A stretch of DNA of 59,909 bases, taken from NCBI GenBank assembly GCA_016296775.1, contig JAEDIE010000004.1, positions 1-59,909 of the forward strand, written 5' to 3'. Position numbers and translations under genes: made by a program. Each line of letters begins with the position of its first letter. Within the stretch, counting starts at the first letter, position 1. The stretch comes from Bacilli bacterium (GTDB taxonomy: Bacteria; Bacillota_I; Bacilli_A; RFN20; CAG-826). Below are positions 1 to 59,909 of this stretch, one piece after another. The notes under the pieces were generated by a model, which ran no database searches, had not been told where the DNA came from, and saw only the letters and a list, made by a program, of their open reading frames with translations.

Positions 1-206
1 CGCTTTAACTTAAATACTCGAAAAAACGGAATTAGACACAAAGATTTACTTGAGGTTCAGTTGATCGAGTTTTAAAATGATTGTATCGTTAAAAAAGAAG
101 GCCTGCTAATGTTTACACAGACTTACGTGCGGACTCTTTTTTAAATCTAAAAATAAGTAATTTAATATTTTTAAAATATTAAAATAAATATTATAATAAA
201 AGCACT

Positions 207-1427
207 ATGTCAAAAGAACAAGCTGTAATTGAAATAAGAAATAGCGATATTAAGCTCCTAGTTGGGTATCTTAATGATAATGAAGGAAAGGTTACTGTTC
301 TTTATAATGAAACAATACCTCTTCAAGAAGACATCATAGGGGCTTATATCTCTTCAAAAGAAAGTGTTGTTAAAGATTTATCTAAAATAGTTCATTTAAA
401 AACAATTGATGGATTAAAAATAAACATTAACGAAGCAACTATTGTTTATCCTTCCTTTGGATTAAACGTATATTCTTCAACCAAAACTACTAATACAGTA
501 GATCCTAATTCTACTATTTGCCAAATTGATATTGATAATGTTTTATCGCTTATCAAGAAAGAAAAATTACCTAATCCTAATGATAAATTAGTTGAGATTT
601 TACCATTAAAATTTTATATAGATGGAGGAAGAACTTACGAGATGCCTCCAATTAATGAAGTTTCTTCATCGATACAATTAAGCGCTAATGTTTATGCTTT
701 ACCTAAAAATTTAACTTCTAGTTATGAAGATTGCATTTTGATGAATGGTATTAATTGTGTAAAAAAAGTTATTGCCCCAGTTGGTGTTAGTTTTTATTTA
801 GACAAGTTAAAATATAGATATCAAAAGTATATTTTAGTAGATTTTAATACTAGAATTACTACCTGTTCATTAATTGGCTCTTCAAAAGTTTATGGAAGTT
901 CTTATTTTGAATTTGGAATTAATCATTTAATTGATCAAATTATTGATGAATTCAAGATCAGTGAAGTTGAAGCTAAACATTTATTAGAATTATATGGTTT
1001 AGATTTAAGAGTAACTCAATATGATCCATACATAATCGAAACTTACATTGAAGGAGTAAATGTTAAAATTAAAAAAGAACAATTAAATACACTTATTATT
1101 AAGTTTTTAAATAAATGGATAGATAGTTTAAGAACTTGTATTTCTTCATTAAATGTTAACGCTTTAAATGTTGGTGTTATTTTACTTTATGGAGAAAGTA
1201 TTAATTTTAAAGGATTTAAAGAATATATAATCAATAGTATAAACTTAAAGATTGAATTTATTGATACACATGTAGTTGGTTGTGAAGATTCTTCTTTCGT
1301 GAATTGTGTTGGTGCTTTATTTTATTCTTCATTTTATAAAGGTAGTTCAAACGATATAAATACTGTTAAAAAAGTTAATAAAGTGTCTCGTGATGAAGAA
1401 TATAGTGAAATAAAGGATGAATTATAG
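207..1427 (+). CDS. ftsA: FtsA-like cell-division protein (actin fold, divergent)
   Basis: The 406-aa ORF ends 11 nt upstream of ftsZ, the canonical ftsA position. Length and overall pattern fit FtsA, but the phosphate-binding loops are degenerate (see findings). No clear SD precedes the ATG. Confidence 0.7.
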   Translation: MSKEQAVIEIRNSDIKLLVGYLNDNEGKVTVLYNETIPLQEDIIGAYISSKESVVKDLSKIVHLKTIDGLKININEATIVYPSFGLNVYSSTKTTNTVDPNSTICQIDIDNVLSLIKKEKLPNPNDKLVEILPLKFYIDGGRTYEMPPINEVSSSIQLSANVYALPKNLTSSYEDCILMNGINCVKKVIAPVGVSFYLDKLKYRYQKYILVDFNTRITTCSLIGSSKVYGSSYFEFGINHLIDQIIDEFKISEVEAKHLLELYGLDLRVTQYDPYIIETYIEGVNVKIKKEQLNTLIIKFLNKWIDSLRTCISSLNVNALNVGVILLYGESINFKGFKEYIINSINLKIEFIDTHVVGCEDSSFVNCVGALFYSSFYKGSSNDINTVKKVNKVSRDEEYSEIKDEL

Positions 1428-1438
1428 GAGGTGTTAAA

Positions 1439-2518
1439 ATGGATGATTTAGATAGCTTTGAACCTGTAGCAAGAATCATTGTAATTGGTGTTGGTGGAGC
1501 AGGAAATAATGCTGTTAATAGAATGATTGAAGATTCAATATCAAATGTTGAATTTTATGTTTTAAACACCGATAAACAAGCTTTATCTTTAAGCAAAGCA
1601 AAAAATAGAATAACTATTGGAAAAGATGTAACAAAAGGGTTAGGGGCTGGTGGAGAACCTTCTGTTGGAAGACAAGCAGCTGAAGCAAGTAAAGAAGAGA
1701 TTAAAGAAATCATCAAAGGCGCTAATTTAGTTTTTGTTGCTGCTGGTATGGGTGGAGGTACTGGAACTGGTGCCGCTCCTGTTATTTGTAGAATTGCTAA
1801 AGAAGAAGGAGCTTTAGCTATTGCTATTGTTACAAGACCATTTAGTTTTGAAGGAAATAAAAAGATTCAATATTCTGTCGAAGGATTAAATGAATTAAAA
1901 GAAAATTGTGATGCTTTAATCGTTGTTAGTAATGATAAATTAATTACACATGCAGGTAAATTATCTTTAATGAATGCTTTTTCTGAAGCTGATGGAGTTT
2001 TATCTTTAAGTGTTAAAACTGTTACAGATTTAATCTTAATGCCAGCTATTATGAATAGTGACTATGCTGATGTTGAAAGATTATTAAAAGGTGAAGGAGT
2101 TGCATTTATTGGATTTGGAACTGGTAGAGGTCCTAAAAAGAGTGAAGATGCTGCTTTAAGTGCTTTAAATTGTGATTATATTGAACAATCAATCGTTGGA
2201 GCTACAAAAGGAATTTGTCATATTACTTGTGGTCCTGATGTAACTTTGTTTGAAGCTCAAGAATGTATTAACCATATAGTTCAAAGAAGTGGAAAACAAA
2301 TGGATCTTAAATTTGGAATTTGTGTTAATGATCAATTGGAAGATAGTATTGCTGTTTCACTTTTAGCAAGTGGATATGGTAACGAAGTCAACTTTGAAGC
2401 TAAAAAGATTGAAGATATTGTACCTCAACATGAATCTTTATCTTTTGAAGAAGAAAATAAAAAGGATGATGACTTTGAAAATGACATCATCCCAGCTTTC
2501 TTAGAAGATAAATTTTAG
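1439..2518 (+). CDS. ftsZ: Cell-division GTPase FtsZ
   Basis: Carries GVGGAGNNAVNRM, the tubulin signature GGGTGTGAAPV, and the C-terminal conserved peptide DIIPAFL. SD GGAGG lies upstream. Confidence 0.97.
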   Translation: MDDLDSFEPVARIIVIGVGGAGNNAVNRMIEDSISNVEFYVLNTDKQALSLSKAKNRITIGKDVTKGLGAGGEPSVGRQAAEASKEEIKEIIKGANLVFVAAGMGGGTGTGAAPVICRIAKEEGALAIAIVTRPFSFEGNKKIQYSVEGLNELKENCDALIVVSNDKLITHAGKLSLMNAFSEADGVLSLSVKTVTDLILMPAIMNSDYADVERLLKGEGVAFIGFGTGRGPKKSEDAALSALNCDYIEQSIVGATKGICHITCGPDVTLFEAQECINHIVQRSGKQMDLKFGICVNDQLEDSIAVSLLASGYGNEVNFEAKKIEDIVPQHESLSFEEENKKDDDFENDIIPAFLEDKF

Positions 2519-3810
2519 TTAATTTTTTCTAAAATTAATGGTTCAGTAATTGTTAAGGAATTATCTTTAACTTCAATTACATTATTGCTTATTAAATCCT
2601 TATATTTACCATCGAGTAAGTAAGGATTTTTTATATTTAAAGCTCTTTTAGAGAAGTTAAATAAACCTAAAGTATATTTATCTAATGTTCTATAGTCATT
2701 TCTAATAGCTAAATACAAGCCTTTTTCTTCACTAATTGTACTCAAAGCTATATCTTGGTTTGTTTCATCTCTTTTAATAGAAATTAATTTTTTAACTAAT
2801 TCAAACCAATCTTTATCAATGTGAGTATCCATTAAATCTTTATCAAATAAGGTAATATGTCTAGCTTGTTTCGTTTCTAAACCATTACAAACAAAACTAC
2901 ATCCATCTAAATAAAATTCATAAGCTAAAATGTTTCTTCTTAATTGTTTATTTTTTGTAAGTTCTGCAATTCTACAAGAATCATGGTTCTCATATCCTCT
3001 AATACGGAGCCCTCCTTCAGGAAGAGTTTGATATTCATTAGCTAAAATTGTCTTATATTTTTCAAAATAGAGTGGATCTTCTGTTTCAAAATATTTATTT
3101 AGGTAAGATCTTGAATTATATTCATATAATAAATCAAATCCATAGGATATAAATTCCCCATCACTTAATCCATTAAATCCTTTTCTTCTAGCTTCTAAAT
3201 TAAAAGAATAGTCAATAGATTCGCATAGCATAATAATATGAGGATATTTATTTAAAAGTCTAGTTTTTACATTAAACCAAAATGTTTTAGGAATTAAACT
3301 TCCAACATCAAATCTAAATCCATCAATACCGAAAGTAATATACTTTTCAAGAGAATTAATTAAATAAGTTTGAAGTTGATCATTCGAATAATCTAAATCA
3401 AAAACATCACTCCAATCACCTAGTTTATTAGCAAAGTTCCCATCTTTATCTTTATAAAACCATTCAGGATGCTCATTTAATAGTTTTGAATCTCTTGAAG
3501 TGTGGTTATATACGATATCTAAAATAATTTTTATATTTAATGAATGAGCTTTATTAATCAATTTTCTAAAATCATTCCATGTTCCGTATTCTTCATTAAT
3601 TTCATTATAATCTTTAATTGCATAAGGACTTCCTAAACTTCCTTTTCTACCTACTATTCCAATTGGGCAAATAGGCAAGAGTTGAATTATATTGCATCCT
3701 AAATCTTTAATATATTCTAATTTTTTAGTTAACCCTTTAAAATCACCTTCTTTTGTAAAGTTTCTTACAAATACTTGATATATACACGAATTTTTTAAAT
3801 AAGTTTTCAT
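2515..3810 (-). CDS. Cytoplasmic GH13 alpha-amylase-family glycosidase
   Basis: GH13 conserved regions are present: DIVYNHTS, DGFRFDVGS (nucleophile Asp), MLCES, YENHDS. No signal peptide. SD AAGGAG upstream. The 3' end overlaps the ftsZ stop by 4 nt (convergent). Confidence 0.85.
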   Translation of the reverse strand: MKTYLKNSCIYQVFVRNFTKEGDFKGLTKKLEYIKDLGCNIIQLLPICPIGIVGRKGSLGSPYAIKDYNEINEEYGTWNDFRKLINKAHSLNIKIILDIVYNHTSRDSKLLNEHPEWFYKDKDGNFANKLGDWSDVFDLDYSNDQLQTYLINSLEKYITFGIDGFRFDVGSLIPKTFWFNVKTRLLNKYPHIIMLCESIDYSFNLEARRKGFNGLSDGEFISYGFDLLYEYNSRSYLNKYFETEDPLYFEKYKTILANEYQTLPEGGLRIRGYENHDSCRIAELTKNKQLRRNILAYEFYLDGCSFVCNGLETKQARHITLFDKDLMDTHIDKDWFELVKKLISIKRDETNQDIALSTISEEKGLYLAIRNDYRTLDKYTLGLFNFSKRALNIKNPYLLDGKYKDLISNNVIEVKDNSLTITEPLILEKIN

Positions 3811-3932
3811 AACAGTACTCCTTAGCTATAATATATTAAATTTTAAACTATATTTAAATATAAAAACCGATAAGAAAATAAAAATTGAAAAGCATTATAT
3901 TAGTTTATATTATAAAGAAAAAAGAGAAGTTT

Positions 3933-4769
3933 ATGAAAAAGCATAGTTTGTTGATTAGTACTGTATGTTTTCTTAGTCTTTTTAGTTGTACTAATAATGA
4001 TGTAACAAATAGCTATAAGGAAATTGATGTTAATGAAGCGTTTACTATAAAAGAAAATATTTCTCATTTGTATGAAAATGAATTTGTATTTCCAGAAGAT
4101 ATTTGTTTATTTTTTAGTATGGAAGCATTAGAAACTGATGAAGATAATAACGAAGAAAGAATATCTGCAAATTATGAATTTCATAGTGTTTTATCTCAAA
4201 ATTACTTTTTAAAAAAGGAATCTAGAAGTGGTGAAACAGGTTTATATAGTGAAGAATATGTTTATTATAAGGATGATGCAATAATTGTTGCTCATAATAT
4301 ACAATCTAGTAGTATTGCATATCAAAATTATATGGAACATAAATGTAGTGAAGAAGAGTTTTTACCATACTTAGAAGAAAAAGGATATAACATTAATTTA
4401 GCTCCTTATACAGTTAATGGAATGAGTACTGATTTTTTCGAGTTTATAGATTATATCTATAATAGTGAACATGGCATTATAGATGATGTTGAATTTAGTA
4501 ACGATATAGATTCTTATGATTTAAAGTATAAAACAAAGGGTGAAGGAAGTTTAAGAATTGAAGGAAATTTAACTATAACTGATAGTACAACAAGTGAAAA
4601 CATGAATGTGGAAGTTTTATATGAAATTGAAAACAATCTTCTACTTATCCACACTTATAAAACTTCTAAAAATAATGAAATTATAGAAAATTATAATTAT
4701 CAGTTTGCATATGGAGATACTGATTGTATAAAATATCCTGACTTGTCTATATATACAAAAGTGGAGTAA
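3933..4769 (+). CDS. Putative lipoprotein, unknown function
   Basis: I prefer the internal ATG at 3933 (MKKHSLLISTVCFLSLFSC), which gives a signal peptide plus lipobox Cys, with a purine-rich SD-like AAAGAGAAG upstream. I recognise no family. Confidence 0.6.
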   Translation: MKKHSLLISTVCFLSLFSCTNNDVTNSYKEIDVNEAFTIKENISHLYENEFVFPEDICLFFSMEALETDEDNNEERISANYEFHSVLSQNYFLKKESRSGETGLYSEEYVYYKDDAIIVAHNIQSSSIAYQNYMEHKCSEEEFLPYLEEKGYNINLAPYTVNGMSTDFFEFIDYIYNSEHGIIDDVEFSNDIDSYDLKYKTKGEGSLRIEGNLTITDSTTSENMNVEVLYEIENNLLLIHTYKTSKNNEIIENYNYQFAYGDTDCIKYPDLSIYTKVE

Positions 4770-4785
4770 GGTATACCCTATTTAC

Positions 4786-4894
4786 TTGCTTTTATTTAAC
4801 TTTTTTTGTATATTATTTAAGCACGCATTTCGTAGTAAAACGAATCTCCAACGTTTACCTCGAAATGGGGAAGAAATATTGAAAGGAGAAAAAA
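4786..4894 (+). promoter_or_regulatory. rpsO promoter plus structured 5' leader (candidate S15 autoregulatory element)
   Basis: Promoter TTGCTT (4786-4791), 17 nt spacer, TATATT (4809-4814). A perfect 7-bp helix CATTTCG (4826-4832) / CGAAATG (4861-4867) encloses a 5-bp hairpin 4838-4842 / 4852-4856. SD AAAGGAG at 4882. Confidence 0.4.
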
Positions 4895-5164
4895 ATGGCT
4901 TTAACAAAGGAAACAAAAAGTACAATCGTTACAAGTTTTGGCAAAGATGCTAAAGATACTGGTAGTGTTGAAGTTCAAGTCGCTTTATTAACAGAACGTA
5001 TTAAAGCTTTAACTGCTCACTTAAAGAAAAACGATAAAGACTCAATTGCTAGACGTGGATTATTAATTCAAGTCGGTAAGAGAAAATCACTTCTTGCTTA
5101 TTTAGAAAGAACTGATAGAGAAGCTTACGCAAGATTAATTGCTAAACTTGGTTTAAGAAAATAA
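4895..5164 (+). CDS. rpsO: 30S ribosomal protein S15
   Basis: The 89-aa product has the typical S15 sequence (GSVEVQVALLTERI...HLKKNDKDSIARRGLL). Confidence 0.97.
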   Translation: MALTKETKSTIVTSFGKDAKDTGSVEVQVALLTERIKALTAHLKKNDKDSIARRGLLIQVGKRKSLLAYLERTDREAYARLIAKLGLRK

Positions 5165-5184
5165 TAAATTTTATTAAACAATTG

Positions 5185-5210
5185 AAAGACCCTTATGGGT
5201 CTTTTATTAT
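5185..5210 (+). terminator. Rho-independent terminator of rpsO
   Basis: Stem AAAGACCC (5185-5192), loop TTAT, stem GGGTCTTT (5197-5204), followed by a T-rich tail. Confidence 0.8.
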
Positions 5211-5220
5211 ATATAAAAGT

Positions 5221-6954
5221 ATGGATAAAGCATTTTACTCAACAAAAAAATATATTCCTTATTTAATAATTGGACCTCTATTCAAGGTAATAGAAGTAAT
5301 TTTTGAATTATTTACTCCATTTTTAATGAAATATATTGTCGATGTTGGATATTCATATGCCTTTGAATATAACGATTATTCTAAAATTATTTATCCAGGC
5401 TTAATTATGATAGCTTTTGCTATATTTGGTTTTTGTTCTACTTTAGTTTGTCAAAAGTTGGCTTCAATTGCTTCTCAAGGAAGTGGAACTGAATTAAGAA
5501 ATAAGATTTATAAAAAAATAATTAATTTAAGTAGTGTAGATATTGATCATTTTGGAAAAGGTAATCTAGTTAACATTCTTACTAATGATGTTAATAGAAT
5601 TCAATCTGTTGTAGCAATGTTAATTAGGTTAGTTATTAGAGCTCCAATACTTGTTGTTGGTAGTGTTATTTGTGCCTTTTTAATTGATGTTTATGCTGGA
5701 ATCATATTTGTTTCAATTGTTCCTATTGTTATGTTTATTTATTTCTTAATTTTAAAAATAAGTGGGAAACAATATAAAAAAGTTCAAATGCAAAACGATA
5801 AAATAGTTGAAAAAACTAATGATGATATTAATGGTATAAGAGCTATTAAATCTTTTAATAATGAAGAAAAAGAGATTATAGAATACGAAAATTTAACTAA
5901 ATCTTTTTATAAAGAAAGTAAAAAAGCAATATTAACTAATGAATTAATTAACCCTTTAACTATATTTATTGTTAATGTTGCTATATTAGGAGTTATTTAT
6001 TTATCTACCTTTACATTTAAAAATAGTTCAATTTCCTATGATAAAGGAGATGTTGTTGCTTTAATTTCATATTTAAATTCTATTCTTTTAGCATTAATTG
6101 CTTTATGTAATTTAATTTTAGTATTTACAAAAGGATTTTCTTCTAATGCTAGAATTAATGAGTTTTTAAACTATAAAGAAGTTATTGAAGATAATGGAAA
6201 AATAGTTAAAGAATCAATTAATGAAGGAGAAAATTTAATTAAGTTTAATGATGTTTCATTATCGTTTAATAATGAAAATAATGTGCTAAATCATATAGAT
6301 TTTGAAATAAATAAGGGTGAAATAATTGGTTTAATTGGTGGGACTGGAAGTGGTAAATCTTTGTTAATTAAAGTATTAGAAAGATTCTATGAATTTAATG
6401 AAGGCGAAGTACTTTATAAAGGAATAAATATCAAAAATTATGATATTAAAGCTTTACGAGAAGATATTGGTTTTGTTAGTCAAAAGGCTCAATTTTTAAA
6501 AGGTACAATTAAATCTAATATGTTAATTGGTAAAAGTGATGCTACTGATAAAGAAATAATTGAAGCTTTAAAATTAGCAAAAGCTTATGATTTTGTAAAA
6601 GAATATGAAGATACAATTAATCATGAAGTATTAGAAGGTGGAAAGAATTTTAGTGGTGGTCAAAAACAAAGATTATCTATTGCTAGAGGTATTTTAAGTG
6701 CGAAAGAACTACTTATTTTAGATGATTCAACTAGTGCTTTAGATTATTTAACCGATAAAGAAGTAAGAAAAAATTTAAAGAAAAAGAAGATTACTACCAT
6801 AATTATTTCTCAACGCTGTTCTTCAATTATGGATGCAACTAGAATTTATATTTTAGAACATGGAGAAGTTGTTGGTGTAGGAACACATAAACAATTATTA
6901 AAGAAAAATGAAGTATATCAAGAAATTTATGCTTCTCAAACAAGGAGCAAATAA
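5221..6954 (+). CDS. ABC exporter half-transporter (TMD-NBD), degenerate-site partner
   Basis: Start moved to ATG 5221 because the track start at 5182 lies inside the rpsO terminator. Six-TM N-terminal region. Walker A GGTGSGKS, signature FSGGQKQR, Walker B LLILDDSTS (catalytic Glu replaced by Asp). Confidence 0.85.
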   Translation: MDKAFYSTKKYIPYLIIGPLFKVIEVIFELFTPFLMKYIVDVGYSYAFEYNDYSKIIYPGLIMIAFAIFGFCSTLVCQKLASIASQGSGTELRNKIYKKIINLSSVDIDHFGKGNLVNILTNDVNRIQSVVAMLIRLVIRAPILVVGSVICAFLIDVYAGIIFVSIVPIVMFIYFLILKISGKQYKKVQMQNDKIVEKTNDDINGIRAIKSFNNEEKEIIEYENLTKSFYKESKKAILTNELINPLTIFIVNVAILGVIYLSTFTFKNSSISYDKGDVVALISYLNSILLALIALCNLILVFTKGFSSNARINEFLNYKEVIEDNGKIVKESINEGENLIKFNDVSLSFNNENNVLNHIDFEINKGEIIGLIGGTGSGKSLLIKVLERFYEFNEGEVLYKGINIKNYDIKALREDIGFVSQKAQFLKGTIKSNMLIGKSDATDKEIIEALKLAKAYDFVKEYEDTINHEVLEGGKNFSGGQKQRLSIARGILSAKELLILDDSTSALDYLTDKEVRKNLKKKKITTIIISQRCSSIMDATRIYILEHGEVVGVGTHKQLLKKNEVYQEIYASQTRSK

Positions 6955-6955
6955 T

Positions 6956-8731
6956 ATGAAATATACAAAAAGAATGAGGAAATACATATTTAAATACAAA
7001 GGAAGACTATTTTTTGGATTTCTTTTTGGTACTTTATTTTCGGCTTGTGATATTTTAATTCCTTTTATAATTGGTAATATTATAGATATATTTGAAGATA
7101 CTTTATCTTTATCTTCTACACAAGGTATTGAATTAGGAATACAAAATATTATTACTCATATTCTTTATATTGCCGCTTTAGTTATTCTTCTTATTTTATT
7201 TAATTATTTGTTTGGAATAATAATATCTTTAACTGGAGAAAGAATTTGTAAAGATATTAAAAACGATTTATTTGAAAAAATTAATAGTATGCCTATTAAA
7301 TCAATTGATTCTAAACAAAGGGGTGATTTAGTATCTAGAATCATTAATGATGTTGATTATGTAAATACTGCAATTAATGGAGCATTTAAACAATTCTATT
7401 CAGGATTAATAACAATTATATTCACTATTGTTTTTACGTTTATTTTAAACTGGATGCTTGCATTAATCGTATTAATTCTTACTCCAATTTCTTTCTTAGT
7501 TTCATATTATGTAGCAAAAGGATGCTTTAAATCATTTAAAGAACAATCTGCAATTCAAGGTAATATTGGAGCAAAAATATTAGAAGATTTGAATAATATT
7601 GAATTAATTAAATCAACTAATTATGAAAAAGAATCTATTAAAAAGTTTGAAAGTATAAATGCTAATTTATTTGTTGTAGGTAAAAAAGCCCAATTCTATT
7701 CAAGTTTAACTAATCCTTCAACAAGAATTATTAACAACATAATTTATGCTATTCTTTGTATTGTTGGAGTTGTTTTATGTGCTTTAGCTTATTATAAAGA
7801 AAACAATATGATTTTAGGTGCAACATGTACAATTGGTATTATTACATCTTTCCTTCAATATGCTAATAAATTTGCTAAACCATTTAATGAAATGAGCTCT
7901 TGTTTTGGAGAAATTGAACAAGGATTATCTTCATTTAAACGAATTAACGATATATTAAATGAAGAAGATGATATAGATATTGGAACTACTAAAATTACTA
8001 CTAAAGTTAGAAATTTAACTTTTGATAAGGTTAATTTTAGTTATGAACAAAATAAACCTTTAATTCAAGATTTCTCATTTAATATTAATAAAGGTGATCA
8101 TATTGCTTTAGTTGGTCCAACAGGATGTGGAAAAACAACAATGATTAATTTAATAATGAGATATTATGATCCAAATAATGGAAGTATTGAATTAAATGGA
8201 GTAGATACTCAAATTATTAAAAAGTCTTCATTAAGAAGTAAAATTGGATTAGTTTTACAAGATACTTGGATTTTTAAAGGTACTGTTTTTGAAAACATTA
8301 AGTATTCTAAACCAAATGCAACTAAAGAAGAGGTAATTGAGGCAAGTAAAAATGCCAATGCATATTCTTTTATTAGTAAACTTCCAAATGGATTTGACAC
8401 CATAATTAGTGATGATTCAGGATTAAGTAATGGTCAAAAACAACTTATTAATATTGCTAGAGTTATGTTAAAGAATCCTGAAATTATGATCTTAGATGAA
8501 GCAACTAGCAATATCGATACTAGAAGTGAAAGAAAAATTATTAAAGCTTTTAATGAATTAACAAGAAATAAAACTAGTTTTATTATTGCTCATAGATTAT
8601 CAACAATTGTTAATAGCGATAATATTATTGTAATGAAAGATGGACATATAATTGAGGTAGGAAAACACGAAGAATTATTAGCTAAAAAAGGATTCTATTA
8701 CGAATTATTTAACGCTCAATTTGACAACTAA
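6956..8731 (+). CDS. ABC exporter half-transporter (TMD-NBD), consensus-site partner
   Basis: Start at ATG 6956 is preceded by AAGGAG and lies 1 nt after the upstream stop. Walker A GPTGCGKT, deviant signature LSNGQKQL, Walker B IMILDEATS. Confidence 0.85.
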   Translation: MKYTKRMRKYIFKYKGRLFFGFLFGTLFSACDILIPFIIGNIIDIFEDTLSLSSTQGIELGIQNIITHILYIAALVILLILFNYLFGIIISLTGERICKDIKNDLFEKINSMPIKSIDSKQRGDLVSRIINDVDYVNTAINGAFKQFYSGLITIIFTIVFTFILNWMLALIVLILTPISFLVSYYVAKGCFKSFKEQSAIQGNIGAKILEDLNNIELIKSTNYEKESIKKFESINANLFVVGKKAQFYSSLTNPSTRIINNIIYAILCIVGVVLCALAYYKENNMILGATCTIGIITSFLQYANKFAKPFNEMSSCFGEIEQGLSSFKRINDILNEEDDIDIGTTKITTKVRNLTFDKVNFSYEQNKPLIQDFSFNINKGDHIALVGPTGCGKTTMINLIMRYYDPNNGSIELNGVDTQIIKKSSLRSKIGLVLQDTWIFKGTVFENIKYSKPNATKEEVIEASKNANAYSFISKLPNGFDTIISDDSGLSNGQKQLINIARVMLKNPEIMILDEATSNIDTRSERKIIKAFNELTRNKTSFIIAHRLSTIVNSDNIIVMKDGHIIEVGKHEELLAKKGFYYELFNAQFDN

Positions 8732-8773
8732 AATAAGTGGAAATTAACATGTTAAATCAATATAATAAAGCAT

Positions 8774-10657
8774 ATGGCATTAATTAACTTTTCAAATGTA
8801 ACTAAATATTATGTCAATGATTTAATTTTAGATCATATTTCTTTCTCTATTAATAAAAATGAGAAAGTAGCTCTTATTGGGAATAATGGAGTAGGAAAAA
8901 CTACTCTTTTTAAGCTTATATTAAAAGAAGAAGAACCAACTCTTCTTCCTAAAGAAGATAAGGCAGGTGAAATTTCAATTTTAGGCGGGATTTCAATAGG
9001 ATATTTGAATCAAAACGCAATTGAAAACATTGAAAATACTGTTTTTCAAGAGCTATTAAGTGCCTTTAAAGAGACCTTAGAAATTGAAAAAGAGCTTCAA
9101 ATTATGAGTGAAAAAATTAATGAGTATCATGATGAAGAAACATTAAATAAATACGATTTATTACTTAAAAAATATCAAGATAATAGGGGATATACATACT
9201 TAAATGAAATTGATGAGATGATTTATCGATTTGGTTTTGATAAAGAAATAAAAGAAAAACAAATTAAATTTTTAAGTGGTGGAGAAAGAATGAAAGTTGC
9301 TTTTATGAAAATTCTATTGTTTAAGTATGATCTTTTACTTCTTGATGAACCTACAAATCACCTTGATATTTCAACTATTGAATGGTTAGAAAATTTTTTA
9401 AAGTCTTATAACGGAACTATATTTTTCATTTCACATGATAGATATTTTTTAGAGTCTTTAGCTACAAGGGTTTTTGAATTAGAAAACCATAATATTGAAA
9501 TATATAATATGGATTTTAATCATTATTTAGTAGATAAAGAAACAAGATATAACGCTTTAATTAAGCAAGCTAAAAAAGAAGAAAAAGAAATAGAAAAAAT
9601 CAAAAGATTCATTGAGTTTTATAAACCTAAACCAAGATTTGTATCTAGAGCAAAAGATAGAGAACATAAATTAGCTAGAATTGAAGCTTCTAGAACTATA
9701 CCTCCAAAAAAAGAAGATAAATCAATTAAGATGAAAATTAGTGGAGGTAATTTAAAAAACAAGCAACTATTAGAAATAAAAGATTTAGTTGTTGGATATA
9801 ATTTACCATTAACAAAAGAAATTAGTTTTGATGTTTATGGCCAAGATAGAATTGCTGTTTTAGGTGATAATGGAATAGGAAAAACTACCTTAATTAAAAC
9901 TATTTTAAATTTAATACCAAAAATTAGTGGAAGTATAAAAGAGTACCGTGCAATTCACTATGGATACATTAAGCAAAATGACTATGTTTTTGAAGCAAAT
10001 CAATCTGCTTTGAGTTACCTTAGAGATAGATATCCTATTAAAACAGAACGTGAATTGCGTACTATTTTAGGTAGATTCCAATTTAAAGGTGAAGACGTAT
10101 ATAAAGATGTTTTAAAGATGTCTAATGGAGAAAAAATGCGTTTAATTCTTTGCTCTTTTTCTCTTTCTGGATATGAATTATTAATTCTTGATGAACCTAC
10201 AAACCACCTAGATTTAATTACAAAAGAATGTCTTATTGAAAGCTTAAAAAACTATGAAGGAGCAATTATTTTTGTTTCTCATGATCGTTATTTTATTAAT
10301 GAACTTGCTACACATTGTCTTTATTTAAGTAAGAAACATGTTGTGTTTGAAGAAGGTGATTACAATAGAATTTACAATGTAATTTCTAAGTTAAATGAAG
10401 AAATTAAGATGGTAAATATTAAGGAAATTGAAGAAAAAGATGTTGTTAGAAAAGAAAAATTATCTAACAACAAAATAAATGAATTGAAAGAAGAAATGTC
10501 AATTATAGAGGCTCGTATTGAAGAGATAGATAAGTCTTTAGAAGAAGATGATTTTGTAAGTTATAAAGTAATTGAAGAATTAACTGATGAAAAAGATGAA
10601 CTTGAATATCGTTATTTAGAAATAGTTGATATTTTAGAAAGAGATAAAAAGTTATAA
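8774..10657 (+). CDS. ABC-F family ATPase (two NBDs, no TMD) with C-terminal coiled-coil tail
   Basis: Two Walker A motifs (GNNGVGKTT, GDNGIGKTT), two signatures (LSGGERMK, MSNGEKMR) and two Walker B motifs (LLLLDEPTNHLD, LLILDEPTNHLD). No membrane segments. Confidence 0.9.
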   Translation: MALINFSNVTKYYVNDLILDHISFSINKNEKVALIGNNGVGKTTLFKLILKEEEPTLLPKEDKAGEISILGGISIGYLNQNAIENIENTVFQELLSAFKETLEIEKELQIMSEKINEYHDEETLNKYDLLLKKYQDNRGYTYLNEIDEMIYRFGFDKEIKEKQIKFLSGGERMKVAFMKILLFKYDLLLLDEPTNHLDISTIEWLENFLKSYNGTIFFISHDRYFLESLATRVFELENHNIEIYNMDFNHYLVDKETRYNALIKQAKKEEKEIEKIKRFIEFYKPKPRFVSRAKDREHKLARIEASRTIPPKKEDKSIKMKISGGNLKNKQLLEIKDLVVGYNLPLTKEISFDVYGQDRIAVLGDNGIGKTTLIKTILNLIPKISGSIKEYRAIHYGYIKQNDYVFEANQSALSYLRDRYPIKTERELRTILGRFQFKGEDVYKDVLKMSNGEKMRLILCSFSLSGYELLILDEPTNHLDLITKECLIESLKNYEGAIIFVSHDRYFINELATHCLYLSKKHVVFEEGDYNRIYNVISKLNEEIKMVNIKEIEEKDVVRKEKLSNNKINELKEEMSIIEARIEEIDKSLEEDDFVSYKVIEELTDEKDELEYRYLEIVDILERDKKL

Positions 10658-10669
10658 AATAATATTATT

Positions 10670-11122
10670 ATGAGAGTAATTATTCAAAATGTAATAAGTG
10701 CTAGTGTCACAATTGATAACAAATTATATTCTTCAATTAATGAAGGTTATCTTCTTTTAGTTAGCTTTACAGAAGGAGATAATGAGGAAATCGCTATGAA
10801 ATTGGCCACTAAAATCTTAAATTTAAGAATATTTAAAGATATAAATGGTAAAACTAATTTAAATTTAAGAAGCGTTAATGGAGAAATATTAAGTGTAAGT
10901 CAATTTACTCTTTATGCAGATTATAGACATGGAAATAGACCATCATTCACTAAGTGTTTATCTCCTGATAGAGCAAAAGAATTATATAAATTCTTTAATA
11001 AATATATAAGTGATCAAGGATATATAGTAAAATGTGGTGTTTTTGGTGCAGATATGAAAGTAAGTTTAGTAAATGATGGACCTTTTACTATGATTATTGA
11101 TTCTAAGGAGTTATATGAGTAA
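10670..11122 (+). CDS. dtd: D-aminoacyl-tRNA deacylase
   Basis: 150-aa product with SQFTLYAD, NRPSF and the C-terminal NDGPFT motif typical of Dtd. Confidence 0.9.
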   Translation: MRVIIQNVISASVTIDNKLYSSINEGYLLLVSFTEGDNEEIAMKLATKILNLRIFKDINGKTNLNLRSVNGEILSVSQFTLYADYRHGNRPSFTKCLSPDRAKELYKFFNKYISDQGYIVKCGVFGADMKVSLVNDGPFTMIIDSKELYE

Positions 11123-12257
11123 GGTAATGTTAGGATTAAGCGGTGGAGTTGATAGTGCTGTTGCTGCTTATTTATTAAAAGAACAAGGATACGATGTCGT
11201 TTGTTGTTTTATGAGAAATTGGGATTCTATGGCAAATAATGATGTTTTAGGAAACCCAACAATTAACGATTCAATGTGTCCTCAAGAAAAAGATTATCAA
11301 GATGCAAAAAGAGTAGCAGAAGAGTTAAATCTTCCATTTTTAAGAATTGATTTTATCAAAGAATATTGGGACAACGTATTCACTTATTTTTTAGATGAAT
11401 ATAAAAAAGGAAGAACACCAAATCCAGATATTTTTTGCAATAAGTATATTAAATTCGGCCCCTTTTTAGATTTTGCAAAGAAAAATGGGTGCGATTATAT
11501 TGCGATGGGGCATTATGCAAAAAAGGTAATTGATGAAAATGGAATAGCTCATTTATATAAAGCTAAAGATTTAAATAAGGATCAAACATATTTCTTAAGC
11601 CAAATTAGTGATGATCAATTAAAATCTTGTATTTTTCCTTTAGGAGATTTATTAAAAGAAGAAGTTAGAGATATTGCCAATAAATTAGATTTAGAAACTG
11701 TTAAAAATAAGAAAGATTCTACTGGGATTTGTTTTATTGGAGAAAGAAATTTCAAAGAATTTTTAGAAAACTACATTCCAAGTCAAAAAGGCAATATTGT
11801 TGAGGAAGGAACTAATAAAGTTTTAGGTACTCATGATGGAGTAATGTATTATACAATTGGCCAAAGAAAAGGTTTAGGAATTGGTGGAATTAAAGGAATA
11901 AAAAACGAAGGTGGATGGTTCGTAACAAGAAAAGACGTGAGAAATAATATACTTTTTGTAGCAAATGCTAAAGAGGATGATTATCTTTTGAGTGATTCTT
12001 GTCTAGTTAATAATTTAAATTTCTTTAACGAAAAGATTAAAGAAAACACACATATTTTTGTTAAATTTAGATATCGTCAACAAGATAATGGAGTCACATT
12101 AACTTATGAAAATGATGAAGCTAAATTAATTTTTGATACTCCTTATAAAGCTGTTACTCCTGGTCAAGCTGCTGTATTTTATGATGAAAAGGGTATGATG
12201 CTTGGAGGAGGTTTGATTGATAAAGTTTTCTATAAAGGAAAGGTTAAAAACTATTAA
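11115..12257 (+). CDS. mnmA: tRNA-specific 2-thiouridylase MnmA
   Basis: Start at ATG 11115 after AAGGAG. PP-loop GLSGGVDSAV, plus NPDIFCN and GICFIGE motifs. Confidence 0.93.
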   Translation: MSKVMLGLSGGVDSAVAAYLLKEQGYDVVCCFMRNWDSMANNDVLGNPTINDSMCPQEKDYQDAKRVAEELNLPFLRIDFIKEYWDNVFTYFLDEYKKGRTPNPDIFCNKYIKFGPFLDFAKKNGCDYIAMGHYAKKVIDENGIAHLYKAKDLNKDQTYFLSQISDDQLKSCIFPLGDLLKEEVRDIANKLDLETVKNKKDSTGICFIGERNFKEFLENYIPSQKGNIVEEGTNKVLGTHDGVMYYTIGQRKGLGIGGIKGIKNEGGWFVTRKDVRNNILFVANAKEDDYLLSDSCLVNNLNFFNEKIKENTHIFVKFRYRQQDNGVTLTYENDEAKLIFDTPYKAVTPGQAAVFYDEKGMMLGGGLIDKVFYKGKVKNY

Positions 12258-13213
12258 TGGTTTATTTAGTTTATGGATCTTTAAAAACAAGAGTTAAAAA
12301 ACAAGTATCGATTATTGTTGATTCTATTTTTAAAGATGAAGAAAGAAATGTAGTTGAACTAGATTTTTTAGAAAACGATGTTGAACAAATCATTGATGAA
12401 TGTAATTCTTTTTCTTTAACAAGTTTTACTAAAGTTGTTATAGTTTATAACTCTTTCTTTTTAAGTAGTGAAAGAGGAAAAAAGAAAATAAGTGAAGAAG
12501 AAAAAGAAGCTTTATTAGACTACTTAAAAGAAGAAAATGAAGATACAAGTTTAATTTTTGTTTTGGATTCAAATAAAGTTAACTTAAAAAATGAAATTTA
12601 TAAATATATTTTAGAAAACGGAAAAATTACAGAAATTAAAGACATTCAAAAAAATGAATGGCCTTTATTTGTTGAAACTTATTTTAAAAAGAAAAATATT
12701 AAGATTAGCAAGGATGCATTAAATGAATTTGTTTCTAGAATTAATTCTGATTATGATGCGTTTTTAAATGAGACTCAGAAGCTTCTTCTTTATAAAGATA
12801 ACAACATTACTTTAGAAGATATTAAAACAATAGTAACAAAACCAATGGAAGAAAATAGTTTTGAACTTGTAAATAATTTGCTTTATGGAAATAAAAGTAA
12901 GGTGCTTTCAATTTATCAAGATTTTAAAGTTTTAAACATTCAAGTTGTTAGATTAATTAATCTTTTAACTACAAGTCTTTCATTTTTAGATAAGGTTTAT
13001 TTATTGTTAGATGAAAATAATAGTGAACAGGATATTATTAGAATTTTAAATGCTAATCCTTTCCAAGTTAAAATTGCTATTAGAAACTTAAGAAATATTG
13101 AATATTCAAAAATTAAGAAAGCATTCAACGATTTATATAATTTAGATTATAAAATTAAGCATAGTGAAGTAGATCCAATTTATGCTTTTGAATTATTCTT
13201 AATTAATTTTTAA
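12257..13213 (+). CDS. holA: DNA polymerase III delta subunit (HolA-like)
   Basis: 318 aa. It is convergent with rpsT, the same arrangement as B. subtilis holA-rpsT. The call rests on length, position and general pattern only. Confidence 0.6.
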   Translation: MVYLVYGSLKTRVKKQVSIIVDSIFKDEERNVVELDFLENDVEQIIDECNSFSLTSFTKVVIVYNSFFLSSERGKKKISEEEKEALLDYLKEENEDTSLIFVLDSNKVNLKNEIYKYILENGKITEIKDIQKNEWPLFVETYFKKKNIKISKDALNEFVSRINSDYDAFLNETQKLLLYKDNNITLEDIKTIVTKPMEENSFELVNNLLYGNKSKVLSIYQDFKVLNIQVVRLINLLTTSLSFLDKVYLLLDENNSEQDIIRILNANPFQVKIAIRNLRNIEYSKIKKAFNDLYNLDYKIKHSEVDPIYAFELFLINF

Positions 13214-13222
13214 AAATTAAAA

Positions 13223-13249
13223 GAGCTTCTAATGAAGCTCGATTTTTTT
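13223..13249. terminator. Bidirectional rho-independent terminator between holA and rpsT
   Basis: Stem GAGCTTC (13223-13229), loop TAAT, stem GAAGCTC (13234-13240). A T-run follows on the + strand and an A-run precedes it, which reads as a T-run on the - strand. Confidence 0.75.
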
Positions 13250-13273
13250 AATATAAATGGAGGAAAAAACAAG

Positions 13274-13540
13274 TTATTTCTTTAAAGAATTAACAAGGTT
13301 TTGAAGATTTGATTTTTGTCTATCAGCTGTACCTTTCTTTTGGATACCTTTGCTGACACTTCTATCGATTACGCTAAAAGCAAGAACTAATTTTGTATTA
13401 GCTAAATCTAAATCTTTCTTTTCAACAGCAACACGAACAGCTTTCATAGCAGTTCTGACTTTTGATTTATAAGAAATATTTCTGACTCTTGATTTTTCGT
13501 TTGTAAGAATTCTCTTCTTTTGTTGTTTAATATTTGCCAT
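13274..13540 (-). CDS. rpsT: 30S ribosomal protein S20
   Basis: 88-aa basic protein with the MANIKQQKKR... S20 pattern. Confidence 0.95.
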   Translation of the reverse strand: MANIKQQKKRILTNEKSRVRNISYKSKVRTAMKAVRVAVEKKDLDLANTKLVLAFSVIDRSVSKGIQKKGTADRQKSNLQNLVNSLKK

Positions 13541-13555
13541 TGTTATAATCTCCTA

Positions 13556-13750
13556 TTATGCGTTCTTTTCTGATTTATTAAGTGTTTTGTAAGCTCTAGC
13601 ACTCATTCTTACTTTATAAACTTTTCCATCAATTTCAACTTTATAGGTATGTAAATTGACATTCCATCTTCTACGTGTAGCTCTTAATGAGTGGCTTCTT
13701 TTGTTTCCGGTAAGTGGGCCTTTTCCTGTAATTTGACAAACTCTTGACAT
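13556..13750 (-). CDS. rpmB: 50S ribosomal protein L28
   Basis: Internal start MSRVCQITGK...GNKRSHS...RRWNVNL is the typical L28 N-terminus, with SD GGAGGAA upstream. The track's extra 12 codons are discarded. Confidence 0.93.
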   Translation of the reverse strand: MSRVCQITGKGPLTGNKRSHSLRATRRRWNVNLHTYKVEIDGKVYKVRMSARAYKTLNKSEKNA

Positions 13751-13901
13751 AACTTTTCCTCCTACAATGCTTATAAAATATATCACAACAGCGTTTTAAA
13801 ATCAAAGTAAAACTTCAATATTGTGAAAAAGTTTCATTATAGAAAGAATTATACTATAAACTAAAGAAAAAATCTTTAATTTTTTATGTATACATAAAAT
13901 A

Positions 13902-14366
13902 CTATTTCTTTTTGATTTCAATGTAATCTTTTAAGTTATGACAGTTCTTTTTAAATATTTCTAATAATTCACCTTCTTTATCAAGAACAAGATATAAAGC
14001 TTTACCTTTGTTGTTATAAAAAAGCAAAGTTTTATGTTTTAAAGTATATTTTTCATCAATGAAAATAACATTATTGAATTCATAAGTAACACTAGAAAAG
14101 AATTGATAGTGGACTACACTCGTTTTATTAACTACATAATAATTCTTCTTCAAAAGAATAATTAAAAAAACAACAAAAGCAATTAACCAAGCAATAATGA
14201 GAATTACATCTTTTAAAATGTATTCATTTAGCTTTCCATCATCTTTATAAGCCCAAGCAAATCTAGATGAAAAAAGTCCATAAATAGCGAGCAAAACAAT
14301 TAACATGACAGGTATATAAACTTTAATGACAGAAGATGTGCGTGGTTTAAGTCTTTTTTCGTTCAT
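13902..14366 (-). CDS. Small membrane protein (2 TM plus beta-rich C-terminal domain, possibly bacterial PH-like)
   Basis: Two hydrophobic segments (VYIPVMLIVLLAIYGL, VILIIAWLIAFVVFLIILL) are followed by an approximately 80-aa soluble domain. No motif anchor. Confidence 0.5.
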   Translation of the reverse strand: MNEKRLKPRTSSVIKVYIPVMLIVLLAIYGLFSSRFAWAYKDDGKLNEYILKDVILIIAWLIAFVVFLIILLKKNYYVVNKTSVVHYQFFSSVTYEFNNVIFIDEKYTLKHKTLLFYNNKGKALYLVLDKEGELLEIFKKNCHNLKDYIEIKKK

Positions 14367-14410
14367 ATAATTTAATATATATCTATTAAATTAAAAACTC
14401 AATTTATATC

Positions 14411-14439
14411 TTTAAAAAACACATGTTTTTAGATATAAT
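14411..14439 (+). promoter_or_regulatory. Candidate sigma-A promoter of the jetABC-like operon
   Basis: TTTAAA (14411-14416), 17 nt spacer, TATAAT (14434-14439), about 25 nt upstream of ATG 14464. Confidence 0.35.
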
Positions 14440-14463
14440 TTTATATGTTTAAGGATTGTAAAA

Positions 14464-15906
14464 ATGTTAAATTTATTCAATATATTACCAGATAATTTTT
14501 TTCAAATATTTAGTGGAAAAAATAGAGAAGTATATGCTCATAGTTTATTAACTTTATTTGATCTTTTTGAAAACGACGAGTCTTTAATTTCTAGAGCAGA
14601 TTTTATTAAATCTTTAAAGGATAAAAACAAAGATTTAGATTCTTTTACTTTTGAAGATGAAGAATTTGAAGATGGAGAAGAAATTATTTTAGATAATTTA
14701 TCTAGTAAAGCTAGTTTTATTTGTAAAAGACTTGAAGAAACTGGTTGGATTGATGTAGCAATTGACCCTGATACATTAGAAGAAACATTAGTTTTACCAA
14801 CCTATTCAATTACAATTTTAAGAGCTTTAAAAGACGTTATTATCGAAGAAGAATCACCATATGTAAGTTTAGTACATTCAACATACTCCGAATTAAAACT
14901 TGAAGATGAAGAAAGAGATGAACTATTCTTCACAACATTAGAAAGAGCATACCAAACTACTAGAAAATTGAAGTTAGAATTAATGACAATTACTAACTCA
15001 ATTAGAATTTATCAAAATAGATTAAGTAAAACTTTCCATACTAATAAAGTTTTACATGATTATTTTGATCTTTATAAATCAAAAGTTAGTGATAGATATT
15101 ATCACCCACTTAAAACTTTTGATAGTGTCGCCAAATTTAAACGCCCAATTATTAAAATTTTAGAAAAATGGATTAATGATAAAGATGCTAGAGAAAAATT
15201 AGTATCTCAAGGAAGCATAATTCATCATGAAACCAACAAAGAAAAAGTTGAAAATGATGTTATTACGATGATTAATTACATTTGCGATACTTACGAAACA
15301 ATCAATAATTTAATTAGTAACATCGATAAAGAAAACAATCTTTATACTAAGAGTAGTGCAAATAAGATTTTATATTTAAATAACACTGATAAAACTATTA
15401 AAGGTCACTTAGAAAATATCTTTAAGCATTATGGTCAAAGTTTAAATAGTGGCAGAAATCTTTCAAGAATTCTTTCTCAAATGCAAGATTGTTTATATTA
15501 CTATGAACAAGGTTACCTTGATTCAAGAAGTGTTACTTTACCACTTTTAAGAAAATATAGAGAAGATGGAACTCCTTTAAGTATTGTTGATTTTGATGAA
15601 GCTAGCGATATTATCATGCAAAACTTTTTAAACGAAACATTAGATAACTATTCTGATGAAAGAGTTTATGAGTTTATGAATAGTGCTTTTAATGGAGAAA
15701 GTGAAGTTAGAAGTGAAGATATTCCATTATTAAATCACGATGCTTTTGTTTTATTGATTCTTGCTACAGTTAAGAAAGATGATCCAGATTGTTTCTATTA
15801 CATCGAATACGTCGATTCTAATAAGATATTGAATCATGGATATATAATTCCTAACTTTATATTTCATAAAAAAGACGATTTAAATGTTTCAAAGGAGGAT
15901 GAATGA
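14464..15906 (+). CDS. JetA/MksF-like (kleisin-like) subunit of an SMC-like complex
   Basis: 480 aa, first gene of a coupled triplet. Size and position match JetA (DUF3375-type, recalled from memory). Acidic linker stretches are present. No catalytic motif, so the assignment is by architecture. Confidence 0.55.
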   Translation: MLNLFNILPDNFFQIFSGKNREVYAHSLLTLFDLFENDESLISRADFIKSLKDKNKDLDSFTFEDEEFEDGEEIILDNLSSKASFICKRLEETGWIDVAIDPDTLEETLVLPTYSITILRALKDVIIEEESPYVSLVHSTYSELKLEDEERDELFFTTLERAYQTTRKLKLELMTITNSIRIYQNRLSKTFHTNKVLHDYFDLYKSKVSDRYYHPLKTFDSVAKFKRPIIKILEKWINDKDAREKLVSQGSIIHHETNKEKVENDVITMINYICDTYETINNLISNIDKENNLYTKSSANKILYLNNTDKTIKGHLENIFKHYGQSLNSGRNLSRILSQMQDCLYYYEQGYLDSRSVTLPLLRKYREDGTPLSIVDFDEASDIIMQNFLNETLDNYSDERVYEFMNSAFNGESEVRSEDIPLLNHDAFVLLILATVKKDDPDCFYYIEYVDSNKILNHGYIIPNFIFHKKDDLNVSKEDE

Positions 15907-16541
15907 TGTTTAGTGAACAATTTGCTCAATTAAGTGGTTCTGATCAAACAAGATTTGCTGAAATTGTTAATAAAATTCTTTTAAAAGGATTTGTTGTTAG
16001 AGACATTTTTGATACAAGAGAAAAAATTATTAGAGTTAATCCTGATTTTAGATTTGTTGAAAGACAATATGATTTGATTAACGATTATTTAAAATTTTCA
16101 GGTTGGGTTTTAAATAAAGATTTAATTTTAGGTGTATTTTATTTAACCAATACCTTTGAAGATAACAGAATTAGACTTGATAGAGAAACTTCCTTAATTT
16201 TATTTACTTTAAGATTAATTTATGAAGATGAAAAAGAAGAAGGTGGAAGTTCTTCTACTCAATCAATTTATATGACTACTCCTTCATTAATTAAAATGAT
16301 GGTAGATCATGGTATTACAATGCCAGGAAAACGTTTAACTGGTAGATTAATTGGAAGATCATTAAGATTTTTAGCTAATCACAATATTATTTCTAAAGTT
16401 AGTGGAAGTTATGATGAAGGAAATGTTTCGTTCTATATTCTTCCAAGTATTAAATATGCAATTGATAACGAAAAGATTGTTGCGATGAGTAACGCTCTTG
16501 ATCAACTTAATAATCAAGAGGAAGAAAGTTTAATTAAATAG
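15903..16541 (+). CDS. JetB/MksE-like (KITE-like) subunit
   Basis: 212 aa, with an ATGA overlap onto the upstream gene. Size, position and general pattern (GFVVRD...DYLKFSGWVLNKD...GVFYL) are reminiscent of DUF4194/MukE-like proteins. Confidence 0.55.
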   Translation: MMFSEQFAQLSGSDQTRFAEIVNKILLKGFVVRDIFDTREKIIRVNPDFRFVERQYDLINDYLKFSGWVLNKDLILGVFYLTNTFEDNRIRLDRETSLILFTLRLIYEDEKEEGGSSSTQSIYMTTPSLIKMMVDHGITMPGKRLTGRLIGRSLRFLANHNIISKVSGSYDEGNVSFYILPSIKYAIDNEKIVAMSNALDQLNNQEEESLIK

Positions 16542-16549
16542 GAGGGCTT

Positions 16550-19500
16550 ATGAAACTATTAACTAAAGTAAAAATTATAAATTGGCATTACTTTTGGGAT
16601 GAAACTATCGAAGTTAAGCCTCTTGTTTTCTTAACTGGTGCTAATGCTAGTGGTAAATCAACCTTAATTGATGCTCTTCAAATTGTCCTTTTAGGCGATA
16701 CAACTGGAAGATATTTTAATAAAGCTGCTATGGATAAATCAGCTCGTACTTTAAGAGGTTATCTTAGAGGTGAAATTGGTGATACTATCGATGGTGGATT
16801 TAAATATTTAAGAAATGGAAGATTTACTTCCTATATTGCTCTTGAGTTCCATAATGATGTTGATAATAGCGACTTTGTTATGGGTATTGTCTTTGATTCT
16901 TTTGAAGATGGAACTGAAGAACATAGATACTTCTGTTTAGATGATAAAATTCCAGAAAATGAATTCATTATGAATAGAATTCCAATGGAATATAAGACAT
17001 TAAGCAAATATTTTAGTGAATTTTATAAAGAAAAATATAAATTCTTCGATTCGAATAGAAGTTATCAAGACTTCTTAAAGAAGAAATTTGGCGGATTAAA
17101 AGATAAGTATTTCTCACTTTTAAAGAAAGCAACGTCATTTAACCCAATCACTGATATTACAACCTTTATTACTGAATATGTTTGTGATCCTCAAGCTAAT
17201 ATTAATCTTGATGTTTTACAAGAAAATATTCTTGAATATAAACGTCTTGAAGAAGAAGCAAAAGCTATCGAATCAAGGGTAATGGATCTTGAAGAAATAG
17301 AAAAAACATATCAAGAATATTTAAAAAATAAAAAGAATTTAACAATTTCACAATACATTGTTGAAAGATGTGACCTTGAAAGAAGCAAAGAAAGATTAAA
17401 AGCTTATCAAGCTCAAATTGATAAAAATAAAGAACGTATTAATCAAATTGACCTTGAACTTGCTGATTTTAGTGAAAATCTTGCTACATTAAATAGAAAG
17501 AAAGTTGCTTTAATTCAAGATAAAGCATCAAATTCAACTCAAAAATTAACTGAAGAATTATATAGAACAAAACAAGAAACAGAAGCTGAAATTAAAAATG
17601 TCGAAGCTATTGAACAAAAACTTGTTTCCTCATTAAATATTGTTTTAACTTTATATATTAATGCTTCAAAAGGAATTATCGATAATTTAAGTGCTTTCGA
17701 TGTTGAATCAGTTGAAGAAGATAAAGCTGAAGAAATTATCGCTCTTATCGAAGAAAGTAAGAAAACATATGCTTATGTAATTGATTTTAAATCTAAATAT
17801 ATTAAAGATTTAAATTTAATTTCTAAAGAATTATTAGAAGAACTTAAGAAAGTAATGGTAAGTTTCAAACAAAAAGTATCTTCTTTAGCTATCACTTTAG
17901 CTCGTACAATTTCAAATATTGATAAGAAAATTAGAGCTTTAAAAGATGAAGAACTTAACATGAAACAAGGCCAAAAACCTTATGCCAGTGTTCTTGTTAG
18001 AATTAAAAATGAATTAGAAAAAATGTTAGAAGAAAAATATGGAAAACATATTGAAGTTAATATTTTTGCTGATTTAATCGATATAAAAGATATGTCTTGG
18101 AGCAATGCTATTGAAGGTTATCTTTCAGGACAAAAATTCAATCTTTTTGTAGCTCCTAAATATTATATTGATGCTTATAACTTCCTCAAAAAGTTACTTA
18201 GTATGTATCAATTTTATGGAACTGCCTTAGTCGACCAAGAAAGAATTATTGAAAAAGATTATAAATGTGAATATAACTCACTTGCTGAAGAAATCGTTAC
18301 TGATGATGAAGGAGCAAGAGCTTATTGTAACTTCTTAATTGGTAGATTATATAAAGCAAACAATGTTGTAGAAGCTAGAAATTATGGAAATGGTATTACT
18401 AAAGAATGTGATTTATATAGAAATTATGTTCTTACACGTATCAATCCTCGTTTATATCAAGAATCTTTCATTGGTAGAGCCTTAAATGATCGTTTCTTTA
18501 TTGAAAAGAGTAATCAACTTAAAAATAATATCGCTAACGCTTCACTTTATAGAAAATTAAGTGAACTTATTACTGAAGCTAACAATCTTGAAGTTCTTTC
18601 AAGCGGTGATATCGAATCAATTTTAAAAGATATTAATAAACTTAACTCTATCGATGGATTAAAAGCTACCTTAAAATATGTTAATGATGAATTATCAACT
18701 CACGATACAACTTTACTTGAATCATTAGATAGAAGAATTAAAGATGTTGAAGAAGATATCGCTTCTATTGAAAAAGATAGAGAAACATCATTACTTGAAA
18801 AAGGACAATTAAATAACGAAATTCAAACTATTATTGATGAAAAGATCGCTAATGAAAAAGCAAATATTAAGACAATTGAAGATAATTTGAATTCAAAATA
18901 TGATCCATTCTTAGTTAATGATGAAGCTCTTCCTATTTTAAATAAACAATTTGAAGAAAAGAAGACAATTCTTGAAATTTATCAATCATTCTCAGTTTCA
19001 AGTTCAAGACTTCTTTATACAGTTAACTCAATTTTCTCTCAACTTACACGTTTAAGAAGAGATTATGTAAGTAAATATCATCTTACATATCAAGTTGAAG
19101 CTTTAACTAATGAAGAATTTGAAAACGAATTAAGCGACTTTAAAGAAGTTAAATTACCTTCTTATAAAGAAAAGATTGAAGATTCATATCATAAAGCAAC
19201 TCAACAATTTAAGGATGACTTTATCTTTAAACTTAGAGGAGCTATTGAAGATGCTCAAGATCAAATTGAAAATCTTAATGTTGCTTTAAAACAATCTTTA
19301 TTTGGTAAAGATTTATATAGATTTACTGTTAAACCAAATCAACAATATCGTAGATTCTATGACATGTTGATGGACGACTTAATTCTTAATATTGAAAAAG
19401 ATGAATCTGTATTTGTTGAAAAATATAAAGATACAATGAACGAATTATTCCAACAAATTGTTGATGATGGTAATTCCGATGCTAAGAAGAGTAATGAATT

Positions 19501-19921
19501 ATTAGCTAATGTTGAAAAATTCACTGATTATCGTTCATATCTTGATTTCGATCTTATTGTTACTAATAAAGAAACAAATGAAGAACAAAGATTATCCAAG
19601 ATGATTAAAAAGAAATCAGGAGGAGAAACTCAAACTCCATTCTACATTGCAATTCTTGCTTCATTCTCTCAACTATATCATGCTAACGAAGAAGGAAATA
19701 TTGCCAATACTACAAGATTGATTATTTTTGATGAAGCTTTCTCAAAGATGGACCCAACAAGATTTAAAGAAGCTGTTAGACTTTTAAGAAAATTCAATCT
19801 TCAAGTTATATTAAGTGCCCCTAGTGATAAGGTCGGTAAGATCTCTGAATTAGTCGATGAGACTTTAGTTGTCTTACACGATAAAAATAGAAGTTTTGTA
19901 AAACTATTTGCTAAAGAATAA
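16550..19921 (+). CDS. JetC/MksB-like SMC-family ATPase
   Basis: 1123 aa. N-terminal INWHYF...LTGANASGKSTLIDALQIVLLGD (Walker A at 16637-16663). Long E/K/L-rich coiled-coil arms. Central hinge-like WSNAIEGYLSGQKFNLFV. Signature SGGETQ (19616-19633) and Walker B LIIFDE (19718-19735). Confidence 0.8.
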   Translation: MKLLTKVKIINWHYFWDETIEVKPLVFLTGANASGKSTLIDALQIVLLGDTTGRYFNKAAMDKSARTLRGYLRGEIGDTIDGGFKYLRNGRFTSYIALEFHNDVDNSDFVMGIVFDSFEDGTEEHRYFCLDDKIPENEFIMNRIPMEYKTLSKYFSEFYKEKYKFFDSNRSYQDFLKKKFGGLKDKYFSLLKKATSFNPITDITTFITEYVCDPQANINLDVLQENILEYKRLEEEAKAIESRVMDLEEIEKTYQEYLKNKKNLTISQYIVERCDLERSKERLKAYQAQIDKNKERINQIDLELADFSENLATLNRKKVALIQDKASNSTQKLTEELYRTKQETEAEIKNVEAIEQKLVSSLNIVLTLYINASKGIIDNLSAFDVESVEEDKAEEIIALIEESKKTYAYVIDFKSKYIKDLNLISKELLEELKKVMVSFKQKVSSLAITLARTISNIDKKIRALKDEELNMKQGQKPYASVLVRIKNELEKMLEEKYGKHIEVNIFADLIDIKDMSWSNAIEGYLSGQKFNLFVAPKYYIDAYNFLKKLLSMYQFYGTALVDQERIIEKDYKCEYNSLAEEIVTDDEGARAYCNFLIGRLYKANNVVEARNYGNGITKECDLYRNYVLTRINPRLYQESFIGRALNDRFFIEKSNQLKNNIANASLYRKLSELITEANNLEVLSSGDIESILKDINKLNSIDGLKATLKYVNDELSTHDTTLLESLDRRIKDVEEDIASIEKDRETSLLEKGQLNNEIQTIIDEKIANEKANIKTIEDNLNSKYDPFLVNDEALPILNKQFEEKKTILEIYQSFSVSSSRLLYTVNSIFSQLTRLRRDYVSKYHLTYQVEALTNEEFENELSDFKEVKLPSYKEKIEDSYHKATQQFKDDFIFKLRGAIEDAQDQIENLNVALKQSLFGKDLYRFTVKPNQQYRRFYDMLMDDLILNIEKDESVFVEKYKDTMNELFQQIVDDGNSDAKKSNELLANVEKFTDYRSYLDFDLIVTNKETNEEQRLSKMIKKKSGGETQTPFYIAILASFSQLYHANEEGNIANTTRLIIFDEAFSKMDPTRFKEAVRLLRKFNLQVILSAPSDKVGKISELVDETLVVLHDKNRSFVKLFAKE

Positions 19922-19932
19922 AGGAGAAAATT

Positions 19933-21063
19933 ATGTCTAGGAAAGTGGTAGCAATGATTTTAGCAGGTGGAAAAGGAACTCGTCTTCAAGCATTAACGAA
20001 GAAAGTTGCTAAACCTGCCGTCTATTTTGGAGGAAAATATCGTATTATTGACTTCTGCCTTTCAAATGTTGCTAATAGTTCAATTGATTGTGTTGGCGTT
20101 TTAACCCAATATGAATCAGTTGTCTTAAATAGCTACGTTAGTAATGGTGAGATTTGGGGATTTGATGGAGTTAACAATAAATGTGTTGCTCTTCCACCTC
20201 GTCAAACTGAAGAAGGTGCTAACTGGTACGATGGAACTGCTGATGCTATCTATAAAAATATAGATTTCCTTGATGGAGAAGATCCTGAATATGTTCTCAT
20301 TTTAAGCGGAGACCATATTTATAAAACAACATATAAAGAGATGTTAAATACTCATATTAAAGCTAAAGCTGATTGTACAATTTCAGTTTTAGAAGTTCCT
20401 TATGAAGAAGCTTCTCGTTTTGGTATTTTAGAAGTTGATAATGTCGATAATATCACTAAATTTGTTGAAAAACCTAAAGAACCAAAGAGCAATTTAGCTT
20501 CCATGGGTGTATATATTTTCACTTATAAATCATTAAGAAAAGCTTTAATTGAAGATCATAAAGATCCAAAGAGTGAACATGATTTTGGTAAAAATATTAT
20601 CCCTTATTTATTAAAACAAAAGAAAAAATTGATCGCATATCGCTTTAAAGGATATTGGAAGGATGTTGGAACATTAAGTTCACTTCATGAAGCAAACATG
20701 GAGTTACTTCCTTCAAGAAGAACAAAAGATACAATTATATTTAATACTTTCCCACAGGTTTTTTCTCAAGATACAAAATCACATCCTCAATTTATTGGTA
20801 AAAATGCCACTGTTGAAGATTGTTTAATTAACCAAGGAGCTTTAATATTTGGCTCAGTTAAGGGAAGCGTTATTTCAAACGAAGTCACTATTGAAAGTGG
20901 AGCAGTCGTTGAAAATAGCGTCCTTATGCCTGGAGTTGTTGTTAAGAAAAATGCTGTTGTTAAAAATGCAATTATTGGTCCTAATACCTATATTAATGAA
21001 AATGAAATTGTTAATACTGGAGAGGAAATTATTCTTATCGATAAGGAAAGGGGATTACAATAA
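19933..21063 (+). CDS. glgC: Glucose-1-phosphate adenylyltransferase
   Basis: ILAGGKGTRL nucleotide-binding motif, FGGKYRIIDF, C-terminal left-handed beta-helix repeats. SD AAGGAG. Confidence 0.95.
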   Translation: MSRKVVAMILAGGKGTRLQALTKKVAKPAVYFGGKYRIIDFCLSNVANSSIDCVGVLTQYESVVLNSYVSNGEIWGFDGVNNKCVALPPRQTEEGANWYDGTADAIYKNIDFLDGEDPEYVLILSGDHIYKTTYKEMLNTHIKAKADCTISVLEVPYEEASRFGILEVDNVDNITKFVEKPKEPKSNLASMGVYIFTYKSLRKALIEDHKDPKSEHDFGKNIIPYLLKQKKKLIAYRFKGYWKDVGTLSSLHEANMELLPSRRTKDTIIFNTFPQVFSQDTKSHPQFIGKNATVEDCLINQGALIFGSVKGSVISNEVTIESGAVVENSVLMPGVVVKKNAVVKNAIIGPNTYINENEIVNTGEEIILIDKERGLQ

Positions 21064-22178
21064 TGTTACATAAAGTTTTAGCTTTAATTGATTTACATAA
21101 TTCTAGTAATTTAGGTTTATTAACTGAAAATAGAATTGAAGCCGTTACAACATTTTTAGGAAGATACACTTTTATCGATTTCATGCTTTCTAATTGTACT
21201 AACTCTGAAATTGATAATATTGCTGTTTTGTGTAAAGAAAAATCAAGAAGTGTTGCAAAACATATTTCTAGAGATTCAATTTATTTAAAAAATAGTAAAA
21301 CTGGATTCTTAAAAGTTTTAAATAGTGAAAATGGTATTTCTAACCCATTATTTAATACAGATGTTAATAATATTAAAGAAAATGATTATATTCTTTACGA
21401 TAACGATTCTGAATTTGTTATTGTTGCTCCAGTTCATTTCATTTTAAATGTTGATTTTAATGAAATTATTGAAAAACATATTGAAAGCAATTGTTTATGT
21501 AGTGTTGTTTATAAAGTTAGCGATGATAGCGAGATGTTCTCTAACTGTGAAAAACTTACAATTGATGCTATTGGAAATGTTCAAAAATTTGAACAAATTA
21601 CTAGAGAAGATAAAACTAAGTTTAATGTTAATTTAGGAATTTATGTATTTAATAGAGATTTCTTCAATAGATTAATTCAAGAAGGATATAAGATTAGTGA
21701 AATTTATACTATTGATGACTTAGTTAAATATCATGCTAAATATAAGATTAATGTTAATACTATTGAATTTAAAAAAGATGTATATTGCTTTAATTCACTT
21801 GATAAATATTTTAAATATTCGATGGAAATTTTAGATAATCCAACCGGATTCTTAAATTATGATGATGCTTTGATTTATACAACTACTCATAACTCCAGAC
21901 CTGTCTTATATGGAAGTAAATCATATGTTCGTTCTTCATTAATTGCTAATGGATCAACTATTAACGGAACAGTTAAACACTCAATTTTAGCTCGTGATAT
22001 CACCATTGAAGAAGGAGCAAGTGTTGAAAATTGTATATTATTTAGCCATACAGTTGTTAAAAGTGGTGTACATTTAAAAAATGTTGTTTGTAATAAGCGT
22101 GTAGTTTTTAAAAATCCTCAAAGTTTAGAAGGTTCATTAGAAACTCCACTATATATTAAAGAAGGGAGTATTATTTAA
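21063..22178 (+). CDS. glgD: Glucose-1-phosphate adenylyltransferase regulatory subunit GlgD
   Basis: GlgC paralog lacking the GGxGxRL motif. It sits in the Firmicutes glgC-glgD-glgA order and has a TAATG overlap with glgC. Confidence 0.85.
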   Translation: MLHKVLALIDLHNSSNLGLLTENRIEAVTTFLGRYTFIDFMLSNCTNSEIDNIAVLCKEKSRSVAKHISRDSIYLKNSKTGFLKVLNSENGISNPLFNTDVNNIKENDYILYDNDSEFVIVAPVHFILNVDFNEIIEKHIESNCLCSVVYKVSDDSEMFSNCEKLTIDAIGNVQKFEQITREDKTKFNVNLGIYVFNRDFFNRLIQEGYKISEIYTIDDLVKYHAKYKINVNTIEFKKDVYCFNSLDKYFKYSMEILDNPTGFLNYDDALIYTTTHNSRPVLYGSKSYVRSSLIANGSTINGTVKHSILARDITIEEGASVENCILFSHTVVKSGVHLKNVVCNKRVVFKNPQSLEGSLETPLYIKEGSII

Positions 22179-23629
22179 TGAACATATTAATGGCAAGTAG
22201 TGAATCCTTACCATTTTCAAAAACGGGGGGTCTAGCTGATGTAATTTTCTCATTAAGCAAAGAATATGTAAAATTACATCACAATGTTTCGATTGTTTTA
22301 CCAAAATATAAAACAAATAAAGTAATAAAAGGATTAAAGTTAACTAAGATTTTTCAGCTTGATGTTAAGATGAATTGGAGAACTATTCCTACAGCTGTTT
22401 ATCATTGTTACTATTTAGGAATTGATTTTTATTTCATCGAAAATCAAAAGTACTTTGAAAGAGATAGTTTATATGGATTTTATGATGATGGAGAAAGATT
22501 TGCATATTTTACAAATGCAACAGTAAAATTAATTAGTTCTTTACCATATAAAATTGATGTAGTTCATATTCATGATCATCAGGTTGGTTTACTTCCTTGT
22601 GTTGTCAAAACTTTACATAGTGAAGAAGAAATCTTTAATGATATGAAGTTTGTTTTAACAATTCATAATCCTGAATTTAAAGGATATTTTAGTAAAGATT
22701 CTTTATTTGATTTATATAATCTTCCTATTAGTTTATTTGATGAAGGAAAAATTAGACTTGATGGACAAGTTTCTACTTTAAAAGCTGGAATTGTCTTTGC
22801 AGATAAAATTACAACTGTTTCACCTACACATGCTAAAGAGTTATTAACATATGAAGGTAGTAAAGGATTAAATTTTGATTTAAATTTAAGGAAAAATGAC
22901 TTTGTTGGAATCTTAAATGGAATGGATAATGATTTCTTTAATCCTAAAAAAGATGAATATATCTTTAAAAACTATGGAATTAAAGATGTTTTTAATGGTA
23001 AGAAAGAAAATAAAATTGAATTTTGCAAAAAATATAATTTAGATCCAACATTGCCTTTATTTGTTGTTGTTTCTAGATTATCAAGTCAAAAAGGAATTGA
23101 TTTACTTTATCCAATGATTGAATTTTTATCATATACTGGATCTAATGTAGCAATTGTTGGAAGTGGAGAAAAATCAATTGAAGATAGATTCTTAGAATTG
23201 AGTAGAGTTAATTCAAAACATATCTTTATATATATTGGATATAATGAAGAATTGGCTCATAAAGTATATGCAAGTAGCGATTTCTTGCTTATGCCTTCAA
23301 GTTTTGAACCATGTGGATTATCTCAAATGATAGCTCAAAAATATGGCTCACTTCCTGTTGTTAGAAGAACTGGTGGATTAGCTGATACTGTTGATTGTTT
23401 TGAAACTAGCGATGAAGAAAAGAAAGCTAAAGATATTACTAAAAATGGATTTGGTTTTTCTTCATATAGCATAAGTGAAGCAATTGTAACTGCTGCTAAA
23501 GCTATGAATATTTATAGTGGAAAGAAAGAAGTTTATAAGAAAATGGTTAAGAATGCTATGAAGCTTAATCATACACGGGATAATAGTGCAAAAAAATATA
23601 TTGCATTGTATGAATCTATTCAAAAATAA
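22178..23629 (+). CDS. glgA: Glycogen synthase (ADP-glucose type)
   Basis: N-terminal SESLPFSKTGGLADV (KTGGL motif), GT5 architecture, C-terminal EPCGLSQM...GGLADTV. Confidence 0.95.
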   Translation: MNILMASSESLPFSKTGGLADVIFSLSKEYVKLHHNVSIVLPKYKTNKVIKGLKLTKIFQLDVKMNWRTIPTAVYHCYYLGIDFYFIENQKYFERDSLYGFYDDGERFAYFTNATVKLISSLPYKIDVVHIHDHQVGLLPCVVKTLHSEEEIFNDMKFVLTIHNPEFKGYFSKDSLFDLYNLPISLFDEGKIRLDGQVSTLKAGIVFADKITTVSPTHAKELLTYEGSKGLNFDLNLRKNDFVGILNGMDNDFFNPKKDEYIFKNYGIKDVFNGKKENKIEFCKKYNLDPTLPLFVVVSRLSSQKGIDLLYPMIEFLSYTGSNVAIVGSGEKSIEDRFLELSRVNSKHIFIYIGYNEELAHKVYASSDFLLMPSSFEPCGLSQMIAQKYGSLPVVRRTGGLADTVDCFETSDEEKKAKDITKNGFGFSSYSISEAIVTAAKAMNIYSGKKEVYKKMVKNAMKLNHTRDNSAKKYIALYESIQK

Positions 23630-23667
23630 TTATATTTTTAATTTATAAATTAAATGATATAATTTTG

Positions 23668-23860
23668 TTGCGTTGAGAAGAACAAGTAGTTATTGTTTGA
23701 ATCTTGTAGGGAGAAGAGAATAGTGAGACCTCTTTAGATAGAACAATAATGAATTCACCTTTGAGCAAAACGTTATACTGGCGTTAAGAGTAAAATTAAG
23801 TGCGAAAGAATTAGGATGGTACCGCGGGTTAATCTCGTTCCTTGTCTAATTCTTTTTTTA
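23668..23860 (+). promoter_or_regulatory. T-box riboswitch leader (Phe specifier) controlling pheST
   Basis: Stem I start GTTGCGTTGAGAAGAA, AGAGA/GTGA elements, candidate specifier UUC followed by A (23754-23757), T-box core GGATGGTACCGCG (23814-23826). Terminator arms AGAATTAG / CTAATTCT are followed by a T-run ending near 23859. Confidence 0.85.
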
Positions 23861-23877
23861 TTATTAAGGAGTCAATT

Positions 23878-24921
23878 ATGGAAGAATATCTTGTTGAATT
23901 TAAACAAATTGAAGAAGAAGCATTAAAAGATATTGAAAACGTTAAAACTTTAGAAGATGTTGATCAAAACTTTATTAAATATTTATCTAAAAAAGGAAAA
24001 GTATCTCTTTTAATGAATAAAATTAGAGAAGTTCAAGATAAAAAGAAATTTGGTGAAGCTTATAATGAATTAAGAAAAACTGTTGAAAATAAATTAAATG
24101 AATTAAAAGCTAAATTAGAAAAAGAAAAATTAGATGAAGAACTAAAAAAAGAAATTATCGATATAACTTTACCTGGTAATCATTTAGTTTCTACTAACGT
24201 TAATCCTTTTTATAAAATAATTGAAGAAATCGAAAATATCTTTGTTAATATGGGATATACTGTTGAAAGTGGACCAGAAGTAGTAAAAGATAAATATAAT
24301 TTTGAATTAGTTAATATTCCTTTTGATCATCCAGCTCGTGATATGCAAGATTCTTTATTTATTGATGAAACAACCTTATTAAGAACTCATACTAGTGCTA
24401 TTCAAGCTATGGTTATGGAAAAAAGTAATGGAAAACCTATTAAAATTATTTGTCCAGGAAAAGTTTATAGAAGAGATGATGATGATATGACTCATTCACA
24501 TCAATTTGGTCAAATTGAAGGTTTAGTTATTGATAAAAATATTAAGTTAAGTGACTTAAAAGGAACATTAGAATTATTTGCTAAATCAATGTTTAGCAAA
24601 GATTCTAAGGTAAGATTTAGATCTTCGTTCTTCCCATTTACAGAACCAAGTGTTGAAGTTGATATTTCTTGTTTTAAATGTAAAGGTAAGGGATGCCCAA
24701 CATGTAAAGGAACTGGATGGATTGAAATTTTAGGTGCGGGAATGGTACATCCAAATGTTTTAAAGTTGAACGGATATGATCCAGAAGTTTATAGTGGATT
24801 TGCTTTTGGTGTAGGTATTGAACGTGTTGCTATGCTTAGATATGGTATAGATGATATTAGAAGATTTTATAGCAACGATATTAAAGTTATTGATGAATTT
24901 AATAAGAAAGTTGAGGATTAA
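23878..24921 (+). CDS. pheS: Phenylalanine--tRNA ligase alpha subunit
   Basis: Start at ATG 23878 after AAGGAG; the track start at 23842 lies inside the T-box terminator. Class II motifs FPFTEPS and GFAFGVGIERVAM. Confidence 0.95.
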   Translation: MEEYLVEFKQIEEEALKDIENVKTLEDVDQNFIKYLSKKGKVSLLMNKIREVQDKKKFGEAYNELRKTVENKLNELKAKLEKEKLDEELKKEIIDITLPGNHLVSTNVNPFYKIIEEIENIFVNMGYTVESGPEVVKDKYNFELVNIPFDHPARDMQDSLFIDETTLLRTHTSAIQAMVMEKSNGKPIKIICPGKVYRRDDDDMTHSHQFGQIEGLVIDKNIKLSDLKGTLELFAKSMFSKDSKVRFRSSFFPFTEPSVEVDISCFKCKGKGCPTCKGTGWIEILGAGMVHPNVLKLNGYDPEVYSGFAFGVGIERVAMLRYGIDDIRRFYSNDIKVIDEFNKKVED

Positions 24922-24924
24922 TTT

Positions 24925-27300
24925 ATGTTAGTTAGTCTTAATGAAATTAGTAAATATGTTGATTTAAATGGTTTAAGTAAAGAAGAAATTGCTTCTAGAT
25001 TAACTTTTTCTGGTATAGAAGTTGAAGAAATTAAAACTTTAAGTTCAGCTACAAATTTAGTAGTTGGTAAAGTTATTAGCTGTGTTAATCATCCAAATAG
25101 CGACCATCTCCATGTATGTAAAGTTGATGTTAAAGATGAAATTTTAGATATCGTTTGTGGAGCTCCTAATTGTAAAGAAGGAATAAAAGTAATTGTTGCT
25201 AAAGTTGGTGCTAAATTACCAAATGGAGAAATTAAAGCTGGAGAAATTAGAGGCTGCAAGAGCAATGGTATGCTTTGTGCTCTTAATGAACTTGGCGTTG
25301 ATCCTAAATATTTAAAAGAAGAACAAATTAAAGGTATTGAAATTTTAAGTGATGAATTTGAAGTTGGAGATACAGATATCTTACATAAGTTAGGATTGGA
25401 TGATGCTATTTTAGACTTAAGTTTGCTCGCTAATAGAAGTGATTGTTACTCTTTATTTAATGTTAGTAGGGAATTAGGAGCATTATTTAATAGAAACGTT
25501 AACATTTTAGAAGCTAAAGATGATTCTACATATGTTGATAATGATTTTAAAGTAGGAAGTTTAACTCCAAATTGTAAAGAATTTAGCGTAAAAATTGTTA
25601 AAGGTATAGAGGTTAAAGATTCCCCATCTTGGCTTAAAAATTGTTTAAGAAGTGAAGGAATTAGATCAATTAATAATATAGTCGATTTAGGAAATTACAT
25701 TATGTTATTAACTGGTCAACCAATTCATATGTATGACTATGATAAATTAACTAAAAAAGAGTTAATTGTTAGAGATGATATAAAAGAAAAATTTGTAGCT
25801 TTAGATGAAAAAGAATATCAAATTAATGAGTTAGATCTTTGTGTTACTAGTTCTTCAAAGACAATGTGTTTAGGCGGAATTATGGGTGGATTAGATAGTG
25901 AAGTTACATCTTCCACTAAAAATATTGTTATTGAAGTAGCAAATTTCAATCATGCAAGTATTAGAAAAACATCTTCAAGACTTGGTTTAATTAGTGATTC
26001 AAGCCAAAGATTTGTTAAAGGAATTAATAAAGATCAAGTTGATTATGTTTTAAATTTAACTACAAATTTATTAAAAACCCTATCAAATGTCGACTCAATT
26101 TCAAATATTATTAAATATGATGAGTTGAATCACGATATAAAAGTTATCTCTTGTAGTGTAGATTACATCAATAATAGATTAGGTACTAATTTTGAATTTA
26201 GTAAAGTTAAAGAAGTTTTAGAATTACTTTATTTTAAATTTATTGAAAGTGATGGAAACAATTTTAAAGTTGAAGTTCCTAATTTTAGAATTGATGTCGA
26301 AGGTAAAGCTGATTTAAGTGAAGAAATTTTTAGATATATTGGATTAGATACAATTCAACCAACACTTCCATTTATGGAAACAACAGTTGGAGGAAAATCT
26401 AAAGATGAACAAAAACAAGATGTTATTTGCTCATTCCTTTCAAATAATGGACTTTATAGAGTATTAACTTACACATTAGTTAATCAAAAAATGAGTGAAT
26501 CATTTAAGATTTTAAATAAATCAGAAGGTTATGTAATTAAGAATCCATTAACTGAAGATCATAAATATGTTAGGACTAATCTTCTCCCTTCTTTAATTAA
26601 TTGTGCTATTTATAATCTTAATCATCAAAACAATAATTTTGGAATCTATGAAATTTCTAACATGGATTCTATTAATAAAAATGAAATTCATTTAGGTATC
26701 GTTTTAGTTGGTAAAAAGTATAAACAAGACAAAATAGTTGGGGAATCATATAGTTATTTTGATGTTAAAGGTATTGTTGATACTATTTTAGATATGTTTA
26801 ATATCTCTTCAACAAGAGTAAAATATACTCGTTTTGAAACTGATGAATTTCATCCAAATCGTAGTGCTTTAGTTTTATTAGATAATAAACCTCTTTGTGT
26901 AATGGGAGATATTTATCCAACAAAGAAAGAAACAAAAGAAGCGATGATTCTTTTAGAAATGAATTTAAGTTTATTATTTGCTACTAAATCTAAAAATATT
27001 AAATTTGAACCTATTTCAAATTATCCACAATCAAGTAGAGATTATGCTTTCTTAATTGATGATACAGTTAATTATATTGATATTAAAAATGAAGTTAAGA
27101 AATGTTCAAGTTTAATTAAAGAAGTAGGAGTATTTGATATTTATAAAGGCAAAAATATTCCAAGTAATCAAAAATCTATCGCTTTAACAGTTGTTTTTGA
27201 AAGTAATGATCATACTTTAAAAGAAAAAGAAATCGAAGAAGCTCATAATAAAATAGTGGAGACATTAAATAAGAAGTTTAATGTAAGTTTAAGATCATGA
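24925..27300 (+). CDS. pheT: Phenylalanine--tRNA ligase beta subunit
   Basis: 791 aa. N-terminal tRNA-binding (OB) domain, B3/4 and B5 regions, C-terminal FDX-ACB-like domain. Immediately follows pheS. Confidence 0.93.
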   Translation: MLVSLNEISKYVDLNGLSKEEIASRLTFSGIEVEEIKTLSSATNLVVGKVISCVNHPNSDHLHVCKVDVKDEILDIVCGAPNCKEGIKVIVAKVGAKLPNGEIKAGEIRGCKSNGMLCALNELGVDPKYLKEEQIKGIEILSDEFEVGDTDILHKLGLDDAILDLSLLANRSDCYSLFNVSRELGALFNRNVNILEAKDDSTYVDNDFKVGSLTPNCKEFSVKIVKGIEVKDSPSWLKNCLRSEGIRSINNIVDLGNYIMLLTGQPIHMYDYDKLTKKELIVRDDIKEKFVALDEKEYQINELDLCVTSSSKTMCLGGIMGGLDSEVTSSTKNIVIEVANFNHASIRKTSSRLGLISDSSQRFVKGINKDQVDYVLNLTTNLLKTLSNVDSISNIIKYDELNHDIKVISCSVDYINNRLGTNFEFSKVKEVLELLYFKFIESDGNNFKVEVPNFRIDVEGKADLSEEIFRYIGLDTIQPTLPFMETTVGGKSKDEQKQDVICSFLSNNGLYRVLTYTLVNQKMSESFKILNKSEGYVIKNPLTEDHKYVRTNLLPSLINCAIYNLNHQNNNFGIYEISNMDSINKNEIHLGIVLVGKKYKQDKIVGESYSYFDVKGIVDTILDMFNISSTRVKYTRFETDEFHPNRSALVLLDNKPLCVMGDIYPTKKETKEAMILLEMNLSLLFATKSKNIKFEPISNYPQSSRDYAFLIDDTVNYIDIKNEVKKCSSLIKEVGVFDIYKGKNIPSNQKSIALTVVFESNDHTLKEKEIEEAHNKIVETLNKKFNVSLRS

Positions 27301-27767
27301 AAATTTATTTAAATACTATTAAAGATAAAGAAAGTTATGAATTAAATGATGTTGATATTTTAAATGAGTTAGTATCATATTTTCAAATAAAGAAGTTTAA
27401 TACTATTGATGCTAAGTTTGTAATTACAAAAATGGATTCAATATTTGAATTTAATGTTGAGTTAGTTGCTAATATTGATGTTGTTTCTTCTTATACTTTA
27501 AAGGTTTTTCCTTATAATATGTCTATAAATGATACATTATTTTTTACAAATGAAAGTTCTTTTGAAAATGATGATGTAATTTATTTAGAAAATGATTATT
27601 TTGATGTAGAAAGCATCATCTATTCATTAATTGTTACATCTTTACCAATTAATATTCATCAAGAAAATGAAAAAATGGAATCTATTGATGGAGTAGATGT
27701 TTATTCAAGTGATGATGTAACTTACGATTCACCTTTTGATAAACTTAAAGATTTAGATTTAGATTGA
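27297..27767 (+). CDS. DUF177/YceD-like protein
   Basis: 156-aa acidic protein with the family pattern (...VIYLENDYFDVESIIYSLIVTSLPINIH...SPFDKLKDL C-terminus). The Cys pairs seen in many members are absent. Confidence 0.55.
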   Translation: MKIYLNTIKDKESYELNDVDILNELVSYFQIKKFNTIDAKFVITKMDSIFEFNVELVANIDVVSSYTLKVFPYNMSINDTLFFTNESSFENDDVIYLENDYFDVESIIYSLIVTSLPINIHQENEKMESIDGVDVYSSDDVTYDSPFDKLKDLDLD

Positions 27768-28309
27768 TATTCAAAAGAAGAATAAATATTCAATTTTTCA
27801 AAAAATACGTCTAGTAATAGACTTATTTTTTGTTTAGAGATATTTTCGCTATTTTTAACTACATTTACTATTCCATTTAATATATTTAAATATATTTGAA
27901 GAAAGTTAGCTAAATTAACATAGTATGATCCGACTTCTACAATGTTCGTATGATAAATTTTAGTAACATAATAAGAAAAATAATAATTAATTTCTTCTAG
28001 ATTTTTCCTTAATTGTTCATCGCTTAAGCTTTTAATTTTATCTATATTAGAACTTAAAATATCTACAAAATAGCTAGTATTTTGGTTTAAGAACTTCTTA
28101 AAAGGAAGATGATTTGTTTTATCTAAATAATATTTAGAAAAAATATATATCGATATTTCATCTATAAATTCAAGATCATTTTCATAGTTCTTTTTGTAAT
28201 TATAGTATGAAATCCCCTCTCTTTTTAAAAACGCAGTAATAGAAGGTCTAATAAATAAATTAGAACCTAAATAAGAGCAAAAGCTCTCATCAATTTGATT
28301 ATGTGTCAC
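27722..28309 (-). CDS. Hypothetical cytoplasmic protein (195 aa)
   Basis: Intact ORF downstream of, and co-oriented with, the large surface-protein gene. No recognisable motif. Its 3' end overlaps the DUF177 gene by 46 nt (convergent). Confidence 0.45.
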   Translation of the reverse strand: MTHNQIDESFCSYLGSNLFIRPSITAFLKREGISYYNYKKNYENDLEFIDEISIYIFSKYYLDKTNHLPFKKFLNQNTSYFVDILSSNIDKIKSLSDEQLRKNLEEINYYFSYYVTKIYHTNIVEVGSYYVNLANFLQIYLNILNGIVNVVKNSENISKQKISLLLDVFFEKLNIYSSFEYQSKSKSLSLSKGES

Positions 28310-28403
28310 AACTAAATTCCTCTTACATATATTTTAGAGGTGTCTAATATAGACATAATCAAAAATCAAATTTTTCTTATGATTTATCGTAATAATTCAA
28401 GAT

Positions 28404-31400
28404 TTATTTATTGTCTAAATCTTTCTTTTCTTTTTTCTTTTTAATTAATTTCTTTATGAAATGATATGCTAATATACCAATAGTGATAAGAACAGCGGCA
28501 ATAGTAAAACCTGAATAATCGATCCAAACATCTTTTACAAGTCCGCTTCTTCCTTCGACAAATATTTGTATTAATTCTGTAAGAGAAGCAATACTTAATC
28601 CTTGTAAGAAATTGATTGGAATAGAATAGAACCATTTTTCTTTATCAAATTGAAGCATAAAGAATAATGTTGAACAAATTCCTAATACAAAGAATGCTCC
28701 AAAATGACCTAACGATTTTCTAATTAATAATAAGAAATTTGATATGTTTTCCTCGTTAATTAAAGGTTTTTTATCTACTTGAATTTTAATAGTTAATTTA
28801 AATGGACCGTTTTTAGTCTCATTATTTGAAGGAGTAAAACTATCATTAACACTTAAATAAATTTCTGTTGATCCTTGTTGGATGGTTGTAATTGTTCCAT
28901 CATTTCCTATTTCAAGAATTTTATCTTCCGTTTCTTTTTCATCTTCTTTAGAAGAATATGTTACCATTTTAAAAGTTGTATCTTCTGTAAAGTTAGGAGT
29001 AATTTTAATACTACTCGCTGTATAAATATGAAGAGTTCCGTCGTCATCTTTTTTGTTAATTTTTCCTCTAACAATTAAGTTATCTTCTTGTAATTTGATG
29101 ATGTTATATACATTAACTTGAAATGTTTTTTCAACTAATGAAATTTTATCTTTAATTGTAATTAATGATTTACCAGCTTTTTTAAGAGTTAATTTATTAT
29201 CTTCTCCTACACTTACAATTGTAGGGTTGGAAGAAGTGATAATAGTAGAAATTGCAGTAGGAGTTTCTTGATAATCATAATTTAATTCTAGATCAATTAC
29301 TTCTGAAGTGAATCTTTGATAAATTTGTTGATGATTTTCATTAATATTAGTTGAAACTAATTGTTCATCATTTACTTTTAATGTGTAGTTTAAATCATCA
29401 ATTGTTATATGAGAAGAAGTAATAGTGAATGTTTTAGTATAATCGATGTCATTTAACGCTACTAAATAAGAAGGTTTAATTTTAATAGTTAATTTTCCTT
29501 CTTTTAAAGGAGTTATATAAAGAACTGTTCTTGTATTAATGTTTTCATATTTAGTTTTAAAATTTGGTGAAGATGTAACTTCAAGTCCATAAATATATGG
29601 GAAAGTTAAAGTGTACGATTTAGATATTTTTGTTTCGATATTATAGTTATCTTCCATTAATTCTAAAGAATCATCTAGTGCGTTTGTATCTAATGAAATA
29701 GAAGGCTTATAAACTGGAGCAGTAACTCTAAAGGTAAACTCGTTATTATTGTAATAAGTAGTAAAGTTTGAATCGATGTGAACAAAGTAAAACTCGACAA
29801 TACACTTATTTTTAAAAGTAAAATTATTTCCACTAATTGTTACATAATTAGTAAATTTTGATGAATCTATGTACATATTTTCACTAGGAGAAAATAATGA
29901 ATTAATCTTAATTTGTTTATTTTTTGGAGCGATATTTGTATTTGTGCCTTCAATTGAAGAAATAGTGAAGTAGTTATCTAAGTTATATGTTTTATTAATA
30001 ATCATATAATTATTACCATCATTTTCTTCGAATTCATTTAATGAGTTTTCATAATTAATTTTAGTAATTGAATATTGAATTGGTTCTGGTGGAAGAGGTT
30101 TTTCTTTAACTGTAACTGTAATACTTGAAGAAACTTCATTACCTTTAATATCTGTTAATTTCATAGTTAAAGTTGAAGTTCCAACCTTTAAAGCTTTGAT
30201 TTTTCCTGCACTTGTTACACTAACAACAGAAGGATCGCTTGAAGTAAATGTTTTAGTGAAGTAAGAAGAATTATTAATATATGAATTATATGAATAGTTA
30301 TATGGTGATATTTTATTAGTTTTTAATGTCCCAGTATAATCTACTGTTACAGAAGCTGTGTTGGTAAATGATCCTAAAGTTAAAGCAAATGAATTAATTT
30401 TAATAAATTCAACTTTAATTTGTTTTATTGCGCTAAATTCAGGATATTTAACACTTCTTATAATTACATTTGTTGTACCTTCTGCTTTACCTTCGATTCC
30501 TGAATTTGTACTATTAATCTTAGCTATTGATGTATCCTCGATAGAGTATTCAATATCTTTATAGGTTGGAATAGACGTTCCATTATTGTATTTTGGTAAT
30601 AATTTACTATCTGAAAAAGAAAGAGTGGTTGCTAATGAGATTGAGGGAATTGAACTTGAAGAGAATTCAAGTTTTTCAAAAGGAACGAAAGTATTAGGAT
30701 TATCAATAATTTTAACTTCAATTGATGTATTAATTGATGAATAAATTGTTATTTCTTCATAATCAGAGGAAGTTTTTGAAGGAATAATTATATTATCTGA
30801 AATAGAAAAATTATTTGAAGAATAAGAAAAATTATATGTTTTATATGTTGCATTTGTTGGTAAAAATTCAACATTAATTTTATATTGAGTATCAAGCCAT
30901 AAATCATATTTGTTATCGCTATTTTTATTTAATTCAACAATATTTCCATCTTGTACATAACTTAAAGTTACATTAATTGATTCGACATTTACTGGTAAAA
31001 CATTAACTCTAAAAGTGTCGGTTAAATCAGGATAATCTAAATTGGAAATAGAGAAATCAACTTCACCCTCTTTTATAAAGCGAATATACCCAGTATCTGA
31101 AATACAAGCAATAGATGTATCTGAAGAAACAAATTTTAAAGATTGGAAAGTGGCATTTTCAGGAGTAACGCTTGTTTCAAGTTGATAGGTATCCCCGACA
31201 TAAGCTTTATCAATTTTATTATTAATAGAAACTGAGGTAGGTTCTATTGCAATGCTAGTATCTCCTCCAGCATCATTAATAATATCAGCAATTCCTCCTC
31301 CAACAGTATTAGATTGATTGGCACTTTTTACTCCATTCATTGAAGCTTCAACTATTAAAGTAGTTGCACAACCAATGTAAGCAACTAAACATAAATAAGT

Positions 31401-31439
31401 AAAAATTTTCTTAAATTTAACAGGATTGAATTTCTTCAT
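28404..31439 (-). CDS. Large surface protein: N-terminal anchor, multiple Ig-like (Big_2-type) repeats, C-terminal VanZ-like membrane domain
   Basis: Start taken at MKKFNPVKFKK (31439). Hydrophobic N-terminus IFTYLCLVAYIGCATTL. At least 5 Big_2-like strand motifs (e.g. VTSAGKIKALKVGTSTLTM, VGEDNKLTLKKAGKSLITI, IGNDGTITTIQQGSTEIYL). C-terminal GHFGAFFVLG...LTELIQIFVEGRSGLVKDVWIDYSGF is VanZ-like (about 28450-28760). Confidence 0.75.
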   Translation of the reverse strand: MKKFNPVKFKKIFTYLCLVAYIGCATTLIVEASMNGVKSANQSNTVGGGIADIINDAGGDTSIAIEPTSVSINNKIDKAYVGDTYQLETSVTPENATFQSLKFVSSDTSIACISDTGYIRFIKEGEVDFSISNLDYPDLTDTFRVNVLPVNVESINVTLSYVQDGNIVELNKNSDNKYDLWLDTQYKINVEFLPTNATYKTYNFSYSSNNFSISDNIIIPSKTSSDYEEITIYSSINTSIEVKIIDNPNTFVPFEKLEFSSSSIPSISLATTLSFSDSKLLPKYNNGTSIPTYKDIEYSIEDTSIAKINSTNSGIEGKAEGTTNVIIRSVKYPEFSAIKQIKVEFIKINSFALTLGSFTNTASVTVDYTGTLKTNKISPYNYSYNSYINNSSYFTKTFTSSDPSVVSVTSAGKIKALKVGTSTLTMKLTDIKGNEVSSSITVTVKEKPLPPEPIQYSITKINYENSLNEFEENDGNNYMIINKTYNLDNYFTISSIEGTNTNIAPKNKQIKINSLFSPSENMYIDSSKFTNYVTISGNNFTFKNKCIVEFYFVHIDSNFTTYYNNNEFTFRVTAPVYKPSISLDTNALDDSLELMEDNYNIETKISKSYTLTFPYIYGLEVTSSPNFKTKYENINTRTVLYITPLKEGKLTIKIKPSYLVALNDIDYTKTFTITSSHITIDDLNYTLKVNDEQLVSTNINENHQQIYQRFTSEVIDLELNYDYQETPTAISTIITSSNPTIVSVGEDNKLTLKKAGKSLITIKDKISLVEKTFQVNVYNIIKLQEDNLIVRGKINKKDDDGTLHIYTASSIKITPNFTEDTTFKMVTYSSKEDEKETEDKILEIGNDGTITTIQQGSTEIYLSVNDSFTPSNNETKNGPFKLTIKIQVDKKPLINEENISNFLLLIRKSLGHFGAFFVLGICSTLFFMLQFDKEKWFYSIPINFLQGLSIASLTELIQIFVEGRSGLVKDVWIDYSGFTIAAVLITIGILAYHFIKKLIKKKKEKKDLDNK

Positions 31440-31869
31440 AGAAATTACTAACATTTAAATTATGAAACATTTAAAGTAAAAAAGAAATAAATATTTAATT
31501 AAAATATTTATGAACATTATTTAAAATTTATATGTTTCTAACATACATTTTATAAAAATATATTGGAAATCATATGTTTTTTTAAAATTAATGTCAAAAA
31601 TAGTTGCTAAATCATATAGTTTTTTATGATTAAAAATATTAAATTAGTATTTTGATTTATACTTATTTAAGAATGGTTAGAATTTATAGGTTAAATTTAT
31701 TTTTAAATGAAATTAGTGAAGTTTTAAAAAAACATATGAAATCCCAGTTATTTTAGTATTTTTATTTTTTATTCGAAAAATTTAGTAAATTGTTATTTGT
31801 TAATTGTTTATAGTTTAGGTTAGTTTTTGGTTAAATGATCGTTACTAAAAATAATATTTTTACTTTTTC

Positions 31870-31898
31870 TTGACTGGAAAACTTATTATAGATAAAAT
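31870..31898 (+). promoter_or_regulatory. Candidate sigma-A promoter for rpmG-secE-nusG
   Basis: TTGACT (31870-31875), 17 nt spacer, TAAAAT (31893-31898), about 30 nt upstream of the rpmG ATG. Confidence 0.5.
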
Positions 31899-31927
31899 TA
31901 TTTGACTGTATTAGAATATTGATAGTT

Positions 31928-32077
31928 ATGAGAAAGAAAGTTATTTTAATTTGCACTGAATGTCTATCAAGGAACTACACAGTTACCAAAAAAGTAGAAA
32001 CTTCTAGTGAGCGTATTGAGCTTAGAAAGTATTGTCCTACTTGTAATAAGCACACAATACATAAAGAATCGAGGTAG
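31928..32077 (+). CDS. rpmG: 50S ribosomal protein L33
   Basis: Absent from the supplied ORF track (49 aa). Hand translation: [49 protein letters not shown], with the two CxxC pairs typical of L33 and the canonical position before secE-nusG. Confidence 0.9.
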
Positions 32078-32081
32078 TAAG

Positions 32082-32285
32082 ATGAGCAAAAAGAATCCAA
32101 TTAATTATTTTAAAGGTGTTGGTAGAGAAGCAAAGAGAGTTAGATGGCCAAAGAAAGACCAATTAATTCCATCAATTGTTGTTGTTTTAGCTATTGTTAT
32201 TTTTGCTGCATTATTCCTTTCTTTAGAAGATTTAGCTGCTAATACTATCATCGAACAAATTAAAGAAGCATTTAAAAACTTATAG
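32082..32285 (+). CDS. secE: Preprotein translocase subunit SecE
   Basis: Start at ATG 32082 after GAGGT. 67 aa, with a single TM (IVVVLAIVIFAALFL) and the KEAKRVRWPKK motif. Confidence 0.9.
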   Translation: MSKKNPINYFKGVGREAKRVRWPKKDQLIPSIVVVLAIVIFAALFLSLEDLAANTIIEQIKEAFKNL

Positions 32286-32296
32286 GAGGTTGTATT

Positions 32297-32893
32297 ATGG
32301 AAGAAGAAAAATTAGCTGAAATACAATGGTATATCGTTACTACTTATAGTGGAAACGAAAATAAAGCCAAAGAAAATATTGAACGCAGAATCATTTCATA
32401 TAATCTTGAAGACTATGTCAAAGATGTAATTGTTGCTGAACAAGAAGAACCAGATATCGATAAGAAGACAGGTTTACAAAAAACAAAGAAAGATAAAAAG
32501 ACTGGAGAAGAAATTCCACAATTTAAAGTTAGAAATCTTTTCCCTGGTTATGTCTTTGTTAAAATGATTATGACCGATGATGCTTGGTATATGGTTAGAA
32601 ATACACCACTTGTTACAGGTATTGCTGGTAGTGGCGGTGGTGGACAAAAACCATCTCCAGTTAGCTATAAAGAAATGGAAAGAGTTCTTAAAAGAATCGG
32701 AAAAGTTGAAGATTCAATGTATAGTAAATATCATGAAGGCGACCAAGTTAAGATTATTAACGGTACATTTGCTGGTATTGAAGGTACTATTGAAAAAATC
32801 GATCAACAAAACAATACTGTTCAAGTCAAAATACTTTTCTTTGGAAAAGTTACTATTCTTGACTTAGACTTTAGCGAAATTTTCAAAGACTAA
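32297..32893 (+). CDS. nusG: Transcription termination/antitermination factor NusG
   Basis: NGN domain WYIVTTYSGNE, KOW motif GDQVKIINGTFAGIEGTIEKID. A lysine-rich insertion lies within the NGN domain. Confidence 0.95.
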   Translation: MEEEKLAEIQWYIVTTYSGNENKAKENIERRIISYNLEDYVKDVIVAEQEEPDIDKKTGLQKTKKDKKTGEEIPQFKVRNLFPGYVFVKMIMTDDAWYMVRNTPLVTGIAGSGGGGQKPSPVSYKEMERVLKRIGKVEDSMYSKYHEGDQVKIINGTFAGIEGTIEKIDQQNNTVQVKILFFGKVTILDLDFSEIFKD

Positions 32894-32913
32894 TTTATTT
32901 AAATTAGGAAATT

Positions 32914-32945
32914 AAAAAACTGCTTGATTGTGAGCAGTTTTTTTG
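32914..32945 (+). terminator. Rho-independent terminator after nusG
   Basis: Stem ACTGCT (32919-32924), 8-nt loop, stem AGCAGT (32933-32938), flanked by an A-run and a T-run. Confidence 0.75.
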
Positions 32946-33040
32946 TTAGACTATTTCACGCGTATATGTGCATACGCTCATACGTGGGAGAAGAGGCGAA
33001 CTACTTCTAACCACAACTATTTAGAAAAGGAGATTTCAAA

Positions 33041-33451
33041 ATGGCAAAAAAAGTCGCAAAAGTTGTCAAGATGGAATTACCTGGCGGCGAAGCTAAACCA
33101 GGTCCAAAACTTGCAAGTGCCGGTGTTGTCATGCCAAAGTTCTGTACAGAATTTAATGCAAAAACAGCCGACAGAAAAGGACAAGTAGTCCCAGTTATTA
33201 TCACAGCTTACGAAGATAAAACCTTCAGCATGGATATTAAAACATCCCCAGTTACAGGTTTATTATTAAAAGCTGCTGGTATTGAAAAAGGTAGTGCTAA
33301 CCAAAAGACTATCGTTGGAAAAGTCACAAAAGCACAAATTAAAGAAATTGCTGAATACAAATTACCAGATTTAAATACTGATGATATTGAACAAGCAATG
33401 AAAATTATCGAAGGAAGTGCCCGTAATATGGGTATTAAAGTCGTTGATTAA
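33041..33451 (+). CDS. rplK: 50S ribosomal protein L11
   Basis: [29 protein letters not shown]... is the typical L11 N-terminus. SD AAGGAG. Confidence 0.97.
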
Positions 33452-33464
33452 TTGGAGGTAGGTT

Positions 33465-34151
33465 ATGAAAAGATATGGTAAAAAATATCAAGCTGCTCTT
33501 AAATTAGTCGACAAGACAAAAGTTTATAGCATTGAAGAAGCTTGTAAATTAGTCAAACAAACATCAACAGTTAAATTTGATTCATCAGTTGATATTTCAT
33601 TCAATTTAAATATCAATACAAAATTAGCTGATCAACAAATCAGAGGAACTGTTGTTCTTCCTGGCGGAACTGGTAAAGATGTTAGAGTATTAGTTTTAAC
33701 TAATGCTAAACAAAAAGATGCTACTGAAGCTGGTGCAGATTTTGTTGGTGGTAAAGAATTACTTGAAAAAATCATTTCTGAAAAATGGTTTGATTTCGAT
33801 GTTATCTGCGCTACTCCAGATATGATGGGTGAAATTGGTAAAGCCGGTAGAATTTTAGGTCCTAAAGGATTAATGCCAAACCCAAAAACTGGTACAGTCG
33901 GAATGGATGTTGCCAAAATGGTCAAAGAATTAAAAGCTGGTAAAGTTGAATACCGTGCTGATAGAGATGGCAATGTCAACTTAGCTGTTGGTAAAGTTTC
34001 ATTTAGCGATGAAAAGTTAATTGAAAACGTTACAACAATTATTAGACAAATCTTAAAAGTAAGACCACAATCAGTCAAAGGTCAATACGTTAAGGTTTGT
34101 AAGATCCATACAACAATGGGTCCATCAATTAGTGTTGATTACAATATCTAA
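33465..34151 (+). CDS. rplA: 50S ribosomal protein L1
   Basis: 228 aa, with the GTVVLPGGTGK and LGPKGLMPNPKTGTV motifs. Confidence 0.97.
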   Translation: MKRYGKKYQAALKLVDKTKVYSIEEACKLVKQTSTVKFDSSVDISFNLNINTKLADQQIRGTVVLPGGTGKDVRVLVLTNAKQKDATEAGADFVGGKELLEKIISEKWFDFDVICATPDMMGEIGKAGRILGPKGLMPNPKTGTVGMDVAKMVKELKAGKVEYRADRDGNVNLAVGKVSFSDEKLIENVTTIIRQILKVRPQSVKGQYVKVCKIHTTMGPSISVDYNI

Positions 34152-34287
34152 TTGAACATTATTTAGTTTAGAAGGCAGAATATACCAAAGACAGTAACGG
34201 ACGATTGGATAGTCTTAATCATGTTACCGAGGTTAGAATAGATCCTCAAATGTATATTTAGCCTCAAAATATATAGGAGGTAAATCG
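34152..34287 (+). promoter_or_regulatory. Candidate rplJ (L10) autoregulatory leader
   Basis: A 136-nt untranslated gap separates rplA and rplJ, whereas neighbouring ribosomal junctions are 25 nt or less. It is comparatively G+C-richer (GAAGGCAGAATATACCAAAGACAGTAACGGACG). The position matches the Firmicutes L10 leader. I could not fold it convincingly by eye. Confidence 0.4.
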
Positions 34288-34773
34288 ATGAACAAAGACG
34301 TTTTAAAACAAAAAGAGTCTATTGTTAAAGAAGTAAGCGATTTAATTTCTTCTAATGAAGCTACTGTTGTTTGCGAATATCGTGGATTGACAGTTAAGCA
34401 AATGAGCGATTTAAGAAAAATCTTAAAGAAAAACAATGCATCAGCACTTGTTTACAAAAACTCATTAGTTGCTAGAGCTACAGTAGAAAAACCTGAATTT
34501 GAAACTTATTTAGCAGGACCAAATTTATTCGTTTTTTGTAAAGATGCCACAAACGGAAGCTTAAAAGATTTAGCTAAATTTGCTAAAAAGAATGAAGCTT
34601 TAGTTTTGAAAGGCGGACTTGTTGATGGCGAAGTAAGAGATGAGAAATACATCAAAACACTTGCAAGCTTACCATCAAAAGAAGGAATGCTCTCTATGTT
34701 ATTAAGTGTCTTACAAGCACCACTTAGAAACTTAGCTTACAGCATTAAAGAAGTTGCAGGTAAACAAAATTAA
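34288..34773 (+). CDS. rplJ: 50S ribosomal protein L10
   Basis: 161 aa, typical L10 pattern (EYRGLTVKQMSDLRK). SD AGGAGG. Confidence 0.95.
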   Translation: MNKDVLKQKESIVKEVSDLISSNEATVVCEYRGLTVKQMSDLRKILKKNNASALVYKNSLVARATVEKPEFETYLAGPNLFVFCKDATNGSLKDLAKFAKKNEALVLKGGLVDGEVRDEKYIKTLASLPSKEGMLSMLLSVLQAPLRNLAYSIKEVAGKQN

Positions 34774-34793
34774 TTTAATGGAGGATTAAAATT

Positions 34794-35171
34794 ATGGCAA
34801 AAATTAATATTGAAGAATTTATCGCATCTCTTAAAGAGATGACCGTTGTTGAATTAAACGAATTAGTAAAAGCTATTGAAACCGAATTTGGTGTCACAGC
34901 TGCTGCTCCTGTTGCAGGTGCTGCTGCTCCAGCTGAAGAAGAAGAAGCTGCAAAAGGACCAAGCGAAGTTACATTAACTTTAAAATCATGCGGAATGAAC
35001 AAAGTCAAAGTTATCAAGGCTGTCCAAGCTATCACAGGTTTAGGACTTATGGATGCCAAGAAACTTGTTGATGCTGCTCCAAGCCCAATTAAAGAACACA
35101 TTTCACCAGTTGAAGCTGAAGAACACAAGAAAGCTCTTGTCGAAGCTGGCGCTGAAGTTGAAATTAAGTAA
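34794..35171 (+). CDS. rplL: 50S ribosomal protein L7/L12
   Basis: Ala-rich hinge [16 protein letters not shown] and a C-terminal domain ending [10 protein letters not shown]. Confidence 0.97.
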
Positions 35172-35189
35172 TTAGGAAAAAATAATTAC

Positions 35190-35222
35190 AACCTGCTCTT
35201 TATCTATTAAGGGCAGGTTTTT
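35190..35222 (+). terminator. Rho-independent terminator or attenuator after rplL
   Basis: Stem ACCTGCTC (35191-35198), loop, stem GGGCAGGT (35211-35218) containing one G-U pair, then TTTTT. Confidence 0.7.
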
Positions 35223-35240
35223 GCCTATTTTAGAAACATT

Positions 35241-35828
35241 ATGAATCACTATTTTATTAACGATCCTGGCGACAAAAACGAGTATCGCGTTATATCATTT
35301 GTCTTTGATGATATTCCTATTTCGTTATTAACAGACCGCAATGTTTTCTCAAATAGAAGGTTAGATTTAGGCACTTTAGCACTTATAAAAGTGCTTTCAA
35401 AGGCTAACCTAGAAGGAAGTTTTCTTGATTTAGGTGCAGGCTATGGCCCCATCGGATTAACTTTAAAGATTGTTAATCCTAAATTAGATGTCACATTAAG
35501 TGATGTTAATGAAAGATGTATCAACCTTATTAATATTAATAAGGATAGATTAAATTTAGATGTTAAAGCTATAGTTTCGGATTCATTCTTAAATATAAAA
35601 GAAAATTTCAATACTATTAGTTTAAATTCTCCTATATCTTGTGGAAAAAGCGTATGCTTCAAACTTTATCAAGATGCAAAGGAACATTTAATTAGTGGTG
35701 GAAGTTTTTATTTAGTTATAAGAAAAGATAAAGGTGCATTATCTCATATAAAATATCTTTCTTCCTTATTTTCTGAAGTAAACGTTATATATAAGGAAAA
35801 AGGATATTATTGTATATTAGCTAAATAA
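35241..35828 (+). CDS. Class I SAM-dependent methyltransferase (YbxB/RsmC-like)
   Basis: Motif I FLDLGAGYGPIGL. It lies between rplL and rpoB, the same position as B. subtilis ybxB. Confidence 0.8.
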   Translation: MNHYFINDPGDKNEYRVISFVFDDIPISLLTDRNVFSNRRLDLGTLALIKVLSKANLEGSFLDLGAGYGPIGLTLKIVNPKLDVTLSDVNERCINLININKDRLNLDVKAIVSDSFLNIKENFNTISLNSPISCGKSVCFKLYQDAKEHLISGGSFYLVIRKDKGALSHIKYLSSLFSEVNVIYKEKGYYCILAK

Positions 35829-35853
35829 AAATTCATAAAAGGAGAAAAAAGAG

Positions 35854-38800
35854 ATGAAATCATACCAAGACTATCCAAAAATTAACAATGATCGTATTAA
35901 TTTCTCTAAAATAAGTGGTAACTTAGACCTTCCATATTTAGTTGAAATACAAACCGAATCTTACAAAAACTTCTTAAAAAATGGCATTGAAGAAGTTTTA
36001 AAGGATGTATTCCCAATTGAAAATTATTCAAAAACTATTTCAATTGATTACGTAAGTCATCGTTTAGGTGAACCTGAACATGATTTTTATGAATGTAAAG
36101 AAAAAGATTTAACATATTCTATCCCATTCTTTGTTACTTTCAAATTAACAGATAGAAGTAGCTTAAATGAAACAATTATCGATAGTGAAATCTTTATGGG
36201 TGATATCCCATTAATGAGCGATTCTGGTACATTTGTTATCAATGGTAAAGAACGTGTTATTGTTAGCCAAATTATTAGATCACCAGGAGCATATCTTTCC
36301 AATGCACAAGATGCAAAATCTGGAAAGTTTGTATATAACGCTGATTTAATTCCATCTAGAGGAACATGGCTCGAATTTGAAAGCGATGTTAAAGATTTCC
36401 TTTGGGTTAGAATTGATAGACAAAGAAAAATGCCAGCTACAATCTTACTTAAGGCTTTAGGTTTAGATGCTTCATTAATTAATCAAACTTTTGGTAAGAG
36501 AGAATGCTTAACAAACACATTAATTAAAGATGAAAACATTAAAACATCAAGAGATGCTTTAATTGAAATCTTTAGAAAATTAAAACCAGGTGAACCAATT
36601 ACCGATAACGGTGTCATTACTTATTTAATTCAAAAATTCTTTGATTCAAAGAGATATGACCTTGGTAAAGCTGGTAGATTTAAATACAACAACAAATTAG
36701 GAATTTACAATAGATTAGTTGATAGAGTTTTAGCTGAAAACTTAATTTCTATCGATGGAGATATTGTTTATGAAGCAGGTGTTAAATTAACAAAAGAAAT
36801 GGTCGAGCAATTAGAAGATGATCAATTCTTCGAAAAAGGTGCTCATCAATACGACTTAACACCAAATTTAAATCAAAATTTATTAAAAGAAATGGCTAAA
36901 GTTAATAGCCAAAACGAAGAAGCAATTGAAAGATGCTACGTTAATATCGTTAAAGTTTATGGAAAAGACGATAATAACAAAGATGTTATCTCAACAGTTA
37001 TTGGTACAGATTTAAATCAAGTAATTGCTAGAGTTACAATCAGCGATATGATTGCTATCTTCTCATATTTCTTAAATTTAATGGATCATTTCGGAAAGAC
37101 CGATGATATCGATCATTTAAGTAATAGAAGAATTAGAAATGTAGGTGAATTATTACAAGAATATTTCAGAAATGGTCTTAATAAAGTTGCTAAAAACTGC
37201 GATAAGAGAATTTCTATTACCTCTAATCCAGATGGAAAAGAAATTTCAATTAGAAGCTTAATTAGCAATAAACCTCTTGCAAGTTCAATTAACGAATTCT
37301 TTGCTGGAAGCCAATTAAGTAACTTCATGGATCAAGTCAATCCACTTTCAGAACTTGCTAATAAGAGAAGAATTTCAGCTTTAGGTCCTCAAGGTATTAC
37401 CCGTGATAGAGCTAGTATGGCCGTTCGTGACGTTCATTTTACTCACTATGGTCGTATTTGTCCAATCGAAACACCTGAAGGACAAAACATTGGTTTAATC
37501 AATAACCTTGCTACATACGCAAAAATTGATAGATATGGTTTCATTCAAGCTCCATATAGAAGAGTTGATAAAGAAACTGGTCAAATTTTAGATGAAGTTG
37601 ATTATTTAACTGCTGCTGAAGAAAATGATCACGTCATCGCTCAAGCTACAAGAGATGATGTTGAAAACGGTTATCTTAAGGGCGAAAGAGTTGTTGCTCG
37701 TTTCAATGGTATGAACGTTCTTGCCGATAGAAAGATGGTCGATTATGTCGATGAATCTCCAATGCAAATTGTTTCTATCGCTGCAGCTTGTATTCCATTC
37801 CTTGAAAACGATGATAACACCCGTGCATTAATGGGTGCTAACATGCAACGTCAAGCTTTACCTTTATTAAAACCACATGCTCCATTTGTTGGAACAGGTA
37901 TCGAACATCGTGTTGCTATCGATTCTGGTTTAGCTGTTGTTGCTAAAGAAGATGGTGTAGTTACATATGTTGATTCAACTGAAATTAGAGTTAGAGAAAG
38001 TCTTGGAGAAAAAGTTTATAAACTTCAAAAATATAAACCAAGTAACCAAGGTACATGTATAAATCAAAGAAGCATTGTCAAAAAAGGCGATGTAATTAAG
38101 AAGGGTCAATTAATTGCTGATGGTCCAAGTATGAACAACGGTGATTTAGCTCTTGGTCAAAATGTCGTTGTTGCCTTTATGACTTGGGATGGATACAACT
38201 ATGAAGACGCTGTTATTATGAGCGATAGATTAGTTAAAGACGATGTTTACACCTCAATTCATATTGAAGCTTACGATGTTGAATGCCGTGATACTAAAAA
38301 TGGTGAAGAAACCATTACAAGCGACATTCCAAATTGTAGAACTGAAGATAAAGCTCACCTTGATGAAAATGGTATTGTCATTCCAGGAAGCGATGTTAAA
38401 GAAGGTGACATCCTTGTTGGTAAGATTACTCCAAAAGGTACAAGCGAATTAAGTGCAGATGAAAAATTATTAGATGAAATTTTCGGATCTAAATCAAAAG
38501 AATGTAAAGATAGTTCATTAAGAATTCCTCATGGAGGTGCTGGAACTGTTCTTGGTGTTCATATATTTAGTAGAGAAAATAAAGATGAATTAGAACCAGG
38601 CGTCAATCAAAAAGTTAGAGTTTATGTTGCTCAAAAACGTAAGATTAGCGAAGGTGATAAGATGAGTGGAAGACATGGTAATAAAGGTGTTATTTCACGT
38701 ATTGTTCCACAAGAAGATATGCCATTTATGGAAGATGGTACTCCAATAGATATTCTTCTTAACCCACAAGGTGTTCCATCTCGTATGAACATCGGACAAA

Positions 38801-39486
38801 TTCTTGAAGTCCATTTAGGTATGGCTTGTAAGATTCTTGGTGGAATGAAGATTGCTACTCCAGTCTTCGATGGAATTTCAATGAATGAAATTGAAGAATT
38901 AATGAATGAAGCAAAGATTCCTAATGATGGAAAATATGCTCTTTACGATGGTAGAACCGGTGAAAGATTTGATAATCGTATCAATGTCGGTGTCATGTAC
39001 ATGATTAAACTTGTCCACATGGTTGATGATAAACTTCACGCACGTGCTACTGGTCCATATTCAACAGTCACACAACAACCTTTAGGTGGTAAAGCCCAAA
39101 ACGGTGGTCAAAGATTTGGTGAAATGGAAGTCTGGGCTCTTGAAGCTTATGGTGCAGCTTACACCCTTCAAGAAATGATGACAATTAAGAGTGATGATAG
39201 AGCTGGAAGAAAGAGAACTTACGACGCTATTATCAACCGTAAAGATTTACCAAAACCATCTATTCCAGAAGCCTTCAAAGTTTTAACTAAAGAATTAATG
39301 GGTCTTGGTTTAGACGTTAAGTTGATGGATAAAGAAAATAAAGAGATTGATATGGATGCTATTGCACGTCAAGTACAAAAAGAAGAACATCTCAGCATGC
39401 AATCTATTTATGGGTCTAATCAACCTGCTCAAAGTGAAGAATCTTTATTTGTCGATGCTTCACTTGAAAAAGATATTTTAGATTAG
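35854..39486 (+). CDS. rpoB: DNA-directed RNA polymerase beta subunit
   Basis: 1210 aa, with conserved blocks SQLSNFMDQVNPLSE, GRHGNKGVISRI, NPLGVPSRMNIGQ. Confidence 0.99.
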   Translation: MKSYQDYPKINNDRINFSKISGNLDLPYLVEIQTESYKNFLKNGIEEVLKDVFPIENYSKTISIDYVSHRLGEPEHDFYECKEKDLTYSIPFFVTFKLTDRSSLNETIIDSEIFMGDIPLMSDSGTFVINGKERVIVSQIIRSPGAYLSNAQDAKSGKFVYNADLIPSRGTWLEFESDVKDFLWVRIDRQRKMPATILLKALGLDASLINQTFGKRECLTNTLIKDENIKTSRDALIEIFRKLKPGEPITDNGVITYLIQKFFDSKRYDLGKAGRFKYNNKLGIYNRLVDRVLAENLISIDGDIVYEAGVKLTKEMVEQLEDDQFFEKGAHQYDLTPNLNQNLLKEMAKVNSQNEEAIERCYVNIVKVYGKDDNNKDVISTVIGTDLNQVIARVTISDMIAIFSYFLNLMDHFGKTDDIDHLSNRRIRNVGELLQEYFRNGLNKVAKNCDKRISITSNPDGKEISIRSLISNKPLASSINEFFAGSQLSNFMDQVNPLSELANKRRISALGPQGITRDRASMAVRDVHFTHYGRICPIETPEGQNIGLINNLATYAKIDRYGFIQAPYRRVDKETGQILDEVDYLTAAEENDHVIAQATRDDVENGYLKGERVVARFNGMNVLADRKMVDYVDESPMQIVSIAAACIPFLENDDNTRALMGANMQRQALPLLKPHAPFVGTGIEHRVAIDSGLAVVAKEDGVVTYVDSTEIRVRESLGEKVYKLQKYKPSNQGTCINQRSIVKKGDVIKKGQLIADGPSMNNGDLALGQNVVVAFMTWDGYNYEDAVIMSDRLVKDDVYTSIHIEAYDVECRDTKNGEETITSDIPNCRTEDKAHLDENGIVIPGSDVKEGDILVGKITPKGTSELSADEKLLDEIFGSKSKECKDSSLRIPHGGAGTVLGVHIFSRENKDELEPGVNQKVRVYVAQKRKISEGDKMSGRHGNKGVISRIVPQEDMPFMEDGTPIDILLNPQGVPSRMNIGQILEVHLGMACKILGGMKIATPVFDGISMNEIEELMNEAKIPNDGKYALYDGRTGERFDNRINVGVMYMIKLVHMVDDKLHARATGPYSTVTQQPLGGKAQNGGQRFGEMEVWALEAYGAAYTLQEMMTIKSDDRAGRKRTYDAIINRKDLPKPSIPEAFKVLTKELMGLGLDVKLMDKENKEIDMDAIARQVQKEEHLSMQSIYGSNQPAQSEESLFVDASLEKDILD

Positions 39487-39504
39487 TTTTTGGAGGTAAA
39501 GAAA

Positions 39505-42500
39505 ATGTTTGATGTAAACGATTTAGCTAGTATAAAAGTTGGATTAGCCTCTCCAGAGAAAATTAGAGAATGGTCACACGGTGAAGTTTTAAACGCTGAA
39601 ACCATTAACTATAGAAGCCAAAGACCAGAAGTTGATGGTTTGTTCTGTGAAAAGATTTTCGGTCCTAGCAAAGACTATGAATGTCATTGTGGAAAATATA
39701 AAAAGATTAGATATAATGGCGTTGTATGTGAAAAATGTGGCGTCGAAGTTATCTCAAAAGATGTTAGAAGAGAAAGAATGGGACATATTGAACTTGCTTC
39801 ACCATGTTCCCATATCTGGTATTTAAAAGGTACTCCTTCACGTATTGGTTTAATTCTTGATATTAACCCAAAACAACTTGAAGAAATTGTCTATTTTAGT
39901 GCCCATATCTGTTTAAATCCAGGACAAAGTAAAGTTCTTGTCCGTACAGATAAAGAAAAAGATAGAGACAACAGAATTATTGATGATCAAAATGGTAAAG
40001 AGATTTTCATTTCAGTCGTTAACGAAACTCTTGAAAAAATTGCAAATGAATTACCAGAAGGTGTCAATAAAGAAGATGATAGCGAGTATGTCTATGGTGC
40101 AAAGTTACTTGAAAAATTAAAGAACAAAAATGAACCATTTGACTTCTTCAACGTTTCTGCTTTCATTAGCGAACATTTAGGTGCTGAATTTGGAAGTGGC
40201 GCTAGTGCTATCAAGAGTTTATTAAAAGCAGTTGATCTTGAAGCTGAATTTAATAAAGTTAAAGCTGAAATTTCAAATGCAAAAGGTCAAAAATTAATTA
40301 AAGCTACAAAGAGATTAGAAGTAATTGATGCTTTTAGAAAATCAGGAAACAGACCAGAATGGATGATTCTTGATGTTCTTCCAGTTATTCCTGCTGAATT
40401 AAGACCTATGTTAATTCTTGAAGGTGGAAGAATCGGATGTAGCGATATTAACGAATTATATAAGAAGATTATTACCCGTAATAATCGTTTAAAGAAGTTA
40501 ATTGAACAAAACTCTCCTGAAGTTATTATTACTAACGAAAAGAGACTTCTTCAAGAAGCAGTTGACTCCTTAATTGATAATGGAAGACGTAATGGTAAAC
40601 CTGTTACTGATCCAAAAGGTAGACCATATAAATCACTTAGTGGTTTATTAAAAGGTAAACAAGGAAGATTTAGACAAAACCTTCTTGGAAAACGTGTTGA
40701 TTACTCAGGACGTAGCGTTATTGCTATCGGACCAAACTTAAAGATGTATCAATGTGGAATTCCTCGTGAAATGGCTATTAACTTACTTAGACCATTCATT
40801 ATGGCTGTCTTACTTCAAGAAAAGAAATGTTTAATTGCTAGAGTTGCTGATCAAAAGGTTTCTCAAAGAGATGCTGATGTTTACGATGTAGTTGAAAGAA
40901 TTATTTCAATGCACCCAGTCTTACTTAACCGTGCTCCAACTCTTCATAGATTAGGTATCCAAGCTTTCCAACCAGTTTTAGTTGAAGGAAGAGCTATTAG
41001 ACTTCACCCACTTGTTTGTACTGGATTCAATGCAGACTTCGATGGTGACCAAATGGCTGTTCACGTTCCAATCTCTAAAGCTGCTCAAGAAGAAGCTGTT
41101 AACTTAATGCTTGCTAGTAACAATATTCTTGCTCCAAAAGATGGAAAACCAATTGTTACTCCAGGACAAGATATCTTAATTGGTAACTACTACTTAACAA
41201 TGGAAGCTAGCCAAGAAGATTTTGAAAAACAAGCTCAAAAATTTGATGCAGTCAATGATACAAAAGAAGCTCAAAGATATAGAGATTTTGCTAAATTAGA
41301 AGGTAAAGTCTTTAAAGATATGGACGAAGTTGTCAAAGTTTATGAAGAAGGAATTATCCATCTTCACACACGTATTGCTCTTCGTGGAAGTTCAATGAAG
41401 AAAAAGACATTCAGTGAAGATATGATGAATGGCTATCTTATCACAACTGTTGGTAAGGTTATCTTCAACTTTGCTTTCCCATCAGATTTCCCATATATCA
41501 ATAGCAATAGTAAAGCTAATTTAACAAAGAACCTTGATTGTTACTTCGTTAAGAAAGGTACTGATATTAAAGAATATATTAAGAATCAACCTCTTAATGC
41601 TCCAATTATTAAAGGAGATATTAAAGATATTATTAATGCTCTTTATCTTCAATATGGTACTGAAAAAACCAGTGCAATACTTGATAAGATTAAAGACCAA
41701 GGCTATAAATATTCAACAGTTAGCGGCTTAACAGTTGCTTTAAGTGATATTAAGATGGTTCCAGATAAAGATACAATCGTTAAGAAAGCAGAACTTACTA
41801 ACGATGGTATGGAAGAATTATATGAACAAGGCTTCTTATCAGATGAAGAAAGACATAAGCAAGTTTGTGCCGTTTGGACAAAAGCAAGTGATGAAATGCA
41901 AAAAGAAGTTTTAAAACTTCTTGAAACAGACTTAAGAAACCCACTTTGTATCATGTGGAAGTCAGGCGCTAGAGGTAGTGCTTCTAACTTCGCACAACTT
42001 ATGGGTATGAGAGGTCTTATGAAGTCTACAAGCGGTGAAACAATTGAAATTCCTGTTAAATCTTGTTTCCGTGAAGGTCTTAATGTTAGTGAATTCTTCA
42101 CCGGTACACACGGTGCTAGAAAAGGTGGTGCTGATACAGCATTAAAGACTGCTGACTCAGGTTACTTAACAAGAAGACTTGTCGACGTTTCTCAAGACGT
42201 TATTATTAGAGAAATTGATTGTCATTCAGATCATGGAACAGTTGTTAAAGCAATTTACTATAAAGGTAAAGAACTTGTTTCATTAAAAGAAAGAATTACT
42301 GGAAGATATGCATGTCACAATGTTATCGATCCAATAACAAATAGAGTAATCGTTGCTGAAAATACATTAATTGACGAAGCAAAAGCTAAAGAAATCGTCA
42401 ATGCCGGTATTGAAGAAGTTGAAATTAGATCATTATTTGGTTGTGAAACTAAAGATGGTGTCTGTCAACATTGTTATGGTATTAACCTTGCAAGTGGAAC

Positions 42501-43536
42501 TCCTGTTGATATTGGTGAAGCTGTTGGTATTATGGCAGCTCAATCAATCGGTGAACCTGGTACCCAACTTACTATGAGAACCTTCCACTCAGGTGGTGTT
42601 GCTACAACAGACGATATTACTCAAGGTTTACCAAGAGTTCAAGAATTATTTGAAGCTAGAAACCCTAAAGGTAAAGCTGTTATTTCTACAATTAGTGGTG
42701 TTGTTGAATCCGTTACTGAAAAGAATGGTATTTCAACCATATTAGTTACAAATGATGTTGAACCTCAACCAATTAAATTCGAATCTAACTACGGAGCAAA
42801 AGTTAGAGTTAAGAAGGGTGATAAGATTACAAACGGTGATAAACTTACCGAAGGTGCTATTTCACCAAAAGAATTGCTCAGCTGTTCTTCAGTTAATAAA
42901 GTTGAAGAATATATTGTTAACGAAGTTCAATATGTTTATCGTGATCAAGGTATTGCTATTAGCGATAAGCATATCGAAGTTATCGTCCGTCAAATGTTAA
43001 GAAAGGTTCTTATCATTGATGGAGGTGATACAGATTTAATTCCAGGAAGCAGAATTTCAATTGTTGACTTTACAAAAGCCAATAATCAAGTCTTACTTGA
43101 AGGAAAACACCCAGCTGTTGCTAAACCATTAATTCTTGGTATTGCTAAAGCCGCTCTTGAAAGTGATTCCTTCTTATCTGCTGCATCATTCCAAGAAACT
43201 ACAAGAGTTTTAACTGATGCTGCTATTAAAGGTAAGGTTGATACACTTCATGGTCTTAAAGAAAACGTCATCACTGGTAAGTTAATTCCAGCTGGAAGAG
43301 GCTTATTAGGAGTTGGTGAAAGAGATAGTAAAGTCGATGAATTTGATGTAACAGAAAGACTTAATAAAGTTAAGAAATGTTATATTGGTGTCCATGATAT
43401 CGAAAATAAAGAAGAATCTATTGACGAAGATCTTAGACATTGGCAATCTCTTACAACTGAAAGAGATGATAAAGAAAAAACTGAGTTAGCTAAATACAAA
43501 AAGTCTCAACTTAGTGAAGAAGAAATTTACGAATAA
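39505..43536 (+). CDS. rpoC: DNA-directed RNA polymerase beta-prime subunit
   Basis: I prefer ATG 39505 (GGAGGT SD 8 nt upstream) over the TTG at 39490. Zn-finger CHCGKYKK...CEKCG and catalytic NADFDGDQMAVH. 1343 aa with lineage-specific insertions and an acidic/lysine-rich C-terminal tail. Confidence 0.99.
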   Translation: MFDVNDLASIKVGLASPEKIREWSHGEVLNAETINYRSQRPEVDGLFCEKIFGPSKDYECHCGKYKKIRYNGVVCEKCGVEVISKDVRRERMGHIELASPCSHIWYLKGTPSRIGLILDINPKQLEEIVYFSAHICLNPGQSKVLVRTDKEKDRDNRIIDDQNGKEIFISVVNETLEKIANELPEGVNKEDDSEYVYGAKLLEKLKNKNEPFDFFNVSAFISEHLGAEFGSGASAIKSLLKAVDLEAEFNKVKAEISNAKGQKLIKATKRLEVIDAFRKSGNRPEWMILDVLPVIPAELRPMLILEGGRIGCSDINELYKKIITRNNRLKKLIEQNSPEVIITNEKRLLQEAVDSLIDNGRRNGKPVTDPKGRPYKSLSGLLKGKQGRFRQNLLGKRVDYSGRSVIAIGPNLKMYQCGIPREMAINLLRPFIMAVLLQEKKCLIARVADQKVSQRDADVYDVVERIISMHPVLLNRAPTLHRLGIQAFQPVLVEGRAIRLHPLVCTGFNADFDGDQMAVHVPISKAAQEEAVNLMLASNNILAPKDGKPIVTPGQDILIGNYYLTMEASQEDFEKQAQKFDAVNDTKEAQRYRDFAKLEGKVFKDMDEVVKVYEEGIIHLHTRIALRGSSMKKKTFSEDMMNGYLITTVGKVIFNFAFPSDFPYINSNSKANLTKNLDCYFVKKGTDIKEYIKNQPLNAPIIKGDIKDIINALYLQYGTEKTSAILDKIKDQGYKYSTVSGLTVALSDIKMVPDKDTIVKKAELTNDGMEELYEQGFLSDEERHKQVCAVWTKASDEMQKEVLKLLETDLRNPLCIMWKSGARGSASNFAQLMGMRGLMKSTSGETIEIPVKSCFREGLNVSEFFTGTHGARKGGADTALKTADSGYLTRRLVDVSQDVIIREIDCHSDHGTVVKAIYYKGKELVSLKERITGRYACHNVIDPITNRVIVAENTLIDEAKAKEIVNAGIEEVEIRSLFGCETKDGVCQHCYGINLASGTPVDIGEAVGIMAAQSIGEPGTQLTMRTFHSGGVATTDDITQGLPRVQELFEARNPKGKAVISTISGVVESVTEKNGISTILVTNDVEPQPIKFESNYGAKVRVKKGDKITNGDKLTEGAISPKELLSCSSVNKVEEYIVNEVQYVYRDQGIAISDKHIEVIVRQMLRKVLIIDGGDTDLIPGSRISIVDFTKANNQVLLEGKHPAVAKPLILGIAKAALESDSFLSAASFQETTRVLTDAAIKGKVDTLHGLKENVITGKLIPAGRGLLGVGERDSKVDEFDVTERLNKVKKCYIGVHDIENKEESIDEDLRHWQSLTTERDDKEKTELAKYKKSQLSEEEIYE

Positions 43537-43540
43537 TATA

Positions 43541-43566
43541 AAAGGTGGAGAAAACTCCACCTTTTA
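43541..43566 (+). terminator. Rho-independent terminator after rpoC
   Basis: Perfect 10-bp stem AAAGGTGGAG / CTCCACCTTT with an AAAA loop. Confidence 0.85.
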
Positions 43567-43639
43567 ATATGATTAAAAAAACTATATTAAATACTAAATA
43601 TTTCACCTATTCAACTTATTATTATGATAAAATAACCTT

Positions 43640-43900
43640 ATGGAAAAAGAACATTTAACTAGAGTAGAAAAGTATAGTGAGTATCGAAAAGAAATCGAAC
43701 AATCTTTTGTTGATGAAGAAAAAGAAATTGTTGTTCAAGAGATAGTAAACAAAAAACAAGCGAGAAAACATACTGTATATGATGTATATCGTAGACAAAA
43801 AACTAAGAAAGTCGCTATATACATTACGATTTCTTGTATAGTTATGTTAGTTTTAGTTTCAATATTAATTTTATTTTGTTGTTTAAAGGAGCATTTATGA
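43640..43900 (+). CDS. Small single-pass membrane protein
   Basis: 86 aa, charged N-terminus plus one TM (VAIYITISCIVMLVLVSILILFCC). Its stop overlaps the cmk start (ATGA). Confidence 0.5.
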   Translation: MEKEHLTRVEKYSEYRKEIEQSFVDEEKEIVVQEIVNKKQARKHTVYDVYRRQKTKKVAIYITISCIVMLVLVSILILFCCLKEHL

Positions 43901-44568
43901 GTTGTATAAGCGTAGCTATTGATGGACCAAGTGCTAGTGGAAAATCTACCATCGCCAAATTATTAGCAAAAAAATTAGGCTATATCTATATTGATACAGG
44001 TGCTATGTATCGCGCTTATACTTTAGCTTGTTTAAAAAATAATATTGATTGTAAAGACGAAGAAAAATCTGAAGCTTTAATTGGAAAAATTACAATTGGT
44101 TTTAATTCATTGAATCACGTAACAATTGATGGAATTGATGTTGAAAGTGAAATTAGAAAAAATGATGTAGCTGATAATGTAAGCTACATTGCTAGTTATA
44201 AAAATATAAGATTATTTTTAGTTGCTTCTCAAAGAGAATTTGCTAAAAATAATAACATTATTATGGATGGAAGAGATATTGGAACTTATGTCTTACAAGA
44301 TGCAACCATCAAGTTTTATCAAATTGCTGATGTAAATGAAAGAGCTAGAAGAAGATATAAAGAAAATATTGAAAAAGGTATTGTATGCACCTTTGAAGAT
44401 TGTTTAACTAATTTAAATAAGAGAGATTATATTGATTCTCATCGTTCTTTTTGTCCGTTAAGAAAAGCTGAAGATAGTATTGAAATTAATACTACTAATT
44501 TAAATATTGAAGATGTATTAAATATGATGCTTTTATATATGAAAGAGAGAGGATTGCTCAATGAGTAA
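43897..44568 (+). CDS. cmk: Cytidylate kinase
   Basis: Start at ATG 43897 (MSCISVAIDGPSASGKSTIAK, the Cmk P-loop), plus YIDTGAMYRA. Confidence 0.93.
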   Translation: MSCISVAIDGPSASGKSTIAKLLAKKLGYIYIDTGAMYRAYTLACLKNNIDCKDEEKSEALIGKITIGFNSLNHVTIDGIDVESEIRKNDVADNVSYIASYKNIRLFLVASQREFAKNNNIIMDGRDIGTYVLQDATIKFYQIADVNERARRRYKENIEKGIVCTFEDCLTNLNKRDYIDSHRSFCPLRKAEDSIEINTTNLNIEDVLNMMLLYMKERGLLNE

Positions 44569-45871
44569 TTACAATCTTTTAGCAATTGTAGGTTCTCCAA
44601 GTGTAGGAAAATCAACTATATTTAATAGAATTATTGGAGAAAAGAAGTCAATTATTGAATCCGAAAGAGGTGTCACTAGAGATAGAATCTATGGTGATGC
44701 TGAATGGCTCAATAGACATTTTAAATGTGTTGATACTGGTGGAATTGAAGTAGAAAATCGTCCTTTTCAAGAACAAATTCGAATTCAAGCTGAAATCGCT
44801 ATTGAAGAAGCTAGTGTAATTCTTTTTGTAGTTGATGGTCAAATTGGTTTAACAGAAGATGATCAACTTGTCGCTTCTTTACTTTATAAATCTAATAAAC
44901 CTGTTGTTTTAGCTGTAAATAAAATTGATAACAAAGAATCTTTAAATAATATTTATGAATTTTATTCTTTAGGTTTAGGTGAACCTATTCCTACAAGTGG
45001 AGTTCATGGTATTGGTATTGGAGATATTTTAGATAAAGTTATTGCTTCTTTTGAAGACATTGAAAAAGAAGCACCTTATGAAGGTATTTCTTTTTCCTTA
45101 ATAGGAAGACCAAATGTAGGTAAATCATCTTTATATAATTGTTTATTAAATGAGAATAGATCAATTGTTTCTTCTATTGAAGGTACTACAAGAGATGCAA
45201 TAGATACTCATATTAAAAGAAATGAGCAAGATTATTATATTATTGATACTGCTGGATTGAAAAAAAGAGGAAAAATATACGAAGCTATCGATAAATATGC
45301 TGCTTTAAGAAGTTTAAGAGCTATCGAAAAAAGTGATGTTGTTTTATTAGTTATTGATGCTAAAGAAGGTATTCAAGAGCAAGATAAACACGTTGTAGGT
45401 TATGCTATTGAAGAAAAGAAAGCTATTATTATTGTAGTTAATAAATATGATTTGATTATTAAAGATAATAATACAATGAATGAGTTTGTTAAAAAGATTA
45501 GAAAAGAGTTTAAATTCCTTGATTATGCTCCAATTGTTTTTACAAGTGCAGTTACTAAATTAAGAATTAATGAATTATTTAATAAAATTGATGAAGTATA
45601 TGAATCATATACATATAAAATTCAAACTTCTACTTTAAATAAAATTATTGAAGAAGCTCAAGTTATGAACGAAACCCCATGTTTTAATGGTGGAAGATGT
45701 AAGATTTATTATGCTCAACAAGTTTCAACAAAACCTTTAACCATCGCTTTGTTTTGTAATGATCCTGAATATATGCATTTTTCTTATTTAAGATATATTG
45801 AAAATCAAATTAGAGATTCTTTCTGTTTGGTTGGTTCTCCTATTAATTTAGTTTTAAGGAAAAGAAAATGA
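44561..45871 (+). CDS. der: Ribosome-biogenesis GTPase Der (EngA)
   Basis: Tandem GTPase domains (GSPSVGKST/DTGG/NKID and GRPNVGKSS/DTAG/NKYD) plus a KH-like C-terminus. Confidence 0.95.
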   Translation: MSNYNLLAIVGSPSVGKSTIFNRIIGEKKSIIESERGVTRDRIYGDAEWLNRHFKCVDTGGIEVENRPFQEQIRIQAEIAIEEASVILFVVDGQIGLTEDDQLVASLLYKSNKPVVLAVNKIDNKESLNNIYEFYSLGLGEPIPTSGVHGIGIGDILDKVIASFEDIEKEAPYEGISFSLIGRPNVGKSSLYNCLLNENRSIVSSIEGTTRDAIDTHIKRNEQDYYIIDTAGLKKRGKIYEAIDKYAALRSLRAIEKSDVVLLVIDAKEGIQEQDKHVVGYAIEEKKAIIIVVNKYDLIIKDNNTMNEFVKKIRKEFKFLDYAPIVFTSAVTKLRINELFNKIDEVYESYTYKIQTSTLNKIIEEAQVMNETPCFNGGRCKIYYAQQVSTKPLTIALFCNDPEYMHFSYLRYIENQIRDSFCLVGSPINLVLRKRK

Positions 45872-46866
45872 GAATAGGAGTTATTGGAAGTGGTAGTTTT
45901 GCTTTAGCTTTAAGTAATATTTTATGTGAAAATAATCATGAAGTGTTAGTTTATTCAAGAAACGAGTCCACTAAAAATGAAATTAATAATTTTCATACTA
46001 ATAAAGCTTATTTAAATGATTTAAAGTTTAATGAAAATATAAAATGTTCTATTTCATTAAAAGAAGTTATTGCATTTTCATCAACTATTTTAATTTGTAT
46101 TCCTTCTTCATATATAAAAGGAATATTAATTGAAATGAATAAATATATAACTTCAAAAGTTGATATTATTAACGGAACTAAGGGTCTTGATTTTGAAGAT
46201 AAGTTAACTATTCAACAAGTAATTAGGAAATATATTGATGGAAGCAAGATTAATTCAGTTACTTCATTGCTTGGTCCTGGATTTGCTAAAGAAATAATTA
46301 CCCACAATTTAACACTTGTTTGTGCTTGTTCTTTAAGTTTAGAAGCTGCTAAAAAAGTACAAGTTTTATTTTCGAATCAATATTTTAGAGTTTATACTTC
46401 TTTAGATGTTATTGGATCAGAAATTTATTCTTCTTTAAAAAATGCTATTGCTATAGCAAGCGGAATTTGTTTAGGTTTAGGCTACAATGAAAACACTAAA
46501 GCTGCCTTAATTACTAGAGGTTTAAAAGAAATGAAAGAAGTTGGAAAGTTTTTCCATGCTAAAGAAGAAACTTTCTATGGATTAACAGGAATGGGAGATT
46601 TAATTCTTACTTGTAATAGTAAAAATAGTCGTAACTTTTCAAGTGGATACCAAATCGGATTAGAAGATAGTAGTGAAAATTTCTTAAAAAATAATACTCA
46701 AACTGTAGAAGGTTTAAATACTATTAAGTTAGTTAAATATTTAATAGATAAGTTTAATTTAAATTTACCTATATTGAATGCTTTATATCTCGTAATTTAT
46801 GAAGGTTTGAAGCCATCAATTGCTATTAAGAACTTAATGTTAAGACCTCTTAAAGATGAAGATTAG
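45868..46866 (+). CDS. gpsA: NAD(P)H-dependent glycerol-3-phosphate dehydrogenase
   Basis: N-terminal Rossmann motif IGVIGSGSFALAL. der-gpsA synteny as in Bacillus. Confidence 0.88.
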   Translation: MRIGVIGSGSFALALSNILCENNHEVLVYSRNESTKNEINNFHTNKAYLNDLKFNENIKCSISLKEVIAFSSTILICIPSSYIKGILIEMNKYITSKVDIINGTKGLDFEDKLTIQQVIRKYIDGSKINSVTSLLGPGFAKEIITHNLTLVCACSLSLEAAKKVQVLFSNQYFRVYTSLDVIGSEIYSSLKNAIAIASGICLGLGYNENTKAALITRGLKEMKEVGKFFHAKEETFYGLTGMGDLILTCNSKNSRNFSSGYQIGLEDSSENFLKNNTQTVEGLNTIKLVKYLIDKFNLNLPILNALYLVIYEGLKPSIAIKNLMLRPLKDED

Positions 46867-46927
46867 TGTAGATTAAAATTTATTTTATGTTATCATTTAA
46901 TTACGAATTTAATTAGGAGGTTGTTCT

Positions 46928-47200
46928 ATGAATAAATTAGATTTAGTAAATGCAGTAAGTGAAGCTTGCTCTATTAGTAAGAAAGATGCTGATGCAGCTA
47001 TTAGCGCATTTCTTTTAGAAGTTGGTAAATCATTAGAAAGAAAAGAGGAAGTTAAGCTTTCTGGTTTTGGTACGTTTTTAGTAAAAGATAGAAAAGGTAG
47101 AATTGGAACAATTCCTGGAACAAATACCAAGATTGAAATTCCTACAACAAAGACAGTTGCCTTCAAACCTAGCAAACAATTAAAAGAATTAGTTAAATAA
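46928..47200 (+). CDS. hup: DNA-binding protein HU
   Basis: 90 aa, MNKLDLVNAVSE...GFGTF...R.GR.P.T...I.IP...V.FKP pattern. SD AGGAGG. Confidence 0.95.
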   Translation: MNKLDLVNAVSEACSISKKDADAAISAFLLEVGKSLERKEEVKLSGFGTFLVKDRKGRIGTIPGTNTKIEIPTTKTVAFKPSKQLKELVK

Positions 47201-47206
47201 GAAATA

Positions 47207-47240
47207 AATTCTCTAACTTAGGTTAGAGAATTTTCTTTAT
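47207..47240 (+). terminator. Rho-independent terminator after hup
   Basis: 11-bp stem AATTCTCTAAC / GTTAGAGAATT with a TTAG loop and a T-rich tail. Confidence 0.85.
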
Positions 47241-47244
47241 TAGT

Positions 47245-47883
47245 ATGGATAAAATTTTTTCATCATTAGCAAAAATATTTTATAGTAATGGTTATTCTCT
47301 TTATATGATTGGATCTTCATCAAGAGATTATCTTTTAAATAATGAAATTAAAGATTATGATTTTGTAACTAATGCTACACCAAAACAAATATCTTTATTT
47401 TTAAAATTAGATTTAACTTTTGAAAAATATGGTGTTGTAAAATTAAAATATGAGGGAAAACATATAGATATTGCTACTTTAAGGAAAGAAGAAAGTTATT
47501 TAGATAATCGTCATCCTTCAAAAATTACTTTTGTAGATTATATTACTTTAGATTATGTTAGAAGAGATTTTACTATAAATTCTATATATATTGATAAGGA
47601 TTATAAGATTATTGATCCTACTTTAAAAGGGGTTAGTGACTTAAATAACAAAGTGTTAAGATTTATTAAACCTATTGAAGTAAGTATAAACGAAGATCCT
47701 TTAAGAATTTTAAGAGCTTTTAGATTTAAAAGTGAGTACAATTTAAGTTTTGTTGATAATGATGAAGAAATTTTATTGAATAACATTCATTTATTAAATA
47801 AAATTAATAGACAAAAGATTTTAGAAGAAAGAAGTAAATATAAAAAAGCAGGAGGAAAAGACTATGATAAATTATTCGAATAA
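47245..47883 (+). CDS. Short class II nucleotidyltransferase (CCA-adding/poly(A) polymerase head-neck only)
   Basis: Motif A GSSSRDYLLNNEIKDYDFVT, motif B RRDFTINSIY, and DPLRILRAFRF. Only 212 aa, and the body/tail domains are absent. Confidence 0.75.
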   Translation: MDKIFSSLAKIFYSNGYSLYMIGSSSRDYLLNNEIKDYDFVTNATPKQISLFLKLDLTFEKYGVVKLKYEGKHIDIATLRKEESYLDNRHPSKITFVDYITLDYVRRDFTINSIYIDKDYKIIDPTLKGVSDLNNKVLRFIKPIEVSINEDPLRILRAFRFKSEYNLSFVDNDEEILLNNIHLLNKINRQKILEERSKYKKAGGKDYDKLFE

Positions 47884-48424
47884 TGCCTTAAATTTTTCAT
47901 ACCTTTTATTGGATTATTATAAAGAATTAAACATAAAAGAGAGTGAATTAGCTGTTATTTTAATGATTGATCATCTTTTAAGCCAAGACAACGAGTTTAT
48001 TACTGTTGATGTTTTAGAGCTTAAAATGTCTTTAACAAAGAAAGAAATTGATGAAGCTATGACTAGTCTTTATCAAAAGAAATATATCGAATTTGTTTTA
48101 GGAAAGAAAGGTGCTGAAACTAGTATTAGACCTTTAATGAAGATTTTATATAAGAAATTTGAACAATCTATTTTTAGTGAAGATGAGTTAAAGAAAAATG
48201 AAGATAGTGTTAAGCTCAGAGAAGAAGTTTTTGCTTTGCTTGAAGAAATTTTTAATCGTTCACTTTCTCCAATTGAAATTTCTAGAGCAGATGAATGGAT
48301 TAAAGCAGATGTTAGTAGAGATATAATTATTAACTCAATTAAAGATGCTAAGGTAAGAAACGAACTTTCTATCAATGCAATTGATAGAATAATCATTAAA
48401 AAACTCAGAAGTGAAAATAACTAA
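47864..48424 (+). CDS. dnaD: DnaD-domain replication initiation/helicase-loading protein
   Basis: N-terminal winged-helix-like region and a C-terminal DnaD-like repeat (RSLSPIEISRADEWIK...DIIINSIKDA). dnaD-nth synteny as in B. subtilis. Strong SD AGGAGG. Confidence 0.75.
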   Translation: MINYSNNALNFSYLLLDYYKELNIKESELAVILMIDHLLSQDNEFITVDVLELKMSLTKKEIDEAMTSLYQKKYIEFVLGKKGAETSIRPLMKILYKKFEQSIFSEDELKKNEDSVKLREEVFALLEEIFNRSLSPIEISRADEWIKADVSRDIIINSIKDAKVRNELSINAIDRIIIKKLRSENN

Positions 48425-48428
48425 AAAA

Positions 48429-49049
48429 ATGAAAAAGAGTGAGGAAATTATAGGGTTTTTTGAAAAATTATACCCAAATGCTAGGTGTGAATTAAACTAT
48501 ACTAGTGATTATGGATTTTTAATTGCTGTAATGTTAAGTGCTCAATGCACAGATCAAAAGGTTAATAAAGTTACACCTATTTTGTTTTCTAAATATAAAA
48601 CTTTAAAAGAATTGGATGAAGCTAAAATAGAAGATATTGAAGAAATTATTAAACCTTTAGGTTTATATAAAAATAAAGCTCAAAATATAAAAGAAATAGC
48701 TCATAAATTATTGATTGATTTTAATGGAAAAGTTCCAAAAGAAAAGGACAAGTTAGTGACATTAAGCGGAGTAGGTAATAAAACTGCTAATGTAGTAAGA
48801 ATTGAACTATTTAAAGAGAGTGAATTTCCTGTTGATACGCATGTAAAACGTGTTGCAAATAGACTTCAACTAACTTCTAGTGAAGATGTTAACGTTATTG
48901 AAAAAGATTTAAGAAACACGTTTGATGAAAAATATTATATTAAATTACATCATCAATTTATCTTTTTTGGACGTTATAAATGTAAAGCAATTAATCCTCT
49001 TTGTGAAGATTGTGAACTTAAAAAATGCTGTAAAAAATTTAATGAATAA
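48429..49049 (+). CDS. nth: Endonuclease III (DNA glycosylase/AP lyase)
   Basis: HhH-GPD (LSGVGNKTANVV), catalytic region VDTHVKRV, and the C-terminal 4Fe-4S cluster CKAINPLCEDCELKKCC. ATG 48429 is preferred over the GTG at 48411. Confidence 0.9.
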   Translation: MKKSEEIIGFFEKLYPNARCELNYTSDYGFLIAVMLSAQCTDQKVNKVTPILFSKYKTLKELDEAKIEDIEEIIKPLGLYKNKAQNIKEIAHKLLIDFNGKVPKEKDKLVTLSGVGNKTANVVRIELFKESEFPVDTHVKRVANRLQLTSSEDVNVIEKDLRNTFDEKYYIKLHHQFIFFGRYKCKAINPLCEDCELKKCCKKFNE

Positions 49050-49596
49050 TCTTATCAATTTCTTTTAAATAATCGATAGAAAAATTCAAATTCAATATGA
49101 TTTCGTGGTTCTTTTTTAAAAAATAATCTAAAGGAATAGAGCTTTTTGTTGGATTTAAATCTATATATTCCTTGATTTCTTGAATAAATAAAATATAAAA
49201 TTTATCTAGTTTTGAAAAATAAAAAATAATAAAACCAATACCACCGAATTCATCCACTTTTAATAAATGTTTAAATTGGTATTCTTTAATATTTTTTAGA
49301 GGAAAAGAAGTTTTAGAAGTGCATTCTTTAGCTTCAAAATCTATATATTTTCCTTTATAAATTCCATTATAATCAGTGGTAGATTTTTCTTTAAAGAAGG
49401 CTTTTTCAATATATTTTTTATCATAAGAAAGCTTAACTATTTGAATTGGTGTAGGTTTTTTATAAATTAAAGCAATATTTCGATCTTTATAATATTCATT
49501 TGTATTATTTATTACTTCTTCTAAAAACATTCCTTTATTTTTATAGTTTATATTTTTATTTAATTTATCATTCTTTTGAAAAGGATAATTTATCAT
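49039..49596 (-). CDS. recU: Holliday junction resolvase RecU
   Basis: Near-canonical RecU blocks: IYKKPTPIQIV, STTDYNGIYKGKYIDFEAKE, TSFPLKNI. Confidence 0.95.
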   Translation of the reverse strand: MINYPFQKNDKLNKNINYKNKGMFLEEVINNTNEYYKDRNIALIYKKPTPIQIVKLSYDKKYIEKAFFKEKSTTDYNGIYKGKYIDFEAKECTSKTSFPLKNIKEYQFKHLLKVDEFGGIGFIIFYFSKLDKFYILFIQEIKEYIDLNPTKSSIPLDYFLKKNHEIILNLNFSIDYLKEIDKIIH

Positions 49597-50319
49597 TTAT
49601 AATTCTTCCTCAATAAACATATCAAAGTCTTCAATTGTAACTTTTCCATCTTTATATAGTTTAGATAATGTTTTAGCAATTGGAGCAGGTAATGATGTAT
49701 ACTTTTTAATTACTTTTGTATATTCTTCTTTTAATATTTTCTTATTTTTTAAAAATGCTTCATAAAGCATCATCAAGTTTAAAGAGTCTACTTCAGGATT
49801 ATGAACATCCTTTAATGGAGTAACTTTAAATACTTTTAAAGCATCTAATAATGACAATGTTTCATTCTTATAGGATTTAACAAATATTTTTAAAATAGAT
49901 GAGAAATCAATATAATTTTTGAAAATTTTATTTGTTAATTCGTTATCGTGAATATTGTTTATTTCGTTTGTTGAATGTAATAATCTAATATCAAAATTTC
50001 CATAACTTATAAATTTAATATCTTTAGAAATATTACCAATATATTTTTTAAATTTATTTAACGCTTCAACATAAGGAATACCGTTTTTAGCAATAAATTC
50101 ATCAGTTAAGCCTGTAATATTAGTAACTATTGGACCGACATTATCATTAGCTTTTATATATACTTTAAAAGAATTGTATTTTTTCATAATTTGATTTTTT
50201 TCATCGATATCAACTTTAATTGCTCCAAGAGCAATAATCTCTTGGCTAAATTGAGTACCTTCAAAATCAAAAAATACAATTGTTCTAGATCCTTTTAAGG
50301 CATTGGTTAAAACTTTCAT
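49597..50319 (-). CDS. DEDDh 3'-5' exonuclease (KapD/ERI-1-like)
   Basis: ExoI motif FFDFEGT, ExoII-like YGNFDIRLL, ExoIII HNPEVDSLN. Its stop codon directly abuts the recU ATG. Confidence 0.75.
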   Translation of the reverse strand: MKVLTNALKGSRTIVFFDFEGTQFSQEIIALGAIKVDIDEKNQIMKKYNSFKVYIKANDNVGPIVTNITGLTDEFIAKNGIPYVEALNKFKKYIGNISKDIKFISYGNFDIRLLHSTNEINNIHDNELTNKIFKNYIDFSSILKIFVKSYKNETLSLLDALKVFKVTPLKDVHNPEVDSLNLMMLYEAFLKNKKILKEEYTKVIKKYTSLPAPIAKTLSKLYKDGKVTIEDFDMFIEEEL

Positions 50320-50388
50320 ATAAATATTTTAATTATTTTTACTTAAATAGTATAGAAAAAAGAAAAAAAGAGCGTCTTGTATATTAGA

Positions 50389-52362
50389 ATGATTAAAATT
50401 GTTAATTTAAAAAAGAGTTACTTTGTTAATAAGAAGGAAAATGTTGTATTGAATAATATTAGCCTTAATTTAAATGATGTTGGTTTAGTTTATATATTGG
50501 GTGCTTCTGGAAGTGGGAAATCTACTTTATTAAATATTTTAGAAGGAATTGATAATAAATTTGAAGGAGAGGTTTATATTGATTCAAAAAATATTAAAAA
50601 GATTAAGGGTAATAATAAAAGAAAGTTTTTTAAAAATAATGTAGGTATTATTTCTCAATCAAGTAATTTGTTTGAATATTTAACTGTTTATCAAAATCTT
50701 TTGTTAACTTGCTTAATAAAAGGAGTAAATAAAAGTGTAATTGATGAATATTTAATTAAATATAAATTAGATTATGTTAAAAACAATAAGGTATCTTTAT
50801 TAAGTGGAGGAGAAAAACAAAGATTATCTTTAATAAGAGCAATAATTAATAAACCAAAAATAATTTTTTCTGATGAACCAACTGGAGCTTTAGATAAAGA
50901 AAATGCTTCTTTATTAATGGAAGAACTTTATGAAATATCCAAGTCGACATTAGTAATAGTGGTTACTCATTCCTTAAGTATTGTTAATACTTTTAAAGGT
51001 AGTGTTATAAAACTTTGTAATGGAAATATAAGTTTTAAAGAAAACTTAACTATAAACAACAACTATAAAATTATTAAAAAAGAAGAGAAAGAGGAAGATT
51101 ATAGTAATTTATTTATTAAAGAAAGTTTTAAACGAAATAAAAGTAAAAATATAATAACAACTATCTCCTTATTTATAGGATTACTTTTAATATTTTTATG
51201 TTTTGGTTTAAATGAAGGGTTTAACTCAAATTTTGATAATTTATATTTAAATAATATAAATTCTAATGTTTTAAAGATTTATAAAAATGATTACGAAGAT
51301 ATAAATAATGGAAAACTAAATGTAGTTAAAAAGACTAGACCAAGTATTGATAATGTTAATACATTTTTATCTTCGTTTTCTAATTTAAATACATATTATA
51401 ATTTAGATTTTTATATACAAAATAAAGAAATAAAAATAAATAATGTTGAATCTAAAGAATATAATCTAAAATTTTATTTTTTAGATTCAAATGAAAATAA
51501 TCTTTATATAAACGATATTAATAAAGTTAATATAGAATCTCTTAGTATATCTATTAATAAATCATTTACTTTCTATGAACCAAACTTAAATATTAAAAGT
51601 GATGAGTTTTTCACTTTTGAATGCACCTATTATAAATTTAACATAATAAAAGAATTTAAGTATTTAAATGAACCTACGATTTATTTCCCGTATTTTTATT
51701 TCTTGAATTATTTAGAAAATACTTTAGCAAAAGGAATAAGTGAAAAAATATCGAAACCAGTAAGTTTTTTGGATTTAGTTTATTTATGTAGTGTAGACTC
51801 TGAAATTAGTTCTTACTCTTTATATTTTTCTATTGATAAAAAAGATATAAAAAGTATAAGAGTTCTAATGAATAAAATAAACGAATCAAACAAGCCTTTA
51901 TATAAAATTGATAGTGAGTATTATTTTGTAGTTGATAGTTTTATTGCATTAATGCAAGCTTTAGTCTTAGGAATTAAAATGTTCATGATTGTTGTTGTTT
52001 TGTGCAATTTATTTTTGATTTGTTTTTTAACCTTTTCTAAGCTTAAAAAAGATAAAAAAGAGATAGCTATTTTAAGAATTTTAGGAAGTAATGAAGAATA
52101 TATCAATAACATATATATTAATGAAGGTGTAATTATTTATATAATTTCTTTGAGTTTATCTTTATTATTTTACTTTCTTTTAAGAGGATTAATTAATAAA
52201 AAACTATATGATTTTTTTGTTATTTTTAATTTAATTGATATTTCAAATAATAACTTTTTATTAATTATTTCTCTATCTTTTGTCCTTATAATTTTAAGTT
52301 ATATTTGCTTATTGTCATTTAGTAAGAAATTCAATATTAAAGAGGAATTAAAAGAAGAGTAA
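50389..52362 (+). CDS. Fused ABC ATPase-FtsX-type permease (MacB architecture), paralog 1
   Basis: Start at MIKIVNLKK. Walker A GASGSGKST, signature LSGGEKQRLSL, Walker B IIFSDEPTGALD. Then TM1, an approximately 270-aa extracytoplasmic domain and 3 C-terminal TMs. Confidence 0.8.
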   Translation: MIKIVNLKKSYFVNKKENVVLNNISLNLNDVGLVYILGASGSGKSTLLNILEGIDNKFEGEVYIDSKNIKKIKGNNKRKFFKNNVGIISQSSNLFEYLTVYQNLLLTCLIKGVNKSVIDEYLIKYKLDYVKNNKVSLLSGGEKQRLSLIRAIINKPKIIFSDEPTGALDKENASLLMEELYEISKSTLVIVVTHSLSIVNTFKGSVIKLCNGNISFKENLTINNNYKIIKKEEKEEDYSNLFIKESFKRNKSKNIITTISLFIGLLLIFLCFGLNEGFNSNFDNLYLNNINSNVLKIYKNDYEDINNGKLNVVKKTRPSIDNVNTFLSSFSNLNTYYNLDFYIQNKEIKINNVESKEYNLKFYFLDSNENNLYINDINKVNIESLSISINKSFTFYEPNLNIKSDEFFTFECTYYKFNIIKEFKYLNEPTIYFPYFYFLNYLENTLAKGISEKISKPVSFLDLVYLCSVDSEISSYSLYFSIDKKDIKSIRVLMNKINESNKPLYKIDSEYYFVVDSFIALMQALVLGIKMFMIVVVLCNLFLICFLTFSKLKKDKKEIAILRILGSNEEYINNIYINEGVIIYIISLSLSLLFYFLLRGLINKKLYDFFVIFNLIDISNNNFLLIISLSFVLIILSYICLLSFSKKFNIKEELKEE

Positions 52363-55106
52363 TGATTAAGGTAGTTGAATTAAGTAAAAGTTTTTCAAAT
52401 AGAAAATTATTTTCTTCATTTTCATATGAATTTAAAAATATTGGAATGTATTTCCTTTTGGGAGAATCGGGAAGTGGGAAATCGACGTTATTAAATATCT
52501 TAAGCGGTTTAGATCAAAATTATTTAGGAGCCGTATACTTTAAAAACAATAATATTAAAAACTTAAATATATTAGATTTAAGAAAGAATAATTTTAGTTT
52601 TATATTTCAATCATTCAATTTATTCGAAAACGATACTGTTTTTAATAATTTACTTTTAGTAATTAATAGTAAAAATAAAGAGGAAATCGAAAACAAAATT
52701 TATAAAGTATTAAAAGAATTAGATATTTTATCTTTAAAAGACATGTATGTAAAAAATCTTAGTGGAGGAGAAAAACAAAGAGTCTGTATAGCTAGAAGTT
52801 TATTAACAGATCCAGATGTTATTTTTGCCGATGAGCCAACTGGCTCTTTAGATAGTAATAATGCCATTAATATTTTTGAGATATTAAAAGAAATTTCTAA
52901 AACTAGATTAGTTATAGTAGTAAGCCATGATGAAGGAATTGCTACTAATTATGCTAACTATATATTAAAAATTGTTGACCATAAAGTTATAGAAATTAAG
53001 AAAGGAAAAATTAAAGATAAAGTAATATTAAAAAATAAAAATAATAAGGAAAAAAGTAGGATTTCATTAAGATTTATTTCTCAACATATTAAAAATAATA
53101 TAAAGAGTAAAAGATTAAGATTTATAATAACAAACTTATTTTTTAGTTTTTCTTTATTAGTTTTAGGTCTATCTTTATTAATCAATTTTACTTTAAGAGA
53201 TAATTTAGTATCTTCTTTTGATTCTTTAATGGGTAATGAATCTTTGGTTTTAAAAAGAAAAGATGACGATGTTGAACTTAAGGAATTTTATGGAGCAAGT
53301 AAAAGCGAAGTTGATGAAATAAGTAAAAAGTATAAAGAAGATATTGAATACGTTGGAGTTAATTATTTAGTAGATTTTGAAAATTTCTTTATAGATGAAA
53401 ACGAATTATATAATGTTACTAAAACACCTATAAGTAAGATGGAAGGTTTTAATATAAGGCATTTTAATGAGTTTATTTTTGTTAATAATATAGAAGATTT
53501 AGAAATTGGCTTAAATCAATCTTTAAAAGATGATGAGATTATTTTAGGAATGAATTATCCATCAATGAAAGCTTTATGTTCTTCTTTATTTATTGAAAAA
53601 ACATATGAAATACTCAATGAATTTTTAAAAACTAATAAAGTTTTAGTCTCTTTATATTTAAAAAATGAAAGTCGGAATTATTCAGATGAGCAAGTGTTTG
53701 TGCTAAAAGGAGTTACAAAAAGCGTAAGACCTGAAGTTTATCATACAAACCCACTTTTTAATGAAATTTTATTTGAAAATAATATGCGTTTTCCTTCCTC
53801 TTTAGAAATTAATAAAACTTTTGAACTACCACGGATTATGAAAAAAGTTTATTACATTTCTTTAAAAGATCATCAATCAATTTTTCTTGATAAAATCTTT
53901 TTAGATAAAGATTATGATAACTATCTTTTTGAAAATGATAGCATTACATATTCACCATTAAATTATACAAAAGAGTCTAGAAAACAATATGTTTTTTCAA
54001 TTTTTGGTAAATTTTTTAATAGAAAAATACTAACTTATTTATCCAGTTATATTGATGTAAATAATTACTATTATTCAACTAATGGAGGATATATAAATTA
54101 CGGTAATAGCTTATTTTCGGGTTTTTCTAACTCATTATTTATTGGAAAAGATAAGGATAAAGTTGAACAATTTGTCGATAATTATTTATCTTTAAGTGTA
54201 GAAAAAAGAAACAATGTAGTAATTGATGAGGATCTTGCATTTGGAGATTCTTTGTCTTTAAATGGTGATAATGTAAAGTTTACTTCCTTAAAAGAAAATC
54301 TTATTAAAGGTGAAAATCCAAAATTTTTAGATGAAATTGGAATTTCATCTTTTTTAGCAAATAAAATAAATTTAGATATTGGTGATGAAGCATACTTTGT
54401 TTTAGTAAATCCTGACTTTTATAAAAATGATAGGGAAAATCAATTTAAAACAATTAAACTTACAATTGGTGGAATTTACGAGAATAATTCCCCTCTTTTA
54501 TATCATCTGCCTAACTTTTCTATAAAACTATTTAGGGATTTATTTAAGATTTCGTCTTTTAATTTGATTATTAATTCTATAGTTATTGAAAGTAGTAATA
54601 AGTATAAGGAAAGCTATATAAATAAACTAAATAATCTTTTAGACGAGTATGAATTCGTGAATATGCTTAGCTATGTTAAAGAAAGCATTTCCTCAACTTT
54701 AAACATTCTTGAATACATTCTTTTATTTATTAGTTTATTTGTTATGATCTTTGCTTTATTAATACTAATTACGATAAATTTTATTAATTTTGAAGAATCT
54801 AAGAAAGAAATAGCTACTTTTTTGATATTAGGTTATGACGAAAAAGAGGTAAATAAAGTGTATTTTTTACAAAATTTAAATTTAGTTTTTTCGTCAATGA
54901 TAGAGTCAGTTTTTGGCACTATAATAATGTCACTTTTAACGTGTTACATCACCTCAAAACAATTAAATGTTGCCTTAATTTATTCATTTCCATTAATTCC
55001 AGTTGGCTTTATTATAATAATTACTTTTATCATTTTATTAGTTCTTTATCCTCTATTGTTAAAGTCAATCAAAAGGTTAGAGGTGGTGAAATCTATGCAT
55101 AATTAG
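52362..55106 (+). CDS. Fused ABC ATPase-FtsX-type permease (MacB architecture), paralog 2
   Basis: Walker A GESGSGKST, signature LSGGEKQRVCI, Walker B VIFADEPTGSLD. TM1, an approximately 500-aa extracytoplasmic domain and C-terminal FtsX-like TMs. TAATG overlap with paralog 1. Confidence 0.8.
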   Translation: MIKVVELSKSFSNRKLFSSFSYEFKNIGMYFLLGESGSGKSTLLNILSGLDQNYLGAVYFKNNNIKNLNILDLRKNNFSFIFQSFNLFENDTVFNNLLLVINSKNKEEIENKIYKVLKELDILSLKDMYVKNLSGGEKQRVCIARSLLTDPDVIFADEPTGSLDSNNAINIFEILKEISKTRLVIVVSHDEGIATNYANYILKIVDHKVIEIKKGKIKDKVILKNKNNKEKSRISLRFISQHIKNNIKSKRLRFIITNLFFSFSLLVLGLSLLINFTLRDNLVSSFDSLMGNESLVLKRKDDDVELKEFYGASKSEVDEISKKYKEDIEYVGVNYLVDFENFFIDENELYNVTKTPISKMEGFNIRHFNEFIFVNNIEDLEIGLNQSLKDDEIILGMNYPSMKALCSSLFIEKTYEILNEFLKTNKVLVSLYLKNESRNYSDEQVFVLKGVTKSVRPEVYHTNPLFNEILFENNMRFPSSLEINKTFELPRIMKKVYYISLKDHQSIFLDKIFLDKDYDNYLFENDSITYSPLNYTKESRKQYVFSIFGKFFNRKILTYLSSYIDVNNYYYSTNGGYINYGNSLFSGFSNSLFIGKDKDKVEQFVDNYLSLSVEKRNNVVIDEDLAFGDSLSLNGDNVKFTSLKENLIKGENPKFLDEIGISSFLANKINLDIGDEAYFVLVNPDFYKNDRENQFKTIKLTIGGIYENNSPLLYHLPNFSIKLFRDLFKISSFNLIINSIVIESSNKYKESYINKLNNLLDEYEFVNMLSYVKESISSTLNILEYILLFISLFVMIFALLILITINFINFEESKKEIATFLILGYDEKEVNKVYFLQNLNLVFSSMIESVFGTIIMSLLTCYITSKQLNVALIYSFPLIPVGFIIIITFIILLVLYPLLLKSIKRLEVVKSMHN

Positions 55107-55196
55107 GCAATTTTTTATAAAAATTGATAAAATAAAAATGCTTTTAAAAAATAAAAAATCTAATATAATAGTAAAGACATAACGGAGGAACTTTAA

Positions 55197-55403
55197 ATGG
55201 CAAAAAACGGAACAGTCAAGAATTTTAATAGCGTTAAAGGTTATGGCTTCATTACTGATGAAGAAAATAAGGATTATTTCTTCCATTTCTCATCTATTAA
55301 TATGGAAGGCTATAAAACTATTAAACCTGGAACTAAAGTTACTTTCGAACCAACAGAAGGTGAAAAGGGTTTAAGAGCTGTTAATATTACCGAAGTTAAG
55401 TAA
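55197..55403 (+). CDS. cspA: Cold-shock protein (CSD)
   Basis: 68 aa, RNP1 KGYGFI and RNP2-like FFHFS. SD GGAGG. Confidence 0.95.
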   Translation: MAKNGTVKNFNSVKGYGFITDEENKDYFFHFSSINMEGYKTIKPGTKVTFEPTEGEKGLRAVNITEVK

Positions 55404-55413
55404 ACACAAGGAT

Positions 55414-55442
55414 GGTCATCAAAAAGATGGCCTTTCTTTTTT
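55414..55442 (+). terminator. Rho-independent terminator after csp
   Basis: Stem GGTCATC (55414-55420), AAAAA loop, stem GATGGCC (55426-55432) containing one G-U pair, then TTTCTTTTTT. Confidence 0.75.
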
Positions 55443-55456
55443 ATTTAGCATAATTA

Positions 55457-55478
55457 AATGGGTTTTACCCATTTTTTT
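55457..55478 (+). terminator. Second hairpin plus T-run (tandem terminator or ychF attenuator)
   Basis: Stem AATGGGT (55457-55463), TTT loop, stem ACCCATT (55467-55473), then TTTT. Confidence 0.55.
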
Positions 55479-55537
55479 AATGCAAAAGTGATTAATATTA
55501 TATATAATATTAAAGATTTTTTAGGAGGTAATTTAAA

Positions 55538-56641
55538 ATGGGTTTAAAAGCTGGTATTGTTGGATTACCTAATGTTGGTAAATCTACATTATTTAACGCT
55601 ATTACATCAAGTCATGCTGAAGCCGCTAATTATCCTTTTGCAACGATTTCTCCTAATGTTGGAAGTGTTTTAGTAAATGACGAAAGAGTTGATAATTTAG
55701 TAAAATTATTTAACCCAAGAAAAACTATATATACATCTTTTGAGTTTTTCGATATTGCTGGTTTAGTAAAAGGAGCTAGCAAAGGTGAAGGTTTAGGTAA
55801 CCAATTCTTATCACATATTAGAGAAACAGATGCAATTATTGAAGTTGTAAGATGCTTTGAAAATTCTGATATTATTCATGTTGAAAATTCAGTTGATCCT
55901 ATTAGAGATATTGAAATTATAAATCTTGAATTAGTAATGGCTGATTTAGATACAGTTGAAAATAGAATAAGTAAAATTGAAGGAAAGGCTAAGCTCTCAA
56001 AAGATAAAGATTCAATTTTAGAGTTAAACGCATTAAATAAAGCAAAAGCTTTGTTAGTAGAAGGAAAAGCTGTTAGAAGTTTAAAATTAACTGAGGAAGA
56101 AAAGAAAATTTTAAGCAATTTTTCTTTATTAACTTTAAAACCAATTATTTATGTAGCTAATGTAAGTGACACAGATTTAATGGATGTTGATAATTGTGCT
56201 AATTACTTAAAAGTTAAAGAGTATGCTGCTAACGAAAACAGTCAATGTATTCCAATTTGTTGTGAAATTGAAGCTGAATTAGTTAACTATTCTAAAGAAG
56301 AAAAAGAAGAATTTTTGTCTTCTATTGGAGCTAAAGAATCAGGTCTTGATAGATTGGTTAAAGCAAGTTATAAGTTATTAAATCTTTCAACATTTTTCAC
56401 TGTTGGTGAAGATGAAGTTAGAGCTTGGACTTTCAAAAATGGTATGAGTGCTCCTGATTGTGCTGGTATTATTCATACAGACTTCAAAAAGGGATTTATT
56501 AGAGCTGAAGTTTATACTTATGATGATATCATGGTTTATAAAAATGAAGTGGCATTGAAAAATGCTGGAAAAATAAGAATTGAAGGAAAAGATTATATCG
56601 CTAAGGATGGAGATATATTCTTCTTTAGGTTTAATGTCTAA
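55538..56641 (+). CDS. ychF: Ribosome-binding ATPase YchF
   Basis: G1 motif GLPNVGKST, a coiled-coil insert, and the C-terminal TGS domain (FFTVGEDEVRAWT...GIIHTDFKKGFIRAEV). Confidence 0.95.
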   Translation: MGLKAGIVGLPNVGKSTLFNAITSSHAEAANYPFATISPNVGSVLVNDERVDNLVKLFNPRKTIYTSFEFFDIAGLVKGASKGEGLGNQFLSHIRETDAIIEVVRCFENSDIIHVENSVDPIRDIEIINLELVMADLDTVENRISKIEGKAKLSKDKDSILELNALNKAKALLVEGKAVRSLKLTEEEKKILSNFSLLTLKPIIYVANVSDTDLMDVDNCANYLKVKEYAANENSQCIPICCEIEAELVNYSKEEKEEFLSSIGAKESGLDRLVKASYKLLNLSTFFTVGEDEVRAWTFKNGMSAPDCAGIIHTDFKKGFIRAEVYTYDDIMVYKNEVALKNAGKIRIEGKDYIAKDGDIFFFRFNV

Positions 56642-56642
56642 T

Positions 56643-57122
56643 ATGAGAATTGGATTTGGTAAAGACATACATATTTTAAAAGAAAACATTGACCTAATTA
56701 TTGGTGGAGTTAAGATTCCTTCCTCATTAGGAAGTTATTCTTATAGTGATGGAGATGCTTTAACTCATGCTATTATTGATAGTTTATTAGGAGCATTAGC
56801 TTTAAAAGATATTGGGGAACATTTTAAAGATAGTGACATTAAAAATCACAATCGTTCTTCATTAGAAATGCTCAAAATAACTAAAGAGATGATAGATAAA
56901 CAAAACTATAAAATTTCTAATATTGATACATATATTTGTTTAGAACAACCAAAATTGAAGGAGTATAAAAGTTTAATTCAACAAAAGTTAAGTGAAACTT
57001 TAAATATTGAACCTTCAAGAATCTCTATAAAAGCTGGAACAAATGAAGGGATTGGAGAAGTTGGAAATTCTAAAGCGATAGAATGTTATGCAATTTGCTT
57101 GTTGGAGGAGAAAAATGGATAA
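56643..57122 (+). CDS. ispF: 2-C-methyl-D-erythritol 2,4-cyclodiphosphate synthase
   Basis: Start at MRIGFGKDIH (metal-ligand D/H motif), plus SDGDALTHAIIDSLLGA. 159 aa, upstream of gltX as in Bacillus. Confidence 0.88.
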   Translation: MRIGFGKDIHILKENIDLIIGGVKIPSSLGSYSYSDGDALTHAIIDSLLGALALKDIGEHFKDSDIKNHNRSSLEMLKITKEMIDKQNYKISNIDTYICLEQPKLKEYKSLIQQKLSETLNIEPSRISIKAGTNEGIGEVGNSKAIECYAICLLEEKNG

Positions 57123-58548
57123 AAAAGTTAGAGTAAGATATGCCCCTTCACCAACTGGATATTTACATATTGGTGGAGCAAGAAGTGCACTTTTTAACTA
57201 TTTATTTGCTAAAAAGTATGATGGTGATTTCGTTATCAGAATCGAAGATACTGATATTGAAAGAAATATTGAAGGTGCTGAAAAAAGCCAAATTGATGAT
57301 CTTGAATGGTTAGGTATTGTTGCTGATGAATCTCCATACAAAATGAATCCAAAATATGCTCCATATCGTCAAATGGAGAAATTAGATTTGTATAGAAAGT
57401 ATGCTCTTGAATTAGTAGAAAAGGGTTATGCTTATTATTGCTATTGTAATGAAGACGAATTAAGTGAAATGAAAGAAGAACAACTTTCTAATGGTGTCAA
57501 ATCATTTAAATATGATAGAAGATGTTTAAATTTAACCGAAGAAGAAATTGAAAATTATAAAAAAGAAGGTAGAAAACCTTGTATTAGATTAAAAATGGAA
57601 AGTGGAGTCACTTTTAAGTTTAATGATCTAGTTAGAGGTGAAGTAAGTTTTAAAAGTGATGATATTGGTGACTTTGTCATCATGAAGTCAAATGGTATAC
57701 CAACTTATAATTTTGCAGTTGTAATTGATGATCATATGATGGAAATTACTCATTGTTTAAGAGGCGAAGAACATTTAAGTAATACACCAAAACAACTTCA
57801 AATTTATAAATATTTCAATTGGGAACCACCTCAATTTGGACATATGACCATTATTATCAATCCTAATGGAAAGAAATTAAGTAAGAGAGATCATAATATT
57901 TTACAATTTATGTCTCAGTATAAAGAATTAGGTTATCTTCCAGAAGCTATATTTAATTTTCTATTCTTACTTGGTTGGACCAGTGAAGATAATAAAGAAA
58001 TCTTTAATAAAGAGGAAGCAATTAAAGCTTTTGATCCTTCTAGATTGTCTTCATCTCCTTCAATGTTTGATAATAAGAGACTTGAATATATGAATTCATA
58101 CTACATTAAAAATTTAAGTGATGAATCATATAAAGAAAAGGTATATCCATTCATTAAAGAATTTGAATCAGCTAGTTTAACTAAAGATAAATTATTAGAA
58201 ATTTCATTATATTTTAAAAATGAAATTACAAAATTATATGATGTTAAACAAATGCTTAATGATTTATTAAATCCTACATTTGAATTTGATGATGAAGCAA
58301 AACAAATGTTAAGCAAAGAAAGTTCTTCTATTGTTTCTTCATTATTTAAAGAAAAATTATCAAAGTTAGAAGTAATTGATGAGATTTCAATAAAGGCGTT
58401 ATTTAAAGAAATACTAAAAGAAACTAATATTAAAGGCAAAGATTTATATATGCCAATAAGATTAAAAATTACTGGTAAAAATCATGGTTTAGAAATGTAT
58501 CATATTGTCGAAATATTAGGTAAAGACCTTGTATTATCTAGATTATAG
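57115..58548 (+). CDS. gltX: Glutamate--tRNA ligase
   Basis: Start at MDKKVRVRYAPSPTGYLHIGG (HIGH motif), with KLSKR as the KMSKS motif. SD GGAGGAG. Confidence 0.95.
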   Translation: MDKKVRVRYAPSPTGYLHIGGARSALFNYLFAKKYDGDFVIRIEDTDIERNIEGAEKSQIDDLEWLGIVADESPYKMNPKYAPYRQMEKLDLYRKYALELVEKGYAYYCYCNEDELSEMKEEQLSNGVKSFKYDRRCLNLTEEEIENYKKEGRKPCIRLKMESGVTFKFNDLVRGEVSFKSDDIGDFVIMKSNGIPTYNFAVVIDDHMMEITHCLRGEEHLSNTPKQLQIYKYFNWEPPQFGHMTIIINPNGKKLSKRDHNILQFMSQYKELGYLPEAIFNFLFLLGWTSEDNKEIFNKEEAIKAFDPSRLSSSPSMFDNKRLEYMNSYYIKNLSDESYKEKVYPFIKEFESASLTKDKLLEISLYFKNEITKLYDVKQMLNDLLNPTFEFDDEAKQMLSKESSSIVSSLFKEKLSKLEVIDEISIKALFKEILKETNIKGKDLYMPIRLKITGKNHGLEMYHIVEILGKDLVLSRL

Positions 58549-58598
58549 TAAATATTTATTTTTTAAAGTATAATATAAAATTGATAAAGGAGTGATTT

Positions 58599-58988
58599 AT
58601 GGAAAATTATAAAAATGAATCAATGGTAGATGTTGCTTATTCTGTCTTAAAAGAAATGGATGACAAAATTTCTTTTAGTGAATTATATAGCAAAGTCGCA
58701 GAATTAATCGGATTAAGTGATGAAGAAAAGGCAAATAGAATTTCAAAATTTTATACAAATCTTTCTTTAGATGGAAGATTTAACGCCCTTAAAAATAGCG
58801 AATGGAATCTTAAAGAACGTTGCGCTTATGATGCAAAAGATGATTTCAATCTCTTCTATGATGATATGGAAAAAGAAGAAAAAGCTAATAAAGAAAAAGA
58901 AGATGTTGAAGAAGAAAATGAAGCTAACGGAACTAGTGAAGATAGTGAAATTGATGAAGGTGAAGAAGCTTCAGCTGATTTAGATTAA
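58599..58988 (+). CDS. rpoE: RNA polymerase delta subunit
   Basis: N-terminal HARE-HTH-like domain (MVDVAYSVLKE...FYTNLSLDGRFNAL...WNLKER) plus a highly acidic C-terminal tail. Confidence 0.88.
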   Translation: MENYKNESMVDVAYSVLKEMDDKISFSELYSKVAELIGLSDEEKANRISKFYTNLSLDGRFNALKNSEWNLKERCAYDAKDDFNLFYDDMEKEEKANKEKEDVEEENEANGTSEDSEIDEGEEASADLD

Positions 58989-59021
58989 GTTTTAATTTAT
59001 ATATAAGGAGAATAATAAAGT

Positions 59022-59891
59022 ATGAAATCAAGACTTGTAAGTATGTGCGATATGTTAAAGAAAGCACATGAAGGCCATTATGCTGTTGGACAATTCAACA
59101 TTAACAACCTTGAATGGGTAAGTGCTATTCTCGATGAATGTCAAGAATTACAAGCACCAGTTATTTTAGGCGTCAGTGAAGGTGCTATGAAATACATGGG
59201 TGGATGTGCCACAATTGTTGGAATGGTTAATGGTTATATTGAAGATAAAAACATTACTGTCCCAGTTGCTTTACATGTTGATCATGGATCATCATTTGAA
59301 GTTTGTAAGAAAGCAATCGATGCAGGATTTACCAGTGTTATGATCGATGCTAGCCACCATTCATTAGAAGAAAATATTTCAATTACTAAATCAGTAGTTG
59401 ATTATGCTCATGCACATGGCGCAAGTGTTGAAGCTGAACTTGGACATGTCGGTGGACAAGAAGATAACGTAAAGAGTAATGGAATTCTTTATGCTGATAA
59501 AGATGAATGTAAAAGAATGGTCGTTGAATCAGGAATCGATGCTCTTGCTCCTGCTCTTGGTTCAGTCCATGGTCCATATCACGGAGAACCAAAACTTGGA
59601 TTTGTTGAAATGCAAGAAATTAACGAATTATGTGGACTTCCACTTGTTCTTCATGGAGGAAGCGGAATCCCAGATTACCAATTAAAGATGGCCATCGAAA
59701 GAGGTACTTGCAAGATTAATGTTAATACCGAATGTCAACAAGGCTTTGCTAAAATTGTAAGAGAAATTTGTTCTACTACCGATGAAGCAAAAGTATACGA
59801 TCCAAGAAAGATCGTTGGCCCTGCAAAACAAGGTATTAAAGACGTTGTAAAAGCTAAATGCGAAGTATTTGGCTGTATCAATAAAGCTTAA
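59022..59891 (+). CDS. fba: Class II fructose-1,6-bisphosphate aldolase
   Basis: Motifs [16 protein letters not shown] and [10 protein letters not shown]. Confidence 0.95.
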
Positions 59892-59909
59892 TGAAAGGGA
59901 CTCAATCTT

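What the first reader, a model, noticed from the sequence alone, without database searches (positions are those of the whole stretch)
14464..19921. JetABC/MksFEB-like SMC complex operon with no nuclease subunit, embedded in core genes
Three tightly coupled genes encode proteins of 480, 212 and 1123 aa. The first two share an ATGA overlap at 15903-15906. The second and third are separated by 8 nt, with AGGAGG overlapping the stop. The third protein is clearly an SMC-family ATPase:
- N-terminal NW...GANASGKSTLIDAL Walker A (16637-16663)
- very long E/K/L-rich coiled-coil arms
- a central hinge-like block WSNAIEGYLSGQKFNLFV
- C-terminal SGGETQ signature (19616-19633) and LIIFDE Walker B (19718-19735)
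The order and sizes (about 480, about 210, about 1100 aa) match the Wadjet JetA-JetB-JetC layout, equivalent to the MksF-MksE-MksB condensin layout. The fourth, Toprim-type nuclease gene (JetD/MksG) that makes Wadjet a plasmid-cleaving defence system is missing. The next gene, 11 nt downstream, is glgC, and the upstream neighbour is a divergent small membrane protein. The flanks are rpmB/rpsT and glycogen genes. I see no integrase, no repeats and no visible compositional break. This looks like a resident chromosomal system rather than a mobile defence island. It could be the organism's chromosome-organising condensin, in a lineage with apparently reduced gene content. Alternatively it could be a nuclease-free Wadjet derivative with a different output. 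The first two proteins carry no motif I can anchor, so they may be divergent or novel partners.
Basis: partly seen in the sequence, partly recalled or inferred. Interest (0 to 1): 0.8.

Follow-up and report, generated by a model that had tools for sequence, protein, structure and literature searches.

The report
Nuclease-free Wadjet SMC complex, inherited vertically
This gut bacterium and a whole lineage of its relatives carry the DNA-motor part of the plasmid-cutting Wadjet defence system without the cutting enzyme or its docking site, inherited like a housekeeping gene, so it looks like a defence machine turned to another, probably chromosome-organising, job.

Summary
Three coupled genes (14464-19921, + strand) encode type I Wadjet JetA (kleisin), JetB (KITE) and JetC (SMC ATPase). 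No jetD is found in the window, even in six-frame translation. The cassette is resident, not mobile. 67 related loci form one JetC clade (bootstrap 100/100) that is sister to jetD-bearing Clostridia systems, and none of them carries jetD. 57 of 68 keep glgC within five genes downstream, across 36-93% JetC identity and 23-57% GC. dN/dS is 0.07-0.08, like the neighbouring core genes. JetC divergence tracks LeuS divergence (Spearman 0.87). The JetC loop that aligns with E. coli F919, the residue JetD docks on, is G-[Y/F]-N-[I/L]-x-S in all 16 jetD-bearing relatives. Throughout the nuclease-free clade it is one residue shorter and acidic, which argues against a jetD encoded elsewhere. The ATPase motifs are invariant. 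The best reading is an intact loop-extruding JetABC motor acting without cleavage, most likely like MksBEF on the chromosome. This function is inferred. Whether these genomes also keep Smc-ScpAB could not be resolved. I class it as a new member of the known nuclease-free Mks/Wadjet kind.

The parts
14411..14439 (+). Best sigma-70-like promoter match (TTTAAA-17-TATAAT) upstream of jetA, in the 97-nt divergent intergenic region
   Evidence: 10/12 match. This is a consensus match only. The region has fewer such matches than shuffled sequence, so it is suggestive, not shown.
14464..15906 (+). jetA, the kleisin subunit (480 aa)
   Evidence: Pfam PF18982 JetA 1.7e-85. PADLOC JetA1 3.5e-117. AF2 model pLDDT 71.7, and all significant PDB fold matches are kleisins: Wadjet-II JetA 2.4e-7, MukF, E. 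coli JetA 6.3e-4. dN/dS 0.073.
15903..16541 (+). jetB, the KITE subunit (212 aa), start overlapping the jetA stop (ATGA)
   Evidence: Pfam DUF4194 3.9e-14. PADLOC JetB1 1.1e-66. AF2 model pLDDT 82.7. Top fold matches are JetB of P. aeruginosa (8dk1, 4.4e-6) and E. coli (8as8_C), then MukE and Nse1/3. dN/dS 0.084.
16550..19921 (+). jetC, the SMC-family ATPase (1123 aa)
   Evidence: PADLOC JetC1 E=0, 1099.7 bits, full length. Pfam AAA_29 and SbcC_Walker_B. A family profile hits E. coli JetC 8as8_A at 2e-25. dN/dS 0.084.
16637..16663 (+). JetC Walker A (GANASGKST, residues 30-38)
   Evidence: G30, G35, K36, S37 and T38 are invariant in the 42 non-redundant sequences of the clade.
18098..18151 (+). 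JetC hinge block WSNAIEGYLSGQKFNLFV (residues 517-534)
   Evidence: W517 and E522 are invariant. The block aligns with the E. coli JetC hinge segment WRGAIERAVGSNRLRILV.
19388..19408 (+). Remodelled JetD-docking ('larynx') loop of JetC (N947-IEKDES953)
   Evidence: All 16 jetD-bearing sister proteins have G-[Y/F/H]-N-[I/L/V]-x-S here. In all 42 non-redundant nuclease-free proteins the Gly is deleted and the hydrophobic positions become G-[E/D/K]-[D/A]-[E/D]. E. coli JetC F919, which inserts into the JetD aCAP pocket and is inactivating when changed to Glu (doi 10.1101/2023.11.03.565488), aligns with the [I/L] of this loop. The alignment is at low identity and uncertain by about 2 residues.
19616..19633 (+). 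JetC ABC signature motif SGGETQ (residues 1023-1028)
   Evidence: Invariant in the clade and in outgroups.
19718..19735 (+). JetC Walker B LIIFDE (residues 1057-1062) with the catalytic Glu
   Evidence: D1061 and E1062 are invariant.
19933..23629 (+). glgC-glgD-glgA (glycogen synthesis), 11 nt downstream of jetC; conserved partner block and probably the same transcription unit
   Evidence: Pfam NTP_transferase (two proteins) and Glyco_transf_5. There is no terminator-like site between jetA and the end of glgA. glgC lies immediately after jetC in 40/67 relatives with a median gap of about 27 nt, and within five genes in 57/68. Co-transcription is inferred, not shown.
13902..14366 (-). Divergently oriented 154-aa membrane protein, a recurrent upstream neighbour of jetA
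   Evidence: No Pfam or PADLOC family. An orthologue sits in the same divergent position in 24/67 relatives. Membership of the system is not established.

Best explanation
The locus encodes a complete, functional JetA-JetB-JetC complex (SMC ATPase, kleisin, KITE) derived from a type I Wadjet plasmid-defence system that lost its Toprim nuclease JetD once, in the ancestor of a large lineage of low-GC uncultured Bacilli. NCBI names some members Candidatus Onthovivens. The cassette has been inherited vertically ever since as a core-genome operon fused to glgCDA.

Shown here:
- the family and fold of all three subunits;
- intact ATPase motifs;
- strong purifying selection;
- a single monophyletic nuclease-free clade;
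- conserved core synteny;
- no jetD at the locus.

Inferred:
- The complex can no longer recruit JetD. The JetC loop that carries the JetD-docking hydrophobic residue in E. coli is shortened and acidic in this clade.
- The complex still loads on DNA and extrudes loops using ATP, as solved JetABC does, but without cleaving.
- Its selected role is in managing the host chromosome (long-range folding or segregation), as shown experimentally for the jetD-less relatives MksBEF of Pseudomonas aeruginosa and MksB of Mycobacterium smegmatis, rather than in cutting plasmids.
For: Identity: JetA1, JetB1 and JetC1 at 3.5e-117, 1.1e-66 and E=0; fold matches to solved JetB/MukE and JetA/MukF; profile hit to E. 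coli JetC.

No nuclease: a JetD HMM, whose seeds include PADLOC-verified JetD1 proteins, hits 16 Clostridia-type outgroup loci. It hits nothing in the window six-frame translation or in any of 67 related loci.

Single ancient loss: the nuclease-free JetC proteins form one clade with 100/100 NJ bootstrap support.

Resident and vertical:
- The neighbours are core genes: rsmB-rlmN-prpC-prkC-rpe, rpmB, glgCDA, leuS, pheST.
- glgC lies within five genes downstream in 57/68 loci, across GC 0.23-0.57.
- JetC and LeuS pairwise identities correlate (Spearman 0.87, 31 genomes).
- dS matches the neighbours, and dN/dS is 0.07-0.08 against 0.06-0.19 for most neighbouring genes, with one outlier (yceD-like, 0.42).
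- There are no repeats, tRNAs or compositional break.
- The best plasmid or phage relative is below 29% identity.

Functional motor: Walker A, signature and Walker B residues are invariant.

Docking site lost: together with the F919 data in doi 10.1101/2023.11.03.565488.

[quoted passage not shown] See also doi 10.1101/2020.05.18.101659 and PMC11329512.
Against: No experiment or expression data exist for these uncultured organisms, so the chromosomal role rests on analogy. Whole genomes could not be scanned, so an unlinked jetD or another effector is not formally excluded. The F919 mapping rests on a profile alignment of about 20% identity (E 4e-6) and could be off by about 2 residues, and the loop change could have another cause. 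The JetB N-terminal helix, a second proposed JetD contact, is retained with only a fixed W2->F2 change. The tight operon link to glycogen genes, and the recurrent membrane proteins next to the cassette, have no place in a simple condensin model. The trees are neighbour-joining only, and most genomes are MAGs.
Confidence: 0.6

Rival explanations
1. It is still an immune system, but a non-nucleolytic or re-armed one. JetABC senses small circular DNA by complete loop extrusion and then silences, compacts or sequesters it (as proposed for Smc5/6). Alternatively it hands the DNA to a different effector that docks on the new acidic loop, for example one of the adjacent membrane proteins or an unlinked enzyme.
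For: All three proteins score best against defence-system (type I Wadjet) models. The docking loop is not degenerate but replaced by a conserved acidic motif (G33/42, E/D at the next three positions), which could be a new interface. A 154-aa membrane protein lies divergently upstream in 24/67 loci. In deeper branches a multi-pass membrane protein and a DUF3137-like membrane protein sit between jetC and glgC. Other jetD-less arrangements carry helicases after jetC: L075 has a Cas3/DEAD-like one, and L084 and L093 have a UvrD/GajB-like one.
Against: Defence systems are typically sporadic and fast-evolving. This one is fixed in core synteny across a deep lineage and evolves at housekeeping rates. 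None of the neighbouring membrane proteins matches any PADLOC defence family, and none is universally present. No non-nucleolytic Wadjet activity has been described in the papers read.
Confidence: 0.25
2. It is an ordinary four-component Wadjet whose jetD is simply encoded elsewhere in the genome, or on contigs missing from the assemblies.
For: Whole genomes could not be searched. Most relatives are fragmented MAGs. JetB keeps the N-terminal helix proposed to touch JetD.
Against: jetD follows jetC directly in the 16 sister-clade loci where it is detected, and never in the 67 nuclease-free loci or the window, including loci with 8-10 kb of flank on both sides and contigs up to 1.08 Mb. An unlinked jetD would have to have stayed unlinked since the base of a clade with 36-93% JetC identity. 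The JetC docking loop has lost the Gly and the hydrophobic residues that are invariant or conserved whenever jetD is present. At the position aligned with E. coli F919 it carries Glu, Asp or Lys, and in E. coli F919E abolishes restriction.
Confidence: 0.05
3. It is a decaying remnant of a Wadjet island with no current function.
For: It lacks a component that is essential for the known activity.
Against: All three ORFs are full length in essentially all relatives. dN/dS is 0.07-0.08. The catalytic motifs are invariant over 42 non-redundant sequences. The clade spans very deep divergence, which is incompatible with neutral decay.
Confidence: 0.01

Closest known systems
Type I Wadjet JetABCD (E. 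coli GF4-3, P. aeruginosa PA14; PDB 8as8, 8bfn, 8dk1-3)
   Same: Same three protein families in the same gene order with translational coupling. The best-scoring models are JetA1, JetB1 and JetC1. The KITE and kleisin folds match the solved subunits. The JetC head, hinge and ATPase motifs align with E. coli JetC. The sister clade at 35-40% JetC identity is canonical jetABCD.
   Different: There is no jetD. The JetC larynx loop that docks JetD is shortened and acidic. The cassette is vertically inherited in core-gene synteny and fused to glgCDA, rather than sporadic in defence islands or on plasmids. JetA and JetB are too divergent for profile-to-PDB sequence hits.
MksBEF without MksG (Pseudomonas aeruginosa MksBEF; Mycobacterium smegmatis MksB operon)
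   Same: A three-gene kleisin/KITE/SMC system of the Muk-like superfamily lacking the Toprim nuclease. [quoted passage not shown] This is the closest functional analogue.
   Different: It is an independent loss inside a Bacillota type I Wadjet lineage, with the jetD-bearing sister group still identifiable. It is fixed across a whole deep lineage of small-genome gut Bacilli. It is linked in one operon-like block to glycogen genes. MksBEF is described as scattered over the tree by horizontal transfer. Those model organisms are known to keep Smc-ScpAB as well, which is unresolved here.
MukBEF (gamma-proteobacterial condensin)
   Same: A housekeeping, vertically inherited SMC/kleisin/KITE complex proposed to descend from a JetABCD-like ancestor. 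The JetB and JetA models match MukE and MukF folds.
   Different: Different sequence families: the Pfam MukB N-terminal domain scores only 21.7 bits, below its cut-off of 23. No evidence was obtained here that it replaced Smc-ScpAB. No MatP/topo IV-type partners were examined.
Smc-ScpAB (canonical bacterial condensin)
   Same: The general SMC architecture: ABC head, long coiled coil, hinge, with kleisin and KITE partners.
   Different: JetC does not reach the SMC_N gathering score (15.7 against 40). Its Walker A is GANASGKST rather than GPNGSGKSN. The partners are JetA and JetB, not ScpA and ScpB. Related gut Bacilli MAGs of another lineage carry a compact Smc of about 980 aa that is clearly distinct.

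Membership tests
Type I Wadjet (JetABCD) defence system | JetA kleisin (PF18982 / PADLOC JetA1) | tested here: met
   PF18982 1.7e-85, full length. JetA1 3.5e-117. Fold matches only kleisins of the JetA/MukF family.
Type I Wadjet (JetABCD) defence system | JetB KITE (DUF4194, tandem winged helix) | tested here: met
   PF13835 3.9e-14. JetB1 1.1e-66. AF2 model pLDDT 82.7 with top hits to JetB chains 8dk1 and 8as8, then MukE.
Type I Wadjet (JetABCD) defence system | JetC SMC ATPase with intact Walker A, signature and Walker B motifs and a hinge | tested here: met
   JetC1 E=0, 1099.7 bits. Motif residues are invariant. The hinge block aligns with E. coli JetC.
Type I Wadjet (JetABCD) defence system | JetD Toprim/CAP nuclease encoded with jetABC | tested here: not met
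   There is no fourth gene: 11 nt separate jetC from glgC. The JetD HMM finds nothing in the six-frame window (E<=10) or in 67 related loci, while detecting it in 16 outgroup loci. The rest of the genome could not be searched.
Type I Wadjet (JetABCD) defence system | Hydrophobic JetD-docking residue on the JetC larynx (E. coli F919) | tested here: not met
   The aligned loop is G-[Y/F/H]-N-[I/L/V]-x-S in 16/16 jetD-bearing relatives. It is N-IEKDES in the window and x-G-[E/D/K]-[D/A]-[E/D] in 42/42 non-redundant clade members. The mapping to F919 is at low identity, uncertain by about 2 residues.
Type I Wadjet (JetABCD) defence system | Restriction of small circular plasmids by ATP-dependent cleavage | not testable with these tools
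   This needs heterologous expression and plasmid-stability or in vitro cleavage assays.
MksBEF-type nuclease-free Muk-like condensin | Kleisin-KITE-SMC operon of the Muk-like superfamily without MksG/JetD | tested here: met
MksBEF-type nuclease-free Muk-like condensin | Contributes to chromosome organisation or segregation | not testable with these tools
   Only indirect support: core synteny, vertical inheritance and housekeeping-like constraint.
MksBEF-type nuclease-free Muk-like condensin | Co-exists with Smc-ScpAB in the same genome (as in P. aeruginosa and M. smegmatis) | tested here: inconclusive
   Two row-capped DNA-pattern scans for Smc gave no assembly in common with the roughly 66 public nuclease-free JetABC assemblies. 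However, they sampled a small part of the collection, and the second probe proved specific for a different (RF39-like) lineage. No smc, scpA or scpB was found in the window ORFs scanned or in about 1.8 Mb of related loci.
MukBEF | MukB/MukF/MukE sequence families | tested here: not met
   PF04310 MukB_N scores 21.7 bits, below its cut-off of 23. There are no MukF or MukE Pfam hits. Similarity exists only at fold level.
Smc-ScpAB | SMC_N/SMC hinge families with ScpA and ScpB partners | tested here: not met
   PF02463 scores 15.7 bits against a cut-off of 40. The partners are JetA and JetB.

The most novel reading that the evidence does not exclude
In this lineage of small-genome gut Bacilli, the nuclease-free JetABC has replaced Smc-ScpAB as the only chromosomal SMC condensin. 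This would be a second, independent and much younger replay of the event thought to have produced MukBEF in gamma-proteobacteria. Here the jetD-bearing sister group and the exact change at the nuclease-docking site are still visible. The operon fusion with glgCDA would then couple condensin dosage to carbon-storage physiology.
Probability: 0.2. Interest if true: 0.85.

Novelty: new member of a known kind. Interest (0 to 1): 0.6.

Why it matters
The field currently speculates that housekeeping condensins of the Muk/Mks type arose from Wadjet-like defence systems by loss of the nuclease. The known examples are too diverged to show how. This clade is still unmistakably type I Wadjet by sequence. 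It has a jetD-bearing sister group at 35-40% identity. It also shows a discrete, testable molecular change at the position that docks JetD. That makes the transition from defence to resident function experimentally approachable, through loop swaps, adding back a sister-clade JetD, and Hi-C in a heterologous host.

On the practical side, automated defence-system finders will either miss these loci or call them incomplete Wadjet. Members of the clade include an organism seen on more than 800 public contigs. Treating the loci as anti-plasmid immunity would probably be wrong.

If the genomes prove to lack Smc-ScpAB, this would be only the second known replacement of the universal bacterial condensin.

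Tried and rejected
1. I guessed that the ~250/295/220/228-aa genes upstream in L003-L010 were xerD-scpA-scpB-rluB. Pfam shows rlmN, PP2C phosphatase, Ser/Thr kinase and rpe, the core cluster that precedes rpmB in Bacillus.

2. I suspected the ORFs between jetC and glgC in deeper branches (144-161 aa, 284-348 aa, and 419 aa in L056) were jetD or its remnants. They are membrane proteins (one a weak DUF3137 match) and, judged from its sequence alone, a probable bile-salt-hydrolase-like protein. None hits JetD models.

3. L075's 404-aa ORF was wrongly used as a JetD seed. PADLOC shows a Cas3/DEAD-like helicase. I removed it and rebuilt the HMM.

4. Smc presence:
   - A generic AT-codon Walker-A probe and a probe for the compact-Smc group used the last two genome scans.
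   - The second probe turned out to be specific for another lineage, so the result is uninformative rather than evidence of absence.
   - Comparing smc neighbourhoods with the window (rpsO-pnp-...-smc, rnc-smc-ftsY) gave no usable synteny.

5. Single-sequence and profile searches of JetA and JetB against PDB sequences found nothing. Fold comparison was needed.

6. I expected the JetB N-terminal helix (a proposed JetD contact) to be lost. It is retained, with only a fixed W2->F2 change.

7. The promoter and terminator scans are weak evidence. There were fewer promoter-like hits than in shuffled sequence, so the six-gene operon is inferred from spacing and conservation only.

8. The placement of Candidatus Onthovivens in GTDB order RFN20 is from memory. 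The paper I consulted did not show it in the text held.

Full report
**1. Observation.**
- jetA is 14464-15906, jetB 15903-16541 and jetC 16550-19921, all on the + strand.
- ATGA lies at 15903-15906.
- The jetB stop TAG (16539-16541) overlaps AGGAGG, and 8 nt precede the jetC ATG.
- glgC starts 11 nt after the jetC stop, behind its own AGGAGA.
- Walker A (residues 30-38), the hinge block (517-534), SGGETQ (1023-1028) and LIIFDE (1057-1062) fall at the stated coordinates and are invariant among relatives.

The surroundings are core genes:
- ftsA, ftsZ, ABC transporters, dtd, mnmA, holA, rpsT(-), rpmB(-) and a 154-aa membrane protein(-) lie upstream.
- glgC, glgD, glgA, a T-box leader, pheS, pheT, nusG, rplKAJL, rpoBC, cmk, der, gpsA, dnaD, nth, recU, ispF, gltX and rpoE lie downstream. 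Some of these names rest on reading the translations rather than on a family scan.

The region shows no compositional step, no tRNA and no flanking repeats beyond AT-rich chance matches.

**2. What the proteins are.**
- Pfam gives JetA at 1.7e-85 and DUF4194 at 3.9e-14.
- PADLOC gives JetA1 3.5e-117, JetB1 1.1e-66 and JetC1 E=0 at 1099.7 bits over the full length.
- NCBIfam has no specific model for them.
- Sequence profiles of JetA and JetB do not reach the solved E. coli or P. aeruginosa chains, so I tested folds.
- An AF2 model of JetB (pLDDT 82.7) matches JetB of 8dk1 and 8as8 first, then MukE and Nse1/Nse3.
- A JetA model (pLDDT 71.7, flexible) matches only kleisins at significant E-values: Wadjet-II JetA, MukF and E. 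coli JetA. The global TM-scores are low, as expected for an extended multi-domain kleisin.
- A JetC family profile hits E. coli JetC at 2e-25.

The 'no kleisin/KITE similarity' refutation criterion is therefore not met.

**3. No nuclease, here or in relatives.**
I built a JetD HMM from the ORFs that follow jetC in Clostridia-type relatives. The two seeds I checked are verified JetD1 (1e-134 and 9e-124) with Pfam JetD_C. The HMM detects jetD in 16 outgroup loci. It finds nothing, not even a remnant, in the six-frame window (E<=10) or in any of 67 loci belonging to the window's clade. Many of those loci have 8-10 kb of flank on each side, and one lies on a 1.08-Mb contig.

**4. A single, deep, vertically inherited clade.**
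- An exhaustive representative search shows the window's own group at 50-62% JetC identity, then a gap to 40% and 35-38%.
- Two genome scans returned 90 loci. Of the ten in-clade genomes from the first, complete scan, it re-found only two, so the clade is probably several-fold larger than sampled.
- In a JetC tree the 68 nuclease-free sequences form one clade. It has 100/100 bootstrap support (neighbour-joining, Kimura distances) and is sister to the jetD-bearing group.
- Within the clade, JetC identity to the window runs from 36 to 93% and locus GC from 0.23 to 0.57.
- glgC nevertheless lies immediately downstream in 40/67 loci (median gap about 27 nt) and within five genes in 57/68.
- Upstream are rpmB, or the rsmB-rlmN-prpC-prkC-rpe cluster that also precedes rpmB in Bacillus.
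- Between the window and its 93%-identical relative, dN/dS is 0.073, 0.084 and 0.084 for jetA, jetB and jetC. Most neighbouring genes fall between 0.06 and 0.19, with one outlier (yceD-like, 0.42), and dS is similar.
- Pairwise JetC identity tracks LeuS identity over 31 genomes (Spearman 0.87, Pearson 0.90).
- The closest plasmid-borne relative is 28.5% identical and the closest phage-record relative 24.8%.

The 'sporadic, mobile Wadjet' refutation criterion is not met either.

**5. The JetD docking site is gone.**
In the E. coli cleavage-competent structure, the JetD aCAP domain docks on the JetC larynx. JetC F919 inserts into a hydrophobic pocket of JetD, and F919E abolishes restriction (doi 10.1101/2023.11.03.565488).

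I compared site-wise conservation between the jetD-bearing and nuclease-free JetC groups. This loop is the only alignment column that is invariantly occupied in the jetD-bearing group and gapped in every nuclease-free sequence (window residues 947-953, nt 19388-19408).
- All 16 jetD-bearing proteins read G-[Y12/F2/H1/N1]-N-[I/L/V]-x-S.
- All 42 non-redundant nuclease-free proteins lack the Gly and read x-G(33)-[E20/D11/K5]-[D28]-[E25/D14].
- A fixed His-to-Tyr change lies twelve residues later.
- A profile of the jetD-bearing group aligned to 8as8_A places E. coli ...NAAR-F919-V on the [I/L] of this loop.

So the clade carries a natural counterpart of the inactivating F919E change. This argues that jetD is truly absent rather than unlinked. 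Two caveats apply. The alignment to E. coli is at low identity and could shift by a residue or two. The new loop is itself conserved, so it may be a new interface.

**6. Mechanism.**

Shown:
- an intact SMC/kleisin/KITE triplet under strong constraint;
- an invariant ATP-binding and hydrolysis apparatus;
- no nuclease at the locus.

Inferred:
- a JetABC dimer-of-dimers motor that loads on DNA and extrudes loops without cleaving;
- most probably a role on the host chromosome.

The inferred chromosomal role follows the jetD-less MksBEF of P. aeruginosa, which produces long-range cis contacts and supports segregation. [quoted passage not shown] M. smegmatis MksB is a second example. The spacing, the absence of terminator-like sites and the conservation suggest that jetABC and glgCDA are one transcription unit from a promoter-like site at 14411-14439. 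That is not demonstrated, and I have no mechanistic explanation for the link to glycogen genes.

**7. What stays open.**
The key unknown is whether these genomes also encode Smc-ScpAB. The tools give no whole-genome access.
- The scan order is fixed and covers a small fraction of the collection.
- The second probe proved specific for a different lineage that carries a compact Smc of about 980 aa.

I treat this as unresolved. An unlinked effector, or a non-nucleolytic immune role, also remains possible.

**8. Comparison and novelty.**
By family, the proteins are type I Wadjet JetA, JetB and JetC. As a system, the locus fails two defining Wadjet features, the JetD gene and the JetD docking residue, so I do not file it as a Wadjet defence system.

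It fits the known kind 'MksBEF-type nuclease-free Muk-like complex', which has been known since the family was first described. [quoted passage not shown]

The new points are:
- an independent loss inside a Bacillota type I lineage, with the sister group preserved;
- lineage-wide vertical fixation in small-genome gut Bacilli, including organisms named Candidatus Onthovivens, one of them seen on 830 contigs;
- the visible remodelling of the docking loop;
- the fusion to glgCDA.

I found no paper describing any of these.

Verdict: new member of a known kind, of above-average interest. It offers a tractable intermediate for the proposed transition from Wadjet to condensin.

Noticed in passing
window 13902-14366 (-): A 154-aa protein with two predicted N-terminal transmembrane segments and no Pfam or PADLOC family lies divergently upstream of jetA. 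An orthologue holds the same position in 24 of 67 related loci. It may share the divergent promoter region. Its function is unknown.
   Followed up: partly
L055, L058, L059, L061, L063 (ORFs between jetC and glgC, e.g. L058:11423-11857 and 11976-12908); L036, L037, L049, L052, L057, L073, L081, L085, L087: In deeper branches of the nuclease-free clade, one or two membrane proteins sit between jetC and glgC. One is a 144-161-aa multi-pass protein. The other is a 284-370-aa protein with N-terminal TM helices, one member of which weakly matches DUF3137 (30.8 bits). They were apparently lost in the window's sub-lineage.
   Followed up: partly
L084:11520-13601 and L093 (same arrangement); L075:11508-12722: Other jetD-less arrangements occur. 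Two Bacilli MAGs outside the clade have a 693-aa UvrD/GajB-like helicase directly after jetC and keep the hydrophobic docking loop (GYSV). Clostridium sp. CAG:568 (inside the clade) has a Cas3/DEAD-like helicase after jetC. These may be alternative effectors for JetABC.
   Followed up: partly
window 23664-23845 (+): A T-box leader (Rfam RF00230, 98.1 bits) lies upstream of pheS-pheT, immediately after glgA. It marks the 3' boundary of the jetABC-glgCDA block.
   Followed up: no
L097, L104, L105, L107, L119, L131, L132, L134, L144, L153, L171, L189, L193, L198, L199, L201, L202 and about 100 loci among L216-L317: A large group of low-GC gut 'Bacilli/Tenericutes' MAGs encodes an unusually compact Smc (about 972-996 aa, against about 1180 aa in Bacillus and Clostridia). 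It has a characteristic N-terminal motif ...NIVDAVRWVLGEQSVKSLRG..MSDVIFSGSKSR. None of these assemblies is among the JetABC-bearing ones sampled.
   Followed up: partly
L017, L021, L023, L024, L028, L030, L054, L085 (record titles): Several public 'cleanbin' assemblies carry low-GC Bacilli-type contigs with this jetABC-glgCDA locus, yet are titled Lachnospiraceae bacterium GAM79, Parabacteroides goldsteinii, Slackia isoflavoniconvertens, Phocaeicola dorei, Gemmiger formicilis, Prevotella sp. and so on. The organism names on these records look wrong. 'binchicken' MAGs of the same clade are labelled Staphylococcaceae.
   Followed up: no
window 28404-31454 (-): A 1016-aa protein with an N-terminal Big_2 Ig-like domain and a C-terminal VanZ-like membrane domain. 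It is the only long minus-strand gene in the window and diverges fast (67% identity to the relative in which JetC is 93% identical).
   Followed up: no
L012:50-1922 (ENA ERZ2606006 NODE_12): About 6-8 kb upstream of jetA in the 1.08-Mb contig lies an integrase flanked by two inverted type I restriction S-subunit genes (a phase-variable hsdS shufflon-like arrangement). It is not linked to the jet cassette.
   Followed up: no
L090:~11300-13000: Peptococcaceae bacterium BRH_c4b nests within the jetD-bearing group and keeps the hydrophobic loop (GHNV). The ORF after jetC is 560 aa and is not detected by the JetD HMM. It may be a divergent or fused effector.
   Followed up: no
window 1-59909: The window appears to be an entire contig. 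The protein database lists the window's own JetB on a contig of exactly 59,909 bp.
   Followed up: no
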